Part shown: positions 1-64,000 of the stretch, piece after piece | How the letters are laid out: each line of letters opens with the position of its first letter | Position numbering within the stretch: position 1 is the stretch's first letter | Origin: Diplonema japonicum | Lineage: Eukaryota; Protista; Euglenozoa: Diplonemea | Length of the DNA stretch: 64,000 bases | Assembly: GCA_964019335.1 (NCBI GenBank) | Contig: OZ025709.1 | Location: forward strand, 310,001 to 374,000 | Direction of reading: 5' to 3' | Translations under genes and position numbers: made by a program | Notes under the pieces: generated by a model | What the model was told of the DNA's origin: nothing | The model's input: only the letters and a program-made list of their open reading frames with translations | Database searches by the model: none

Positions 1-489
1 TTGGAGCGTTGAAACGATGGCGGTGCACGTTTCAACAGCTTCTCGCCCGCATTTTAAAATCACCCCGTTCCCGGACTTGACCGCCAACGATGCAATCTGC
101 ACTGCGGCATCCGGACGGGCTTCAAAAATTATCCCGAGCACACCTAAGGGAACAGTCTTTCTTTTCAGAACCAATCCTTCAGAAAGCTCTCTGTGGATCT
201 GAACGTGGCCCAGCGGGTCTGCCAGCCGTTTCAGGTCCCTCACACCAGCTACCGATCCTTCAAACTTCCCCCCGTTGAATCCCAACCGGCCCCTCATGGC
301 GTTGGAGACTTCTGAGTCACCTGCTGCCTTGTCCATGTCATGTTTGTTGGCCTCTTCTATCACCGCCCTGTCGCTTTCCAACCCCCTTGCCACCGCTTCA
401 AGAGCATCGTTTCTGGCCTCCAAGCTGCTCACCGCAGTTTGTTTTGCTGACTTGCGGACGAGCTGTGCAAGAGAGCGAACATTTTTCAT
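1..489 (-). CDS. proA: Gamma-glutamyl phosphate reductase (stand-alone ProA), 3'-truncated by window edge
   Basis: Not in the ORF track. Manual translation from ATG 489: MKNVRSLAQL...LADPLGHVQIHRELSEGLVLKRKTVPLGVLGIIFEARPDAAVQIASLAVKSGNGVILKCGREA, matching the ProA VPLGV..IFE.RP...KSGN..ILK motif. Confidence 0.9.
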   Translation of the reverse strand, partial: MKNVRSLAQLVRKSAKQTAVSSLEARNDALEAVARGLESDRAVIEEANKHDMDKAAGDSEVSNAMRGRLGFNGGKFEGSVAGVRDLKRLADPLGHVQIHRELSEGLVLKRKTVPLGVLGIIFEARPDAAVQIASLAVKSGNGVILKCGREAVETCTAIVSTLQ

Positions 490-560
490 TTTCTATTTTT
501 TTTTTGTTCCCCCGTTTCTGGGAGAAGAGTTTTCGGGACGGAAAAAAAAAAAAAATAGAG

Positions 561-596
<36 letters not shown>

Positions 597-717
597 AAAA
601 AAAACTCGTTCAAAGTATATTTACACTTTTTTTCTTTCTTTCTTCTTTTCGTTCTTTTCTTCCCCTCTCCTCCATGTTTTCCAACATTTTCCCACTTTTC
701 CACTTTCCCAAAATCAT

Positions 718-1470
718 TCAGAGCATGAAGGCCAAGTCTGTGTTCGTTTGCCCGTCTCCGAAGTAGTAGTACCCATAAATCGGCGTCGATGGTTTGTGGT
801 ACCAAACCGCACCAGGGTACAACAGAGAAGAACCGAAAATGGTGCCCAACGCGGGATCGAGCTTGAGGGACCAGATGCCCTGCGGGGTGTCTTGTGCGAT
901 GCTTTCATTGATGTCGATAGAAGGAACGGAAGACTCCGACTTGAGAAGCGACGGTTCATAGACGGTATCTTTAAAAGGTCGGTGGAGGTAGGAACTGAGC
1001 CTACCAGCTGCGGAAGGGGGTAAACCTGTGAAGGCAAGGTTCTGTTCTATACTACCGACTTCATTCTTTGAGAAGGCACCCCGTGGGGCTACTGCAACGT
1101 TCCTGTCACAGTCTCGTATGAACACACCAAGCCTCTGTACCTCTCGGACAGCGACACCACCGATAGTGTATCCATAGGCAGGGTCCCCTACAAAGTTTCC
1201 TCGGATCTTCCTGCACACCTCCGAAACGCTCTCATCCACAACCGGTACAAGGTACCACCTGTTGCCGCCATCTGTGCTGTAGAGCCCTGTGCCACCGTCG
1301 CTTCCTTGACATATCAGGTAATCCCCTTGTATACCAATCACCTTTCCCCAAAACTGAACCTCGTCCTTGTACTCATAAGACAGCAGGGGCAACGATCTCT
1401 CTAATGAGGCCACATCCGATGAGGCAAGCCTGTTGCCTTGGTGCCCTAGGAACGAGATTTCGCAGGGCAT
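718..1470 (-). CDS. RSP9: Radial spoke head protein 9 homolog
   Basis: Motifs FWGKVIGIQGDYLI, VAPRGAF, NLAFTGL, GIWSL, SLLYPG and C-terminal YGYYYFGDGQTNTDLAFML typical of RSPH9. Confidence 0.88.
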   Translation of the reverse strand: MPCEISFLGHQGNRLASSDVASLERSLPLLSYEYKDEVQFWGKVIGIQGDYLICQGSDGGTGLYSTDGGNRWYLVPVVDESVSEVCRKIRGNFVGDPAYGYTIGGVAVREVQRLGVFIRDCDRNVAVAPRGAFSKNEVGSIEQNLAFTGLPPSAAGRLSSYLHRPFKDTVYEPSLLKSESSVPSIDINESIAQDTPQGIWSLKLDPALGTIFGSSLLYPGAVWYHKPSTPIYGYYYFGDGQTNTDLAFML

Positions 1471-1933
1471 TTCCTTTTTTTCTTTTCTTTTTCAACCCCA
1501 CCCCAGATTCCCTGGATTTGTAGAATAATTAAGAAACTGGGCGGTGAATGGTGGTGGGGGGGGGGGGGGGGGGGTTGAAAGAGATGCAAATAAAAAAAAA
1601 AGATAAAAAGAAAAAAAAAAAAAAAAAAAAAAAGGGTGTAAATGGAAAGAGACACCCGCTATTGGTGTCACTGGAGGAAAAAAAAAAGTGGGGGGGGGAT
1701 AAAAAACAGAGAGAGTTGTTAATTAAATATTGTACAGCGATGGTTATGATTTTATTTTTTATAGTTTTCTTTTTTTTTTGAGAGGAAATAAAGAGGGGGA
1801 AGAAAGGGGGGGGAAAAAAAAAGCAAAAGAAAAAAAAAGGGGGGAGGGGAAACTAGTCGTGAGGCCTCGACTGAGATTGTGAAATCAATGATTATATATC
1901 TACACGAATATCTCGGGGGAAAAAAAAAAATCT

Positions 1934-4556
1934 TCAAACCACGGACTTGCGGTGAGTGGGTGTCCTCGAAGGGGACTGAACCCAGGTCTGCGGCTTGACA
2001 GCGTGCCTACTCATGTTGGTCCAGGGGACGGAGGCACCTCCTGAGGATTTGTTTACTTGCGTCTCACAGGTTGCAGAAACATCTTCACAACCTTCCACGG
2101 TGAAGCCATGGTTGCTGGCGTAGCTGAAGGACTCGATGGTGGCAGAGGTGGGGGTCAGAATACGGGTGTTGCAAGGTTGCGAAGTCATGTAAGCCAGCAC
2201 AAGGTCGGCTCTGTTCGAGGAATACTCACATTCTTCACCCGGATGGCCCCTCAGGATGACAAAATACTTCTCACCTCCCATCAGCTGGAAGTACCCGTCA
2301 AAATCACATTCCACACCAACCTCGAACGCCTCCACACTGTGAGCATACATGAACACCCCATTGTTGCTCAAGGCCACAGGCACTGTCTTTGAACCGTCCT
2401 CGTCCATTTTCACCACCTCCACCCTTAAGGCGCTGTAATTTAGCCTGGGATCGCCTTCGGGCAGACCTCTCTTGTGAGGCTGTACTACCCATGCCAACGC
2501 ATCCATGTCCCTGTCAGGGGACAGTTCGATTATGTGTCTTGGCATGTTTTGTGTCAAACCGGTCTGTGTTTGTGTTAAGAAAAAAAATGGGGGGGGGATA
2601 CCTTGACCCTCACGTCCCACCAATCAAGGTTCACGAAGCATGCCCCGCAATGCCCAAACATTCTTTGGGCATCCTGTTTTTTTTATTTCTTTTTGTTACT
2701 TTGTCTTCTTACCTTGATCTCCATCCACCATGTTCCATCGTTTTGTGCCGTGCCCTCGCCGTCTTTCCCTGTGGCGTCCAAAAGCGTTTTGGTGGCTTCA
2801 TCGGTTCCAGTCCTTTTCATTTTTTTTCATATCCCCTCCCTCTTTATCCATACCAAACTGGGTCGTCGTCTCTGAAGGACCCTGTCCATTCCTTCCCGGT
2901 TCCCCAAGGGTTCCTCACCTTGGCGATTTGGTATACTTCACCAGGGGACTTCTCCCAAGCATAGACCTGGAGGATCGTGTAGGCGTGACCGGATACGAGG
3001 CCTTGCTCTGCGTAGGCCTTGGCCTTGGCTTCGTCTTCTCCGTTTGTAGCACCGTTTAGAGTGGTGTCGACTCCCGGAGATGTGATGAAGATGCAGTGTT
3101 TCTGTTCATCGTGGTACTGGAGGAGGTTAAAGACACTGGCAGTGTCCGCGGAGAGGTCAATAGCACGGGAGGGGTACCCCGTCAGGTCGGACAACCCAAC
3201 TGCCGGATCGCCGCTGGAAATATTGTCATAGTTCCCATGGATTTTTGCGTAGGCCTTCTCGATCAGAGAGACCCAAAGTTCATTCGGCTGTTCTTTGTTG
3301 TGGGCGAAACACGGCCCTGTCGGCTGTGGGACAGCATGGCAAGGAAGGTAGCCGTCGACCACATACCAGTTAACCCATCCGTTCTTGGCAAGCCTGATGT
3401 GGTATACATTCGCTTCGGAATATTTCACGACTTCCGCGTTTTCCTTGAACAAAGGGATGATGAGGTCTGCTGGGAACTCCGCACATGCCGCCAGGGCAGC
3501 CATGAACCAACAGTCGCCAAGCACACCTTGATCGATGTCTCCTGGTGAAATAGCGGACGAGTCGGTTCCCTTCACGAACAATGCGGGTTCAAGCCCAGGC
3601 GGGAGGTAGTTCGACGGTTTTACCCAACATTTCGGGCGGCCTTGAACATTGACAGAAGAGTCTGTCGGGGGGAACGACATGTCAACGAATTGTGTGTCGT
3701 TGTCTCTGCTGGGGTGGTCGAGCACTGAATCGGCCAGGGCGTGGTTGATCTTATAGTCGTAGTCAAGAGCATAAGCGGGTGGGATCGAACTCACGTTGAT
3801 GTTCTTTTCTTCAGCGATGGCTCTCATCAGTTGATAGTCGTCTTCGAGTTTCGTGGCAACCTTTGCAGCAACCTTCTTCATGTACTCTTCATCCGTGACT
3901 GCACCTGTGCAGTATGACAGCGAGTATGCTCCCGTCCATGTGTGGTCATCGATGCCTTCTGCGACGGGTACCGTTTCACCGGGGAACAATGTAGCGGAAT
4001 AAAATTCTGTTTCCTCGCTGTACGTCGGCGGTGTCACCCCGAGAGCCTCGGCGGCTTCAACTGAAGGGCGCATGACGCATTCTGGGAGCTTGATGTTCAT
4101 CGTGATCTGGAGGTTGTCGGTGTTGTTGAAAAACGCTAGCTTGCTGTTATCCTTCTTCCACATGAGAAAGCAAACTTTTTTCCCGTCTGTGATGTCTTTT
4201 TCCTTGCATGAATCTTCCGCGTTTTCCGGATCCCATCCGGCGGCACGTTTTTGCGGTCTGTGCTCGTACTCTTCCGAAACAGGGCGTTCTTTCTCCTTTA
4301 TCTTTATCTCTCTCGAGACGCTCGTCTTTCTCTTCTCTTTCCCCGCCGGTTTTTTTGACGGCGGTGGTGATGACTGCTTTTCCCCATTATCGACAGGTTT
4401 CTTCTCCTCCTTGATCTTTACGTCCACATCTTTCGTCTCAACCGGTTCAGGTTCTTCCTTCTTTGTTTCCTCTTCCTCCTGTCTCAACTCTGTTTTTCTG
4501 GGCTGCTCCTTTCTTGTTGGGGGTGGGGCGGTGTCTTGGCTGCAACAATTTCCCAT
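1934..4556 (-). CDS. Calpain-family cysteine peptidase with N-terminal acylation motif and DUF1935-like domain; 3 introns (2813-2853, 2674-2712, 2564-2601)
   Basis: MGNCCS N-terminus; AFFNNT...LFPGETVP DUF1935-like segment; QGVLGDCWF, SGHAYT, RNPWG catalytic motifs. Removing three GT-AG introns joins ORFs 2844-4556 and 1934-2623 and restores NDGTWWMEIKD. Confidence 0.88.
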
Positions 4557-4612
4557 TTTTTAGTTTTTGTATGTGTAGAGGAAATCTGGTGTAGTGGTAA
4601 TTATAAAAAAAG

Positions 4613-4685
4613 AACCCCGTGCGGGACTTGAACCCGCAACCTTTGGATTCGAAGTCCAACGCGCTATCCATTGCGCCAACGGGGC
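4613..4685 (-). tRNA. tRNA-Arg(TCG)
   Basis: GCCCCGT/ACGGGGT acceptor stem, TTGGA-CT-TCG-AA-TCCAA anticodon arm, GGTTCAAGTCC T arm, downstream T-run terminator. Confidence 0.95.
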
Positions 4686-4799
4686 TGCTGATTTATTTTG
4701 GGGTGATTTTAATGAACGTGGGAGAAGATGCCACACTAGAGCAGAAGCAAGCCACAACTCAAGCCACATTTCTCCAAACTTAGGGTCAAGTTAGAAGTT

Positions 4800-4845
<46 letters not shown>

Positions 4846-4868
4846 ATATAGGATAGGCGAGGTGTGGG

Positions 4869-5477
4869 TTACTTTTTGTAATTATAATTCCGTATAACCG
4901 TTTTCCCTTTCGTCGACAGGACTCTCGGCTCGCTCGTGCTGCGGGTAGTTGTTTTCTTAGGCGCGCTGGTGCTCCGCGCCCTCCCCGTTGGAGGCATCTT
5001 TCGTTTTTGAAGTTCTTTCTTGATATCGAAGATAAGGTGCGGGTTCATCTCGGCAACAGGCTCCACCGCTACGGGGCGGGAAAGCACGGATGAAGCCGTG
5101 AACAGGACAGGGGGTGGTTTTGTCACCGTCTCTGTCGGCCTGTGCTGTTTGTTTGAAATGTCAAGCAGCACGTCTCGTTCCTTCAGCGCGCCTGTATGCG
5201 CCTCGTATACTCGCAAAACCTCTTTCTTCAGCGCCGAGACCATTTTTTCACTTTCCTTATACTTGCTGCTGTACACCTTTGCCCTCGCCTTGTACTTTGA
5301 CACCAGCTTGATCGCTTCCATATTGCTGCTTTTTCGGAGCTCCTCATTGTCTTTCTCCAGCTCGTGGATACGCGCATCTCGCTCAGCAAGTATTTCCAAG
5401 TTGTGTTTATACCCTTCCGTGAGCTTCTTTATGTGAAGGGTGAGCTTCTTAATGACAGCAGCGTCACTGGGCTCCAT
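4869..5477 (-). CDS. Hypothetical coiled-coil protein (start MEPSDAAV)
   Basis: Protein-like heptad-rich part of ORF 4869-5795; the upstream portion of that ORF is homopolymer junk overlapping the next gene. Confidence 0.6.
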   Translation of the reverse strand: MEPSDAAVIKKLTLHIKKLTEGYKHNLEILAERDARIHELEKDNEELRKSSNMEAIKLVSKYKARAKVYSSKYKESEKMVSALKKEVLRVYEAHTGALKERDVLLDISNKQHRPTETVTKPPPVLFTASSVLSRPVAVEPVAEMNPHLIFDIKKELQKRKMPPTGRARSTSAPKKTTTRSTSEPRVLSTKGKTVIRNYNYKK

Positions 5478-5586
5478 TTCCACCCCCTCCTTTTTCTTTT
5501 TTTTTTGTTGTCGATTTTGAAAAAAAAAAGTCGGGGCGGGTCTCCCTTTTTGTTCTTCGTAAAAAAAAAATTTTTTTTTTCTCCCT

Positions 5587-6735
5587 TTAACTTGTTCTTT
5601 CCCTCCGCTTCCCTTTTTTTTTTCCCCTCTTCCCCCACTCGTTCCGTTTTGCTGTTTTCCACATTTTTTCCACCTGCCGTGCTTTCTCGTCCATCCCACC
5701 TGATTTGAGCGTTCTCGCTGTTGTCTCCATGAACTCCTTGCAGGTGAAGGCAAGATACCCTTCGGCAAGTGCAATATTAAACACCCATGAGGCACGACCG
5801 GGGTGGCGAGAGAAAGATGCGATCCGCGCGTAAGTCAGGAAGACAGACGGCGTCAACCGGAGGGAAGGGAAGAGGAGCTGCGCGGTCGAGGCACAGTGTG
5901 GAGAGGTCGGGGCGTGCTTCAACAAGAGCTGGAGGCAAACCCACGGGGGCGGCGCATACTCCAAAGATGGGTTCCCATTGTACACCCTGCGCACTGTTGA
6001 AACCTGTTCCCTGCCCGTTTTTGCGCTGAAAAACCGCACGAGTTCGGTTCCAACATATGGGGTTAATTCCGTATATGGAGGCGGGTGCTTGTGGATCAAC
6101 GTGATCGCAAGCTGCAATGAGATGGGAATCTTCATTTCCCGTAGTTTTTCCACGGTTTTTTGCAGGTTTTGGCTTTTTGCCGCAAGGTATTCCCCTGTGA
6201 TTTCCGACAGCCCCCTGCATCCAGAACTCGTCATTTTTTGAAAAACCTTGTCCGCGGTATCCATGTCGCTGTGGGCCAACAAGGCCTTTAAAACGGCTTC
6301 ATAGACACGGGTTGTGGGCCCGCATTGGGTTTCCCGCAGGATTTTTGCGATTTCTTCCCTTACGGGGCCGTTGGGTTTCCTCCCCTTCCTGCTGAGGTCC
6401 ATGATTTTTTCCACCAGGGCCGGTGGGGTGTCCCAGTGCTTTTCTATCATTTTGTTCCAAATGGCTGTTGCGGTCGGGCTCGAACCGTGGCCTGTTTTTA
6501 TCGCGATCACGAGACCGCAAAGGAAGGTTTTCTGGTGTTTTATATAGCTTTCATCTTTTTGGATTATCGCCCAGTCATGTTGAAAGCCTTTGAACACCTG
6601 CGACGACGCCCTGGGATCGCCTCTCAGCTGGGTTAAATACCTGTTTTTGAGGTACCAGCAAGTGTCACTATCAGGCCATATTGCGCCCTTCTTTTCAAAC
6701 TTCAGGGAGAGGGGTCGAAAATTCCGCAGGTGCAT
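5587..6735 (-). CDS. Pentatricopeptide-repeat-like protein, possibly mitochondrial
   Basis: 382-aa ORF; PPR-like VYEAVLKALLAHSDMDTADKVFQKMTSSG; basic N-terminus. Confidence 0.55.
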   Translation of the reverse strand: MHLRNFRPLSLKFEKKGAIWPDSDTCWYLKNRYLTQLRGDPRASSQVFKGFQHDWAIIQKDESYIKHQKTFLCGLVIAIKTGHGSSPTATAIWNKMIEKHWDTPPALVEKIMDLSRKGRKPNGPVREEIAKILRETQCGPTTRVYEAVLKALLAHSDMDTADKVFQKMTSSGCRGLSEITGEYLAAKSQNLQKTVEKLREMKIPISLQLAITLIHKHPPPYTELTPYVGTELVRFFSAKTGREQVSTVRRVYNGNPSLEYAPPPWVCLQLLLKHAPTSPHCASTAQLLFPSLRLTPSVFLTYARIASFSRHPGRASWVFNIALAEGYLAFTCKEFMETTARTLKSGGMDEKARQVEKMWKTAKRNEWGKRGKKKGKRRERTS

Positions 6736-6796
6736 TTTCCCCCTCCCTTTTTTTTTTCCCTCTCTGATGTTTAGAACAAGAAAAAAAATGACTATT

Positions 6797-7400
6797 TATT
6801 AAATAAAAATCAGATTACCGATTTTACGAGGAATTTTTTTTTTTTTTTTTTTCACGAGTAGTTGAATTTCACGAGCGAAGCGAGTGAAATTCAAAAAAAA
6901 AAAAACGAGTGAAAAAAAAAAAAAAAAAAATTCCGAGTAAAAATTTGGCTGATTTTTATTTAATATGATATTTTATTTAATTTTTGTAAAGTTAAATGAG
7001 GGAATTTCGGACACTTGTGAACCCTACATGTTCACTTCTGCGAAATGTTCACACTGATGTCAAAACTAAGCAGAAAAGAACGCCTGTATGCATGGCCAGT
7101 GTAATTTTCGGCATTTGCCGGCCTCAGGTGTGATGCTTGGTGGCTCGGAAACCTGGTAAAGTGTGTTTATGCCTCAGATACCTGGCTGTGTTTTGGGCAG
7201 GTTGGGTTACGTCTCATATTTTGCGAACCAGTTAATTTATATGTCGAGTGACGTATTTATGGCACTTTTTAAAGCCAAATTCGGCCTATTACTTTACATT
7301 TATGGTCCACTATATTTTTACACGCGAACGGTAAAGTGATTTCTGATTTTTATGGCTCTTTAGAAATTTCCTCATGTAACTTTACAAAATTAAGTAAAAT

Positions 7401-7401
<1 letters not shown>
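6797..7401. mobile_element. Non-autonomous hairpin + inverted-repeat element (Crypton/MITE-like)
   Basis: Palindromic block TATTAAATAAAAATCAG...CTGATTTTTATTTAATA (6797-6965) centred on CACGAGCGAAGCGAGTG, followed by a module bounded by ~40-bp inverted repeats (6969-7008 / 7363-7401). Confidence 0.6.
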
Positions 7402-7438
<37 letters not shown>

Positions 7439-7480
7439 AGACATTTAAGGGTACCTGCGGTATGTGGCAGGACACCTAAA
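7439..7480. repeat. ~42-bp dispersed repeat, second copy at 61031-61073
   Basis: AGACATTTAAGGGTACCTGCGGTATGT(G/A)GCAGGAC(A/G)CCT at both loci. Confidence 0.8.
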
Positions 7481-8504
7481 AAAAAAATATACGGGGGGGG
7501 GGAAAGGAAAAGAAAAAAGGGAGGTGGGTGGGAGGGAGAAGGAAAGTTAGGAAAGTAGAAAAAAAAAAAAAGGCGAGAGAAAGAATGAATGGAAAAAAAA
7601 GGGGGGGGAAGAACAATATAAAAAAGAAAGAAAGATGAGAGGAAACCATTTTTTTTTTTGTGTTTTTTTTTTTGTTTGGAAGAGAGGAAGATAAAAAAAA
7701 AAAATAAAGTGGGGAGAAGGGAAGAAAATGGAAAAAGGAAAAAAAGAGGGGTATTTTTTTTTTCTTTTCTTCTTCTTCTTTCTTGCCATGGGGCAGTATT
7801 GTAGGCAATGAGGCACACAAAGAGAACTAGGCGCACTTGGTGCACCTCTAATGGCAGAATTTCCTTCCCCTCTCCCCTCTTTTTTTTTTCTTTTCTTCTA
7901 AGGAGCCACAGGTGTGGGTAACAAAGATGAGTGAGACAAAGGGGGAAAGATAGAAATAAAAAAAAAGAGGGAGGGAGGAATAAAAAAAAAATAATTAAAA
8001 GAAAATAATAGGTATGAAAACAACCCACTCCGGGAGGAGTACCCTTTCTGGCGAAACAAAAAAAAAAGATCACATTTAAAAAAAGGGGGGGGGTGTTTTT
8101 CGGTTTTCGCAAGGATTGGAGGGGGGGGTGCCCCTCTCTTTGTATTCTTTTTTTTCTTTCTTCTTTCTAAAATACTTCTCTCCCCTCTCTTGTTTTTTTT
8201 TTTTTTTTTTCTTTCTTTTTTTTTTATCATGACGTCTCCGCGGTACATTTAATTAAAAAAAAGGAAACGAAAAAAAAAGGGGGGTAAGTTGGTGTAAGCA
8301 AGGGGATGAAAAAAAAAGGGAAGTGAAAGGAAAGTGGTACCTCCCCCGACTCTTCCCTTTCCCCCTTCTTAAAAAAAAATATCCAATGACACCAACTCTC
8401 TTATGAAATGGGGGGGGGGGGGGGGCGAATAAAGAGGGTAAAAAAAAAAAAAAAAAAAAAACACAGCCAAACATTATTGAATAACTACCTCTTTTTTTCT
8501 TCCC

Positions 8505-8536
<32 letters not shown>

Positions 8537-9354
8537 GCGTTCTTTTTTTCTTCTTTTTTTTTTTTTTTTCCCCTTTTAAACTATACTCACAGCATCACAC
8601 GGAATACTGCTATCCCGTGTTGTAAAGAAAGTTTTTTTTTTTTTTTTTTTTTTTTTTTCTTGTGTGTGCAAGCCATAAAGCCAAAAGTGTTTTCTGGCAT
8701 AAGTTGAAAACATCAAGGGGGGAAAAAAAAAAAAAGAAGAAAGAACAAGAGGGCATGCATGGTGTTTTGTGAGGGCCACAGGGAAAAGAAAAAGGAAGAT
8801 ATAAAAGAAAAAAGAAAAAATGGGGGAGTTAAATTTTTCTTTTTTTCTTCTTCCGGGCTCTACTTATTATTATTCTTTTTTTTTTTTTTTTTTTACCATG
8901 TTGGTTTTCCCTTCTTTTCCATCCTTTCCGTCTTCCCCTCTCCCTTCTCTTCCTCTTCTTTCCTCTAAGACATGAGCAGGAAAGGAAAGAAACAGAAGTA
9001 GAAAAAAAAATAAGAAACAAAAAGGGATAAATAACGGTAGGCATGGAAAAGAACTGCGGTTGGTGCAGGCAAGTGAGTGTGAAGATTGTGTTTTTGACCT
9101 TCCTTTTTTTTTTTTTTTTTTTTTAAATCACTGGCATATTCACCCGGCCAATGATGGGGAAGAGGGAACAATTAGTAAACTTCCCTTCTACTTTGCAAAC
9201 TGGTTTGGAATGTAGTTTTATTTGATTTTTCTTTTTGATTTTTGCTTTTTTTTTTTTTTTTATATATTAAAAAACTGATTCCTAGAAAGAAGAGAAAGCA
9301 TTAGGGTGGGCCATGCTCCTGGTTTTCTTTTCTTTTCTTTTTTCCACTTTCTTA

Positions 9355-9385
<31 letters not shown>

Positions 9386-11120
9386 GCTAATAGAAGTCAA
9401 AAAAAAACCCCTTTTAACCCCCCTTTAACATAAGTGTGGGGAGGGACCAAGGGGTGGGGCAGTGGGGAATAAAGAAACAAAAAAAAAAAAAAAAAAAAAA
9501 AAAAAGAAAAAAAAGGATAAAGAATAGAAAAAGAAAGTGTTTTCTTCTTCTTTTCTCAAAAAGAAAAAAAAAAAAAAATGATTCCATTTTTTTTTTTTTT
9601 CCTTTTTTTTTTCTCTTTTCTTTTTTTTTTTCTTCTTCCTTTCCTCCTCTTTTCATTGTTTATTCCCTCCTGTGCCCCTCTTTTTTCCTTTTTTTTAAAA
9701 AATGGAGCTAAGTACACCAGCAAGGGTGAGAATTCTCAACAATTTTTTTTTTTTTTTGAGTGGGAGAAGGGGACTTCAAGCCATCAGGCACCCATGGGAG
9801 TTCCCCCCCCTCCCAGTTTTTCTTTCCCCTTTTTCTTTCGTTTATAATTTTTCTTCTTTGAATTAAATCCTAAAATCTTTATAAGTTTTTTTTTCTTCTT
9901 TTTTTCCTTCCTTTTTGTTTTTGTTCTCTTCTTTTTCTCCTTTTTCGTTATTTCTAAAAAAAATATTTAAAAAAAAAAAAGGGACACATTTAAAAGGGAG
10001 GGGAAGGGAGCATTTCTTTTGAGGGCTGGGAGGGGGAATAGGGAGTAACATTAAAAAAAATAAATAATAAAAACAAAAACAAAAAATAAAAATAACTAAC
10101 TGAACATCTGTTGGGTTTTTTTCTATCCCCCTTTTTTTTCCTGATTTTGATATTTTTCTTCTTAAAAAAAGCTTTTATTTCCAAAAAAACCCCCCTTTGG
10201 CAATCAGAGGTCAGAGAGAACAAGTAACTGACCATATTAACCATTTTCCTTGCTCCAGAAACCAGGAGGAGAGAAAAAAAAAATTTTTTTTTTACCTCTG
10301 GGAGGGAGAAATAATCAAGACATAGCTTTTTATTTATTTATTTTCTTTTTTTACTTTCTTTATCTCAAATATTTGAGCACTTTAAAAAAAAAAAAAGAAA
10401 AAAAAAAAAACGAAAAAACACATCACAAACAAAGGACCACATACATTAAAAAAGAATTTCTTTTTTTTCTCTCACTCTCTTTTTCTTCCAGTGATTTCAA
10501 AATCAAAAAGGAGAAGGGGGGGCGGGGGCGTGGGGCGTAAAATAAGGTGCACCAAGTCAACAACGGTCTCGTAAAGGCGCCATTAATTTATGGCTCAATA
10601 AACTTGGAGTGAGTTTTTGTTCAGTGTCCCTATTTCTTGCGGTAGGTAGGAAAGAAGAAAAAAAAAGAAAAAGAAAAAAAGAATGGTATCCTTTGCAGTT
10701 TTTCTTTTTTTTTCCCCCCCTTTCATTGGTACTTACAATAAATATTTCATCATTAAAAAGAAAAGAAAAGAAAAAAAAAGGGGGGAGGGGGAATTCGACT
10801 TTTTGCACTTCTGAAAATTTCTGTTTGGCTAACAAGCAACAGAACGCTTCCCCTCTACCCCCCTTTTTTTATTCTTACGTTTTCCCTTATAAATTATAGC
10901 TCAAATTTTGCACTATCCACAGGTTTTTTTTCTTTTTTCTTTTTTTTTTTTTTTTTTTTTTTTTGACAGCCAGTATTGTTAATACAAAATTTGGGGGGGG
11001 GGGGGAGTTACTATTGGAAAAAAGAGAAGAAGAAAAGTAAAAATATAAGTATGCATAATGTAAACCTTTTAATCTTTTTTTTTTTATCTCGGAATGAGGG
11101 GGGTGTTTCTGTGAGAAAGG

Positions 11121-11153
<33 letters not shown>

Positions 11154-11449
11154 AAAAAAAAAAGGAACACATTTATTTCTTCAGAGCGAAACGGAGAGGG
11201 GTAAAAAAAGAAAAATTGAGATTTTACCTTGAGGATGTCCTCTTTTTTTCTTTTTTTTTTTCCTTCTTTTTTCCGGGAAATAATTAAGAGGTTTACAAAA
11301 AAGCCGTGTAGTTGCACTTCTAACGAAACGGAAAATTTCCATATTCCGAAATTAATTTTCCGCCACTTTGTTCCATTGATTCCGTAATTTTTTTTTTTTT
11401 AAACCTAAATGAGCCAGAACAAAAAAAAAAAAAAAAAAAGAAAAAGAAA

Positions 11450-11640
11450 AAAAAATCCGTTCCATATATCAGTCCAAATGCGGCTGCCGGGTTTGAGATT
11501 ATTATGTACTGTGAAAATTAAACCTTTTGTACCTTCCCCCCCGGACTTTTGGCCTGAGAGAAAGTTTTGGAAGGTAAAGACAAAGGTGTCAACAATATGC
11601 GGGCTAAGTTCTCTCCTCTCCACAAGCAGTGGTTTCTTGG
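11450..11640 (-). pseudogene. Merlin/IS1595-family transposase remnant
   Basis: VERR...GLIFTVHNNLKPGSRIWTDIWNG resembles the IS1595/Merlin 'i.pGs.I.TD.w' catalytic-Asp motif; short and degraded. Confidence 0.45.
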
Positions 11641-13612
11641 GGGGACACTTTTTATATAAAATTATACTTTGAGTGATACATAATAATCGCAACTCGATAG
11701 TTAAACAAAAGATAAAAACAAAAAAGAGCAAAAAAATATTTCATTTTTTTTTTTTTTTTACACAAAAAAATAAAAGAGGAAAATGAAAAAAGAAAGGGGG
11801 GGGGGGAGAAATAATAATAATAATAAAAAACAGGAGAGAAAAAAAAAAAGTAGTTTTAGAAAGTACCGTGTTTTAAATCAATAGGGTCCAAATACTTCTA
11901 AAGAGCCTCCTTAGGGAGATCCCCCTCCTTCTCGGTTGTTAAAATAATGAAGGTACTTTTCTTTTTCTTTTTTTTTTCCCCCAAAAATTTTTCATCCGTT
12001 TGCGATTTAAACTTAAAACACGGCATTTCTTAGAGGGATCTTTTTTTTTTCTCGTTCCTAAAAAAAGGTTTTTTCCTTTCGCACAAACTTTGGGAGTTTT
12101 TTTTTTTTAAAAAGATTCTTTAATAATACAAATTTAACCCTTATCAACCCCCCCCCCCCCCCCCCCCCTCTCTCCCCCCACCCAGCTCTGTCTGTGCGAG
12201 TGACTCATACCATACAAAAGTGAAAAAAATCGACTTTGGACTAGGCTGAGATGTCTTGAGGGTTACCAAAAAAAAAAAAAAAAAAAAAAAGGAAAAGTAT
12301 TTTTTTTTTGACTTTTTCCCAAAAGGTTTTTTTTTTTTTCCTTTTTTTTTTTTTTTTTTTCTTTCTCATTTCTGATTTGGTGTGTTTGCATTTTTTTTTT
12401 TTTTTTTTTTTTGTTTTTTGAATTGCTCCCACCTATTCTTGCCCACCCCCCCTTTTTTTTTTCTTTCTTGCAGTTTTTACACCCACTCTCTCTGCAAGGG
12501 AAGCAGAAAATATGAAGGGGGAAAAAAGGAAGATGAAAGGGAAGGGGCCACATCTCAGCTGAGGAGAGAGAGGGGGATGGGTTTTTTTTTAAAGCTATTT
12601 TCCCTTCTCTATGCAACAAGAAAAAATGGGGGGGAAATAGATTCACGAATGGAAGGAAGGTAGGAAGAAAAAAAAAATTAAACAAAACATATGTAGGGAG
12701 GAGGGGGAGGGGAGGAGGCTGGATGAACACAAAGGAAGAAGAAAAGGGAGGAATAATAAATAATAAAGAGGACACGAGAAAGGAAAAGGGTGCGAGGAAG
12801 GCCACGAGTAAATTACTTGCCTCAAGAGAAAGTAGGAAAGGAAAGAAAAAAGCAATTTAAAAAAAAAAGGGAAAAAAAAAAATCTGTTACATTGTCCAAG
12901 CCACCAATTTTCTTAAATTTCCTACTTTTCTCCGTTCTTTTTTTTTGACCCCCCCCCAACAACACAGGGAGGGGGAAAAAAAAATAAATAATTAAAGAAA
13001 CCACCCATTTCCTCTGCTCTTTTTATTTTTTTTTTATTTTTAATTTTTTTTTTTTTGTTTTTATTTTTCCAAACTTCTTCCTCAAAGCACACGAACAAGG
13101 GGGTTTAAAGAGGGGAAGGATATTTGTGTAAAGCAATATAAAAAAAAAAAAAAAAAGAAAAAAAAAGAAAAAAAAAAAAGTACAGAAAGAGGCTGAATAC
13201 CGTTTTTTTGATAACCAAAAGGATTTTGAAAAAAAAAGGGGGCAGCGTGCCTGGGCTATTATTATAAACTGAAGTTTGCCCCTCTAACTTCTTCTGGGGG
13301 GGGGGGGGGGGGGGGTTATCAAAGAAACACGTATATTTGTTTTTTTTTATAAGTTTTTTTTTCCCCCCTTCCTGTTCCCGGTCTGACATTTTCCCTCTTT
13401 TTTTTTTTTTTTTCCTCTTCTCGTTTTTTTTTTTTTTTTTCGAAGAAAAGAAGAAAAAAAAAAAGAAGAAGAAAAAAAAAAGAGAGAGAAAAAAGAGGGG
13501 GGGAAAAAAAAGAAAACGGAGAAGGGGAAAGACAGGGTAGGGAATAGGCGAAAGAAAGAAAACAAAGGAAGAAGAAAAACACCTTCCATTCTTACTTGTT
13601 CGAGGTTTTTCT

Positions 13613-13658
<46 letters not shown>

Positions 13659-15240
13659 GATCAGAACCTATTCTGCCCCATCATGCGGCCTCCCAAGATT
13701 CTTTTTTTTTTCTCTTTTTTTCCCCCCCTCTGTTTTTTTTTCTCCCTAAAAAGGGTTAATGAACAGTTGGGAAGAGGTGAAAGGAAAAGAAGAAGAAGAG
13801 GAAAAAAAAAAAAAAATAATAAATAAAAAAAAGGGGGGGCAACTTGGAGTGAGAAATTGACAAGCGTCACTAGGGGACTCCTTTAAGCAAGCGAGAGTAA
13901 AAAAAAAAAAGAATTGTTGTTGGTTTTGCTTTCTCTTTTTTTTTTTTCTTTTTTTTTCTTTCCTTTTTCTCTTCTCCGTCTGCTTGTGTCCCTCTCACTA
14001 CAACCAATTTTTTTTTATGCGTGAAATAAATAAATAAAAAAAAAAACACCTGAGAGAGAAGGTAAAGCGAATAGGGGTGGAGGGGAAATGGTATGATATA
14101 AAGAAAGAGACATTTTGTTTTTCTTTTCTTTTTTTTATGTACTTTTTTTTTAATATATTAGTGTGCAATGTTTTTTTTTTCTTTTTTTTTTTTTTTTTTT
14201 TTTCTTTTTTTCTTTCTTTTTTTTTGTTGGGGAGAATATGAGGGAGAGAGGGCGACAATTAAAACACACAATATAAAAAAAAAAAAAAAATCCATTCTCC
14301 TCTTGTTATTTTTGTATGCAATCATGCTGTTCTGGAAAAAAAAAGGGGGTGGAAAGGAAAAAAAAAAAGATGGGGGAGTTACCTATGAATCAGAGTCGGA
14401 ATCAATTTAAAATTTCTCAACGGCCATGTTTTCCTAGACAGTTGATCGAGAAACGAGGGAAAAAAAAAAAAAAAAAGGAAGGTTTTAAAGTTTAAATTGT
14501 GGCTGTTGAACCTTCGAATCGATTTTCCAGGTGTGCGCAGTTTATGCCAAAAAAAATGCATTAATTCAATGAAGGTGAGAAGGCCCACATCTAGGGAAGT
14601 GGGGGAGGATGTAAGAACAATAAATCATGGACTATAACTAGTAAACCAGGAAAGGGAGAGAGAGAGAGTATATTCTTGTTTTATTATTTTTTTTTTTTTT
14701 TTACTTCAAAAAAAAAAAAAGAAAGAAAAAAAAAACAAATAGAAATGGGATTAAAAAAAATAAAGTAAAAATAAAAATAGCAGAAAGTACTCTTTTGCAT
14801 TTCGGTTTCTTTTTTTTTCTTCTTAAAACTGGGCATTAACAAAAAAGGGGGGAGGGAGAAAGTGAAAGGAAAAGTATGAATGTGGAAGGAGTGAACTTGG
14901 GTTGGAGCCCTACCTCCCTTACTTCCCCCCCCCCCCCCCCCCTTGAAATCATTAGAAAATAAGAAAGATAGAGAATGAATTGGAGGTTTTTTTTTTTTTT
15001 TTTCTTCTTTCTTTTTTCTTTTGGTTTCCTTTTTTTTTTTTTTCTTTTTCTTCTCGTTCTTCATAAACACCACCCACCTACACCCCCCCCCCCCCCCCCT
15101 TTGTTCATCTTTTTTTTTCAAAAACCCCGATTTTCTGCCCCTTTGTCCATTTTTTTTTTTAAAAAAGAAAAACAGAGAGAGTTTTTTAAAAGAGGTTTTT
15201 TTTTTTTTTTTTTTCTTCTTCTTCTTCTTCTTCTCGTTCT

Positions 15241-15816
15241 TCAGTTCATAGTCATAGGGAGGATAAGCCCATGCAGACTAAATGCCCCTGCCACGTGGGA
15301 GGGTCCTGCAAAGGGTCTGGTGGTATTTTCTGGCGTAGCGGTGTCATGGCCAAGCGACGAGGAAAGAGAGGATGCGTCATCACATTCCGGAGCAGGAGGC
15401 AAACGAGGAGCAGCCGCAGTTGTACTAGAGACTGCTGGAGAGGCAATGTCAGATGGCTTCAAGGGGTTTGCGAACCTAACACACATAGGAGGAGTTTCAG
15501 GATTGACTTTGAACCCGTTCAGCCTCGCGATGGCGTGTGCTGCGGAAGAGTACTCAACAAAGCTCACAAACCCACACCTCCACCTACCCTTTCCCTCTTG
15601 CTTCAAGAGGTACGTGTCGGCAAGTGCTCCAAACGGCGAGAAAAGGATCTCCAGGTCCTCCTTCACGATCTGGTTGGGAAGGGTCCCCACGAAAAGGTTG
15701 TACCCTGTCCTCCCTTTGCTCTGCACCGGCGGGGTGTAGTTCGGGCAGTTCGTGGGCCTGTAGTTCGAGGGAAGCCCGGTCTCCGTCGCGAGGTTTGTTT
15801 CCGTGTGTGCGCTCAT
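15241..15816 (-). CDS. Single-RRM RNA-binding protein (CELF/ELAV-like)
   Basis: RNP2 NLFVGTLP, RNP1 RCGFVSF, AIARLNG...PMCVRFA. Confidence 0.85.
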   Translation of the reverse strand: MSAHTETNLATETGLPSNYRPTNCPNYTPPVQSKGRTGYNLFVGTLPNQIVKEDLEILFSPFGALADTYLLKQEGKGRWRCGFVSFVEYSSAAHAIARLNGFKVNPETPPMCVRFANPLKPSDIASPAVSSTTAAAPRLPPAPECDDASSLSSSLGHDTATPENTTRPFAGPSHVAGAFSLHGLILPMTMN

Positions 15817-15883
15817 TTTTTTTTTTTTTTTTTTTTTCTTTTTTTCTGATGTGCGTAAAAAAAAAAAAAAAATTTTTTTTTAA

Positions 15884-17573
15884 CCCATAAAGGAACGGAG
15901 CTGAATATTCAGCTAAAAAAAATTTTTTTTTTAATTCTGCTAAGGCATTTTTAGTGCTCTGCATGCCCACTCTTTAAAGAGGGGCCTTATTGCGCGACTT
16001 TTTTTATACTGAACGCTAAATCGCCCGTAAATTTTTGCATCCAAACTGCAAGGGGAGAAAAAAAATAGTGGCACAGACATTGTTTTTTTTTACACCCCAT
16101 AAGGAGTTGTGCCGAAAGCACTTCTGAAGAAGGGTCAGTGTCACCGGATGATGGGGATATCCCGGATATGGAAGGTGGGGAGGAAAATATTTCGCAAGGT
16201 ACCAGGTCCAAGTGTGCCAGTAGTTGGGTCTCAACGGGCTGGAGGTTTTTCTTTTGTTTTTGATAGGACGCCCCTCCAGCAGGGGGTTTGTCCTGTACTT
16301 TGAGTTGTTTTTCACTCCTGCGGCTCTAAAAGGCTATCGTGGGGTGGGCAGCAAGCCATTCGAGTGGTATAGAGGCCTTTGGATACTTACAGGGCTCATA
16401 ATCAAGACAGATATCAAGGTCTACTGGGCACAGGATGAACTCACAGATACCCCATATTCACAATATTTCAGAACGGTAATGGAAAGAAACAGGCTCCTAA
16501 GAATAATGCGCCAAATGGGGTTTGGGTTGCCCGCTGGTGGAGGAGAAGGAGACAGAATGGCTAAAGGGCGCAATCTTATAAATCTTGTGGTTCCTTCTTG
16601 GTCATCCCTGTATGTACCCAGGCGAAACCTTGCTGTGGATGAACCATCATACGCTGTAGAAGCCGTGTCACGATTGTTTGTACCGGCGCGGGCACCCGGG
16701 GGAAAGAGGCAGAGCTACTCACCGAATATCAGCACCAGAATTACTGGATTGTCTTTGACAACTGCTTTCGCTTGTCCCATTGTTGATACGGATTTACAAT
16801 GCGGATTTCCACTGCATGGTGACCATCAGGAAAACCCGGAAATTGCTCCCAGAATACCCATTCAGTGTCAGCAAGTGTGTGGCAAAGAAATCTTGTCAAA
16901 CAACATCATCGCAAAAGGGTGGCACCCACATCAAGTGTTCCCCGCCGCAGCCGAAGATACCTACCCCTCAGGGTGCACCTTCACGTACCAAGGGTGCACC
17001 TTCAATGTGTCCTGAAAAGATGCAAAAGGCACGGAATTGCACTGTGTGCAACAAATTAGAGAAAAAACGCACCCAGACCATGTTCTCGTGCAGAGATTGC
17101 AACGTAGCAATGTGCCCTGTGCCCTGTGCCCTGTTTCGAATTTTTTCACATTAACGACACCTTAAAAAACCACCTGAAAACCTCTTGAAAACCACTTGAA
17201 AATAGAAATACGTTTAAATTAGACAAGTCGCATATCTGCGGCACCTCGGACCTTGTGTTCAAAGAACGGCCATAAGTGGTGAAAAAAAAATAACCAGCCC
17301 ACCCTGCACGCTGAATAAGCGCTGCTTGCCGAAACCATGGAACCTCCGGATAGCATGTGCCCTTTGCAAGACGTTTCTCTCAAATGCTGCTCTACTACCA
17401 AAGTTTGGGCGCGTCTGGGGCTGAAATGCAGGCCGCTTCGCGCTCCAGAAATGGGGTAGTGAAAATAATATAGGTACACACCCTCTAACTCCACCCTCGC
17501 CATTTTATTTTGGTATTTGAACGAAAAGTTCAAAATCGACTTTTTAGACGAAAAATAGCGGTCCTTTTATGGG
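15884..17573 (+). mobile_element. piggyBac DNA transposon, internally deleted
   Basis: TTAA target duplications (15880-15883, 17574-17577); termini CCCATAAAGGA.../...TCCTTTTATGGG; transposase remnants YW...VMERNR...YVPRRNLAVDE (16224-17015) and Cys-rich tail CTVC...MFSCRDCNVAMCPVPC (to 17154). Most of the DDD core is missing. Confidence 0.9.
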
Positions 17574-17680
17574 TTAAAAAAAAAAAAAAAAAGAGAGAGA
17601 GAAAACAGAATGTATTTAAGGACACTCGACACTTTTTATGTTCCCCGCTTCCTTTTTTTAATTTTTTTTTTTTTTTCCCC

Positions 17681-18331
17681 CTACCAAGTTGGCCCTACTA
17701 CAGGAGGCAGCAGTATGACCTCGTGTCTTGCAGTTGATTTTTCGGTGCTACTATACCACGGTTTTACGTAGCCAGCTTTGATCGCAATTCTTTTCAGCTT
17801 CGTGGGGAGCTGGAGGACGATCGGCTTCGCTGCCTTTCGCTTGCGCCGAAGCTTTCGCTTCAGGTTGCGGTCAGAAGGATCGTTACTTGCAGGGCTGCAG
17901 TATAGAGTAGAGTCCGAATCTTCAGCAGGAGTGGGGTCGGTGGGTTGCTGTTGTTTAGCAGCTGAAGAAGAGGAAGAGGAAGAGGAGTCAGAGTCAGAGG
18001 AAGAAGAGTCGGATGATGAAGATGAAGATGAAGATGATGACGATGAAGGTTGTGCCGCGGGGGGGGCAACCTTCTCTTCCTTCTTCTCCTCCATCCCCAC
18101 CACCACCATGACTGTGGCTGTGACTATTTTTTTCGCTGTGGTCCTTGCCACGACTTCAACCAGCTCTCCGTTGTTCTTTGTCTGCAGGAGGCTGTCCACG
18201 TTCTCACCCTCTCCCACAAGATCGCCTGCAAGACCTATAATACTGTCACCTTTGTTCAGCTTTGAATTGTCCAATGACACCGCCTCAACCATATTCCCCT
18301 TCAGCGTTAACCCATATAGAATTTTTTTCAT
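17681..18331 (-). CDS. Hypothetical protein with PDZ-like N-terminus, Ser-rich tract and basic tail
   Basis: YGLTLKGNMVEAV...LNKGDSIIGLAG resembles a PDZ fold; true start and possible upstream exons are uncertain. Confidence 0.5.
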   Translation of the reverse strand: MKKILYGLTLKGNMVEAVSLDNSKLNKGDSIIGLAGDLVGEGENVDSLLQTKNNGELVEVVARTTAKKIVTATVMVVVGMEEKKEEKVAPPAAQPSSSSSSSSSSSSDSSSSDSDSSSSSSSSAAKQQQPTDPTPAEDSDSTLYCSPASNDPSDRNLKRKLRRKRKAAKPIVLQLPTKLKRIAIKAGYVKPWYSSTEKSTARHEVILLPPVVGPTW

Positions 18332-18887
18332 TTTTCCCCCCCCCCTCGCTCCCACTTTTTTTTTTTCTTGCAGTGGAAAGCAAAAATTTTTAAAAAATAC
18401 GAAAACTAAACTGTATCCCCTCCCCTATCCCTATGTTGGCCACAAAAAGGAAGAAAAAAAAAAAAGAAAGAATGAGAAAAAAAAAGGGGGGGTTAGGCAA
18501 GGCGGCTTAAGAAAGAAAGGGAAACGAAAAAAAAAAGGGAGGGTGTGTGTGTGTTGTGTATAAGACAAGGGATATTGTCCCCCCCCCCCCCCCCCCTTTT
18601 ATAATTAGTACTGTAAAGCGAAAAAAGCCCGGAAGAGAAAATTGCCGGAGTGACAAACTCCCGGAAAAAGCGAAAAAAGCCCGGATATTTTTCTCCACTG
18701 GCATTTTCGGCTTGGGGTCCTTTGGGGCTGGAGGATCTTTCTGGGGCCACCTCTCGCTTCTTGCATAAGGATACAAGAAGTACAAGAATTCCTCGCTTTC
18801 TGTAGGGCCTGATGAAGGATTTTTTTTTTTTTTTTTTTTTTCCCGTTTTACAGTTATTTATTTTTTTATTATTATTATTTTTTTTTT

Positions 18888-19232
18888 TTAAAATCCCATA
18901 TCGTCAGACGACTGCTTGCGCTTTATGATGTACACAGCACCCACAACAAAGAAGCCTCCTAGGAAGGAAACAACAGCGGCCCCATCGTTAATTAAACCTG
19001 CGTGTGTGGTGGACTACCCCTCCCCTCTTCTGTTCATACTGTTATGCAGCAGGACAAAGGTCAAGCACGGTCCCGAAACACCAAACATCCCAATTATAAA
19101 ATTCCCTAGAGTTTCAAACCCTGAGTTGTCCTCCAAGAACGAGGAATCTGACGGCGCACACAAAAAAAGAGGCAGAGGTGCAATTAGGTACATAGCCATT
19201 ATCAGCAGTGGGTAGAATGTGTCGTCGATCAC

Positions 19233-19284
<52 letters not shown>

Positions 19285-19380
19285 CATTTCTACATACGTG
19301 CAAGCGAGTATGTGTAAAACACAGCCCACCACAATGAAGAGGGCTGCGATGAGCAAGCTCTTCTGGTCTACTGGTTCCGA

Positions 19381-19383
<3 letters not shown>
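18888..19383 (-). CDS. VPS55: Vps55/LEPROT-family membrane protein; 2 introns (19234-19297, 18998-19039)
   Basis: Spliced: MSEPVDQKSLLIAALFIVVGCVLHILACT|VIDDTFYPLLIMAMYLIAPLP...FIIGMFGVSGPCLTFVLLHN|SLINDG(AAVVSFLGGFF...DDMGF*). The last exon needs one extra G near 18981 (probable homopolymer error). Confidence 0.78.
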
Positions 19384-19419
<36 letters not shown>

Positions 19420-19541
19420 CCTCCCCTCTCCCCTCTTATTTTTTGTGGTTGTGGTTGTTGTTAAAATATCCATATATCTGTGCATCGCGGATTCAATAGG
19501 AAAAAAAAAAAAAAAGAAGGGGAAAGAAGAAAAAAAAAGAG

Positions 19542-19579
<38 letters not shown>

Positions 19580-20619
19580 AAATGGAACAGCAGGGGGGAG
19601 GAGAGAAAAAGAAGGAGAAAAAAAAAAAAAGAGAAGTCTTCAAAATTTTAAAAAAATATCGAATTTGTTACCCATCGCTCCCTTTCTTCTTTTCTGTCTG
19701 TTATGTGCATACAACAACAAAAGCGCCAGATCCCCCCCCCCCCCCCCCTTCTTTTTTTCCCCTTAACGCATTCCTCCCTTCCCTTCTCGTTTTATAAAAA
19801 AAGAAAAGGGTGCATTTTTTCTCTTTTTTTTTTTGGTTTTTACCCCTCCAGTTAAGAGAAAAAAAAGGGAAAAAAATAAGAGAAAAAAAAGGGGGGTGAA
19901 GGAAAGGGAAAAAAAAATCAAGAAAATAAAAAAAAAAAAAGAAGAAGGACAACCACATGGGACACAATTTTTATCACTTTGAAAGAAGCAGAGGAAAAAG
20001 AAAAAAGAAGAGGGATAATGAAAGAAGAAGGGAATGGGGGGGGGGGGGGGGGGGGGAGTACCTAGTCCCTGACGAACGGGAATTTTTTTTAATTTTTTTT
20101 TAAAACTTTGGGCCCAAAAAACCCTACCACCCCCCACTACCACCGAAGTGAAAGAAAAAAAGAAAAAGCCTTTTTCCAACGTCGCCTTCAGCTTACAACT
20201 TGCAACAAACCTGGACTGAAGGTTATTTGGAAGAGAAAAAAAAAGAAAAGAAGAAGACAGACTTGCCTCGCCCAATTGCTAAAAAAAAAAAAAAAAAAGG
20301 AGGAAAAAAGCCCTGCTCTGGTATTTGACCTTTTTCTGAAATTGTACAACGAGATGGGGCTTATAAAGCAAATAAATTGGGCGGGCTTGAGGGAGGGCAA
20401 AATGAAACAAGGGGAAGATGAGGGGGGCTAAAATAAAGAACCGGACCCCCCCCCCCCCCCAGCAACCAGCCACGACACCATCAGTTTGTGTATGTAAAAC
20501 TGCGTAGAGGGGGGGGGGGGGACCTTTCTATCACCTTCCAGCGAAAAACTTCTTTTGAGGCAATAATAAAGCATTAGTATGTTAGTAAGAAAAGTCCACA
20601 AGAGCAAGAAAAATGCATA

Positions 20620-20691
20620 TCTCCTATGGTGTAGTGGTTAGCACTCGGGACTCTGAATCCCGCGACCGCGGTTCGAATCCGCGTAGGAGAA
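20620..20691 (+). tRNA. tRNA-Gln(CTG)
   Basis: TCTCCTA/TAGGAGA acceptor, CGGGA-CT-CTG-AA-TCCCG anticodon arm, GGTTCGAATCC, T7 terminator. Confidence 0.95.
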
Positions 20692-21929
20692 TTTTTTTCC
20701 ACAAACCCGCACTGACAGACCCCTGCAACTGCACTTTTTTTTTTGCACAGAAAAGTAAAAAGGGGTGTCAGAAAAGACTTGTGATTGTGCATGAGCGCCA
20801 ACCAAACTGCAAACCGAGCTGCTAACCATAGTTCTAGATATCATCAAGGGAGGGGGAAAGGTTGGGAAAGAGGTAGCAGCTTTTTTTTTTTTTTTTCTTT
20901 TTTTTTTTCAGGAAGGAAAAAAAAAAAAGAAAAAAAAAAAAGAAGAAAAAAACCCCTGATAACCCTGAAATTTAAAAAAAAAAGGGGAAATCTACACCAC
21001 AACCCCCTTCACCCCTTTCCTCCCCTTTATACTTTTTTGTAAGAAAACTGCTAACTTGACCCTAAGTTCGGGGATATGATATTTTTTTTTTTTGGTCAAG
21101 TTATAATGTTATAAATAATTTTTTATTGAGTAGATTGTGTCTTTCTTGGGGGTAAGAAAGGAAAAAGGCTCCGTGAGTACAACCTGTTCGTCCACTAGGC
21201 GAACTCTTCCCCCCTCAAAAGAACGAAGGGAATAAAATAGACTGGGTTGTCCAAAGGTCATAAACCATGAAACCGGGGATTGATTTTTCATTTCAGATTG
21301 GGCTTGTCCCTGCATCAAGATGCAGTGGAGGAATGGAGGGAAGGAAAAAAAAATCGAAAAGCTCCAAAATGGTTTATGCCTTTTTTTGAAACAACGGTCA
21401 TATGGTATAATAATAATAATAAAAAAAAAAAAGAAAGAAAAATAAATAAAGGTCCGACACCCCCCTGATACCAAGGTAGCACCCTTTTGAGAAGAACAAA
21501 AAAAAGAAAAGCTGACAAAAATGGTTGGAATACACAAGAAAAAGAAGAAGAAAAAAAAAGAAGAAGAAGAAAAGGTGTTCAAAGAAAAAAAAGAAAAAAG
21601 CTATTTCGACATGCTGTGCACTCTTTTTTTTTCTTTTTTTTTTCTACTTCTTTTTCTCGTAGGTGCAAGCGACGAATAGTCAGGAAAAGAGAAGGAGGGG
21701 GAAAGAAACAGAAAGATGCACCTTAGTTGTAGGATCACAACTGGTGCCTCCCATTTTTTTTCTTTCATCCCTCTCTTTTGTAATTTCCCCCTTTTTTTTT
21801 CTTTTCTCCTTTTTTCCCCTCTTTTTTTTTTTTTTTTTTTTCCTTACCAACACCACTCTATTGGTCCAAACCATCTCCGCCCGCTCTTAATTTTACTTCC
21901 CTTGAGAGTCCAGAGTAGGCAATAATAAA

Positions 21930-21963
<34 letters not shown>

Positions 21964-22239
21964 AAATAGAAGAATGAAAAGAGAAATGTGAAATAGAACG
22001 ACATTTTTTTTTTTTTTTTTGAATGGGGCAGTGAAAGGGGGGAGAAGAATATCAAGGAAGAGAGGGAAAACCCAAAGCATTTTTTTTTTTTCTTGCAACG
22101 AAGGGGTGAGGGGGAAGGGGGGGAAAGAAAAAGAAACAGAAACACCAGAAACCCAACCACCCCCCGCTACCACAGGAATGTGAAGTGGAAGAAGAATAAA
22201 AAATAAAAAAAGGGGGGGGGGAGGAAACAAAAACAACTA

Positions 22240-22863
22240 TCATTTCTCAAAGCACGACGAAAGGATGTGTCTCATAGGGTGGAGTTGGTTGCCGCCCATT
22301 CTCAATGAACCGGAAGCTGTGGGTTCATTCAAAGATGGCTGAGGCTTCCTTGCAGCCAAGGCGTCAAAGGCATCGTCTTCAGGCAAGGGTGCAGGGATTT
22401 TAACAGGAACCGAAACTACCACAGGCGTTTCAGCCTCTTCAGGGACATGCTCTTCAGAAGACGAGAACACAGGAGGCACGCTGGAAGAGCGTCTCTTGAG
22501 TTCTGCCCCTTGGAAGAAGGTGAGGGGACAAGAAACCGATCTTGTGGCCGGTGCTGCGTCTTCGTCTTGTTCTTGTGGCTGCCTGCCTCTGGCCTTTCTC
22601 TTTTTGTTCTTCTTGTTCTTCTTCTTCTTCTTCTTCTTCCCTGCTTCGTCGATGATTCCAAAGGTGATTTCCGGTTCCTTCTCCTCCACCACCTCATTTC
22701 CTCCGTTCACCGCACTCATCCAGAGCATGTACCCATCGTCAAGACCCCCTGTAAATGCCTGCATTTGCGGCGGTGGGACAGGGTACTGGGGCACCATCTG
22801 CGGCATGGCACCAGGCCACATCACTGGGTGCATCGGTTGGCCGTACGCTTCACAATAGTTCAT
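22240..22863 (-). CDS. Hypothetical low-complexity protein (Pro/Gln/Met-rich N-terminus, poly-Lys)
   Basis: 207-aa ORF forming a GC-richer island; ATG preceded by A-tract like other genes here. Confidence 0.6.
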   Translation of the reverse strand: MNYCEAYGQPMHPVMWPGAMPQMVPQYPVPPPQMQAFTGGLDDGYMLWMSAVNGGNEVVEEKEPEITFGIIDEAGKKKKKKKNKKNKKRKARGRQPQEQDEDAAPATRSVSCPLTFFQGAELKRRSSSVPPVFSSSEEHVPEEAETPVVVSVPVKIPAPLPEDDAFDALAARKPQPSLNEPTASGSLRMGGNQLHPMRHILSSCFEK

Positions 22864-23335
22864 TTTTCCTTTTTTTTTTTCTTCTTCTTTTTTTTTTCTT
22901 TTTCTTTTTTTTGGCGTTTGAGATCACCAACCTGTGATGCAATGAATGAGCAAACTTAAACGTGAGGGAATGGCGCTAAAAATTGATCCAGATTTTGAAA
23001 ACGCTCAAAGTCAGATTGGGGACTCCCGTAAGCCGATGAAAGCCACACATTGGAGGGAAGGCCTTAATGGCATTCGCATCAGTGCAAGAAACTCCCCCCC
23101 CCCCCCCCCCCCCTGTCCACGGGTTTTGTCTGGTTTCGCCATATTTGTCTCGTTCGCCATTTCGTCTGTTACCGCCGGTTTTTTTTTTTTCTTTTTTTTT
23201 TTTTATTTTCTTTTTTTTTTTTTGCTTTGTTTTGCTCTACAATATATAAAAAAAATATGGGGGAGGGGGGGAGAAGAGGGGAAAATAGCCACACCACATC
23301 GGACAAAAGAAGAGAGAGAGAGAAAGAAGAAGAAG

Positions 23336-23375
<40 letters not shown>

Positions 23376-23713
23376 GACTCGATTTATCTCTTGATGTTGT
23401 CAAAGGACGATATTTTAGTAGACCTTTTTTTTTTGGAGGGGGGCACATGAAGAGGTATGAGGCGTAAGTAAAAAAAAAAGAGGGGGGAGCTCAAAGGCTT
23501 TTTTCCCCTTTTACTTCGTGTTATTTTGTACAAAATAATATAAAAAAATGAACAACGTAGTGAAAGGACCCCTCCTGTTGTGTCATTAGTGGTTGTGTAG
23601 GAAAGAAAAGGACAAAAAAAAAAAGAGACAACGAAACAAGGTACCGATAAAAAGTGGGGAATATGAGCTCATTGGAGGGAAGAAAAACAAGTATGTGGAA
23701 TAGTAAGAATAAA

Positions 23714-23749
<36 letters not shown>

Positions 23750-24264
23750 CAAATAAAAATCCTGATATCTGAAGAATTGTTTTCGCTGAAAAAAAGGACC
23801 TAAAAAAAATGGCTGTAGGTAAGAGTGCCGGGATTTCAAAGAATGGAGGAAGATTCCTGCTAAGCAGTGGCAGGTTTACCTTCCCCTCCCCCCCCTTTTT
23901 TTTTTCTTTCCTCAAACTATTGTTCAAATTTTCTACTTTCCAGCCTTCCATTGATCCAGGGGCGGGCGGGTTTATTATTAGTTTATTTGTTTATTATTCT
24001 TTTTTTTTCTTATTCTTTTTTTTCTTTCTGGGTTTTCCCTTCGTTCTTTGATCCCCCCCCCCACTATCCACTTCGTTTAAAAAAAAAAACAAACAAACAA
24101 AAAAAAAAAGGAAACAAGAGTTTTATTTAATCTCATTTTCCATGATAAAAATGCAAAACCCTCACCTGAAGAATCATCGCCTCCCCCCCTCCCCCGGTCC
24201 ATAGACATAGGCAGCGGAAAGTAAGAACTGGCTCCAAGGAAGAGACACAACACCGTTCACGGTT

Positions 24265-24309
<45 letters not shown>

Positions 24310-24372
24310 GCTGGCCTACCAAGAACCCATGCATTGCAAGCGAATGGAATGCGTACCTCCCCCCCTCCTCGT

Positions 24373-26838
24373 TTACTGCTGCGTAAGATTGAAAGATGAG
24401 TTCTCCAACTCACCGAACCCACTACCCGCGCTACCGGCCCTCTCTGTTGTGATGAAGAGAGATGTGGGGAGCCTTTCAACAGATGGGTGCCTCTCTGCAA
24501 GGAAGTGTGAAGGTGAGCACTCAGCAGCCGCAGGATCAAGCGGATACAAATGAGAAAGACACTTCCTGCCTATGATACCGCAAGGCTGATGGTTCGGCGT
24601 CACAACCACAAGGTGGCGCAACCCCAAGTCACGCACCAGCTTGAAGACCCTAGGGAGAGGGGTTTCCTTTGTCACTGTAACAGGGTACTTGTCCATATAC
24701 CGTGAAAGGTCCATTTTTTGCGAGAGGTCGGTTGAGGTCAGGGACAACGCGTATTTTTGCGGTTTCATGATGACCCGCTCGTGTGCGGACTTGACGAAAT
24801 CTTCGTAGTTTAGGGATCGAGCCATGACCCCCCATGCACCTTTTCTCAACAGGATTAACAGGTATCGGCGTAGGATCAAGCCTTGCAACGCCTCGGATTT
24901 CTTCCCTTCCGTTGTGACGATAAAAGCTTGATGATGCGGTTTATCGTGCAGCAACTGCAGGATCGACCGCACGGTCGGTTCGTAAGGCAGGCAAGGTGCG
25001 TCCAAAGCGTTCATAACGTCCGCGGCAGTTGCGGTCTCGAGCCCGGGTTGAAGGTGGTTTTCAAGAAGGGGTATCTTTTGCAGGTCAATGTGCATATCAT
25101 ATATCCCATGGTTGAACAGGTCCCCGACTAATTTAGCTGTACAGGTAATTAACATCAAGGGTATCACATATGTGTTGTTCCCTGTTGCCTCCATTAATAT
25201 AACAGACAACGACACCGTCATGCGCACCACGCCAGACAGAACTGCCGCGGCGCCGAAGCAAGCGTAGGAACCGTAGCTGACGTCGAAATCGAACAGGTCG
25301 TGCAGGCCTTGCCCGTAGATACGTCCTACAGAGGCACCGAGAGCGAGGCACGGCAAGAACAACCCAGAGGGGACCGCGATCCCGTATGTCAAAACCGTGA
25401 GGAAAAAATACGGCACGAAATGCATGATCATCGTGACGTAGTCTAGGTGGCTTTCCTGGTGGAACATGTGCCTGATGTTCGCTTCTGTTTGCGAGAAGAA
25501 CAGCGTCGCCATGTTGTTGTACTCCGTCGTCTCGTTGCACCCGTACACCCTTACGTACAAATCACCCGTCACACTGTCGGTTCCGTTGTTGTACAGCTCC
25601 GTCATGGACTCGCAGTCGTAAAGTCGAGACGTGAGGACGAAGAGGATGGTGGAGACCGCCAGGTTGATGAGGATCACCTCCAGGATCCGTTTTGTTTTGT
25701 TCTGCTTGATGTACTTCCTACGGACTTGAGTAATCTCGATGTTGAGCTGGTTGAACACCGCACCGACAATACCTCCGATGGCACCCAGCAGGATGTGAAA
25801 GGGAAGCTCCCAAATTTTGTAATCCCCATTGACAACACCGAAATTTGTTTGCCCGGAAGCAGGTGCTAACGGATCCTGGAACTTTGAGTACATGTTAATG
25901 GCTAATGATGAGAACGTGGCACAGAAGAACACCTGGATCGACATGTCGAGGTTCCAAAAGGATCCAACCTCCTCGACTGCGAACAGAACCCCGCCGACAG
26001 GGGCGCCAAAGGCCGCTGCAACACCTGCCGCCGCACCTGCCGTCACGAAAAGCCGTTTATCAGCGTCGCCTCTGTATTCTTTGAGGAACCCTGTGTCGAA
26101 GTGTAGTTTCGATGATTTCCCCGTGGCAACCCCGCCGCCGATGATGGCACCGGAGTGGATCATGGGGCCTTCCTTTCCACACGGCAGCCCGCTTGCTACT
26201 GAGAATAAAATTCCTGTTGCTTTGGCCAATAGCGTTCGCAGCCTGACTACTCTGTATATTCTTATCCCGTTGAGGTAGCATTTCACTTCTGGGATACCGC
26301 TTCCCGCAGCCAGTGGTTCGACGTAAACAACAAGCGATGCTGCCGCCACAGAAAGTACCAGGTTCATAGCTGAAAAGGTCAAAAAAGGGGAGAGGAACGG
26401 AACCGTTCCGCCACCCGAAGATGTTTCCATCTGTTCACCAACCCATTTCCATTTGTACTTCGAGATTTGCTCGATTCCTTTGTCGATGAGGAAGGCCGTG
26501 GTGCCTGTGAGCATCCCGATGAGAAAGAGCAGGCACCATCTCTTGTAGTCGAACCTTTTTCGTGGGAGCTTTGATTTCTGTGTTCTGTCTTCTTGTAGGA
26601 GGTCGTTTTCTACCTCCATGAAATCAAGGCTTTCATAGTAGTATTTAGCACCGCTTGCCCATTTTTGACTGATAGGTGCGCTCCCGTCTTTCAATGAGCC
26701 CATCAAGCTCATCGTCCTCCTGTTGACATCCAAAGGTGTGAGCTCATCGTTGGCGTCAAGGTCGTCGTCGAACAAAATGTTCTCCTCCTGGTTCACTGAG
26801 AACCCTCTTCGACGCGATATAGTCGGGTCTTCTAACAT
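24373..26838 (-). CDS. CLC chloride/proton exchanger (CLC-6/7-like) with two CBS domains
   Basis: GSGIPE, GKEGPM, AAAFGAPVGGVLFAVEE, PSGLFLP, GIYD motifs; CBS tail with LGLRHLVVV. Start taken at MLEDPTIS. Confidence 0.95.
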   Translation of the reverse strand: MLEDPTISRRRGFSVNQEENILFDDDLDANDELTPLDVNRRTMSLMGSLKDGSAPISQKWASGAKYYYESLDFMEVENDLLQEDRTQKSKLPRKRFDYKRWCLLFLIGMLTGTTAFLIDKGIEQISKYKWKWVGEQMETSSGGGTVPFLSPFLTFSAMNLVLSVAAASLVVYVEPLAAGSGIPEVKCYLNGIRIYRVVRLRTLLAKATGILFSVASGLPCGKEGPMIHSGAIIGGGVATGKSSKLHFDTGFLKEYRGDADKRLFVTAGAAAGVAAAFGAPVGGVLFAVEEVGSFWNLDMSIQVFFCATFSSLAINMYSKFQDPLAPASGQTNFGVVNGDYKIWELPFHILLGAIGGIVGAVFNQLNIEITQVRRKYIKQNKTKRILEVILINLAVSTILFVLTSRLYDCESMTELYNNGTDSVTGDLYVRVYGCNETTEYNNMATLFFSQTEANIRHMFHQESHLDYVTMIMHFVPYFFLTVLTYGIAVPSGLFLPCLALGASVGRIYGQGLHDLFDFDVSYGSYACFGAAAVLSGVVRMTVSLSVILMEATGNNTYVIPLMLITCTAKLVGDLFNHGIYDMHIDLQKIPLLENHLQPGLETATAADVMNALDAPCLPYEPTVRSILQLLHDKPHHQAFIVTTEGKKSEALQGLILRRYLLILLRKGAWGVMARSLNYEDFVKSAHERVIMKPQKYALSLTSTDLSQKMDLSRYMDKYPVTVTKETPLPRVFKLVRDLGLRHLVVVTPNHQPCGIIGRKCLSHLYPLDPAAAECSPSHFLAERHPSVERLPTSLFITTERAGSAGSGFGELENSSFNLTQQ

Positions 26839-27025
26839 TTTTTTCTCTTTTTTTTTTCTCTTCTTCCCCCCACTCTCCCTTTCAGAGTGATGAACGATTC
26901 TTTTTGAAGAAAAAAAGGGGGGGGGGGAAATGAGGCCCAGAAAGAAAAAGAAATAAGAAAACAAAAGGGGGGAAATGGGAAAGAAGACATGAGGGACGAG
27001 AAAACACTTTTTTTTTTCATCACAC

Positions 27026-27056
<31 letters not shown>

Positions 27057-27152
27057 CCCTCAGGCAACAACGGGGGTGATTGGAGGGGGAAAAAAGAGAA
27101 ACAAAAAAAAAAAAATCTAATCTGAAGAAGAAGAAAAAATATCCCACGATCG

Positions 27153-27569
27153 CTACCTAGAGGTGTTCTTTGGTGAAACAGCTTCATGTGCAGCGCTCTT
27201 CAGGTCGATTTTGTGCTCAAGCAAAGGGAGCGCAAGCTCCATGTTCTCGAGGACTTCTACTTCGTGCGGTTGGTCGTGGAACAGATACCTCACCTTGATG
27301 TACTTCTCTTCCTCTCCATGAGGATCCACATTGCAGAATCCGTCATACTGGTGCTTAGGCCCCGCAGGCAGGATCAAGCCATGGTTGGCCACCTTTGCCT
27401 GCAGACAGACCGAGACATCCAGCACATTTGGCGGCAGGTCCTCCTCGTCATAAGTAAAGTTCGGGTGCAAACATCCGTATTTCGCATTTTGAATGACCAG
27501 ACCGCCCTCCGTGGCCAGCTCTTCGTTCAGTCTTCGTTTCGCTTCGATTTCCAAAAGTTTTTGCTCGCT

Positions 27570-27607
<38 letters not shown>

Positions 27608-29666
27608 CCCTTTGATAGATGCATACTCCAAGGCCCTCCTGTGTTCTCCCCATTGTTTATCCCTGTGCATGACCCTTCTCTGCATGATCTCCTTCCTCTT
27701 CCTCATCCCACTCCAAGGTTTGATAAGCAATTCTTGCGCGAGCTGTTTTTTTTTTTTTTTTTTTCCCTGGAAAAAGAAACCTTGAAGAGCAATATGGGTG
27801 CCAACAGATACGTAGCCGTTGTGGGGCCGTCTGTCGCAGTGGTGATGAGAATGGGTGCTGCTATGCTGAACTTGTTGCGTTTGAAGACGAGTTGGAGTTC
27901 GGTACGCGCACTTTATTTTTTTATTTTATTTTATCTCCCCCCTCCACTTTTAGCACATACTGGTACTCTGGTGACGTTGCCCAGGCAAACCCAAGGAAGC
28001 AGTAGGGAAGGGAGGTCGAGATGCCAAAGCCAAGCTGGTTCGCTGTGGACTTCTTAGAGAGGTTGAACATGGCTTTCCAGGAGATCCTCGTTGTCCCCTC
28101 AAATATGTCTTGAGAGTACATGGTGGTGAGGTTGCCCGCTGTTCTGACCGCTTCTTCTTCATCTTCATCTTCAAGAGTCTCGACAAGGACGGGATCCTTC
28201 CTGGGCAGCATGAGACGGTTGATAACAGTCCCCCCGAGGGTGAGGTACCCCAGGTCGAGGGAATAGCTTGTGGAGCTCATTTCATCCCATTTTGAGTAGA
28301 TCCATGTGAGCTTCCTGTCGTCTTCATCAGGGGAGATATGAAGTTTCGCGGTGAGGTCTCTTCCTTCACCGATCGTTCTTCTGAATATGCTTGTTAGTGC
28401 AGAACCCCATGAAGACGATCTCAGGCTGCTGACCACTTTGTACCGCAGGGTCCAGTCAAAGTTCGCCGTCATTTTCCGTAACATTTGCACGTGGACGGTT
28501 AATGCTGATGCTTGCATCTTTGCCTTTGCTTTGTACTCCGACATGGCACATTTGCTGTAGGTGTACACTGTTTTGAACCAAGACTGCGGACCGCCCGCGC
28601 TGAACTCCAACAGATGCTTCGGGAGGATCGGGTAGCTGAAGGACTGGGCCATGAAAACCTGGGACGCGTGGGGTAGCATGCGGGGCCAGTTCATCACTGT
28701 TTGTATCATTTTCTTCGTTTTCGACATCGGGGGTGTTGGGTGATCGTGTTCTACGCCCTCGTCGCCGTCGGTTTGGCGCTTCTCCATCTGCTGCTGGAGG
28801 TTCGCCTCGAGCTTTTGCTGAACGTCATCGTCCGGGATAATAACGAACATCTGCCGCCCGTTGATGTCGACCCTCGCAACGCGCAGCGATTTGCTCTTCT
28901 CGATCATCACGTTGCTGTCCTCGCCGCCTTCTTCGCTGTCTTCCTCTCTTTCTTCGCCAAGGTCTATCTCTTCCTCTTCTTCATCTTCTTCATACTCTTC
29001 TTCATACTGTTCTGGTTGCTTGTCCCAGTCGTACCCGATACTGTCTAACCCCGCATGGATCCCTTCCGTGATCCGTTGAAAATTATCGCTACAGTCAAAT
29101 CGAACCACCGCAGACCCTGACGAATCAAGTTCTTGTTGTAATCGGACAAGTTTCTCCTTCTGAGCTAGGATGTCAAGGTTGGAAATGAAATCCTTCGCGC
29201 CGAGGTGCGCTGGGACAAGAGACGCGCGTGCGACCCCAGCGGATCCTTGGTGGTGGTACGCTCGCCTTGTCGCAGAGTCAAGGAGAACTTCCTTTGCGGT
29301 GTTAACGCGTTGCTGCATCTCTTTAGCCATGTCGTGAAGTTCCTTTGGAGCTGTTGCATGGCGGTCTTCATGGAGTATCATCGACCTTTGCTTGTGGGCT
29401 GTTTTTATCTCGCTTTCGGTTGCGTTCAACGGAAGCTGCAGTGCCGCGTAGTACCCCTCCGGGTCGTTAAGCGAGTACGCCTTGCATACCGCAACAGCAA
29501 CCGCCAGCGATCCCACCACCACCGCCTCTCCTGCTGCACCCCTCGCACCCGCTGCATCGTGCACCGACGACAGTAACGCCACCGCCTCTTCTCTGGTGCT
29601 GTTTCCCAATCTTACTCCGTACTCCTGCGCTAATCTATGCAGGTCAGCCAATGTGTATTCGTCCAT
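27153..29666 (-). CDS. DNAJC11: DNAJC11-like J-domain protein; 3 introns (27911-27960, 27743-27780, 27568-27626)
   Basis: J domain YYAALQL...HED (variant of HPD); splicing gives a continuous frame into the DUF3395-like tail GLVIQNAKYG...LDVSVCLQ...GFCNVDP..EEKYIKVRYLF. Start taken at MDEYTL. Confidence 0.85.
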
Positions 29667-29804
29667 TTTTCTTTTTTCTTTTTGTTCTGACGCCCCCCTC
29701 GGGCCTGTGAGGATTTGGGTTTGTGTAGGAACTTTTATCGCGTAAAGCAAGTAAGAGGTGATGGAAGAAGAAATAAAAAAAAAGAAAAAGGATGAACGTG
29801 TTGC

Positions 29805-31355
29805 TCACGACAACCGGACCCTAGTTTTGTACGCCGGTGTCCCGAAGGAGCCCTGCTTGTAAAATTTCGACACCTCCATCGTGGGTTTGCGCACGGGGGC
29901 CAGCTCGAGCTCCTCGGAGGCTTCGCGCTCGGTGCGTATCTCACGCGTGATCGGGGTGACGAGACGTATCTGTGTTTGTTTCATTGTCATTCCCTTTTCC
30001 TGTCATACCTTTGCAAGATCTTCCTTGTACTGCTCAGCGGGCGGGAGTGGGTGCTGGAAGGTGGGTTCGGAGAAGGCGTGGAGAAGGACGGCAGCTTGGT
30101 TCGCCTGTTAACGAATGAAAGAAAGAAAAACATTTGCACACACCGCAGAAAGTCCTTGTAGCTGAGTCGCGTGCACGCATGCTTGCTTGCATGTTCTTTC
30201 TACGTTGTGTTTCACGTAGTCGACATCAAGCCCGTACCTTTCAGACCCGAAGAAGAAGCACATAGAGGTGTCTAAGTTGTCTTCCTCTCTTAGTTCATGC
30301 CAGATTTCGTGTGATGGAGACGAGTCCTCGATGTCCTCTGTGAGGGTTGCAGAGGTCAAGGGAAGCATGTTATGCCGCCTTATCATCCTGTTGACGATGC
30401 CCCAAGGATCGTCTCCTTCCTCTTCCCTGAGGGTGTGAAAAGCAGGGTACCCACCAGCTGTTACATGTGCGGCCATCGATGCACTTAGAACCTGGTCGGA
30501 GTAAGGGTCTATGCAGTCGCTGAGAATGATCGCGTCGCACCCTAGAACGGTTGCAGTTCTGATGAGGTTTCCAAGATGTTGTGGTTCGTGGATGCCGAGG
30601 AGAACGGCGGCCCGCTTGATAGGTGGTGCTTCTTCTACCCATAGGTTTGATTTAGCTTGTTCATCAGGGATGAAGTACTCGGCTGCCATTCCGCTGTGAT
30701 CCTTCCCCGCTGCAACTGACAGACACATTTTGTCAGCGAAAACCGTCGGGGTTTTCTCGAGATCGATCCCGGGGGGAGCGTTCACGTTCGGTTCAAGTAG
30801 AAGCATTTCAGGGAAGTATCCGTTGCTGGCTAGATTCGATATGGCGGACCCGTCTCGGAGAACGAAGCGTTCGTTCTTCGATCTGTACTTTGGGTTTTGT
30901 CGAAGCTTTAGAAAGTGGTCGATCACTTTTGCCTTTCGGTTCGTGATCATCGTGGATGCAACGGGCATGGAATCTGTAAGGTTTTCCCAGTTTACGGCGG
31001 ACTGCGTTTTACCCTTTCGAACCAACGGCTCCGACGAAGCGTACCTGTGCGCATCGTCATTGTTTATTATCTCAATCTCCCTGTTTTTCAACTTTCTCCA
31101 TGCTTTTGCTTTGTCAATCTCGTGCCGATCTGTGACCCCTTCCCCCATCCCACCGTAATACTCATGCGGTTTCACTTTGTTCCCCACAGCTCCCAAAACC
31201 GACGTTCCAGACGTCCACCCTCTCCCTTTCCACGTATTGCCCCTGTCGATCTTCCCAACCTGCGTTTCTTGGCTTCTCTCTGCTTCTTTTGTTTTTTCTT
31301 TGTAATAAGAAGGACGACTTCCAACCCGATACACAATTTGGGTGCCTTTCAACAT
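29805..31355 (-). CDS. SpoU/TrmH-family RNA methyltransferase (RNMTL1/MRM-like); 2 introns (30105-30143, 29970-30008)
   Basis: IHEPQHLGNLIRTA, FFFGSERYGL; splicing restores motif 3 QGLSA|ANQAAVLLHAF and joins ORF 29805-29990. Confidence 0.82.
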
Positions 31356-31375
31356 TGTCTGACCCTGGAAAAAAA

Positions 31376-31449
31376 TATTCCCATCCGGGTTCGAACCGGA
31401 GACCTTCGCCGTGTTAAGGCGACGTCATAACCAACTAGACCATGGGAAC
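31376..31449 (-). tRNA. tRNA-Val(AAC), copy 1
   Basis: GTTCCCA...TCGCC-TT-AAC-AC-GGCGA...GGTTCGAACCC...TGGGAATA followed by T-run. Confidence 0.95.
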
Positions 31450-31461
31450 TCACGCCCCGGG

Positions 31462-33059
31462 TTTTTTTTTTTTTTTTTCAAAATACCAATGCAGGGCCGC
31501 CATGGAGAGCAACACCTGAGAAAAGGGAAAAAAAGGTGAAGGGAAACCATGGGGAAATAGGGAGGGCAATGGACCAGGCTTCTGCAAGCAGGAGGAGCCC
31601 TGGTCCCCCACCAACCCGTGCTCTGCTTTGGGACAGCCGAAGAGGGCTGAATTACATTATTCCCTCAGTCAAGTGAGAGAAAAACGGGGGCCTACCTTCC
31701 AGCTGGATGTCCTTCTTTGGCTGGAACCTCCGGCGGAAAGCCCCCCAGGGAGGTATTGCTCCTATTGAGCGAATCATTGGTGAGTGTGAAAATAAAAAAA
31801 AGGGGAAATGGGAAACAGTGAGAGGAAGGTGAAGGAAGGGAAAGGAAAGTGGGAAACACAACATTCCATTTAACACACACACACGGGGCGATCCCTTAGC
31901 GCAGCACGGGGGCCGCGGGACCGGCGTCAAGAGAGACCGGAGGAGGAGGCGGCACGTTTGAAGGTGCAGTGACGTCTGTAGACGCCAGGGATGATGGCGA
32001 GGTGAACAGTCCGGAGCGTGACCAGGCGAGCAGGCCAGACTCAACAATGAGGTCGTAGATCTGGGTCACGCGTCTCGACAGGGAGAAGGCTAGGGAGGGA
32101 GTACCAGCAGGAGTGTCGATCGCCCCCCTCCCGATCACAGGGCACCCACCGACAACATGCTCCCTGGACATCGGTGCTGCGTGGCAGGCTGGGCACCGGA
32201 GCACACCCTTGTGCTTCCTGTTCGGGCCAGCAGTCTGCAGGAAGCCGAAGAAGAGAGCCGAGTGACCAATCCGCAGCCGCGAGATGACCGTTTCAGCTTG
32301 TCTGGGGAAGCCAAGGGGGAAGTGCGCAGACCGAAGCTCGGTCGCCACCGCGTAGTTGTGGGCGAGGGATGTTATGAGCTCCGCGGACCTCCGCACCACC
32401 CACCGTCGCACCAGGGCCCTCACTGATCGGTAGTCAAGGGAGGGCCTGTCCTGCTTCCGCTTCGTTCCCTCCCCGGCCAGAGCGTCAGCCTTCTCGTTCC
32501 CGTCCACCCCACAGTGGGAGGGCACAAACTGGAGGACCACCGGTGTCCCCTGCGTGCGCGCCGCGGACACCAGCCGGCTCCACGTCTGGTGGTCGAGCTT
32601 CTCCCTCTGTCGCGTTGGGCCAGCTCGCAGCTGCTCGACGAGGGAGAGGGAGTCGGTGCAGATCGACAGCGGGGACTTCGCCAGCGAAGGGTGTGTTTTT
32701 CGGAGGGTAGCCACCATATCCAGCGCCGTTTTCACAGCCATGCCCTCTGCCCGAAAAGATGAACAGAAGTCGTTGACGCCATGGCACACAGACACAGGGG
32801 TCAGGGGGGGAGGCAGCTGCAGATAAACCCCAGAGCCACCTTTCGCCTTCTGTCCGACCTGTACAACCGAGCCATCCGTGTAGGCATGGATGCCCGGGGG
32901 GAGAGCCGCAAGAGCAGCCTCGGCCGCCTTCCGCCTGTCCGCGTCTGGCGACGATCGCGTGACCCCGCCGGGGAGGTCAGTCCTGAAGTCGACCATGCCT
33001 GTCTGCCACGGGGCCGCCAGGGGCGTAGCCGACAGGTACTCGAAGTGCACCTTTGGTTC
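31462..33059 (-). mobile_element. 5'-truncated non-LTR retrotransposon, family A copy 1 (RNase H + CCHC + 3'UTR + poly(A))
   Basis: Near-identical to 33256-34875; T17 tail at 31462-31478; 11-bp TSD CACGCCCCGGG at 31451-31461 and 33060-33070. Confidence 0.93.
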
Positions 33060-33176
33060 CACGCCCCGGGCAGCCGGGTAAATGGCGGATCATTGTGTGA
33101 ATATTGCGATTGTAAGAAGATTGCTAATAACTCACACTGAGCAACAAAATAACCACGTGATGCACATGTACAAAAA

Positions 33177-33250
33177 TATTCCCATCCGGGTTCGAACCGG
33201 AGACCTTCGCCGTGTTAAGGCGACGTCATAACCAACTAGACCATGGGAAC
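33177..33250 (-). tRNA. tRNA-Val(AAC), copy 2
   Basis: Identical body to copy 1; different downstream flank. Confidence 0.95.
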
Positions 33251-33710
33251 TCACGTTTTTTTTTTTTTTTTTTTTTTTTTTTTCAAAATACCAATGCAGG
33301 GCCGCCATGGAGAGCAACACCTGAGAAAAGGGGAAAAAAAGGTGAAGGGAAACCATGGGGAAATAGGGAGGGCAATGGACCAGGCTTCTGCAAGCAGGAG
33401 GAGCCCTGGTCCCCCACCAACCCGTGCTCTGCTTTGGGACAGCCGAAGAGGGCTGAATTACATTATTCCCTCAGTCAAGTGAGAGAAAAACGGGGGCCTA
33501 CCTTCCAGCTGGATGTCCTTCTTTGGCTGGAACCTCCGGCGGAAAGCCCCCCAGGGAGGTATTGCTCCTATTGAGCGAATCATTGGTGAGTGTGAAAATA
33601 AAATAAAAAGGGGAAATGGGAAACAGTGAGAGGAAGGTGAAGGAAGGGAAAGGAAGGGAAAGGAAAGTGGAAAACACAACATTTCACTTTACACACACGC
33701 GGGCGATCCC

Positions 33711-36700
33711 TTAGCGCAGCACGGGGGCCGCGGGACCGGCGTCAAGAGAGACCGGAGGAGGGGGCGGCACGTTCGAAGGTGCAGTGACGTCTGTAGACGC
33801 CAGGGATGATGGCGAGGTGAACAGTCCGGAGCGTGACCAGGCGAGCAGGCCAGACTCAACAATGAGGTCGTAGATCTGGGTCACGCGTCTCGACAGGGAG
33901 AACGCTAGGGAGGGAGTACCAGCAGGAGTGTCGATCGCCCCCCTCCCGATCACAGGGCACCCACCGACAACATGCTCCCTGGACATCGGTGCTGCGTGGC
34001 AGGCTGGGCACCGGAGCACACCCTTGTGCTTCCTGTTCGGGCCAGCAGTCTGCAGGAAGCCGAAGAAGAGAGCCGAGTGACCAATCCGCAGCCGCGAGAT
34101 GACCGTTTCAGCTTGTCTGGGGAAGCCAAGGGGGAAGTGCGCAGACCGAAGCTCGGTCGCCACCGCGTGGTTGTGGGCGAGGGATGTTATGAGCTCCGCG
34201 GACCTCCGCACCACCCACCGTCGCACCAGGGCCCTCACTGATCGGTAGTCAAGGGAGGGCCTGTCCTGCTTCCGCTTCGTTCCCTCCCCGGCCAGAGCGT
34301 CAGCCTTCTCGTTCCCGTCCACCCCACAGTGGGAGGGCACAAACTGGAGGACCACCGGTGTCCCCTGCGTGCGCGCCGCGGACACCAGCCGGCTCCACGT
34401 CTGGTGGTCGAGCTTCTCCCTCTGTCGCGTTGGGCCAGCTCGCAGCTGCTCGACGAGGGAGAGGGAGTCGGTGCAGATCGACAGCGGGGACTTCGCCAGC
34501 GAAGGGTGTGTTTTTCGGAGGGTGGCCACCATATCCAGTGCCGTTTTCACAGCCATGCCCTCTGCCCGAAAGGATGAACAGAAGTCGTTGACGCCATGGC
34601 ACACAGACACAGGGGTCAGGGGGGGAGGCAGCTGCAGATAAACCCCAGAGCCACCTTTCGCCTTCTGTCCGACCTGTACAACCGAGCCATCCGTGTAGGC
34701 ATGGATGCCCGGGGGGAGAGCCGCAAGAGCAGCCTCGGCCGCCTTCCGCCTGTCCGCGTCTGGCGACGATCGCGTGACCCCGCCGGGGAGGTCAGTCCTG
34801 AAGTCGACCATGCCTGTCTGCCACGGGGCCGCCAGGGGCGTAGCCGACAGGTACTCGAAGTGCACCTTTGGTTCCAACCCGCATCGACGCAGTGCTTGGT
34901 AGCCAGAGCGCAGCCACCCACACCCCAGCCTGTTCGCCTGCTTCAGCTTGACCGTCTCCCTGTGAACCGGGGAAGACTGCCAGCAGAAGGCCTTCGCCGT
35001 CATCGTCGCCGCAGCACCCTCCGCCATTCTTTCGAGGGGAAGCAGTCCTGCCTCAGCTAGGAGCTTGTACCCTCCGGAGCCACTCCAGCAGCCCGTGATC
35101 AGCACCGCCGCCTCCTGGTGAAGCCCAGCCAGGTCCTTCCTCCCGACATCATCGAGCCTGCTGTAGTAGACCCCCATGCAGTAGCGCAGCAGCGGGAGGA
35201 TGTACGTAACGTAGAGAGACCGCAGAGTGTCCCTCTTGCTGCCCCAGGACGTGCCGGACAAGAGCTTCAGCACCCTCAGCCTTTTGCTGGCCCGCCGTAG
35301 GATGTCCTGTGCGTGTTCACCGAACGTGAGCCCAGAGTCCACCGTAACCCCAAGGTACCTCGCGTGTTCAGATAGAGGCAGGGGACGGGCCGCAACGTAA
35401 TCCACGTCGGGCCGTCGCACGGCTGCATGCATGTCCCGCACGCAGCGGATCCGCACACCACCCGCCTCCACAACCTGAAGGCCCGCCAGCTCCTGGTCCC
35501 CGGAGATCGTGCCATCGGCGTTCACCCCCAGGCCGAAGAGTGGGTTCTGGAAGGCACCTGGCTGAAGGGGGACTCGTGACGAAGTGAAGTAGACCCCGAG
35601 ACGTTTCTGGGGGGGGACGCAGACTGCCTGCGTCTTGGACGTGCTCAGCAGCATGTCACGCTCCCTGCACCAGTCCTCAACCGCATCCACCACTGCCTGC
35701 GCCTTCCGCTCCAGCCCAGCCACGTCCCCTTGTCCAGAGGAGATCACAACCGCCACGTCGTCGGCGTAGAGCACCGAGACATCCGCCAGTCCCTCCAGTC
35801 TCCTGGCGAGTTCGTCGACGTAGATGGTGTACAGGATGGGACCCAAGACAGAGCCCTGGGGGACACCCCGTCGCACCTTCGTCGTCGACCCCCTCGACCG
35901 TCCAATCGTGACCGCAGCAGTACGGCCGCATAGAAAGGACCGCGTCCACTCCACGAAGGGTTCGGGGAGACCCTTCCCTCGCATCTTGTCCAGCAGGGCA
36001 CCATGGGGCACCAGGTCGAAGGCAGAAGAGAAGTCGAACAGCAGAGCGGCCGAGAGACGTCGATCGTCTTTGTTCCTCGACATGCACTCAGTGAGGGTTG
36101 CCACCTGCTCCTCCGTGGAGCGGCCGCGTCTGAAACCAGCCTGGCTGTCGTGGAGTCCCTCGACTCCCGTCCCGTCCGCGTCAAGAAGAAACGTGAGCCT
36201 CTCCTCGATCATCCTCTCCAGCAGCTTGCAGAGGCAGCTGGTCAGGCAGATCGGCCGGTAGGAAGCCAAGAGAGTCGCATCTTTTCCAGGTTTCGGTACC
36301 GGGACGATCACTCCCTTCTTCCAGGCACCGGGGACGACACCCATCAGCCAGGAGCGATTGAGGAGTAGAAGGAGGACACCGAGGGAGTCCGAGTTCAGGT
36401 GTAGGAGCATCTCCGAGAAGATTCCGTCTTCCCCGGCCGCGCTGCGCGTCTTCATCCTTCTCAGGCCGCGGGTGAGGTCGTCCACGGTGAACGCTTGACA
36501 CCCGAGTCTGCTTGCAGAAGGAGCGGCGTCCTTCGAGTTCCCGTCACCACGCCTGCCGTAGAGCTTAGCGAAGTGCGCCCCCAGCCGGTCGGCCTTCGCC
36601 TTGTCCGACACAAATCTTCCCTCGAGTACAGGAAGGTGTGTCTTTCGGTGCCTGCCGTCCAGCTTCTTCACCGCTCTGAACGCAGCCCCGAGGTCCTTGC

Positions 36701-37862
36701 TCCGGCTGAGGTCGGCCGCCATCCTTCCCCATGCCTCACGCTTCGTCTCGTCAAGGAGTCGGTTGACTTCCTTCACCTTCGCCCTGTACTCCTCCACCAC
36801 CACGTCCGCCTCTTGAAGCAGGAGTTCGCGCAGGGTGTTCCGCTCTTCGAAGGCGTCCTCGAGCTCAGCAGTCCACCAGGGGGTCGGGCCACGTCGCATC
36901 CCACAGAGGGGAATGTGGTCGTTCGCCGCAGTCAAAAGGGCTTGTGTAAACCCCTTCGTGACAGAGTCAATCGGAGCCGCCGTGTCAACACCAGCAAGCA
37001 GGCGGGCAACAGCAGCAGTGTAGTCATCCCATCTGGCTTTTTTGAAATTCCAGGTGGGGAAGGGGCGCTCCGAACGGTAGACGTCCTCAAGAGGCAGGTG
37101 AAAGGATACGGGACTATGATCGGAGCCCCACGTGCCCAGCGTCTTCGGCTCAAGCTTCGCGCAGCGCCCCACAACCAGGTCCAGAACGTGTCGTGACGAG
37201 TCCCTCGTCGGTTCGTTGCGGTCGTTGTAGACGGTGTACCCGTGGGTGTCCAGCCAGTCCCTGACCACGTTCCCCCTCTCGTTCGGCGTCGTCACCGTGG
37301 CGTCCCAGGAGCTGTGGTGAGCATTGAAGTCACCCGCTATGACTGTGTTCTTCCCCATGGGAAGGCTGCCAGGCCGCAGGTACTCAGGGTCCCTCGTGCC
37401 TCTGCTCGCGCTTACCGGTGTAAGGTAAACGTTGGAGAGAGTGATCGGCTCACGCTTCTCGCAGGAGATCCTCACATCCAGTCTCTCAGTGACACAGTCC
37501 CCAGCCGGGAGTACGTGCGGAACCTCCTCCGAGGCAAGATCGTCGCGGACATACGTGACAATACCACCACCCCTCGTCGCAGTGCCGTCAGTCACCGGTG
37601 TCAACCGATCCCTCCTGTATGACCTGTACCCAGGCAGGTGTGGCGTGTCGTGCCCTTCCCTCAGGTGCGTCTCCTGTATCATGATGATGTCCAGCGACAA
37701 GAAGTCAGCATGGCGAGATACGACGGTCCATTTTGCAACGAGGCCGTTGCAGTTCCACGAGACAACCTTGAGACCCTTAGGCGACGGGGGCGGCAGCTTC
37801 TTGGGTGGGCCAGGGTTTGTTTCGACCAGCCCAAGCAGCCCCAACAGGTCCCTGACGGACAT
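33711..37862 (-). CDS. Family A ORF2: 2A-like peptide, AP endonuclease, reverse transcriptase, RNase H, CCHC finger
   Basis: SWNCNG/IQET/GDFNAHH/GSDH (APE); YRPICL, DFSSAFD, GVPQGSVLGP, YADD, YLGV (RT); YTDGS, AEG, TDS, FVPSHCGVDGNEKAD (RNase H); CPAC-x8-H-x4-C. Confidence 0.95.
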   Translation of the reverse strand: MSVRDLLGLLGLVETNPGPPKKLPPPSPKGLKVVSWNCNGLVAKWTVVSRHADFLSLDIIMIQETHLREGHDTPHLPGYRSYRRDRLTPVTDGTATRGGGIVTYVRDDLASEEVPHVLPAGDCVTERLDVRISCEKREPITLSNVYLTPVSASRGTRDPEYLRPGSLPMGKNTVIAGDFNAHHSSWDATVTTPNERGNVVRDWLDTHGYTVYNDRNEPTRDSSRHVLDLVVGRCAKLEPKTLGTWGSDHSPVSFHLPLEDVYRSERPFPTWNFKKARWDDYTAAVARLLAGVDTAAPIDSVTKGFTQALLTAANDHIPLCGMRRGPTPWWTAELEDAFEERNTLRELLLQEADVVVEEYRAKVKEVNRLLDETKREAWGRMAADLSRSKDLGAAFRAVKKLDGRHRKTHLPVLEGRFVSDKAKADRLGAHFAKLYGRRGDGNSKDAAPSASRLGCQAFTVDDLTRGLRRMKTRSAAGEDGIFSEMLLHLNSDSLGVLLLLLNRSWLMGVVPGAWKKGVIVPVPKPGKDATLLASYRPICLTSCLCKLLERMIEERLTFLLDADGTGVEGLHDSQAGFRRGRSTEEQVATLTECMSRNKDDRRLSAALLFDFSSAFDLVPHGALLDKMRGKGLPEPFVEWTRSFLCGRTAAVTIGRSRGSTTKVRRGVPQGSVLGPILYTIYVDELARRLEGLADVSVLYADDVAVVISSGQGDVAGLERKAQAVVDAVEDWCRERDMLLSTSKTQAVCVPPQKRLGVYFTSSRVPLQPGAFQNPLFGLGVNADGTISGDQELAGLQVVEAGGVRIRCVRDMHAAVRRPDVDYVAARPLPLSEHARYLGVTVDSGLTFGEHAQDILRRASKRLRVLKLLSGTSWGSKRDTLRSLYVTYILPLLRYCMGVYYSRLDDVGRKDLAGLHQEAAVLITGCWSGSGGYKLLAEAGLLPLERMAEGAAATMTAKAFCWQSSPVHRETVKLKQANRLGCGWLRSGYQALRRCGLEPKVHFEYLSATPLAAPWQTGMVDFRTDLPGGVTRSSPDADRRKAAEAALAALPPGIHAYTDGSVVQVGQKAKGGSGVYLQLPPPLTPVSVCHGVNDFCSSFRAEGMAVKTALDMVATLRKTHPSLAKSPLSICTDSLSLVEQLRAGPTRQREKLDHQTWSRLVSAARTQGTPVVLQFVPSHCGVDGNEKADALAGEGTKRKQDRPSLDYRSVRALVRRWVVRRSAELITSLAHNHAVATELRSAHFPLGFPRQAETVISRLRIGHSALFFGFLQTAGPNRKHKGVLRCPACHAAPMSREHVVGGCPVIGRGAIDTPAGTPSLAFSLSRRVTQIYDLIVESGLLAWSRSGLFTSPSSLASTDVTAPSNVPPPPPVSLDAGPAAPVLR

Positions 37863-38003
37863 CCTCCCGAGTAGGGTGGGGATCAGTGCAGAAAAGTCGG
37901 TGAAGAAACAGAGAGGTAGGAGTCTCCTGGGGAGGATGCGAGGGAGACTAGGAGAGGGAGCATGGTCGTAGATCTGCTGCTCCCCCTGTTCTGCGGGGCC
38001 CCT

Positions 38004-40850
38004 TCAATTGGATGGACCCATGGAGGCAGAGCGCCCCTTGACCCCATTGGTGAAGAGATCTTTGGTCTCCGCGAACGACCTGGCCCGCCCCCTCGTACCC
38101 AGGTTCGTCACCGCAGCCTCAGAGGTCGTAGCGAGAGGAGGAGCCCCCTTCTTCCCCTTCCCCTTCCCTTTCCAGACACTGTCGTGTGTCGTCGTCGCCC
38201 CCGGTGTAGGGTCCCGCGGCACTGCCGTTCCCGTCGTCAGCGTGGCCGCCTGCGGCAGGAGGAGGCGGAGCGTCGTCCGCAGATCGGAGATCATCTCCTG
38301 CTGAGAGTCGATCGTCCTCTGCAGCCCGACGATCGACTCCTTCAGCGTGGCGACGAGCTCAGTGAGAGCGGCGACCTCAGGCGACCCGGAAGGGACTCCC
38401 TCCTTGTTTCCCGCAGACACGTTGCGGGGCGGTGTAGGGGACGTCACAGTGTCGAGCTGGGGGGGAGCCACCGAGCTCGGTATGGACGCCCACGGGCTGG
38501 TGGGAGGAAGCCCAGTTGCTTTCACCGCAGGGCCAGTCTCCGAGGGTGTCGACGCCGATACAGGTGCCGGGTCAGGTACAGGTGTAGTAGGCGCAGGTGC
38601 AGGCACATGAGAAGATGTGGGTGCCGGGGTCGAGGACGTTGCAAGCGCAGGTGCAGATGCAGGTGTCGTCCTGTTGATGAGAGGGGGCGGCTTGACGGTC
38701 GGGTGGTCGTCCGCATCACGGAGGCAGACAAGGCGCCCCCCAAGGAGCCACGTCCTGGACTTCGGGGGCGGGCTGTCGACGACGATGAAGAACACGAGTT
38801 GCCTCGTGCCCTGGAACATCGTCTGCGTGCGTCGCAGGACGGAGGATGGTTTCCAACCGATGTGGTCCATCACTTCGTCGAAGGCCGCCCTGGTGATGGA
38901 CGGCGGGGCTCCGGTGAGCAAAAACTTGCGCTTCGTACGCAGTTTTGCGAGGGTTTCCCGGAGCCGCTGTTCCGTCTCCGGTAGGCACCGCACAGTCCAT
39001 CCCTTACGGTGCGCCACCCCGAGAGACAACCCACCCAGCGTCCCCGCAATCCGATAGGCATCCGCCCTCCCTTCCGCCACGATGGGTACATAAGCGTACC
39101 CCCCGCGTCTCTCCGTCGTCCGCATTAAGCACCCGTCCCCGGACCGGCGCAGGACGGCGTGGACGTGTGCTGCTTGCAGGCGCAGTCCCACCTCGTGGGT
39201 CCAGTGCCTCGCCCGCGGTTCCTCCTCACCGAACTTCCTTGGGCGGAAGACCGCACGATCCTCCACCACCGCGCCCTGAGCCTTGGCGAGCTCCAGGACC
39301 CTGGCCTTCGCCTCCTTCAGGCTGTCTGCACTGACACAGACGTAGACGACCTCCGATCCGCTGTTGAAGGTGGAAGGCGGGGTGTAGGTGGGGGGGTCCA
39401 GCCCGAACGTGGAGACGTGGACCCTCCTGTTCACTGCGCGCGACCCAGAGACCATGACAATCTCGCTGGGGGTGGTGACACCGGGGACCTCTGTCATAAG
39501 GACAAAGGTGATGGATGCCGTAGGTAACGCGGAGCACACGACCCCCATTCCGGAGGGATCGTCGAGCGCAATGACAGCGCGGGATGTTTCCGTCGGGGGG
39601 GACACGTTGGTGTAGATCGGGGCGTCCCATGTGTCTGGCACCAGGTCCCATCGCGGGGTTGTGGAAGGGGCAGGGGCAGGGTCGTCCTCCATCTCCTCAG
39701 GGCCAGAGCTGGTGTCAGAGTCTGAGCTGAGGAGGAGCGTGCCTTGGTCTGTTGACGCGTTGGCGGAAGCGTTCGCGACTGCTTCGTCCTCGACCTTCTG
39801 GGCATCTGCCTTCTTGGCGGCCGCCAACCTCAAAGCTTCCTCCTTTTTGGCAGCGGCTGCGGCGGCTTCCTTTTCGGCGGCGGCGGTGGCTGCGACCTTC
39901 TTCTTCTCCTCGGCGGCGGCGGCTGCGGCTGCGGTCTCCTTCTCGGCGGCGGCGGCTGCAGCTTGCTTCCTGGCGGCGTCGGCTGCGGCCTTCCTCTCGG
40001 CGGCGGCGGCGGCAGCGGCTTTCTTCTCGGCGGCGGCCTTCTCCTCGGCGGCGGCGGCCTTCTCCTCGGCGGCGGCGGCGGCTGCGGCTTTCTTCTTCTC
40101 GGCTGCAGCGGCTGCGGCTGTAGCCTTCTTCTCCTCGGCTGCTTTCATCTCGGCCGCAGCACGCGCAGCCTCCTTCTCCTCTGCCGCAAGTCGTGCAGTA
40201 GACCGCTCGCGCAGAGCCTTCTCCTCAGCCTCGACTGCTCTGCGAGCAGCCTCCACACCAGCCACGCGAGCAGCTTCCGTCTCGGCTGCCATTTTGACAA
40301 CCGCAGCATCAGCCACCTCCTGCGCAGCCTTCATCTTAGCAGCTATTTCTGCAGCTACCACGTCGGCCGACTCGCGTGCAGCTTCCAAATCAGCAGCGAT
40401 TCCCGCGAGTTCGACGTCGGCCGCAGTGCGTGCGGCTTCGAGGGGGTGTGTGGCGTCAGCTATGTGTGCGGCTTCGGCGGCAGCGTCAGCGCGCGCGGCT
40501 CTGGCGGCCTTCCTCCTAGCTTTTTTGCTGGAGGTCGGGGTGGCGACGCTGGCGTCAGGCGAAACCGGCCTTTTGACGGAGCCGGTCGGGGTGGAGGCGA
40601 CAGGTGTCGCTGGGCCGGCTGTAGCGGCGGCGGCGTCGGGCGTGAGGAGGTCAATTACGGTGACCACCCCCGTCATCTTCTCCCGGTGCTCCGGCGTCAG
40701 GAGCTGCCCCAGCTCCCCGGCTGCTCCCGCGCTGCGGAGCATCCTCTCCACCCGCCGCTCCTCCCTGGCCTTGGACTGCGCCAGCTGCGTGCTGGCCCCG
40801 TTCCCTTCCGGCTTTGCCTTCTCCTTGTGCTTGTCTTTCTTCTTGCCCAT
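38004..40850 (-). CDS. Family A ORF1 (Ala/Glu/Lys helical repeat, central conserved domain with RRM-like segment, Pro/Thr linker, C-terminal coiled coil)
   Basis: 948-aa intact ORF upstream of ORF2; central region homologous to ORF 45057-46466. Confidence 0.85.
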   Translation of the reverse strand: MGKKKDKHKEKAKPEGNGASTQLAQSKAREERRVERMLRSAGAAGELGQLLTPEHREKMTGVVTVIDLLTPDAAAATAGPATPVASTPTGSVKRPVSPDASVATPTSSKKARRKAARAARADAAAEAAHIADATHPLEAARTAADVELAGIAADLEAARESADVVAAEIAAKMKAAQEVADAAVVKMAAETEAARVAGVEAARRAVEAEEKALRERSTARLAAEEKEAARAAAEMKAAEEKKATAAAAAAEKKKAAAAAAAEEKAAAAEEKAAAEKKAAAAAAAERKAAADAARKQAAAAAAEKETAAAAAAAEEKKKVAATAAAEKEAAAAAAKKEEALRLAAAKKADAQKVEDEAVANASANASTDQGTLLLSSDSDTSSGPEEMEDDPAPAPSTTPRWDLVPDTWDAPIYTNVSPPTETSRAVIALDDPSGMGVVCSALPTASITFVLMTEVPGVTTPSEIVMVSGSRAVNRRVHVSTFGLDPPTYTPPSTFNSGSEVVYVCVSADSLKEAKARVLELAKAQGAVVEDRAVFRPRKFGEEEPRARHWTHEVGLRLQAAHVHAVLRRSGDGCLMRTTERRGGYAYVPIVAEGRADAYRIAGTLGGLSLGVAHRKGWTVRCLPETEQRLRETLAKLRTKRKFLLTGAPPSITRAAFDEVMDHIGWKPSSVLRRTQTMFQGTRQLVFFIVVDSPPPKSRTWLLGGRLVCLRDADDHPTVKPPPLINRTTPASAPALATSSTPAPTSSHVPAPAPTTPVPDPAPVSASTPSETGPAVKATGLPPTSPWASIPSSVAPPQLDTVTSPTPPRNVSAGNKEGVPSGSPEVAALTELVATLKESIVGLQRTIDSQQEMISDLRTTLRLLLPQAATLTTGTAVPRDPTPGATTTHDSVWKGKGKGKKGAPPLATTSEAAVTNLGTRGRARSFAETKDLFTNGVKGRSASMGPSN

Positions 40851-41196
40851 TTTTCTTTTCTTTTCTTTTCTTTCCTTTCTTTTCTTTCACGTTTCTTTTC
40901 TTTTCTTTCCTTTCTTTTCTTTCACGTTTTTTTTTGCAATAATAACCACTGGGGGGAAACTGGGGGTGGGGGGAGGGGTGGGCCAGTCTTTTGTCTGGAG
41001 TAACCGAGAGGGCCACCACGGGGCTGAACCTTCCCTTCGGTGCTCCGTTCCCCCTTCCTGGGACAGCCGACCTGGCTGATTACATTCGGGGCGGTCCCCT
41101 CGAGGCTGAACGCAGGGGCGTTCTCTTGCTGCGCCCTGCGCCCTCCCGGCCTTCCCTGTGGCTGCCTCCCGGGAGGTTGTTTCTTGGCCCATTTGC

Positions 41197-41247
<51 letters not shown>

Positions 41248-41295
41248 GGGGGGACAAAGGGGTAGGGGGGGGGGGGGTCTATAATGGGCTCACGA

Positions 41296-44200
41296 TCACC
41301 CTTGTGCTGCGTCGGCCGGGGGGAAGATCCCACACTCAGACCATGATAAGAGCCCGGAGGCCTCGATGAAGGCGCAGACCTCGGCGGAGTGCTTGGAAAG
41401 CAGCGCGCGGAGCGGCAGCCCAGTGTCGTAGAAGGACTTAGCTGTGGGAGCCAGAGAATGACAGCCCCTCAGCAGGTGATCAGCGTCGAGCGGTGATTGA
41501 ACGTTGCAGGCGGGGCAGGTGAGGTGATGACTCCCCTCAGCCCTCAGGGGTCCCTTGAGCTGGAGGTACCCCCTCATCAAAGGCGTGTGTCCGGTCCGGA
41601 GCCGAATGATCAGGACCTCATCCCTCCTACTGAGTGGTGGGAGAGAGAGACATTCGCCACCGGTGACGAGGCGGTGGTGGCCGGGGGAGTCGCTGTTATA
41701 TCTCGCACGCGACCTTCCTCTCAGCCACGCTTTTATGGCCGCCTTGCTGGAGCGGTAGCTAACCCCGCAAGGCGACTTCGACAGCCCGTCCCTGGCCGCT
41801 CCGTCGGCGAGCTCGTTCCCCGTCACACCGCAGTGGGAGGGGATGTACCAGAAGTGCACATCACCAGAGCGTTTGGCCCTGAGCCAGGAAGCGGCATCCC
41901 AGATCCGTCTGTCCGTGGACTCCCTCTGCTGTCCGGGGCCTCCAGCGAGCCTCCGCAGCATCGTCTGTGAGTCGGTCAGCAGGTAGAGAGGGCGGCCCCT
42001 CAGGTTCACGACCGTTTTGTACACCTCCGCAGCCTCCTTCAACCCCATCAGGATAGCGGTGCCCTCGGCGCACATGGGTGTGGAGACCATGCCGGCCCCG
42101 TGAGAGGTGGTAAGGGTGAGGTCCATGTCGGGGACTCTGAGGGCAACCCCAGCCCCCCCTCTCCCCCTTATCACCGAGCCGTCCGTGTACACTACCAGAG
42201 CGCCGCTTGGGATCTCGTCCAGCTTTTCCGCAGCCGCTGCCGCCCTCACATCGTCGGGGAGTGTCCTCCTGGTGTCGGTGGCGTAGGGATCGACGTGGAT
42301 GCCTTCCGCCCAGGGGGGGGCTCTCGTATCAGGCCCTAGCGGTAGGGAAGCAACCGCACTCAGCCCAGAACTCCTCGTCGCCTTCAGCGCTCCCAAGGCC
42401 CATCCTGCGGTAGCTGCACCCCTGACCACCCTGTTCACCGGGGTTCCCACCCACCTCAGTGCCCTCTGCAGTAGAATGGCAGAAGCAGGTACAAGGACCT
42501 GAGTGATGCTGCGGAACTGCCCCAGGACGAGCCGGAGAGGAGCCGCAGTATGCGAATTCGTTTGTCGTATCTCTCGATGATGTCGCGGGCATGGGCACCG
42601 AAAGACAAGTCAGCGTCAAGGATGACCCCTAGATACTTGGCCCTATCACGCCTCGCGACGGGGACGGCCGTGGAGAATTCATACACCAGCCCTTTGGAGA
42701 CGAGTGCAGAGACGTCGCGTCGTGTCGTGGCCGTGCGGTTAACGGACAGGAGCCTCCTCCCGATCAGGTGAGTAGGTCCCCCGGCGATGAGTCGGCCCTT
42801 GAGCTCCAGCGGCTGGAATTCGAAGCCCGGATGCGTCGCCCCGGTCGAGGGGAAGTAGACGTGGAAGTCGTACGGTTCGCATTTGGGGGTGGGGACGTAC
42901 AGCGTCTTCTCCCTGCTCAACTGCATCCCCCATCGTGTACACCAGTCTTCGACTGCACCCACTACCGCCGTGGCCCTGGCCTCGAGCTCAGTCCTTGTTG
43001 TGGCAGAGACTACTACCGCGACGTCGTCCGCGTAGATCGTGGAGAGCCCAGCCAGACCCTCAAGTTCCCTCGCTAGGTCGTCCACGAAGATGGTGAACAG
43101 CACTGGACCGAGTACAGAACCTTGAGGCACGCCACTCTTGATTTTGTAAGGGGTCCCCTTGACACCCTCCACGACTACCCTCGCTGTTCTGGACGTTAGG
43201 AAGGAGGAAACCCACCTGGTGTAGGCCGTAGGGAAGCGCTTCTGAGACATCTTCTGAATGAGTGCCTCGTGGTTGACCCTGTCGAACGCCTTTGAGAAGT
43301 CAAAGAGTATGGTGAGGCATGCCTCCTTAACTTCGGCGTTCCTTTTTATCGTCACATGCTGCACGATGGCGGCAACCTGCTCCTCGGTGGACCTCCCTTT
43401 CCTGAAGCCAGCCTGGGCGGGGTGAAGTCCCTCTACCATCGTTGTCGGGGAGTCAAGTAGATACGTCACGCGGGCCTCGACCATCCTTTCCATGAGCTTG
43501 CCGAGGCAGCTCGTCAGGCTGATGGGGCGGTAGGACTCAATCTTCGTGGGGTCTTTGCCCGGCTTCGGGATCGGGACGACTAGTGCCAGTTTCCACGTGT
43601 CCGGAACTTGCCCGCTCGCCCAGGAGAGATTGAACAGCTGTAGAACGATTCTCAGGGATTCCCTACCCAGACGCATCAGCATCACGTTGAAGATTCCATC
43701 GTCGCCTGCAGCACTCTTCGTTCTCGTCCTGAGCAATTGTCTCAGCAGTTCGTCCATCGTGAAGTAGCCCGTTCCGCCCTCGTAGGGTTCCTGCGTCTGT
43801 CCTGTTGTGTCGAGACCAGGGACAGTGTCGTCTCCGCAGATCGTCTCGTAGTAGCGTCCGAGACGATCGGCCCTAGCCTTGTTGCCTGTGAGAAGAGCGT
43901 CGCCGTGTTGAAGGGGGGGGCATCGGTGGCCTCCATGACCTGCCGTCGAGCTCCTTGACTGCCTTGAATGCCGCAGGCAAGTTCTTGGAGGAGCTGAACT
44001 TGGAGCAGAGGCTCCTCCATGACTTCTCTTTGGATGCCTTCACCGTCTCGTTGACTGCATTGTTGAGCCCAGCGAGCCCTGCGTGATCTTCGGATTCCCC
44101 CCTGAGGATGGCGTCTCTGAGGGTGTCCCTTTCTTCAAAGGTCGTGTCCAGTTCGCTGTTCCACCATGGCTTCCTCTCGGTGAAACACCCGTGCCGAGGT

Positions 44201-45054
44201 ATGTGCCTTGTTGCGGCTTCGCTCAGGGCTTCTTGGATCCTCTTGGCGAAGGTCGTGACCTGTTTGCATCCGTCCAGCCCTCGAAGCCTCCCGTCTACAA
44301 AGTTCTGGAACGCTTCCCAGTCTGCCTTCCGGTAGTTGTACAACTCAGGCGTGTATGCTCTCCTAGTCGGCCTCAGTAGGGGGACCTCGAATTGAAGGGG
44401 TGTGTGGTCAGAGCCCCAGGAACCCAAGTGGCAAGGCGTCCTGGGTTCCCATTTATCCTTGCTGAGGATCAGGTCAAGGACAGACCTGCTCCCTCCTCTC
44501 GTCCACGTGTGGCGGTCCGGTCTGTTCCATAGCACGAAGTTCTTGTTCTCCATCCATTCCCATACGGTCCAGCCCCTGTCGTTAGCTTTCGCAGCATGGT
44601 CCCAGCTTGAGTGGTGGGCGTTGAAGTCACCGCAGGCGATGTAGTCGTCTTCTTGGGGAAGGTCGGCCAGCTGGAGGGTCTGACCGCCTCTGGGCGGCAG
44701 GTAGAAGTTGCAGATGACCGCTTTGGAACTGTCACACCTGATTTCGACATCGAGCCTTTCCACGTCTTCGGAGACAACACAAACCACCTCGCGAGCCTGA
44801 AGGTCCTTCTTGACCAGGGTGACAAGTCCACCTCCCCTCCCACTGCCAGCCTGGGCGGTTCGGTCCTTCCTGAAGACTTGGTACCCCAGAGCCTGGAATT
44901 CGTCAGCTTGCACCAGCTTCGTTTCCTGAATGGCGATGACGTCCAGTTCCCTCTTTCTCGCTTGGTGAAGCAGCGTCGTCGTTTTGGCACCCCTTATCGA
45001 GTTACAGTTCCACGTGACAACTCGGAGGGGGCGAAGGGACCCCACAGGGCCCAT
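41296..45054 (-). pseudogene. Family B ORF2 (APE-RT-RNase H-CCHC), disrupted
   Basis: TWNCNS, GDFNAHH, GVPQGSVLGP, YADD, YTDGS, YIPSHCGVTGNELAD, CPAC..H..C. One +1 frameshift in the G8 run 43913-43920 and a frameshifting deletion of roughly 65 codons near 42487 relative to family A. Confidence 0.88.
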
Positions 45055-45056
45055 GG

Positions 45057-46466
45057 CTAACACCTTTTGGGGACAGCGACCAGGCGCCGTTTCTTCTTCC
45101 CCGAGGGCGTCTTTGGTGAGCCTGGGGGCTTAGCGCTTGTCTGTTTGGACTCCGACGGGCCCCCCTTCAGCAGTATCGCGAGAACCTGCCTCACGACCTC
45201 CTCCACGAACTCCGCACTGAATTCGGAGGTCGGGTTCTCCCGCTTGGTCCCGGAGGGGGCGCTGCCCTTTGCTTTGCTGCCCGTGGTCTTCTTCTTTCCC
45301 TTCGGGTCGGGTGTGGAGGGTGCGTTCCTGACCACCTCGGCAGCTGTCCTTCCTTTGGTAGGGGGAGTGGTCTGGTGGGCCTCCTGCTGTTCCTTCTTCT
45401 TCTCGGGATGTGCCTTCTCCTTCTTCGGGAGGGTCCGGACAAAGGCCTCCGGGAAGCTGCCTTTAGCGTGGCACCTCAGGAGCCTGTCCCCGTATTGGAA
45501 GATCGGGAACGGCGGGGGCTCTGAGGCGACAACCTGCAGGAACATGACCTTTTTGCCATCAACCCTGGCGTACCTCCTGCCCACCACCCTGGCATTCCAG
45601 CCCATGTCCTTCGGGATCACGTCCGCTTCCTCCTGGTAGACGTGGCCGGGGACACCCTCCAAGACGTACTTCTGGGACATCGTCACATCGATGTCGCATG
45701 AAGCGAGTGCCTCTTGGAGTTCGGCTGTGTCACCGGAGGCGCACCTGATCGCCCACCCTCCCTTGACCGACATGACACCTAGGGCGGGTCCACCAGCCTT
45801 GAGCGCCATCTGGAACGCCTCGCCGATGGTGGATGCCGGAACAGGTACCGCCTCGGTCGGAAGCGTGTGCCTTGGGACCTCGATCAGGTAGCCATCCCCA
45901 GACTTGCGGAGGAGTGCGTGGAGGCTGGTCGTCCGCACCCTCATGCCGACCTTGTGCGAGAGGGTGTTGGGGCCCCTTCTGCTCAGAGGTACAGGGGCGT
46001 CTCGGCTGGGGAACACGGCTGTTTCCTTCAGGCCTGTTTCGACCTTCCTCCCGTGAGCGAGAGCCGTCTTCCTCGCCTCGTCCATTGAGTCAGCCTTGAC
46101 CCTCATGTAGAGGACGGCCTCGGTGGCTGCTGTCGCTTGTACCGCCTTTGGGGCTGCATACTTCGGGGGGGAGGAACCGTTGCCTGTCAGTTCGACAAGG
46201 TGCAGGGTTTTGATACCTTGCTTTGTGAACAAGGTGGCGGACGACGACCCGGCGAAGGCCTTCATGGAGAGCACGGTCCAAGACCCGTGTGCGGCGGTGT
46301 GGTATTTGAGGAAGACCTCGGGATTCGTCGTGAGGATGACGCCTCGGGTTTTGCCCTCCGTCTTCGACGGGTGGACCACTTCTCCGTCCCAGTGCTCAGG
46401 AACCAGCGTGATTCGCTTCTCCCAGGAGGCTGTAGCCTGGGGTACCTCGTCAGTGCTCGTAGGCAC
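45057..46466 (-). CDS. Family B ORF1, N-terminally incomplete
   Basis: LVPEHWD, HKVGMRVRTTSLHALLRKSGDG, KYVLEGVP align with A ORF1 LVPDTWD, HEVGLRLQAAHVHAVLRRSGDG, KFLLTGAP; no ATG start. Confidence 0.75.
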   Translation of the reverse strand: MPTSTDEVPQATASWEKRITLVPEHWDGEVVHPSKTEGKTRGVILTTNPEVFLKYHTAAHGSWTVLSMKAFAGSSSATLFTKQGIKTLHLVELTGNGSSPPKYAAPKAVQATAATEAVLYMRVKADSMDEARKTALAHGRKVETGLKETAVFPSRDAPVPLSRRGPNTLSHKVGMRVRTTSLHALLRKSGDGYLIEVPRHTLPTEAVPVPASTIGEAFQMALKAGGPALGVMSVKGGWAIRCASGDTAELQEALASCDIDVTMSQKYVLEGVPGHVYQEEADVIPKDMGWNARVVGRRYARVDGKKVMFLQVVASEPPPFPIFQYGDRLLRCHAKGSFPEAFVRTLPKKEKAHPEKKKEQQEAHQTTPPTKGRTAAEVVRNAPSTPDPKGKKKTTGSKAKGSAPSGTKRENPTSEFSAEFVEEVVRQVLAILLKGGPSESKQTSAKPPGSPKTPSGKKKRRLVAVPKRC

Positions 46467-46562
46467 ACCGGCACGGAGGCATCCCCTTCAGCTGGTTTTG
46501 TTGGGCTGTGGAGCCTTTGGAAAATAAAAATGTAAGGAAAACATAACCAGGCTAACCCGGGC

Positions 46563-46726
46563 TTTTTTTTTTTTTTTTTTTTTTTTCAAAATACCAATAG
46601 GTGCCATGGGGGAGCAACACCTGGGAAGGGGAAAGGTGAAGGGAAGCATGGAAATATTACAGGGAGGGCGAAGACCAGTTCTTCTGCAATCAGATGGAGC
46701 TGTGGACTCCGCCAACCCGTGCCCTA
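46563..46726 (-). mobile_element. Short 3'-terminal fragment of a diverged family-A-like element (C)
   Basis: T24 + CAAAATACCAAT...GGAGCAACACCTG...CCAACCCGTGC, similar to the A 3' end; flanked by CCCGGGC (46556-46562) and CACGTCCCGGGC (46727-46738). Confidence 0.85.
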
Positions 46727-47013
46727 CACGTCCCGGGCAGCCGCGTAACTGGCGAATGTCGATGCACGTACGGTGGTAGCAATAAATAAATACTAAAAAG
46801 GAAAAAAAAAAACCAACTCCAATCCAATCAAACTTAAAGTTACCTTCTTTTTTTTTTTTTTTTTTTCCACTTCCTTTTCGACTTGCTAAGGCCGTACCCA
46901 CTAGGTGGGTTGGAAGTGTCTCGAGACGCTCACTCGGTTGCCCGAGTACTCATGACCGTGCTGGTGTTCTCTACCCACAAGCTTTGCTGGTTGTTTGGCA
47001 TTTTTTTTCTAAG

Positions 47014-47049
<36 letters not shown>

Positions 47050-47065
47050 CTAGATCCCTATTAAA

Positions 47066-50000
47066 TCATTTTTCTGCATTGTAGAGTCCGCTGACAGACT
47101 GGTCGCTGTCGACATAGAACTCATCCATTGACCCGTTCTCTGCTGAAGTTTTAAGGGGAACGTCGTCCATGATTTCAATGCCAGGGAGGCCTGCGAACTC
47201 AGGATGGAAGCGAGTGATCTCGAGGTTAGCTAGGAGGCTGGCGTCTTCTTCTGTCTTGCACTTTTGGGCGAAGCTTCCGTCGAAGATGGGCCAGTCATCG
47301 TCCTCATTGCCGTCTGACCAGGCGTAGTCCCCAAGGTAGTTGTGGCGCAGGCATTGTCGAACCGAAGGGCGCTCGTTCGGGTTCCAAGTCAGCATGTCTT
47401 TAAGCAGACTCAGAGCATCAGGAACCGCTTCAGGGAATTTCTCTTGGAGGAGAGCGGGCTCACGCGGTGTTTGTTTTCGCAGCCACTCGCGAGGAACTTT
47501 TGCGACAACCCAGGCATCAGTGGTCCCCGGCGTGTGCCCAACAAAGTCCAATAGCATATTAATCTGCTCCTTCGTGCCCTGCCCTGCCCCTCTCTGCTGC
47601 CATCTGCTCGGGAACAATATTTGCTCGTTCCGTTTCACTACACCGTTCCCAGCTGTCAGCATCTCTGCCATGATACACCCCAGCGACCACACATCCACCA
47701 CCATGCCATATCTCTCCCCAAGCAACACTTCCGGCGCCCGATACCACCTCGTCACAACGTAGTTTGTCAACTCGTCTGATACTGACTGAGGCACGTCTCG
47801 TCCTAAACCAAAATCCGCCAGTTTTACTGTCCCGTCACCGTCAATAAGGATGTTTGATGGCTTCAGATCACGGTGCATCACTCCTGCACTGTGCATTGCA
47901 AACAAACCAGAGAGCTGTGGAAGGAGTGGGGAAAAAAATGGTCGTGACAGGGCTCGAACCTGGGACCGTTGGCTTATTAGACCAATGCTCTACCGACTGA
48001 GCTACACGACCTTGCAGGAAAAACCGCGGTATATTTTGAGTTAAAAGCGAGTACATGAAAAAAAAAACAGACCTTGGCAACTTTGCCTTGGCCCTTGGCA
48101 CCAGTTTAGCTTCTGAAGCCACAACAGAGCACCATTTCAAAGTGGTTGCTAAAACCCTGCACAAATCAAGATGTAGACTTGATACAAAGGTTGTTAATGC
48201 TTGCCTCATAGCCGTGCAAAACGGGCAGAGCATCGTAGAGTTAAGGAAAGTGAGAGAGATCTGTTTACACAGACTTAGATTCCTTTACACTACTTTTCCC
48301 ATCACTCATATTTCCCCTCCCCTTTTTTTATTTCCTCGTTCCCTTGTATATCTTTAATTCTCGTTTACTAACTAAAAGAAGTTTCACAGGAGCTAGGAAG
48401 AAGAAAAACGGGGAAATACAAAATGTGTCAAGGTACACCGTTGTGGGCACTTGAGGTTGGTTGTGGGCGCTTGAGGTTGGTTAGGTTATTCAAGTTTCAT
48501 CGAAGCTTTCATCAACAAGACTAAACAAATATTAAACAGGTCGAAAGGAGGTGCAGTTATGCAAAAAAAAAAAAAAGAAAAAAAAAAAAAAAAAAAAAAA
48601 AACTAAAGGGCCCCCCCGAATAATCCCTTTATTTGGGCAGTGGAGGGGGTGTTAGGGCTCCAAAAAAAAAAGAATTATTTGGAATACACTTATTTAGGTT
48701 GTACTTATTTGGGCTGGGGAGCCTGCCACATGGAAAGCAGGGAGCGGGGCTTAGAGCACTTCGGAAATCTTAACATGCCAAATCGTGCCAAGACTTTTTT
48801 CATGCTTTTTTTTTCCAAGGGAAATTTTAACAGTTTTTCTCCCAGGCTGTGGAGAACCCACAAACGTTGCAGACAAAACGCCTGGTTTTGGCGTTAGGTG
48901 GTTGCTGGGAGGTTGCGGGGGTCTGAGAAAGAGGCTTGAGAATCTGTCAGGGCTTGAGAAGCTGCAAGGGCTTGGGAGGCTGCTGGAGTCTCGTCAGGTG
49001 TAGTGTCCATTGTAACACCCGCAACAACGTTCTGTGCTGCACTGTCTAAACTTCGCTAAGTGCCCTTAGCTGTATGGTCTCCTCGGAACTACCTGGAAGG
49101 TAGCCGCGAGACCCGCATATAGCATAGTAAAGGTGTCGAGCAGTTGCATGACCTTTCTCATGTGCTTGCCCTACCCACAGTGCCACGTTGACTCGGCACT
49201 CTGCTGCAGTCATCAACGTCCCGCCTCGGCTGCTTGGGGCATGCCACAGCCCCCCTTAACCCCTCAAAATGGCGAGAAGCAGCCTCACAATACGTACTTT
49301 TCCTTTTCAATCGATTGTTATATTTGTACTAATAAAATATAGCTCGCACTCGACGACACTGATCAAGCGACTGGCACCTTCCGAAGAAGGGCCTCCCACG
49401 TCCGCCGGCATATTATTTACCGGAAACCCCCTATTACTTCACGGAAAACAGGCCATTATTTCACCGTGAAGTAATGAGATTTAGCGTGAAGTAATAGGCC
49501 CCCCAGTGCGCGAAGTAATTTCTGAAGAGTGAAATAAATAAAATTACGTATTCATGAATTAAAGTGGACTTTACTCTTTCCCTTCGCTGATAATCTGTCC
49601 CTCGGAAAATAAAGTCCACTTTATTTTTCATAAATCAATAGTTATTATTTCACTCTTCGTCATTTTCTTCACTCTACTGGGGGCCTCATAATTTAACGCG
49701 AAATCGCCATAATTTAACTAGTGGGGCTTCAGAGTGAAAAAATAGGTCTTGCCCCCTTGAAAAATTTTTTGGGGACGGGGTATTTTGACTATTTTTGGCC
49801 ATCTGAGGCCATTCCAGCCCTTAAAAGTGGGAATAAGTGCTTTACTTCCCCTTAAAATGCCACGGCGAAATAGCTACCCTGTATTACCTTAGGAAAATCC
49901 CCAAAAAGCTGACCTGCGTGAAAAAAAGCAGCAGTGAAAGCAGTGAAGAGTGAGTGACTCAAATGACGAAGAGTGAAATAAAACGACCCCGGCGGTAAGA

Positions 50001-50723
50001 AGTGGCCAGCGCAAAAGATTATTTTTTTTCAAATCGTCTATATGTAGACGCTCGTTGGTAGATGGTTCAGTAAATCGCGGAACCAATTATAGTATGAAGA
50101 AAAATACACGAGAAGGAGATACAAAAAAAGTTGTCATTCGAGCAAGTTTTGTGCAAGGGAGGCCGCGATATATTTTGATTTTAAATGCGATTAGTTCGCT
50201 TATTGTTACTTGTGCAGGAGAGCCGAGGAGATAGACAACCAATAAACACAGACCCCCTTTCCCCCCCCTTAACATACCATTGAGTAGATCATGGACAGGC
50301 AGTTGTCCTCTGTAAAGTGCTTGGGGCACTTAGAGAGCAGGGTATGCAGATCTGTTTTGATGTACTGTGACACCAAGTAAAGCGCATTGTAGGTGCAGCT
50401 AGTGGGCGTCACGAGGTCCTGCAGGTTCAAGAGATTGTCATGCATGTGAAAGTGGATCATGAGCCGGACTTCCCTGAGAAGCTGTGTGCAGTAAGTTGGG
50501 TTCTCTGTGTGCATACCCTTTTTGAATAGTCCACACCGTGTGTGGAGGGGTTCCAGCTCACTTTTTTTATCGCCATGTGGTTCCCTGTCCTCGTGTCGGT
50601 TGCCCTGCAAACATGTCCGTAGCTCCCGCTTGCGATCGCGACCAGGTCGGTGTAGTACACGGGGAGCTTGTACTCCACACCCGCCACCGTGGTGGTGTAC
50701 TGCTGGTTAGTGATCACCGCCAT
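47066..50723 (-). CDS. Mitogen-activated protein kinase (TNY activation loop); introns 50482-50516 and 47915-50277
   Basis: Exon 1 IASGSYGHVC..MAIKK..SKR| exon 2 LLREVRLM...MIYSM| exon 3 LSGLFAMHSAGVMHRDLKPSN..DFGLGR..TNYVVTRWYRAPE; both junctions GT-AG and in frame. Confidence 0.9.
47939..48011 (-). tRNA. tRNA-Ile(AAT), inside MAPK intron 2
   Basis: GGTCGTG/CACGACC acceptor, TTGGT-CT-AAT-AA-GCCAA anticodon arm, GGTTCGAGCCC, T7 terminator. Confidence 0.95.
49407..49987. mobile_element. Modular inverted-repeat/hairpin element, copy 1 (in MAPK intron)
   Basis: 49407-49537 is the reverse complement of 54244-54374; 49643-49987 is a near-identical direct copy of 54917-55310, bounded by TTATTTCACTCTTCGTCATTT inverted repeats. 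Confidence 0.75.
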
Positions 50724-50790
50724 ATCACGTCTTGCCTTGTGATGCTGTGATGTAGTAACTAACAGAGAAAAGGATAAGAACACTTTAAAA

Positions 50791-51464
50791 CTATGAAGAC
50801 CTCCTCCTTCGGCGTCGCTCCCTTTCCCTTTCCCTATCCCTATCCCTATCCCTATCCCTATCCCTATCCCTATCCCTATCCCTATCCCTATCCCTATCTC
50901 TGTTTCTGTCTCTGTCCCTATCTCTGTCTCTATCCCTGTCCCTATCCCTATCTCTGTTTCTGTCCCTGTCTCTGTCCCTATCTCTGTTCCTGTCTCTATC
51001 CCTGCCTCCATCTCTTTCCCTGTCCCTGTATTTACCCCTGTCGCTTCTGACCTCCCTCTCTTCCTTGTTGGTTTCTTCTTTTTTCAGCTTCTTAGGGACC
51101 CCTCCGTTCTCCTGGGCGTCGAGCAGCAAGTTCCTGTGTTCGGTGTTCTGGTGACAAGGGGGGCATACCATAGCTCAGAACAGAGCTTCGCTGCCGGTGC
51201 CTTGCCCATGAAGGCGGTGGCGATCATTTGGATGTGGTAGGGGTCCGGACGCTCAGTCGTCTCGAGGTAGTTGTACACGGTTGCGGCCTCGATCTCACAC
51301 TCGGTTTTGAGTGCCTTGGTGATGGCCTCCTCGAGCCAGTCGGAGATGCTCTCCAGCTTCACTTTGAAGATGAGCACCTTCTGCTTGTAGTGTTCGGGGA
51401 AGGAAAGCGTCGCTTTGAGCTTTTTATAGCTCCTTGCGTCACCCGCAAAGGAGGTGGTTGCCAT
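50791..51464 (-). CDS. PWI-domain splicing factor (SRRM1/SRm160-like) with RD dipeptide tail; intron 51134-51168
   Basis: LSFPEHYKQKV..KVKLESISDWL...PDPYHIQ...LCSELW|NLLLDAQEN; (RD)n repeat at 50820-51030. Confidence 0.82.
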
Positions 51465-51805
51465 TTTGGGTACTTCCTTCTGTGGGGGTGGGGGTATGAA
51501 GGCGTCCAGATGCTGATAAGGAATCAGCCAAGTTGTCCCACCCCCTCGTTGTTGTGCTTTTTTTTTGAAGCAGCAAACACCAACATGTAATCTGGTGAGA
51601 CAAGCAACCGTATTAATTGCCTGCGTTGAAGAAAGTCAAAAGTTGCGAAAATGGCGAACTGTCTTGCCTCCTGGGTGGCAATCTCTTGGGTACATTCCAA
51701 CTTAACTAAACACCCCTTCAGCTTGTGCCGCTTCCCATCTGACGTAAGCACTTTTGAAGGTTCAGTGCACATCAAGTATACTAGATTTGAGCTGCCTGGT
51801 GTTCG

Positions 51806-51836
<31 letters not shown>

Positions 51837-52054
51837 ACCCCCTTGGGGGTACTGGACTCTGGACGTGAACTTGGAAATAGTCGTGAGGGCAGAAGAAAGA
51901 AAAAAAAAGAAAAAAAAAAGGGAAGAAGAAAAAAAAAAAAAAAAAAAAAAAAACAAACTCGATAAAATTTCAGTGCGCATGGGGAGTGCTCACTGTGAAT
52001 GAGAAGAAAGAAAAACGAGGTCTACTGACCATTGGGATAAAAAAAAAAAAAAAA

Positions 52055-52090
52055 TCACTATGATAGGAACGAAGTGGTTAGCAACGGCCC
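52055..52090 (-). repeat. 36-bp copy of the 3' terminus of the LINE at 61155-64000
   Basis: TCACTATGATA(G/A)GAACGAAGTGGTTAGCAACGGCCC at 52055 and 61155, one mismatch. Confidence 0.85.
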
Positions 52091-52168
52091 ACCCCTAATA
52101 AATAAAAAGCGAAAAGAAAAAAAAAAATCTAGAATGGAATACATAAGTAAGGGCCCGCTCTTCCCTTT

Positions 52169-52684
52169 CTACGCATCAGCACCCTTGCTAATGGCATCGC
52201 AATTTACCAGAGCTTCCACACACAATATGTAGTCAACCTTTGCTGCGACTCGCATTAGCTTCCACACCTCCTCAGGGTCTGTGAAGTAACCTGCGATGAT
52301 CATGGACGAGATGATCTCGTGGTACTTGGCGTCGGCAGCATCCTTCAAGTCACCCTCAAGGGAGGGCTCGGCTTGGAGGCTGTTGAGAAGATCATCAGTG
52401 GCCTTCCCAGCGTACCCCAGATTGGCAAGCTTCAGGAGGGCGGCCTGCGCCTTACTGAGGACAACCTTTAACGTGCTCAGGTTCTGGAAAGGCATTTCCT
52501 TCACAGTGATGTCATCCTCGATCTCCTTCTCCTCGAATGTCAGCGTGAAGTTATCGCTGCACAAATCCATCTCCGTGGCAACTTTCTTCTTCAAAACCGA
52601 CAGCTTGTCATCACCACCTACCTCAACAGACAGAACGTCGTTTGAAGGAAGGTTCACATACAGCGATATTGTGTTGTCTGCCAT
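52169..52684 (-). CDS. Ubiquitin-like-domain protein with possible ankyrin-like C-terminus
   Basis: ISLYVNLPSNDVLSVEV..DDKLSVLKKKV...LTFEEKEIEDD..V..TLKVV Ubl pattern. Confidence 0.65.
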   Translation of the reverse strand: MADNTISLYVNLPSNDVLSVEVGGDDKLSVLKKKVATEMDLCSDNFTLTFEEKEIEDDITVKEMPFQNLSTLKVVLSKAQAALLKLANLGYAGKATDDLLNSLQAEPSLEGDLKDAADAKYHEIISSMIIAGYFTDPEEVWKLMRVAAKVDYILCVEALVNCDAISKGADA

Positions 52685-52741
52685 TTTTTTCCCCCCCCCT
52701 TTTTTTTTTTTTTTACCGGGAATAAAAAAAAAAAAAAAAAA

Positions 52742-54181
52742 CTAAACGCCAAGATCCATGTAAAGGACGTACGCGGCAACAGCCACAGTGAGGAGAACAG
52801 TGGCAAGGATGATGACAATGTATTTCTCGCTGTCAGGGTGGTCTAGAATGTTGAGTGTTTCTGCAGGGCGTTCAAATCTCTGCGATTTGAACTTTTCCCA
52901 CGTGAAGCCTTCCTCGCTCGGGTACACGGGCAGCGATCCATCCACCGCCTTCGCCTTCAGCTCTTTACTAAGATAGTACACCGCCTCGTCCACCGCCGAT
53001 GCCTCATCAAGCGCTTTCAACCCTTCCACCAGACAACTATGATCAATATAATTAGATGTTATGGCAATGGAATCCTCAAGATTGATCACTTGGTGCAAAG
53101 CACCGGCAGGGACAAATATAACATCACCTGGCTCAGTTATCACCTCATACACATTGAGAAGCCTGGCCATTTTATGCTCCTCAAAATCGGTGTCGAAAAG
53201 GCTTATATTATACGAAAAAGGTGTGCTGTACATGAGAGAAGCCTGCTCAGATCTGACTATCCTCCATTTTTTTCTGCCTTGGAGTTGGTGTAGCCATGCG
53301 TGAGATCCTAGATTATCAACGTGAACGCCCGTTTCTGAGGATTTCGGGCCGATAAACAAGGAGGGCCATTCGTTGCGGTATTTTGAACCGTGGGATGCGA
53401 GCTGCAGGTAGTCGTTTGTGAAATATTTTGGAATTGTAATCCCCTCGAGAACTTCAGGACAGTGCACCGGAAGCGCCCAGTCGTGGAGGTACGCGTCGGA
53501 GTTGGCTAGGTTTTCAACATATGTAGAGAGCGGTACCGTTCCGTTGGGATGGGGTTCCATCCCAGCCCAGTTGTTTTTTTTCTCCCGGTTGTACCTGGAC
53601 GGTGTGACCGGACGGTCACCGCATTTTTCCCGCCAGAAATTTGTGCCCCATTTTCGTTCGGAATTTGTAATGTTGGCATCTTTGAACAGAACTGGAACAC
53701 CTTTTCCAGCATACTCGTCAATAAACTCCTTCACAGGACAATCCATCTTCAACACATCAGGTTTTCGAACCGACATAAATTCTTTTTTGTTTCTAAGTTC
53801 CGGTGAGGAGTCTATCAGCTCGTGAACCACGTTTCTCAATGAGGATGCGTCTGACCACGGGTCACCAAGGAATACCCGACACCCCCAATGTCGAGCATAT
53901 GACACCATCTGGCTTCCTATCCCGTAGGGCCCGGAGGTCATGAAGAGGGAGCAGCCGGGGTGGTCGGCTTTGGAGCCGAACTTGCCATCTGTCGATTGTA
54001 CCTTAGCTACTGCGATGATCCCAGCCGAGCCCAATAAGATCATCATTAAATATGTTTTCCAGCTTCTCTCCCTCCTAGATGGAACAGGGGGCCTCTGATG
54101 CACTGGGCTTCCGTCTGGCTCCGCTTCATTCTCCGAGCTGTCGGGATGTTGGGCGTTGTGCTGCTCTCTGCGTCGGAGCAT
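52742..54181 (-). CDS. JmjC-domain 2-oxoglutarate oxygenase (JMJD4/6/8-like) with two hydrophobic segments
   Basis: LFIGP..SETGVHVD, GRKKW, PGDVIFVPAGALHQVINL..SIAITSNY (H-x-D...H iron ligands); N- and C-terminal TM-like stretches. Confidence 0.88.
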   Translation of the reverse strand: MLRRREQHNAQHPDSSENEAEPDGSPVHQRPPVPSRRERSWKTYLMMILLGSAGIIAVAKVQSTDGKFGSKADHPGCSLFMTSGPYGIGSQMVSYARHWGCRVFLGDPWSDASSLRNVVHELIDSSPELRNKKEFMSVRKPDVLKMDCPVKEFIDEYAGKGVPVLFKDANITNSERKWGTNFWREKCGDRPVTPSRYNREKKNNWAGMEPHPNGTVPLSTYVENLANSDAYLHDWALPVHCPEVLEGITIPKYFTNDYLQLASHGSKYRNEWPSLFIGPKSSETGVHVDNLGSHAWLHQLQGRKKWRIVRSEQASLMYSTPFSYNISLFDTDFEEHKMARLLNVYEVITEPGDVIFVPAGALHQVINLEDSIAITSNYIDHSCLVEGLKALDEASAVDEAVYYLSKELKAKAVDGSLPVYPSEEGFTWEKFKSQRFERPAETLNILDHPDSEKYIVIILATVLLTVAVAAYVLYMDLGV

Positions 54182-54243
54182 AGGAGGGAGAGGGGTACGT
54201 GGAGGAGGGGGATGTGTGTCCTTTTTTTTTCTTTTTTTTTTCT

Positions 54244-55424
54244 TTATTTCACTCTTCAGAAATTACTTCACGCACTGGGGGGCCCATTACTTCACGCTAA
54301 ATCTCATTACTTCACGGTGAAATAATGGCCTGTTTTCCGTGAAGTAATAGGGGGTTTCCGTTAAATAATATGCCTCGGTAGGCCAATTTTTGCCTCGGTT
54401 CCCAGTGGGGCTACTTTTTCCTCTCAGTTTGCTATTTCCCCCCAGGTTCAGCTCAATTGGCCAACTTTTGCCTCGGCTCAGTTCCAAGTTGGACTACTTT
54501 TTCCTCCCAATTTGCCCACTTTTGGCTAGGCCTTGTTCCCAGTTTCTGGGGGTAACTCTTCTATGGGTAAGGGTAACTTAGTCAGCTTACCCAAGCTCCC
54601 CAAATGACTTCAAAATACCGAAGCAGCAGAAAAAAAGGAGCCAGCGGCCGCGCCAGGTATGGGAAGGCCTGATTAGAGATGGTGACAGTGGCAATGCCAG
54701 CGACAGCGGCAGCTCTTAGTCAACAAAAGGAGGGAAAACAACTTGTATTGTAACCTTTGTAACCCCTCTCTTGTTGTACCCCTTGTCACCCTGTTGTGCC
54801 CCTCGTGGTGAAGTAATTTCAGAGTGTCGTGAAATAAAACCACTTACCTACCGCCAAGTAATGCTTTACCGACCTCGAGGTAACGGTAAAGTCATTACTT
54901 GTTGGCAGTAAATAGCTATTATTTCACTCTTCGTCATTTTCTTCACTCACTAGGGGCCTCATTATTTAACGCGAAATCGCCATTATTTAACTAGTTAAAT
55001 AATGAGATTTTGCAGTTAAATAATGGCCCTTCAGAGTGAAAAAATGGGTCTTGTCGTGGAAAAAAATGCACCCAACCCCTTGAAAAATTTTTTGGGGTGG
55101 GGGTATTTTGACTATTTTTGGCCATCTGAGGCCATTCCAGCCCTTAAAAGTGGGAATAAGTGCTTTACTTCCCCTTAAAATGCCACGGCGAAATAGCTAC
55201 CCTGTATTACCTTAGGAAAATCCCCAAAAAGCTGACCTGCGTGAAAAAAAACAGCAGTGTAAGCAGTGAAGAGTGAGTGACTCAAATGACGAAAAGTGAA
55301 ATAAAACGACTTACTTGCCGCCAAATGAGCCATTATTTAACACTCGTTACCGTTTTAATTAGTTACCTTTAATTCGGGAACTCGAGTTAAATAATGACTC
55401 ATTATTTGTTGGCAATAAATAGCT
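54244..55424. mobile_element. Modular inverted-repeat/hairpin element, copy 2
   Basis: Module X (54244-54838), hairpin (54840-54916), module Y (54917-55305), hairpin (55307-55424). Confidence 0.75.
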
Positions 55425-55448
55425 AATTTTTCTTGAAGAATGTGGTGG

Positions 55449-55489
<41 letters not shown>

Positions 55490-55507
55490 GAAGATCCGGA
55501 AAGAAAA

Positions 55508-55538
<31 letters not shown>

Positions 55539-57075
55539 GTGTGTGAGGGGGAGAGAAGAATTTTTTTCTTCTTTTTCCGCAAGAATATTTCTGTGAATAA
55601 TAATAATAATAACAACAAAAAAGGCTTTGTGTTTTTTTTTTTTCCTTCTTTTTTTTAAACACAATGTCTAAAGTGTCCATTCTACCAACGCAGGCGCGGG
55701 GGGGGGAGGCCACAGGCTTATGCCCGTGGAAAAGAGGGAAAAAAAAAATGGTGGGGGTCAGGTCAAAGTGTGAACTGACTGAACTGGTCTCTGGAGATTT
55801 TGTTCAACCATTTTTTTTTTGTTCCCTTCCCTCCCCCCCCCCCCCCCCCCGGATAATTGTTGGATTTTATTATTATTATTATTATTATTATCTGAACGCG
55901 GCGACATGAAAGCAAAATTATTCTCAGCCGGAAGTTGAAGGTGACGGTTTGACGTGGGTAATAAATAACGTGTAACATTGTCTTTCTTCTCCCCCTTCTC
56001 GTAGGGCGGTAGGATTTTGGAGCGCCAACCCGTTCAGAGAGTTGTTTAGCTCCCCCCCCCCCCCCCCCCCCCCATGGCTATGCTGGCAGGAAACGTGGAA
56101 ACGTTTCCGTTTCCGTTTCCCCCTTTTTTTTAAAAAGTGCATGGAAACGCGTTTCCATGCCAGCATAGCCCTATGGAGTATGCTTCCCGAGATAGAGAGG
56201 ACGCTAAAATCTTTTTTTTTTTTTTTTTTTTTTTAATCTCGCACAAAATAGAAGAAAAAAAAAAAAAAAAAAACCTAAAAGTACCGTAAAAAAAAAAAAA
56301 AAAAAAAAAAGAAAAGAAACATAAAGAGAAAAAAATTATAATAATTCCGTTATTTTTCACTTTCTTTTTGTTATCCATAATGCAAATAAAAAAAAAAAAG
56401 AGAGGAAACCCTTTCTAACTAGACCTCCTGAGCCCCCCCCCCCCCCCCCCCCCCCCTCCCTATTTTTGTAACATGTTATCAACCCATGTCCTTTAGTTTC
56501 CGAAAATATTCGGTCGCAGATTCTAGTTAGCAGCTTTCTCTCTCTCTCTCTCTCTCGGAAAAAAAAAAAAAAAAAAAAAAAAAGTCGGTTGATTTGTTGA
56601 TTGTGCACAGCCGGAGTTAACCTGTAGAAGGATAAGCCCAACATTACTAGCACTATTCTTTTTAAATCTTTTTTCAGTCTGTATTCTTACCCCTTTTTTT
56701 ATTAGAGTTCTTTTCCCAAAATTAATTTCCCCCTTCTTTCTTTCTTTCTTTCTGTTATCCCCCCCTTTTTTTTTTGAACCCAATGATTTTTTTTTTTTTT
56801 TTCTGGCCAAAAGACCAGCTGGTTCAAAGAAATAAAAAGAAAAAAAAGAAAAATTAAACCGTAACAGCATATGAAGAAGGGGAATGGGAGAGGGGAGAGA
56901 GAAAGAGTGGGAGGAAATAAATAAATAAATATAATAAAACACCCTCTTTTTTTTGTGGTTATTCGACAGCATCCAATTCCAGGTCTGCTGTCCCACCCCC
57001 TTGCAAAATTTCTTTCGTTGTCTTATTGATCCCAGACGCCTGTTTTTTTTTTCCTTTTTTTTTTCTCTTCCCCTC

Positions 57076-57983
57076 TCATACCTTAGCACACTGCAGCGCC
57101 ATACCATAGCTCAACATCCTGACAGAAGTGTCATCTGTATCAGCTATCGAGCCTCTGTCCACTGCCGTGGGCTGTAATAAAAAAAAAAAATTTTTTTTCC
57201 CCCCCCTTTCCCCCTCTCCCCCGCATACCAAATCAGTGTCGTCCGCAGAAAGGCAGGACAAAGTTGTTGCGGTGATGTGCATCCCCCCGTTGATGATAGG
57301 GGCGTGGGCAGGTTCTTTCAGAGACACACTTCTGTCGGTGGTGATGTGCTCCCTCCCCGTTGCAGGGCAGTATGGCAGCTCGGAGGGAAGCGCTTGTCCG
57401 CAATCAATACACTTCCCGGCCGCGAATGGCCGGACTGCATCACGTGTGGCGGGCCCAAGGGGAGGTGTGTCACCAATAAGCAGCTCATGCGAAGATGACA
57501 GCGTCATGCTGTCCCATGACGTGTGGTGGTGCCTGGCAGGCTCGACGGGCTCCTTCTGCACCAGATCGCTCATGTCGCAGATTTTTGCTGAGATAGTCGT
57601 GCTGTCCTTCAGAGTTGGCTGTTCTGGTTCTGGTTCGGGTTCTTCTGGTTCCAAGTCTTCTATGATAGTTTTTTCCAGCTTCAAGCCCGGGACAAGCCTT
57701 TTTAAGGGCACGTTGCGCCTGGGCGACCCATTTCGTTTTTTCGCGAGCCACGCGCCCCGGCCGCCCGGTTTCCCTCTGCTTCCCGATGTGCCTGTTGAGG
57801 AGGCTTGGCTGCTCTTCTCGCTTCCTTTCTGAGCTTGTTTCAACAGTGGTATCGGTGCGGTGGCACCGTTGGACGTCTGCCCTAGTGTGGGCGGGGCATC
57901 GCACACCGGCCCTTGGTACGACCCTGGACCTGGGCTGGGACCGTCCTCTTGCTTGCTGCGATGGGCGTGTAACGTTGCTTGCT

Positions 57984-58019
<36 letters not shown>

Positions 58020-58753
58020 AAAACAAAATACCGTTTCTGTGGTGTATAACCGCTGCCATGTTCTGTTCCCGTTCGCTGGCTGTTGCCCTCGTCGGCTCTT
58101 TTTAGAAAAAAAAAAAAGTTTTTTTTTTTTTATATTGTTCCCTCCCAAAAAAAAAAAAAAAAAAAAGAAAAAAAAATACCACATTGGGTTCGAAGGTGCA
58201 CTCTTTCAAAACCGTCTCCTCTTCACCAATACGCTGGAGGAGGAGGTCGTTTTTTCTGTGTTTTTTTCCCCCCCCTTTTTTTTTTCTTCTTTTCTTCCCA
58301 ATCATACTTTTCTTCATGGCGTGAAAGTCTTGCGTAGTGCTCGTTGTGAAGACGGGAGAAGGCATCAGAGTTCCTCTTTGCCTTGCCTCGGTCAGCTTGC
58401 CTAACGCCCCGTGGAGAGGCAAGGGAACGGGGTGTGTCATGGCAATGTGAGGGGGATGTCCCTCCTGAAGTTCGCCGAGTGCTACCCAAGTTCCTCGCCT
58501 GCCCTGTGTAAGCAGGGGCTTCTGCAGCCTGCCTGCGTGTTGTGTAAATAGGGAACTTCAAAGACGTAGCTGTCCCCCCTGAGTCGCCCGGTCCTTGCTT
58601 CTCCCACGCTGTCTGCCCGATCTCACATGGTTCGTCAGATGACAAGAGGCCAGTTGAGAAAAGGTATCCACTCCCTGTAGCCAGCGTGCTGCTGCGCTTG
58701 TAAGGCGCTGAAGGGACATCTGCCATCGGCATGCCCCCCCCGTGTGCTTGCAC
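57076..58753 (-). CDS. Hypothetical multi-exon protein (exon limits unresolved)
   Basis: Protein-like blocks (AFSRLH, ECTFEPN, CIDCG...YCPATG..H) separated by short A/T-tract GT-AG-like introns. Confidence 0.5.
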
Positions 58754-58846
58754 CCTCCACCACCCGCCCCTCCCCCGCCCCCGCCTTTTTATTTATTTTT
58801 TTTGATTGAATGTGAATTTTTCGGGGGGGGAAAAAAATGTGATCAA

Positions 58847-59734
58847 TCAGTAGCCTTCTGTGTGATTGTAAACGAATTCTTCTTCCTCCGCTTCTTCTTC
58901 CTCGTCCTCCGCGGTTGGGGTTTGCTTGTCTGGTTTCTCCTTCTTCTTTTTAACCCCGCCCCCGACACCAACGGACGAGTTCGCCGTGCAGGAAACAAAT
59001 ATAGGCGCGTCCTGAATCGTGTTCCGAGAACCGTGGAGCGCACGGACGCAGCGAAGGGCGTCGGCTTCGTCAGCGAAAGTTACATACGCCTTTTGCCAAA
59101 CAGCATGGTGTGATAGAAGTGTGGAAGCGATGATGGGCCCGAATGCCGAGAGGTGCTGAACGATTATATCTTCGGTTACGTGAGAGAGGATGTTTCTGAT
59201 GAGCACTTCCGCGTCGCGAGACGTTGTCAGGCCTACGCGGATCTTTCTCCCGAACACCTTAACCCTGTCGAGGACGCTTAGAGCCGCAAGTGCCTCTTCG
59301 GCTTTGTCGTAAGCAATACGAACTACATGTGCTCTCCAGTCAATTTCAATTTTTTGCGGTTCCAGCCCGATCAGAAGATTGCTGAACACTGATTTGTAGA
59401 TCACGTCCACGCTGGGCTGTAACCCTGCAACGCACAGTTTATTCCTTGTGTTGGGGTCGTTATCCGTTCCAAGAACACCTTCCAGAGTTGTCGATTCTGT
59501 TTGTTTTTGAACCACGTCGCCTCGCAAGTTGAAAAATTCATCATCTGTCGGGTTTGTGTTTTTGGGTTTCTTTGCGGTGGGGCGGTCGAGGTTGTCATCG
59601 CTCCGTTTCTTCTTCTTCTTGCCCGCCGGTTCCTTGCCCTCTGGGGGTTTTTCCTCCTCTTTTTGCTCTGTCGGTGGTGGTGCGTCTTTCTTGCTCTTCT
59701 TCTTTGTTTTCAGTGTTGCAAATATTGCGTCCAT
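58847..59734 (-). CDS. Two-RRM RNA-binding protein with basic N-terminus and acidic tail
   Basis: KLCVAGL...LDRVKVFGRKIRVG and EVLIRNI...FGPI...KAYVTFAD...LHG. Confidence 0.8.
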   Translation of the reverse strand: MDAIFATLKTKKKSKKDAPPPTEQKEEEKPPEGKEPAGKKKKKRSDDNLDRPTAKKPKNTNPTDDEFFNLRGDVVQKQTESTTLEGVLGTDNDPNTRNKLCVAGLQPSVDVIYKSVFSNLLIGLEPQKIEIDWRAHVVRIAYDKAEEALAALSVLDRVKVFGRKIRVGLTTSRDAEVLIRNILSHVTEDIIVQHLSAFGPIIASTLLSHHAVWQKAYVTFADEADALRCVRALHGSRNTIQDAPIFVSCTANSSVGVGGGVKKKKEKPDKQTPTAEDEEEEAEEEEFVYNHTEGY

Positions 59735-60628
59735 TTTTCTTTTTAAATAGAGACCACACCCCTCTCCCCCCCTTACCTTTTGTGTGAGTGTGTGTTTGTG
59801 TGTGTGTTTTTTTTGTTAAAAAGGGGGGGGGTTTAAAAAGCCCGACCAAAGCGCCCCCCTCCCCCCCTGCCAACATGTTCTTTTTTAAAAAACAAAAAAA
59901 AAAAAAAATAAAGGTATTTGAAAAACGTTTCGTTGAAGTAGTGCACCAAGCACGTGACCCCCGAATGCGTCACGGGAGAGGAGAGTTCATATACATGGGA
60001 CAACACCCAGGACTGCAAAATAGCGCAGCCTGAAAACAGTGCAGAAGTACCTAGTGAATATGCTGATGCTGGCTGATGCAACGAAGAAGATAGCGGAGGC
60101 CTGTGCTGACAATGAACTCAGCACTGGTGGGATGGCTAGTGCAACTGACGCAAGAGTAAAACAGGTAGACAGGGCCCTTCATGCCCACCACAAGGCACAG
60201 TGATCCACCAGAGTCACGTTATCGGGGGTGGGAGAATGTCTGTTTATTTTTTTTGGGGGGGGGAGAAACTCAGCATGCAGTGTAAAAAAAAAAACAAAAG
60301 AAGGGGAGAGGGGAAAGGGGGAGTTCAAAAGGAAAGAGATTACACTATTAATGTTGATCACACTTTTCAAAAAAAATAAGAGAAAAAAAAAGAAAAAAAA
60401 AAGAAAAAAAAAAACTTTACTGTTAACTGAATCGTGCAATACTACCTTCAGGCGCTCTTGCAACGACCACCACAGCCATCGCCAACGTGCCAAAATAAAA
60501 TGGGCTAAACTCGCACGACCGGGGAGGGGGGCATTTAAAACGAAACAAAAGATCAAAAAAAAGAAAAAAAAAGAAAAAAAAACTCTCATTCCTTTTTCTT
60601 TTCCTTTTTTATTTAGAGTAATTCACTT

Positions 60629-61125
60629 AGTCCTCAAAAAAAGTTCTGAAATTCCCAAACCTAAAAAGGAAAAAGAAATGGGAAAAAAAAAAAAAAAAAA
60701 AAAAAAAAATGGGGCTTTGATTGCAACACTAGGTGGCGTTAAGCGTGCAACGAAGCACGAACTACCTACTTGATTTCCTCGACCGAGCAGTAGCTTCTGC
60801 GTTCCGCGTCGTGTCCTTAATGCATGCGGTGTGCTCAACCCTAACCGGGGCGTCCCGTGTAACCAAGATTCTGCGCTCGTGCAGTTTGCTGCCTGTTCGT
60901 CACCCTGAGCATCTGCGTTACGTTCTTCCACTCGGGCGCTACCGGTGATGACCGACGAGGAGGTCAACAGCGAACAACACATCTGATGTACTTCTTTATA
61001 TTTCCATGTTATCCCCACCACCTTGAAAAGAGACATTTAAGGGTACCTGCGGTATGTAGCAGGACGCCTGAAAAGTCCTCAAAAAAGAAGTTCTGAAATT
61101 CCCAAACCCAAAAAGGGAAAAGAAA
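60629..61125. repeat. ~48-bp imperfect direct repeats (60629-60678, 61074-61125)
   Basis: AGTCCTCAAAAAA..AGTTCTGAAATTCCCAAACC.AAAA.GG.AAAAGAAA twice. Confidence 0.8.
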
Positions 61126-61154
61126 AGAAGAAGAAGAAAAAAGAAAAAGAAAAT

Positions 61155-64000
61155 TCACTATGATAAGAACGAAGTGGTTAGCAACGGCCCGCCGCGGTGG
61201 CGTGCCTACCTTATGATGCTCCCCTTTTGGGGTCGTTTCCTGCTACCCACCGTAGTGCCTAGCTGTCGTTTATATCTTCCAATCCTTTCTTTCCGGTAAT
61301 CTTCTCTCCGTCCTTTCAGCTTGGTCGCCGTCAGCCCCGATGCAAACAGGGCCCTCCTATCAAAGCCAACGACGTGGTCGCGGCCAATGGATCGTAGTGA
61401 TCTCACGTTCTTGCATGACTGCGCCGGAAAAGCGCGTCTCCTCTTCTCCCTCATCCATGTCGCTTGCAGCGTATCCAGGATCCGCTTGATCCTCACCGCC
61501 TTCTTGTCGATGTCAATCGTCGTGTTGATATTAACCCCCAGCGTCTTCTTCGTGTAGCACTCGAAGTCAATCGCCAGCTCGATCGCCGACACGGACGTTC
61601 CCTCCTCCGCCCACCGCAGCGCAGCCAGCCACCTCAGCACCTGATCACCATACTCCCTGAGCTGCGGGGTCAGCTTGAGCTTGTACAGTTCCACAACCTT
61701 TGGCGCCTCGAAACGCCTTCCTTGAGTCGTCACCACCCACGGCGGTTCCTTCTCAACCGCGAACCGCTTCACCGCCAGAGCATCGTCCCTGCGCCTCACC
61801 ACCTCTGCCAAATACCTCTGCAGCCTCTCCAAACCGCGGAACACGACCTTCCTCGGGAGAATCCCGTGCAGCTCCAAACAGACCGGCCACCTTTCGCTCC
61901 TGACCAGACCGGTATATACCTCCTTCTTCTGCACCTCCAATGCGACCTCGCACTCCCAAAGCTGGTGTCGCAGCAACCTAACTGTGCTCTCTTCGCAGCA
62001 TCACAAACATCGCAATTGAGCGTTCCCGCTGCTTTGTCCGTCCTCCCCCTACCCAGGTGGTCGGCTTCTTCCTCGCTCCCTTCACCTCGCTCCTCTTCAG
62101 GTTCTTCAGGAGGGGAGAGTAAAACTTGTTTCGCATACGGGCTGAGGTACGGCACCGCCCCGGCGATTATCCTCCTCACCCGCCATGCTTCGAGCGGTCT
62201 GCGTGCGCTGCACTTCATCCAGTAAGCGTTCGTTGCAGGGGCCGCGCCCATTCCAAGCCCGGCCATCGTGCTTCGTGCCTTCACAATACCCGATGTCCTC
62301 ATCCTGCGCAGAGCCTCCCTGAGGTCGTGCCCAGGATTCTCCCCTCTGTGCCAGCTTGCCAGCCTTTCCCATTTCCACCCGATCGCCGGGAGCCACCTCA
62401 GGAGCACATTTCCTACGACCCCCCTCGGCCTCACCTGCCCAGAAGTTCCGTACGCCTGTGCCAATTGCGTCCATGTTGCCATTGCCCCGTCCTGCCTCAG
62501 CCAGCACCTCCTCAGCATCATCAAAGCACTGTACACTACGGCACACAGCGGGTCCACCCGGTGCGCTCGCGCCAGGATTGACAGTACCACGTCTGGAGAT
62601 CTTCCTCTGTAGTGGGGGCCCCACAGGCATTTCACGATCGAGCCTTTAAGCTGACTGAGACTCCAGTCACTCGGCGGAGAGAAGCTCGAGCTGTATAGCA
62701 GTCCCGGCATAATATGAGTTCTGATGAGACTCTCCTTCCTCTGAAAAGAGAGCTGGGTCGAAGCCAGCCTTTCCATTCTGTCTTGCAGTAACCGCGGCGT
62801 CGTTCCAGCTCGTGCCACATGCTGTCGTGTTCAGCATAGTTCCCAAGGCCTTATGCTTGTCGACCTTGTTGAGCCTTACCTTCCTTCTTCTTCCGTCCAC
62901 CTCACTACCGACGTGGATGATACACTTTCCGATGACCACCGTCTTCCGTATATTCAACTCCATGCCCGTTATCGTACAGAACTCCATGACACCGTCCGTC
63001 GCCGCTTGCAGTGCCTGCAGCTTAGCCAGCATGTAGGCGTCGTCCGCATAGGCTATCGTCACGAGGTCTCCACCGGCTTCCAGCGCCTTGAGCATGACCG
63101 CAATGAGCGCATTGATCATGATCACGGACAGCGGACACCCTTGCAGGATCCCATTGGTCACTCTGAAGGTTTCGCCCACCCCAAAGGGGTACTTGAACCG
63201 CCGTGTAATCTGTGAGTACATGCCCTCCATTGCGCACGCAACACCCGACTCGAGCCCAAGGCTCCGCATTAGCTCGAAGGTGAGCCGCTGCGGTACCAGG
63301 TCGAAGCATTTCGCAAAATCCAGAGCCACGCCCACCAGCTCCTTACCCCTCCAGCATCGCCTCTTCATACTGAGCTAGGAGGTCCAGTAGTGCCGTCTCT
63401 GTGCCCCGCCCCTTCCTGCGTTGCGCCATCCGTCGACTCCACACGCGCCCCTAGGACGCTTGCGGCTCAGCACCCCTGGAGCAGCCTCCCCGTAATCTCT
63501 GACCTCGGCATTTCCTGGTGCTGTATGTGTTCCTCGTACTTTTTCCTGAAATCGGAGAATTGCGGTTCTCGTCTTTCCGAGCAGAAGATCCCTTTCCACG
63601 CCTCCCTGAACACCTCGTCCATTTCTTGTGGGTTCGCCGTCACACCGTCCCCAGCGTCCACCGCCAGACCTCTCGCATTGCGTTCCCCGCAGCAGCGCCT
63701 TGAGGTGCCTCCTACCCTCGTCCAGGTTCGAGACAATCGTTCTCTCGTAGGCCTCAGCCCGGCTACACTTCTGTTCCGTGCAGAGCGCGGCAATCTGTCT
63801 CCCCGCCACGTCACGCACTTCAGCGATAGCTTCCTCGATGCTCTCCAAGGAGCCGTGCATGGGTACGGCGCAGTCAATACCTAGCTTCGCGCATCGTGCA
63901 TTGGCGTTCTTCAGGGTATTGTGGGTCACCTGCGGAAGTTGTCCTACGTGCCCTCTCCGAAGGTGGTCCTCAATCTGTCGCTGGGCAGCCTCTACGCACC
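61155..64000 (-). mobile_element. Degenerate non-LTR retrotransposon (family D), 5' part beyond window
   Basis: RT motifs ALDFAKCFDLVP, GILQGCPLS, AYADD, GMELNIRKT in ORF 62667-63368; flanking frames broken by several frameshifts; distinct from A/B. Confidence 0.85.

Follow-up and report, generated by a model that had tools for sequence, protein, structure and literature searches.

Within the literature that we surveyed, social amoebae are the only hosts in which non-LTR retrotransposons are known to target tRNA genes. One such element, NLTR-A of Dictyostelium purpureum (Spaller et al. 2016), combines an ORF1 with an APE-RT-RNase H ORF2 and inserts 2 to 6 bp upstream of where the mature tRNA begins (PMC5006619). 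TRE5-A and TRE3 of Dictyostelium discoideum, in which 61% of the tRNA genes are occupied, are likewise APE-type elements that are position specific at tRNA genes of all isotypes. TRE5 elements lie ~40 to 54 bp upstream of the tRNA in the opposite orientation and TRE3 elements lie 40 to 150 bp downstream; in both, a zinc finger takes the place of RNase H. The TRE5-A ORF1p binds TFIIIB, and integration of this element depends on the B box; the Saccharomyces cerevisiae element Ty3 integrates where Pol III starts transcribing tRNA genes (PMC5911963). Ty3 and DGLT-A (Dictyostelium) are LTR retrotransposons with a TFIIIB-bound integrase that insert no more than a few bases from this start site and leave the gene functional. 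We found no literature report of tRNA-targeting LINEs for diplonemids or other Euglenozoa. Here, we describe LINE insertions immediately upstream of tRNA genes in the diplonemid Diplonema japonicum.

ARAGORN detected five tRNA genes in the window (i.e., the whole 64-kb stretch of DNA that was analyzed). Two of these are tRNA-Val(AAC) genes of identical sequence on the minus strand (copy 1, 31376-31449; copy 2, 33177-33250; 60.3 bits each against Rfam tRNA), both of which are intact; copy 1 is followed by a T-run terminator. Direct reading of the minus strand around both genes revealed a LINE poly(A) end 5 to 12 nt upstream of each, and all four insertions in the window share the orientation of the tRNA, with the poly(A) end toward it. 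The initial annotation had claimed such co-oriented LINE insertions next to two intact tRNA-Val(AAC) genes, and ARAGORN, Rfam, and our reading bear this out. It had also listed the Arg, Gln, and Ile tRNA genes of the window as bare; the flanks of these genes indeed contain no insertion, and the three genes fall among the ~65% of tRNA genes that are unoccupied (see below).

At copy 1, a single a separates the tRNA start from the 3' copy of an 11-nt target site duplication (TSD), cccggggcgtg (31451-31461, minus strand; tRNA positions -12 to -2, as originally annotated). Beyond it lies a 5'-truncated family-A LINE (31462-33059, minus strand) with 98.3% identity to positions 6060 to 7669 of A, which retains the RNase H part of ORF2 (Pfam RNase_H in the ORF at 31896-33062), the C-terminus, the 3' UTR, and a 17-nt poly(A). 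The native upstream flank (33060-33088, minus strand) reads ccgccatttacccggctg and then the 5' TSD copy cccggggcgtg (33070-33060).

Copy 2 carries three co-oriented insertions stacked on the minus strand, from the distal C through B to A next to the tRNA. The full-length family-A LINE (~7.7 kb; 33256-40921) is bounded by a 5-nt TSD, cgtga (3' copy, 33251-33255, tRNA positions -5 to -1; 5' copy, 40922-40926, minus strand), and a 35-bp tandem duplication at its 5' junction (40887-40926) comprises cgtga and 30 nt of the 5' UTR. The family-B LINE (~5.6 kb; 40927-46555, minus strand) has no recognizable TSD. On the side of B that faces away from the tRNA is gcccggg (46556-46562, minus strand), which appears to be the remnant of the 3' TSD copy of C, severed by the later insertion of B. 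Fragment C (46563-46726, minus strand) is a 164-nt 3' end with a poly(A). Outermost is the displaced native upstream flank (cgccagttacgcggctgcccgggacgtg; 46727-46754, minus strand), which reads cgccagttacgcggct and then gcccgggacgtg (46738-46727); its last 12 nt form the 5' copy of the TSD of C. This flank is paralogous to that of copy 1, with 25 of 28 positions identical, and thus matches it as the initial annotation had proposed. A related, uninterrupted flank is present at an empty tRNA-Val(AAC) gene (C65:490715). Given the TSDs, the original flank of copy 2 can be rebuilt.

The composition of the stack that was first put forward (C, B, and A) stands, but C had to be reassigned to a separate subfamily, A2: it is 97 to 98% identical to A2 copies at loci L100, L101, and L116 and 79% identical to the 3' end of A. 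The most economical reading of the junctions is the previously suggested order of insertion (C, then B, then A). A would be the youngest because its identity to other copies reaches 100% and a transcript matches its ORF2 exactly, whereas B is 96 to 98% identical to its copies and is frameshifted.

Could the stack instead be an assembly artefact, or result from segmental duplication or recombination of repeats rather than from serial insertion? The 35-bp duplication at the 5' junction of A indicates some local rearrangement, and in each of four public runs the Logan short-read contigs end at the margins of the repeats and so provide no independent read across the junctions. However, every junction shows a TSD logic of its own, and jointly the junctions rebuild a flank paralogous to that of copy 1. 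Furthermore, the stack combines elements of three different families, its architecture recurs at many loci on many contigs, and runs from three studies confirmed the unique flank as far as the first base of tRNA-Val copy 1. An artefactual or duplicative origin is thus very improbable.

Both A and B contain the Pfam domains Exo_endo_phos, RVT_1, and RNase_H, in agreement with their annotation as APE-RT-RNase H LINEs. Family A starts with a purine-rich 5' UTR of ~35 nt, followed by ORF1 (38004-40850), an in-frame linker, and ORF2 (33711-37862). On the basis of Pfam and the translation, ORF2 encodes APE, RT, and RNase H followed by a Cys/His motif; it begins with a 2A-like motif (LVETNPGP) and is 100% identical to a EukProt transcript protein. 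The 3' UTR of A ends in ggtattttga(A)29. In the window copy of B, ORF1 (45057-46466) is followed by an ORF2 that two frameshifts spread over three frames (APE, 43873-45063; RT, 42456-43757; RNase H, 41296-42450), and the 3' end reads cagtggttattattgc(A)9. Family A is probably still active, given that its copies are 99 to 100% identical, that ORF1 and ORF2 are intact, and that a transcript matches ORF2 exactly.

Several relatives of these elements occupy tRNA genes. We distinguished at least five related APE-RT-RNase H families at such sites (A, A2, B, E, and F). The ORF2 C-termini of A2, E, F, and the family at locus L041 are 34 to 66% identical to that of A, with A2 the closest (66%). In an RT tree composed of unnamed environmental, arthropod, and diplonemid sequences, A, B, and a Diplonema ambulator protein formed a single clade (99/99 support), with the D. 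ambulator element nested between A and B. A, the D. ambulator relative, and one further family possess a 2A-like NPGP, and A and B have in common a lineage-specific ORF1 core domain. The sequence matches included no named relative.

To our knowledge, ingi and L1Tc, the LINEs of trypanosomatids, have no association with tRNA genes. They resemble the elements described here in their euglenozoan hosts and in the order APE-RT-RNase H with a C-terminal Cys/His motif, and L1Tc has a 2A-like NPGP peptide at the N-terminus of its polyprotein. The N-terminal 2A-like peptide and the APE-RT-RNase H order found here are shared with other LINE clades as well and are not diagnostic of ingi/L1Tc. No named ingi or L1Tc protein was among the sequence matches, and A has its short purine-rich 5' UTR instead of the long conserved 5' signature of ingi/L1Tc.

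The genome contains 126 3' ends of family A and ~45 related 3' ends of family B (96 to 98% identical). Among those that we read, 16 of 41 A ends and 9 of 26 B ends (25 of 67 in total) were located no more than 20 nt upstream of a co-oriented tRNA. With at most ~1,600 tRNA candidates, a 20-nt co-oriented interval corresponds to ~0.03% of strand positions; the observed frequency is far beyond chance. Most of the 3' ends away from tRNAs adjoin another retroelement and are thus members of stacks: judged from the immediate neighbor, at least 30 of the 36 other A and B ends adjoin another repeated retroelement. The genome-wide distances thus support the association with tRNA genes in the initial annotation, but not its restriction to the Val isotype.

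A tRNA-centered sample gave the same picture. Of 65 tRNA genes, 23 (35%) were occupied, by at least five families, and none had an insertion in the opposite orientation; it was invariably the poly(A) or (TTA)n end that pointed toward the tRNA. We read 43 junctions at 22 anticodon classes. The distance from the junction to the first base of the mature tRNA was 1 to 17 nt (median spacer, 5 nt), with peaks at 4 to 6 nt (25 of 43 junctions) and 11 to 13 nt. Some identical junctions may be segmental duplicates rather than independent events (e.g., B with the spacer gcatc at two tRNA-Ile genes). TSDs of 5 to 12 nt spanned the junction to within ~2 nt of the tRNA start, and a few (10, 22, and ~44 nt) extended into the tRNA gene; outside the window, TSDs measured 11 nt at L003, 6 nt at L013, 10 nt at L049, 22 nt at L053, and ~44 nt at L037. 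Like B in the window, some further copies (the inner one in L025, L044) had no clear TSD. The TSDs bound the insertion and not the tRNA, indicating that the tRNA is the target and not cargo, and the tRNA gene beside the insertions is intact.

The initial annotation had proposed that the elements target tRNA-Val. A specificity for tRNA-Val(AAC), or for the flanking CCCGGG(A/G)CGTG, would fit the window, where three insertions (truncated A, C, and B) cut within the same CCCGGG-containing flank, and it would fit the occupation of four of the eight tRNA-Val(AAC) genes. However, the other four are empty, the occupied ones elsewhere carry a different flank (CAGCGGTCGTAA), and the same families are present at at least 22 anticodon classes (including His, Arg, Gln, Trp, Pro, Cys, Ile, Gly, Asp, Leu, Glu, Tyr, Lys, Phe, and Thr) with spacer sequences that are unrelated from site to site. 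The genome-wide junctions rule out this specificity, and we give it practically no credence. Random insertion, followed by the survival only of copies in harmless places next to tRNA genes, also deserves consideration, given that the compact genome is fairly gene dense and that tRNA flanks are classic safe sites. Nevertheless, such a process cannot produce a precision of 1 to 17 nt, strict co-orientation (23 of 65 versus 0 of 65), or repeated strikes at one site, and the 99 to 100% identity of A copies leaves scant time for purging; it is highly unlikely to be the explanation.

We instead consider it likely that a clade of at least five LINE families integrates in a position-dependent manner immediately in front of tRNA genes of any kind, where it would be tethered through the Pol III machinery. 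That the targeting is by position and not by sequence follows from the different spacer sequences at different sites. Integration would proceed by target-primed reverse transcription at the Pol III initiation region of any tRNA gene. The first nick would be made within the initiation region, in the strand that Pol III uses as template, and the poly(A) tail would be primed there; the second nick would fall at or just within the tRNA start. As the 3' TSD copy restores the target, the same site stays open to further insertion; each newcomer enters between the tRNA and the older element, generating a head-to-tail stack with the youngest element beside the tRNA.

The site is most likely read by way of a protein contact with the complex of TFIIIB, TFIIIC, and Pol III that forms on the A and B boxes, with ORF2p or the lineage-specific ORF1 core domain of A and B as the putative partner on the element side. 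Protein contact is favored because the spacers are unrelated and because all isotypes are occupied, including intron-containing tRNA-Tyr. The elements might, alternatively, recognize the DNA of the tRNA gene itself, with a DNA-binding surface or the endonuclease reading the A-box region or the melted initiation bubble and nicking at a fixed distance upstream. The A box (+8 to +19) is common to all tRNA genes; intron-containing tRNA-Tyr genes, in which the B box is farther off, are struck at an unchanged 6 to 7 nt; a degenerate tRNA-like gene that retains the A box was also struck (L053); and native flanks often have an A-run at -8/-7 followed by T at -6, which coincides with the commonest junction. 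Against this, sites without an A-run are also used (e.g., ctg|cccgggg in the window), a domain search of ORF1 and ORF2 revealed no DNA-binding domain besides APE and the C-terminal Cys/His motif, and the known cases, TRE5-A, Ty3, and Ty1, all use protein contacts (PMC5911963). We consider DNA recognition possible but rather unlikely.

Protein contact could also take a more specific, and at present speculative, form that we regard as somewhat improbable. The elements may represent an old, diplonemid-wide LINE clade whose orphan ORF1 core domain is a new adaptor that docks onto the Pol III pre-initiation complex and directs the first nick to the start of transcription, on the template strand. 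With their AT-rich 3' ends (tattttga(A)n, ttattattgc(A)n, and (tta)n), the elements might then substitute for the TATA-like upstream element that they displaced, so that the tRNA gene continues to function. If true, this would be an independent and mechanistically distinct origin of tRNA targeting in Discoba.

The initial annotation did not recognize the system as described. As a functional class it has been, since NLTR-A, NLTR-B, and TRE5/TRE3 are published as tRNA-gene-targeting non-LTR elements (PMC5006619 and PMC5911963). The elements described here have the features of this class: APE and RT domains with poly(A) or (TTA)n tails, an isotype-independent position, and insertions bounded by TSDs. 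With the Dictyostelium NLTR-A and TRE5/TRE3 as precedents, the phenomenon is not categorically new. NLTR-A, compared by description and not by sequence, has the same domain order, and its distance of 2 to 6 bp matches the main peak found here (4 to 6 nt; median, 5 nt). It differs in its amoebozoan host, whereas in D. japonicum there are several diverged families, a range of 1 to 17 nt with a second peak at 11 to 13 nt, ~35% occupancy, and common stacks. The occupied proportion of tRNA genes is large, as in D. discoideum. Unlike TRE5, the elements here lie 1 to 17 nt upstream, are co-oriented with the tRNA, and have RNase H in place of the zinc finger; unlike TRE3, they are not downstream of the gene. 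Their position and the integrity of the gene recall Ty3 and DGLT-A. However, they contain no integrase domain and end in poly(A), unlike Ty3-like LTR elements, and they probably rely on the APE nuclease and target-primed reverse transcription.

How an APE-type LINE that lacks an integrase finds a position rather than a sequence is poorly understood. A second, unrelated host lineage would provide a natural comparative system: it has several diverged families, of which one member is apparently active, the TSD geometry is clear, and the ORF1 domain is conserved, although an orphan. The strategy of a safe haven at Pol III genes would also be extended to the Euglenozoa, which have polycistronic Pol II genes and make different use of intergenic space. 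Finally, these elements account for part of the repeat structure around tRNA genes, and any interpretation of the tRNA gene counts, pseudo-tRNAs, and dispersed 5S copies in this genome should wait until they have been annotated.

ARAGORN predicted five tRNA genes in the window, including two minus-strand tRNA-Val(AAC) genes of identical sequence (copy 1, 31449-31376; copy 2, 33250-33177). Each scored 60.3 bits against the Rfam tRNA model in a local scan; both were missed by the whole-window Rfam gathering scan, owing to its filters. Sequence reading on the minus strand showed that the region ahead of copy 2 begins with a native flank, cgccagttacgcggct plus gcccgggacgtg (46754-46727), and continues with fragment C, ending in ...ggtattttga(A)24 (46726-46563); gcccggg (46562-46556); the LINE element B, ending in ...gtggttattattgc(A)9 (46555-40927); cgtga (40926-40922); the LINE element A, ending in ...ggtattttga(A)29 (40921-33256); and a second cgtga (33255-33251) adjoining the tRNA. 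After copy 2, a spacer of ~90 nt leads on the same strand to the flank ccgccatttacccggctg plus cccggggcgtg (flank end, 33060), a 5'-truncated A (33059-31462), cccggggcgtg again (31461-31451), one a (31450), and copy 1. The upstream flanks of the two copies match at 25 of 28 positions, and the pre-insertion site can thus be reconstructed; a misassembly that placed these elements side by side is unlikely. Logan short-read contigs (four runs, 30500-34500) break at every repeat edge, with no contig spanning the insertions and no joint of an empty allele among them; they confirm only the unique flank as far as the tRNA. The minus-strand reading and the flank match confirm in detail that, as proposed in the initial annotation, four LINE insertions lie at the 5' ends of the two genes, three of them stacked at copy 2. 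In this stack and in 20 stack loci, Rfam models detected nothing but tRNAs.

Two minor features of this region were recorded. A 35-bp tandem duplication is present at the 5' junction of the full-length A (40887-40926, minus strand); its unit, made up of cgtga and 30 nt of the purine-rich 5' untranslated region, occurs twice, so that the target-site duplication (TSD) is double upstream of A; replication slippage or a leftover of an earlier A copy could account for it. The summed contig depth of A relative to the unique flank (30500-34500) was ~3 to 6x in run X4, ~130 to 200x in X5, and ~350x in X1, a spread that may reflect copy-number or data-type differences between the samples.

Element A (7.7 kb) encodes an ORF2 of 1383 aa (33711-37862) with Exo_endo_phos, RVT_1, and RNase_H domains (Pfam), in agreement with the proposed assignment of the elements to APE-RT-RNase H LINEs. 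Its ORF2 starts with a 2A-like motif (LLGLVETNPGP) and has a C-terminal Cys/His motif, while ORF1 (38004-40850; 948 aa) matched no Pfam family. The truncated A copy in the window is 98.3% identical to the final 1.6 kb of A. Element B (5.6 kb) represents a separate family, with 67 to 69% nucleotide identity to A in the reverse transcriptase (RT) region, protein identities of 46% (RT), 38% (APE), and 33% (C-terminal part), and two frame changes in ORF2. Fragment C derives from a third family, A2, and comprises 164 nt of its 3' end (79% identical to A; 97 to 98% to other A2 copies); the ORF2 C termini of A2 and A share 66% identity. An ORF1 core of ~320 aa is common to A and B (28% identity; E = 5e-25). 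A phmmer search of this core against 1.84 billion representatives matched only itself, with no relatives outside the family; Pfam gave no match and the ESM Atlas no usable match, and an AlphaFold2 model from a three-sequence input had a pLDDT of 47. The idea that Pol III transcribes the element was rejected on account of T4-5 runs inside A.

The junctions indicate the most economical order of the insertions. Fragment C is associated with a 12-nt TSD, gcccgggacgtg, at positions -13 to -2 relative to the mature tRNA. B lies in the 3' copy of this TSD, between gcccggg and acgtga, and has no recognizable TSD of its own. A was inserted after B, with the TSD cgtga at positions -5 to -1. Across 1.6 kb, other copies match A at up to 100% identity, and a transcript-derived protein (EukProt) has the same sequence as the ORF2 product of A; B is frameshifted and 96 to 98% identical to its relatives. 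The originally suggested order (i.e., C, then B, then A) agrees with these age proxies. If A had preceded B, a specific sequence 7.7 kb from the tRNA would have had to be recognized, and the genome-wide data argue against such recognition.

We searched the 62.5-Mb assembly (132 contigs; the window is C62:310001-374000) for the 3' ends of A and B. The A end occurred 126 times (pattern search; control, 0), the 40 scored A copies being 99 to 100% identical, and the B end had ~45 relatives. In the fetched flanks, a co-oriented tRNA gene lay ≤20 nt downstream of 16 of 41 distinct A ends and 9 of 26 B ends. Five further ends reached a tRNA via a stack within 1.5 kb, the limit of the flanks in which stacks were traced. 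The tRNAs were His, Val(AAC), Val(CAC), Arg, Gln, Trp, Pro, Cys, Ile, Gly, Asp, Leu, Glu, and intron-containing Tyr. At least 30 of the 36 ends without a tRNA in the flank directly adjoin another repeated retroelement (A 5' ends, truncated A, LINE-like coding sequence, or multicopy sequence), and these ends are older stack members. The 3'-end check thus placed 25 of the 67 A/B ends with fetched flanks ≤20 nt upstream of a co-oriented tRNA, with the remainder mostly stacked.

A tRNA-centered sample was also examined, drawn from upstream of the 63 best-scoring tRNA genes of the genome; the loci contain 65 distinct tRNA genes. A retroelement 3' end was present within ~17 nt upstream of 23 of the 65 genes (35%), and the opposite orientation was not observed (0 cases); random insertion followed by selection is an unlikely source of this distribution. 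The occupants were A (9), B (4), A2 (3), the related families F (3) and E (2 to 3), and F2 (1). At 43 junctions, representing 22 anticodon classes, the tail was separated from tRNA position +1 by a median of 5 nt (range, 1 to 17 nt), with peaks at 4 to 6 nt (25 junctions) and 11 to 13 nt (7 junctions). The spacers are diverse native flanks, no common motif being required; 3' transduction, in which tRNAs would have traveled with the elements, is unlikely to have formed such junctions. CCCGGG-specific targeting was likewise considered and is refuted by the diversity of the spacers. Insertions occupy four of the eight tRNA-Val(AAC) genes of the genome; the other four are empty, and one of these (C65:490715) retains an uninterrupted related flank, in which ...CCCCGGCGTGA runs directly into GTTCCC. 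The specificity for tRNA-Val that had been postulated is therefore refuted by the 22 anticodon classes and the empty tRNA-Val(AAC) genes. What these data establish, as well as sequence alone can, is that tRNA genes in general are targeted in a position-specific manner.

The 46 unoccupied tRNA upstream regions (L061-L120) are ordered: AT-rich from -25 to -21, GC-rich from -20 to -11 (often CACNCCC), A-rich at -8/-7, and with T at -6 and, in 65% of genes, A at -1. This arrangement is probably the Pol III upstream promoter and start-site signature of D. japonicum. Insertion displaces the native upstream elements by kilobases, and the AT-rich tail of the inserted element takes their place.

TSDs at other loci resemble one another in position. 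They measured 6 nt at L013 (tccgtc), 11 nt at L003 (tacctcaaaca), 10 nt at L049 (ttaacagcac, 4 nt of it within the tRNA), 22 nt at L053 (extending to +15 of a tRNA-like gene), and about 44 nt at L037 (tccgta plus tRNA-Asp positions 1 to 38), and in all of them one edge is the poly(A) junction and the other lies no more than ~2 nt short of the tRNA start, or past it. Hallmarks of target-primed reverse transcription (TPRT) were observed (TSDs, 5' truncations, poly(A), and template-switch chimeras), and integration is position and orientation specific at tRNA genes. In TPRT terms, the first nick would fall 1 to 17 nt upstream on the strand complementary to the tRNA (i.e., the Pol III template strand) and the second at or within the 5' end of the tRNA gene. 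The 3' TSD copy regenerates an intact target, which explains the repeated use of sites and the stacks. TRE5-A ORF1p binds TFIIIB, TRE5-A depends on the B box, and Ty3 integrates at the start site (PMC5911963); by analogy, we infer that the elements would recognize the Pol III preinitiation complex. The main rival to recognition of this complex, which fits the same data, is that the elements read the A-box region or the melted start site directly.

The tRNA-targeting non-LTR elements listed in the literature, TRE5, TRE3, NLTR-B, and NLTR-A, are all from dictyostelids (PMC5911963, PMC5006619). TRE5 inserts 40 to 54 bp upstream in the opposite orientation, TRE3 downstream, and NLTR-B 39 to 64 bp upstream; NLTR-A of D. 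purpureum, an APE-RT-RNase H element, inserts 2 to 6 bp upstream of the mature coding sequence (PMC5911963, PMC5006619). NLTR-A is the closest in behavior to the D. japonicum elements. The Diplonema papillatum genome paper describes abundant LINE-like genes and 211 tRNA genes, does not report a tRNA association, and defers rigorous transposon analysis (PMC10161547), and our literature search for tRNA-targeting LINEs in Euglenozoa found no report. The initial impression that the system was undescribed thus fits the literature searched for Euglenozoa and fails for tRNA-targeting non-LTR elements as such. Given these precedents, we file the D. japonicum elements as tRNA-gene-targeting non-LTR retrotransposons, a known class, in a new eukaryotic supergroup.

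Families E and F have (TTA)n- or (ATT)n-type tails and ORF2 C termini 38 to 42% identical to that of A (34% for the family at L041). Judged by their sequences, the tRNA-adjacent elements are a guild of related LINEs. In the RT tree, A, B, and the Diplonema ambulator transcriptome protein P0002 form one clade (support, 99/99), with P0002 sister to B (92/82); this clade suggests that the tRNA-targeting habit may be old within diplonemids. No named LINE clade was among the matches of word-based protein searches. The 80 metagenome relatives (21 to 34% identity) lie on contigs that end at or near the element, without a tRNA beyond the 3' end.

The 3' ends of A, A2, B, E, and F have a common layout: a polypyrimidine tract, AG, (T)GG, an AT-rich stretch, and the tail (e.g., ...ttttctcag/gtgttgc...ggtattttga and ...ttccccccag/tggttattattgc; window 33262-33320 and 40936-40990; L086 and L115). 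This layout resembles a trans-splice acceptor, and it places a TATA-like sequence ~25 to 40 nt ahead of the tRNA. Many short A copies start within ~30 nt past the ORF2 stop codon (A position 7225): those at L013, L037, and L046 all exactly at 7255, and others at 7229 and 7238 (L017), 7246 (L057), and 7285 (L015). These starts suggest a 3'-UTR-only, SINE-like nonautonomous subfamily of ~430 nt as opposed to independent truncations. A recurring ~70-nt sequence, gggaggtcgtctc...cctcgagaccc...ggtgggtgggatc, that borders some stacked elements on their 5' side (L021 and L016) may be an HDV-like ribozyme; it had no Rfam match at the gathering threshold, and run X3 has a loose end in it at 32628.

Other Pol III genes were also found near the elements. 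At C52:247047-247080 (G000), 8 nt (tcaaggaa) separate the poly(A) tail of an A element from a co-oriented 5S rRNA sequence downstream, which could be a second Pol III target type or another stack chimera; several other 5S copies follow long T-runs. At L049 (C55:224220-224338), a complete 5S rRNA is fused to a truncated B within the 10-nt TSD at tRNA-Val(CAC), L010 has a 5S 3' fragment ahead of another family's 5' end, and L005 has the first 45 nt of tRNA-Arg(ACG) fused to a truncated A. These small-RNA/LINE chimeras at 5' junctions look like RT template switches, implying that some dispersed 5S copies would be retrocopies. None of the U6 genes examined was directly targeted; one U6 snRNA (L032; C109:9715-10016) lies ~127 nt downstream of a co-oriented tRNA-Asp that has a B element 4 nt upstream. 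In the window, a protein-kinase ORF (47066-47905) starts 30 nt downstream of tRNA-Ile (47939-48011; both on the minus strand), and its match to the Pfam Pkinase profile begins only at position 113, so an N-terminal exon must lie beyond tRNA-Ile, and this tRNA gene may therefore be situated in an intron.

What the first reader, a model, noticed from the sequence alone, without database searches (positions are those of the whole stretch)
37806..38006. ORF1 and ORF2 share one frame: single TGA, 47 open codons, then a 2A-like StopGo motif
Seen: ORF1's TGA (38004-38006) is in frame with the ORF2 ATG (37862) and the 141 nt between have no stop (RGPAEQGEQQIYDH...LIPTLLGR). The TGA is followed by the palindrome GGGGCCCC. 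ORF2 then reads MSVRDLLGLLGLVETNPGP directly before the endonuclease. Known: D(V/I)ExNPG-P 2A motifs precede the APE domain in L1Tc/ingi and other LINEs. Here the Asp is replaced by Leu. Inference: double recoding, where leaky readthrough sets ORF2 dosage and ribosome skipping frees the enzyme from ORF1. Re-initiation at the ATG is the alternative.
Basis: partly seen in the sequence, partly recalled or inferred. Interest (0 to 1): 0.8.

Follow-up and report, generated by a model that had tools for sequence, protein, structure and literature searches.

The report
LINE with in-frame stop plus 2A
A jumping gene (LINE retrotransposon) of a marine flagellate has its two genes in one reading frame, split by a single UGA stop and followed by a conserved, non-standard 2A-like peptide, so its copying enzyme is likely made by ribosomes that occasionally read through the stop and would then be released as a separate protein by ribosome skipping; neither step has been tested.

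Summary
An intact APE–RT–RNase H LINE has ORF1 (948 aa), one TGA, 47 open codons, an ATG and a 2A-like 19-mer in one frame. Near-identical proteins are labelled Diplonema japonicum. Frame plus open linker alone is about a 1-in-9 chance. The palindrome lies one base after the TGA, and the RNA fold is unremarkable.

The TGA is not private to this copy. Two transcript-derived ORF1 variants end at it, and 6 of 6 laid runs that cover it show no change. All are over 99% identical, so its age is unknown.

A sister family (~82% identical) keeps the motif, including Leu for Asp: 6 synonymous and 0 replacement changes in 10 codons. It also keeps 6 of 10 residues just upstream of the ATG, in register (p≈0.1, suggestive). 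I could not see its codon at the stop position.

Best reading: leaky readthrough followed by StopGo (0.35 jointly; readthrough alone ~0.5). Rivals are re-initiation, a young nonsense stop in a one-ORF ancestor, and trans-splicing. Each part has precedent; my searches found no paper combining them. The scan reported this before on another piece of this genome (e1-10630281).

The parts
38007..40850 (-). ORF1, 948 aa: Ala/Lys-rich repeat region, central core 28% identical to ORF1 of neighbouring element B, Pro/Thr-rich tail; no Pfam hit, no CCHC knuckle seen
   Evidence: transcript-derived variants P0167/P0168 end at the same residue; fold low-confidence, pLDDT 39
38004..38006 (-). Single in-frame TGA, context AAT-TGA-AGG
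   Evidence: unchanged in 6 of 6 laid runs that cover it; TGA ends 4 of 10 host ORFs checked, so it is a normal stop here
37995..38002 (.). GGGGCCCC palindrome, one base after the stop; no evidence of function
37863..38003 (-). 47-codon open linker, 61% pyrimidine, hydrophobic 3' half; the last 10 codons line up without gaps with the sister family (6 of 10 residues identical)
37953..37987 (-). Predicted 10-bp hairpin starting 17 nt after the stop; the region folds no better than shuffles
37883..37963 (-). Out-of-frame (+1) ATG opening a 26-codon mini-ORF that stops 20 nt before the ORF2 ATG; the first AUG after the ORF1 stop
37806..37862 (-). First in-frame ATG and 2A-like 19-mer MSVRDLLGLLGLVETNPG/P; predicted skip between Gly (37811-37809) and Pro (37808-37806); Leu at the canonical Asp12 position
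   Evidence: 11 of 19 positions identical to F2A as printed (compared by eye); sister family 6 synonymous and 0 replacement changes in G11-P20
37116..37763 (-). APE-type endonuclease domain of ORF2
   Evidence: Pfam PF03372 E 2e-13, PF14529 E 6e-13
35592..36299 (-). Reverse transcriptase domain (YADD)
   Evidence: Pfam PF00078 E 7e-35; nearest solved relatives are L1 ORF2p and R2
34278..34703 (-). RNase H domain, followed by a C-x2-C-x8-H-x4-C motif; ORF2 ends TAA at 33713-33711
   Evidence: Pfam PF00075 E 8e-08
33256..33710 (-). 3' UTR and poly(A) tail, ending 5 nt upstream of tRNA-Val (33250-33177)
31462..33061 (-). 5'-truncated second copy of the family (98% identical), poly(A), 11-bp target-site duplication, 12 nt upstream of tRNA-Val (31449-31376): indicates recent retrotransposition

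Best explanation
This is an intact, recently mobile LINE whose ORF1 and ORF2 share one frame split by a single UGA; most ribosomes would stop there to make ORF1p, a minority likely read through it, and the conserved 2A-like peptide is then predicted to release the enzyme by ribosome skipping. The minority product would be ORF1p plus one inserted residue, the 47-residue linker and 18 residues of 2A, and a free endonuclease-RT-RNase H protein starting at Pro. The stop would set the ORF1:ORF2 ratio, and the linker would supply the upstream exit-tunnel context that 2A peptides need. Shown: the frame, the stop shared across the young family, purifying selection on the motif including Leu12, and recent mobility. 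Suggestive only: protein-level conservation of the linker's 3' end. Inferred, untested: readthrough (about 0.5) and skipping (about 0.7 given the conservation).
For: One stop in 2,392 codons. Transcript-derived ORF1 variants, differing from the window copy in 6-7 alignment columns, end at the same residue. The TGA is unchanged in 6 of 6 runs covering it, and the linker is unchanged in the 3 contigs that span it.

Sister family, ~82% identical: G11-P20 has 4 identical, 6 synonymous and 0 replacement codons, against 21/10/8 in a 39-codon endonuclease piece. The 10 codons before the ATG are in register with 1 identical, 5 synonymous and 4 replacement codons, the same synonymous:replacement ratio as the endonuclease piece.

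The first AUG after the stop is out of frame, which hinders simple scanning to 37862. Full FMDV 2A activity needs more than 30 residues of native sequence (PMC12846837), and an ATG start would give only 18 before the skip site. Natural p12 = V/T/C/N/G variants are active. Related diplonemid ORF2 proteins carry 2A-like motifs at the same place. In-frame-stop LINEs are described in Paramecium.
Against: Frame plus open linker is about 0.11 by chance. Linker-end conservation is not significant over all 10 visible codons (p 0.09-0.11; 0.024 for the last 8, chosen after seeing the data). It rests on 30 letters, and the +1 frame also keeps 5 of 10 positions, including its stop.

The linker's codon usage is inconclusive: 15% of stop-free shuffles score as high, and 3' UTR windows score as high or higher. 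No stimulatory structure beyond chance. UGA-AGG is not a type I-III context. The sister's codon at the stop was not seen, so the stop may be young.

The ATG falls exactly at position 1 of a minimal 19-mer and has A at -3. No D12 substitution passed the threshold in P2A or F2A, D12A abolishes F2A, and only 139 of 1,969 single-deviation natural peptides scored highly active in human cells. Leu at p12 occurs in 1 of 54 motifs among the 179 fetched proteins, namely this element.
Confidence: 0.35

Rival explanations
1. Termination and re-initiation: ribosomes stop at the UGA and restart at ATG 37862, directly or after the 26-codon mini-ORF, or at a non-AUG codon in the linker. The 2A-like peptide then trims or attenuates ORF2 as in N-terminal 2As of other LINEs.
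For: Re-initiation is the mechanism shown for SART1 and proposed for LINE-1 across a 63-nt spacer (PMC5972666 passages). The ATG starts a 19-mer exactly and has A at -3. Neighbouring element B has a TAG-CC-ATG stop-start junction. The mini-ORF stops 20 nt before the ATG, and its TGA is also present in the sister's 30 visible letters. A non-AUG start would also explain coding conservation upstream of the ATG; AUG-independence of human L1 ORF2 is recalled, as the paper was not held.
Against: It does not explain the shared frame and open linker (about 0.11 by chance) nor, for the ATG version, the in-register synonymous changes upstream of the ATG. An out-of-frame AUG comes first. Luke et al. argue that classical re-initiation after a long ORF1 is improbable. 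Whether the sister keeps the ATG could not be read: 2 unlisted differences lie in 37855-37864.
Confidence: 0.22
2. The TGA is a young nonsense change in what was a single ORF1-linker-2A-ORF2 frame. Linker and motif conservation are inherited from that ancestor. The family still spreads through basal leakage, re-initiation at the ATG, or help from the sister family.
For: All copies seen with the TGA are over 99% identical. ORF1-2A-ORF2 in one ORF is reported in a pseudoscorpion element (bioRxiv 2026.06.17.732966 passage). It explains frame, open linker, conservation and the lack of a recognisable readthrough signal equally well.
Against: The stop-bearing family is transcribed, has an intact 1,383-codon ORF2 and has made a recent copy with a target-site duplication. 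No fused protein of 760-2,421 aa was among the 13 hits. Longer proteins were not searched there, and the sister's proteins were found in none.
Confidence: 0.2
3. Readthrough occurs but the Leu12 motif does not skip efficiently: the product is an ORF1p-ORF2p fusion, or the peptide only pauses ribosomes or lowers downstream protein.
For: D12 contacts rRNA and D12A abolishes F2A. No D12 substitution passed in two saturation libraries. Many LINE 2A-like peptides are weak or inactive, or reduce protein abundance rather than skip.
Against: All 6 changed codons in G11-P20 are synonymous between families. L6, L7, G11, V13, E14, N16 and PGP are all canonical. Hydrophobic V12 is active in its natural context.
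Confidence: 0.15
4. A spliced leader is trans-spliced onto an AG in the pyrimidine-rich linker, giving an ORF2-only mRNA that starts at ATG 37862; the shared frame is incidental.
For: Essentially all D. papillatum mRNAs carry a spliced leader (PMC10161547 passage). AGs at 37949, 37928 and 37925 follow 15-17 pyrimidines in 20 nt and lie downstream of the out-of-frame ATG, so 37862 would become the first AUG.
Against: The AG just before the ATG is absent from the sister's 30 visible letters. Trypanosome L1Tc and ingi transcripts are unspliced (PMC1874656 passages). It does not explain the conservation upstream of the ATG.
Confidence: 0.06

Closest known systems
Paramecium tetraurelia non-LTR retrotransposons, Group 3 (PMC5405496; passages and two Table S3 rows seen)
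   Same: ORF1 and an APE-RT ORF2 in one frame across an in-frame stop; the authors suggest readthrough from consensus sequences.
   Different: Ciliate clade; no RNase H listed in the rows seen; no 2A mentioned in the passages seen; ORF1 is 260-330 codons in those rows against 948 here.
L1Tc / ingi (Ingi clade) and other 2A-bearing APE LINEs (PMC3708506 abstract and sections 7, 14; PMC3894237 parts 1-2 of 3)
   Same: 2A-like peptide in the N-terminal region of ORF2, upstream of the endonuclease; euglenozoan host.
   Different: Ingi-clade elements are described as lacking ORF1, and 2A correlates with its loss. Here a long ORF1 is present and in frame. The motif has Leu at p12. No HDV-like ribozyme match was found by Rfam.
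CR1-26_BF, CR1-53_BF, CR1-1_LG (ORF1 plus 2A in ORF2; PMC3894237) and Cordylochernes ORF1p-2A-ORF2p proteins (bioRxiv 2026.06.17.732966, passage)
   Same: Both an ORF1 and a 2A-like peptide ahead of the ORF2 domains.
   Different: The passages seen describe no single in-frame stop with an open linker: the CR1 cases are two-ORF elements and the Cordylochernes cases are continuous proteins.
Viral StopGo/2A peptides, class A (F2A, P2A) and rare p12 variants (PMC12846837 passages and section 14; bioRxiv 2026.09.24.754024 sections 24, 28)
   Same: D5-L6-L7, L9, G11, V13-E14-x-N16-P-G-P spacing; 11 of 19 residues identical to F2A.
   Different: Leu at p12 is outside the expanded core (D/G/C/N) and the listed rare variants (T, V); its activity is untested.
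LINE-1 and SART1 ORF2 translation (PMC5972666 and PMC10275272, passages)
   Same: Bicistronic LINE RNA with low-level ORF2 output after the ORF1 stop.
   Different: These use termination/re-initiation (63-nt spacer; overlapping UAAUG), with no 2A described in the passages seen.

Membership tests
APE-type non-LTR retrotransposon (LINE) | ORF2 with APE endonuclease and RT | tested here: met
   PF03372/PF14529 and PF00078 above curated cut-offs
APE-type non-LTR retrotransposon (LINE) | 3' poly(A), 5'-truncated copies, target-site duplication | tested here: met
Ingi clade (L1Tc/ingi) | APE-RT-RNase H domain order | tested here: met
   (feature recalled for the clade)
Ingi clade (L1Tc/ingi) | Single ORF, no ORF1 | tested here: not met
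   948-aa ORF1 against PMC3894237
Ingi clade (L1Tc/ingi) | 5' Pr77 signature with HDV-like ribozyme | tested here: inconclusive
   No ribozyme family of this kind among 9 Rfam matches at E<=1 over 31300-47100; the Pr77 sequence itself was not compared
Ingi clade (L1Tc/ingi) | RT phylogeny groups with L1Tc/ingi | not tested
   No named L1Tc or ingi protein came back; no tree was built
StopGo/2A peptide | Core (D/G/C/N)(V/I)ExNPGP | tested here: not met
   Leu at p12; the other seven positions fit. Filed as 2A-like, not as a canonical 2A
StopGo/2A peptide | Upstream hydrophobic cluster L6/L7 and G11 | tested here: met
StopGo/2A peptide | Amino-acid-level constraint on the motif | tested here: met
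   6 synonymous and 0 replacement changes in 10 codons against the sister family; one comparison only
StopGo/2A peptide | Co-translational separation at Gly/Pro | not testable with these tools
   needs a reporter assay or proteomics
Programmed stop-codon readthrough | Single in-frame stop followed by an open frame | tested here: met
Programmed stop-codon readthrough | Stop conserved across diverged relatives | tested here: inconclusive
   Shared by copies over 99% identical; sister codon not visible
Programmed stop-codon readthrough | Coding-type constraint between the stop and the next AUG | tested here: inconclusive
   10 of 47 codons compared, p about 0.1; codon usage uninformative
Programmed stop-codon readthrough | Known leaky context (types I-III) or 3' stimulatory structure | tested here: not met
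   UGA-AGG; fold z about 0. The review notes UGAAGA/UGAAGU at some retroviral junctions, so the classes are not exhaustive
Programmed stop-codon readthrough | Ribosomes or peptides across the stop | not testable with these tools
   only assembled contigs of unrecorded library type were available

The most novel reading that the evidence does not exclude
A retrotransposon uses two recoding events in series. UGA readthrough, by a signal outside the known context classes, rations the enzyme, and a Leu12 StopGo peptide, a core variant not among those reported active in the papers read, then releases it from ORF1p on diplonemid ribosomes.
Probability: 0.33. Interest if true: 0.7.

Novelty: new variant of a known kind. 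Interest (0 to 1): 0.5.

Why it matters
How LINEs make a little ORF2 protein from a two-gene RNA is described as an open question (PMC3894237), and the purpose of 2A peptides in LINEs is unsettled. An element with both a full ORF1 and an in-frame stop ahead of a conserved 2A-like peptide gives that peptide a clear job, separating the enzyme from ORF1p. It also makes the question testable with one 200-nt cassette. A working Leu at the Asp12 position would extend the StopGo core beyond the published variants and probe the exit tunnel of euglenozoan ribosomes. If the stop is young or ORF2 re-initiates, this is an ordinary two-ORF LINE with a degenerate 2A.

Tried and rejected
No whole genome is held, so copies could not be counted or aligned. 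No RNA holder was listed among 23 runs; 8 of the 23 were laid, all as contigs of unrecorded library type. No leader-like loose end or joint appeared in the linker in those 8 runs (12 of 13 loose ends shown). Contigs drop rare forms and I had no positive control, so this is not counted against trans-splicing.

X10, X12, X14, X15, X16 and X17 held only low-depth pieces of the same family (depth 2-7, at most the same two synonymous differences), not diverged relatives; X14 and X16 do not reach the stop.

A metagenome scan gave 60 loci at 21-48% identity. None showed a 2A-like motif ahead of a long open frame on the match strand, so they give no background for the junction. Three protein searches and one profile search did not return the sister family's proteins.

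Rejected: the palindrome or hairpin as a demonstrated signal; TGA as a sense codon in this host (4 of 10 host ORFs end in TGA); a recognisable SECIS or ribozyme (Rfam: only the two tRNAs above gathering score). Codon-usage scoring of the linker was uninformative.

A 2A-like remnant in element B ranks 4th of 10,470 six-frame 19-mers of B and is not separable from chance. ORF1 fold (pLDDT 39) and Atlas hits (0.77 or less) were too weak to use, so no fold search was run. Look-ups of earlier findings by sequence or relatives returned nothing, so I cannot tell whether e1-10630281 concerns this family or the sister.
Full report
Observation. The feature lies on the minus strand of an element running from about 41,200 to a poly(A) at 33,284-33,256. 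Translating 40886-33711 gives one frame of 2,392 codons with one internal stop, TGA at 38006-38004. ORF1 is 948 aa from ATG 40850. After the TGA come 47 open codons, the ATG at 37862, the 19-mer MSVRDLLGLLGLVETNPGP, 13 more residues, and then endonuclease, RT and RNase H domains. The palindrome begins one base after the stop. Taken alone, the shared frame and open linker are weak evidence. Off-frame stop density gives about 0.35 for 47 open codons, shuffles give 0.31, and with 1 in 3 for the frame this is about 0.11.

Host and context. Proteins that differ from ORF2 by one residue and from ORF1 by 6-7 alignment columns are labelled Diplonema japonicum and come from one Trinity gene, so the family is transcribed. 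Host ORFs end in TAA (5 of 10), TGA (4) or TAG (1), so TGA is a normal stop. The element ends 5 nt upstream of a tRNA-Val. A 5'-truncated copy, 98% identical, with poly(A) and an 11-bp target-site duplication, lies 12 nt upstream of a second tRNA-Val. The family has therefore moved recently, but this second copy lacks the junction.

Is the stop private to this copy? No. Both transcript-derived ORF1 variants end at the same residue. Of 23 listed runs I laid 8. Six cover the stop and none shows a change; in one of them (X17) the stop is only 18 letters from the contig end. The three contigs that span the whole linker (X1, X7, X10) show no change in it. The two deep ones have word depth 33 and 1,758; the rest are depth 2-7 and may be traces of the same DNA. 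All are over 99% identical to the window, so this shows the founder state of a young family, not long-term conservation.

A sister family. Runs X1 and X7 (same organism code, two studies) hold a second family that aligns at 37423-37601 (33 differences in 179) and 37744-37864 (20 in 121). Classing the listed differences, the ten codons G11-L12-V-E-T-N-P-G-P-P20 have 4 identical, 6 synonymous and 0 replacement codons, against 21, 10 and 8 in a 39-codon endonuclease piece. The motif is thus constrained as protein, and the Leu at the Asp position is shared by both families rather than being a lesion of one copy. The tool also printed 30 letters of the sister upstream of 37864. In the ORF frame they read PSLIPSLLER against SALIPTLLGR, without gaps: 1 identical, 5 synonymous and 4 replacement codons, assuming base 37863 is shared. 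Random placement of the same number of changes keeps 6 of 10 residues with p = 0.09-0.11, and p = 0.024 for the last 8 codons, chosen after the fact. The +1 frame keeps 5 of 10 positions including a TGA, and the third frame 3 of 10. This is suggestive, not decisive. The other 37 linker codons and the stop position of the sister were not visible, nor could I confirm its ATG.

Other tests of the linker. Codon usage favours frame 0 (-0.004 against -0.12 and -0.22) and exceeds all 123 stop-free off-frame windows. However, 15% of stop-free shuffles and some 3' UTR windows score as high, so I treat it as inconclusive. A 10-bp hairpin is predicted 17 nt after the stop, but four downstream folds have z between -0.33 and 0.39. 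UGA-AGG fits none of the three classical contexts, although the same review lists UGAAGA and UGAAGU at some retroviral junctions (PMC13517186, passages). The first AUG after the stop is out of frame (37963) and opens 26 codons ending 20 nt before the ORF2 ATG. Three AGs behind pyrimidine-rich stretches lie between the two AUGs.

The 2A-like peptide. It matches F2A, as printed, at 11 of 19 positions, including L6, L7 and G11, with Asp12 the only core departure. Related diplonemid ORF2 proteins carry GD(V/I)Hx(N/H)PGP at the same place: D. ambulator P0002 and P0017, and F. neradi P0019. Among 54 motifs in 52 of 179 fetched proteins, position 12 is D in 44, G in 5, N in 3, C in 1 and L in 1, this element. 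Against activity: D12 bonds to rRNA and D12A abolishes F2A (PMC12846837, passages); no D12 substitution reached threshold in P2A or F2A, and only 139 of 1,969 single-deviation natural peptides were highly active (bioRxiv 2026.09.24.754024, sections 24 and 28); LINE 2As range from highly active to inactive (PMC3708506, section 7). For activity: natural p12 = C, N, V (over 95%) and T (88.5%) work in their own context, and full activity can need over 30 residues. An ATG start would supply only 18 residues before the skip site; entry from upstream would supply the conserved stretch just ahead.

Mechanism. I commit to readthrough followed by StopGo (joint 0.35; readthrough about 0.5, skipping about 0.7). 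Rivals are re-initiation at the ATG or a non-AUG codon (0.22), a young nonsense stop in a former single ORF1-2A-ORF2 frame (0.2), readthrough without effective skipping (0.15), and spliced-leader addition in the linker (0.06). These odds are my judgement. The young-stop rival matters most, because it explains the frame and the conservation equally well. Only the sister's codon at the stop separates the two.

Comparison and novelty. In-frame-stop LINEs with proposed readthrough are published for Paramecium Group 3 (PMC5405496, passages and two Table S3 rows). 2A peptides ahead of LINE endonucleases are well known and usually go with loss of ORF1, with a few ORF1-plus-2A exceptions (PMC3708506 abstract and sections 7, 14; PMC3894237 parts 1-2 of 3). 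Continuous ORF1p-2A-ORF2p proteins are mentioned in a 2026 preprint (passages). LINE-1 and SART1 use re-initiation (passages). PMC12338488 (passages), PMC10161547 (passages) and PMC1874656 (passages) gave background. Seven searches (listings read, plus the papers named) found no description of a LINE combining an in-frame stop, an open linker and a 2A, nor of these diplonemid elements. The library lacks most subscription papers, and the preprint supplements were not seen. The element is an APE-type LINE. It is not filed in the Ingi clade (it has an ORF1; no tree was built), and the peptide is 2A-like, not canonical.

Earlier scan notes. The same arrangement was reported on another piece of this genome (e1-10630281), and in-frame-stop LINEs in other genomes. 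These are unchecked AI notes and are not counted as evidence. Verdict: real feature, new variant of a known kind, mechanism plausible but unproven; interest 0.5.

Noticed in passing
window 31376-46725 (-): Stack of retroelements upstream of tRNA-Val genes: a 165-bp 3' remnant (46563-46725, 79% to A's 3' end, poly(A)), element B, element A, tRNA-Val, then the truncated A copy 12 nt before a second, identical-length tRNA-Val. CCCGGG...CGTG flank pieces recur at the junctions, consistent with nested insertion 5-12 nt upstream of the tRNA.
   Followed up: partly
window 41270-46560 (-): Element B: a related LINE (ORF1 core 28%, endonuclease about 44% identical to A) whose ORF2 is broken into three frames. 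Its junction is TAG-CC-ATG (45059-45052), with no NPGP motif.
   Followed up: partly
window 45076-45132 (-): In B's ORF2 frame, upstream of its ATG and overlapping ORF1's end, LGEEETAPG lines up with A's LGLVETNPG (7 of 19 identical). This is a possible decayed 2A or a by-product of ORF1's GKKKRR; it ranks 4th of 10,470 windows and is not significant.
   Followed up: yes
window 38458-38700: In run X7, single-contig depth rises from 1,758 over the linker to over 21,000 upstream of 38458 within ORF1. This could reflect abundant ORF1-only derivatives or transcripts, but library type is unrecorded and depth is a poor measure.
   Followed up: no
P0002 / P0014 (D. ambulator): The N-terminus holds a partial endonuclease duplication and three 2A-like PGP motifs with His at position 14; the first in-frame Met is only 15 residues before the Pro.
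   Followed up: no
window 39850-40140 (-): ORF1 contains an Ala/Lys/Glu repeat tract whose length differs between copies (948 against 951-952 aa).
   Followed up: no
window 2844-62830 (-): The long host ORFs examined (calpain-like, CLC channel, DnaJ, SpoU, kinase, JmjC, RRM) all lie on the minus strand, with tRNA genes interspersed.
   Followed up: no
window 49407-49987 and 54238-55310: Two short dispersed repeats (137 bp inverted at 97%; about 400 bp direct at 84%) outside the element stack.
   Followed up: no
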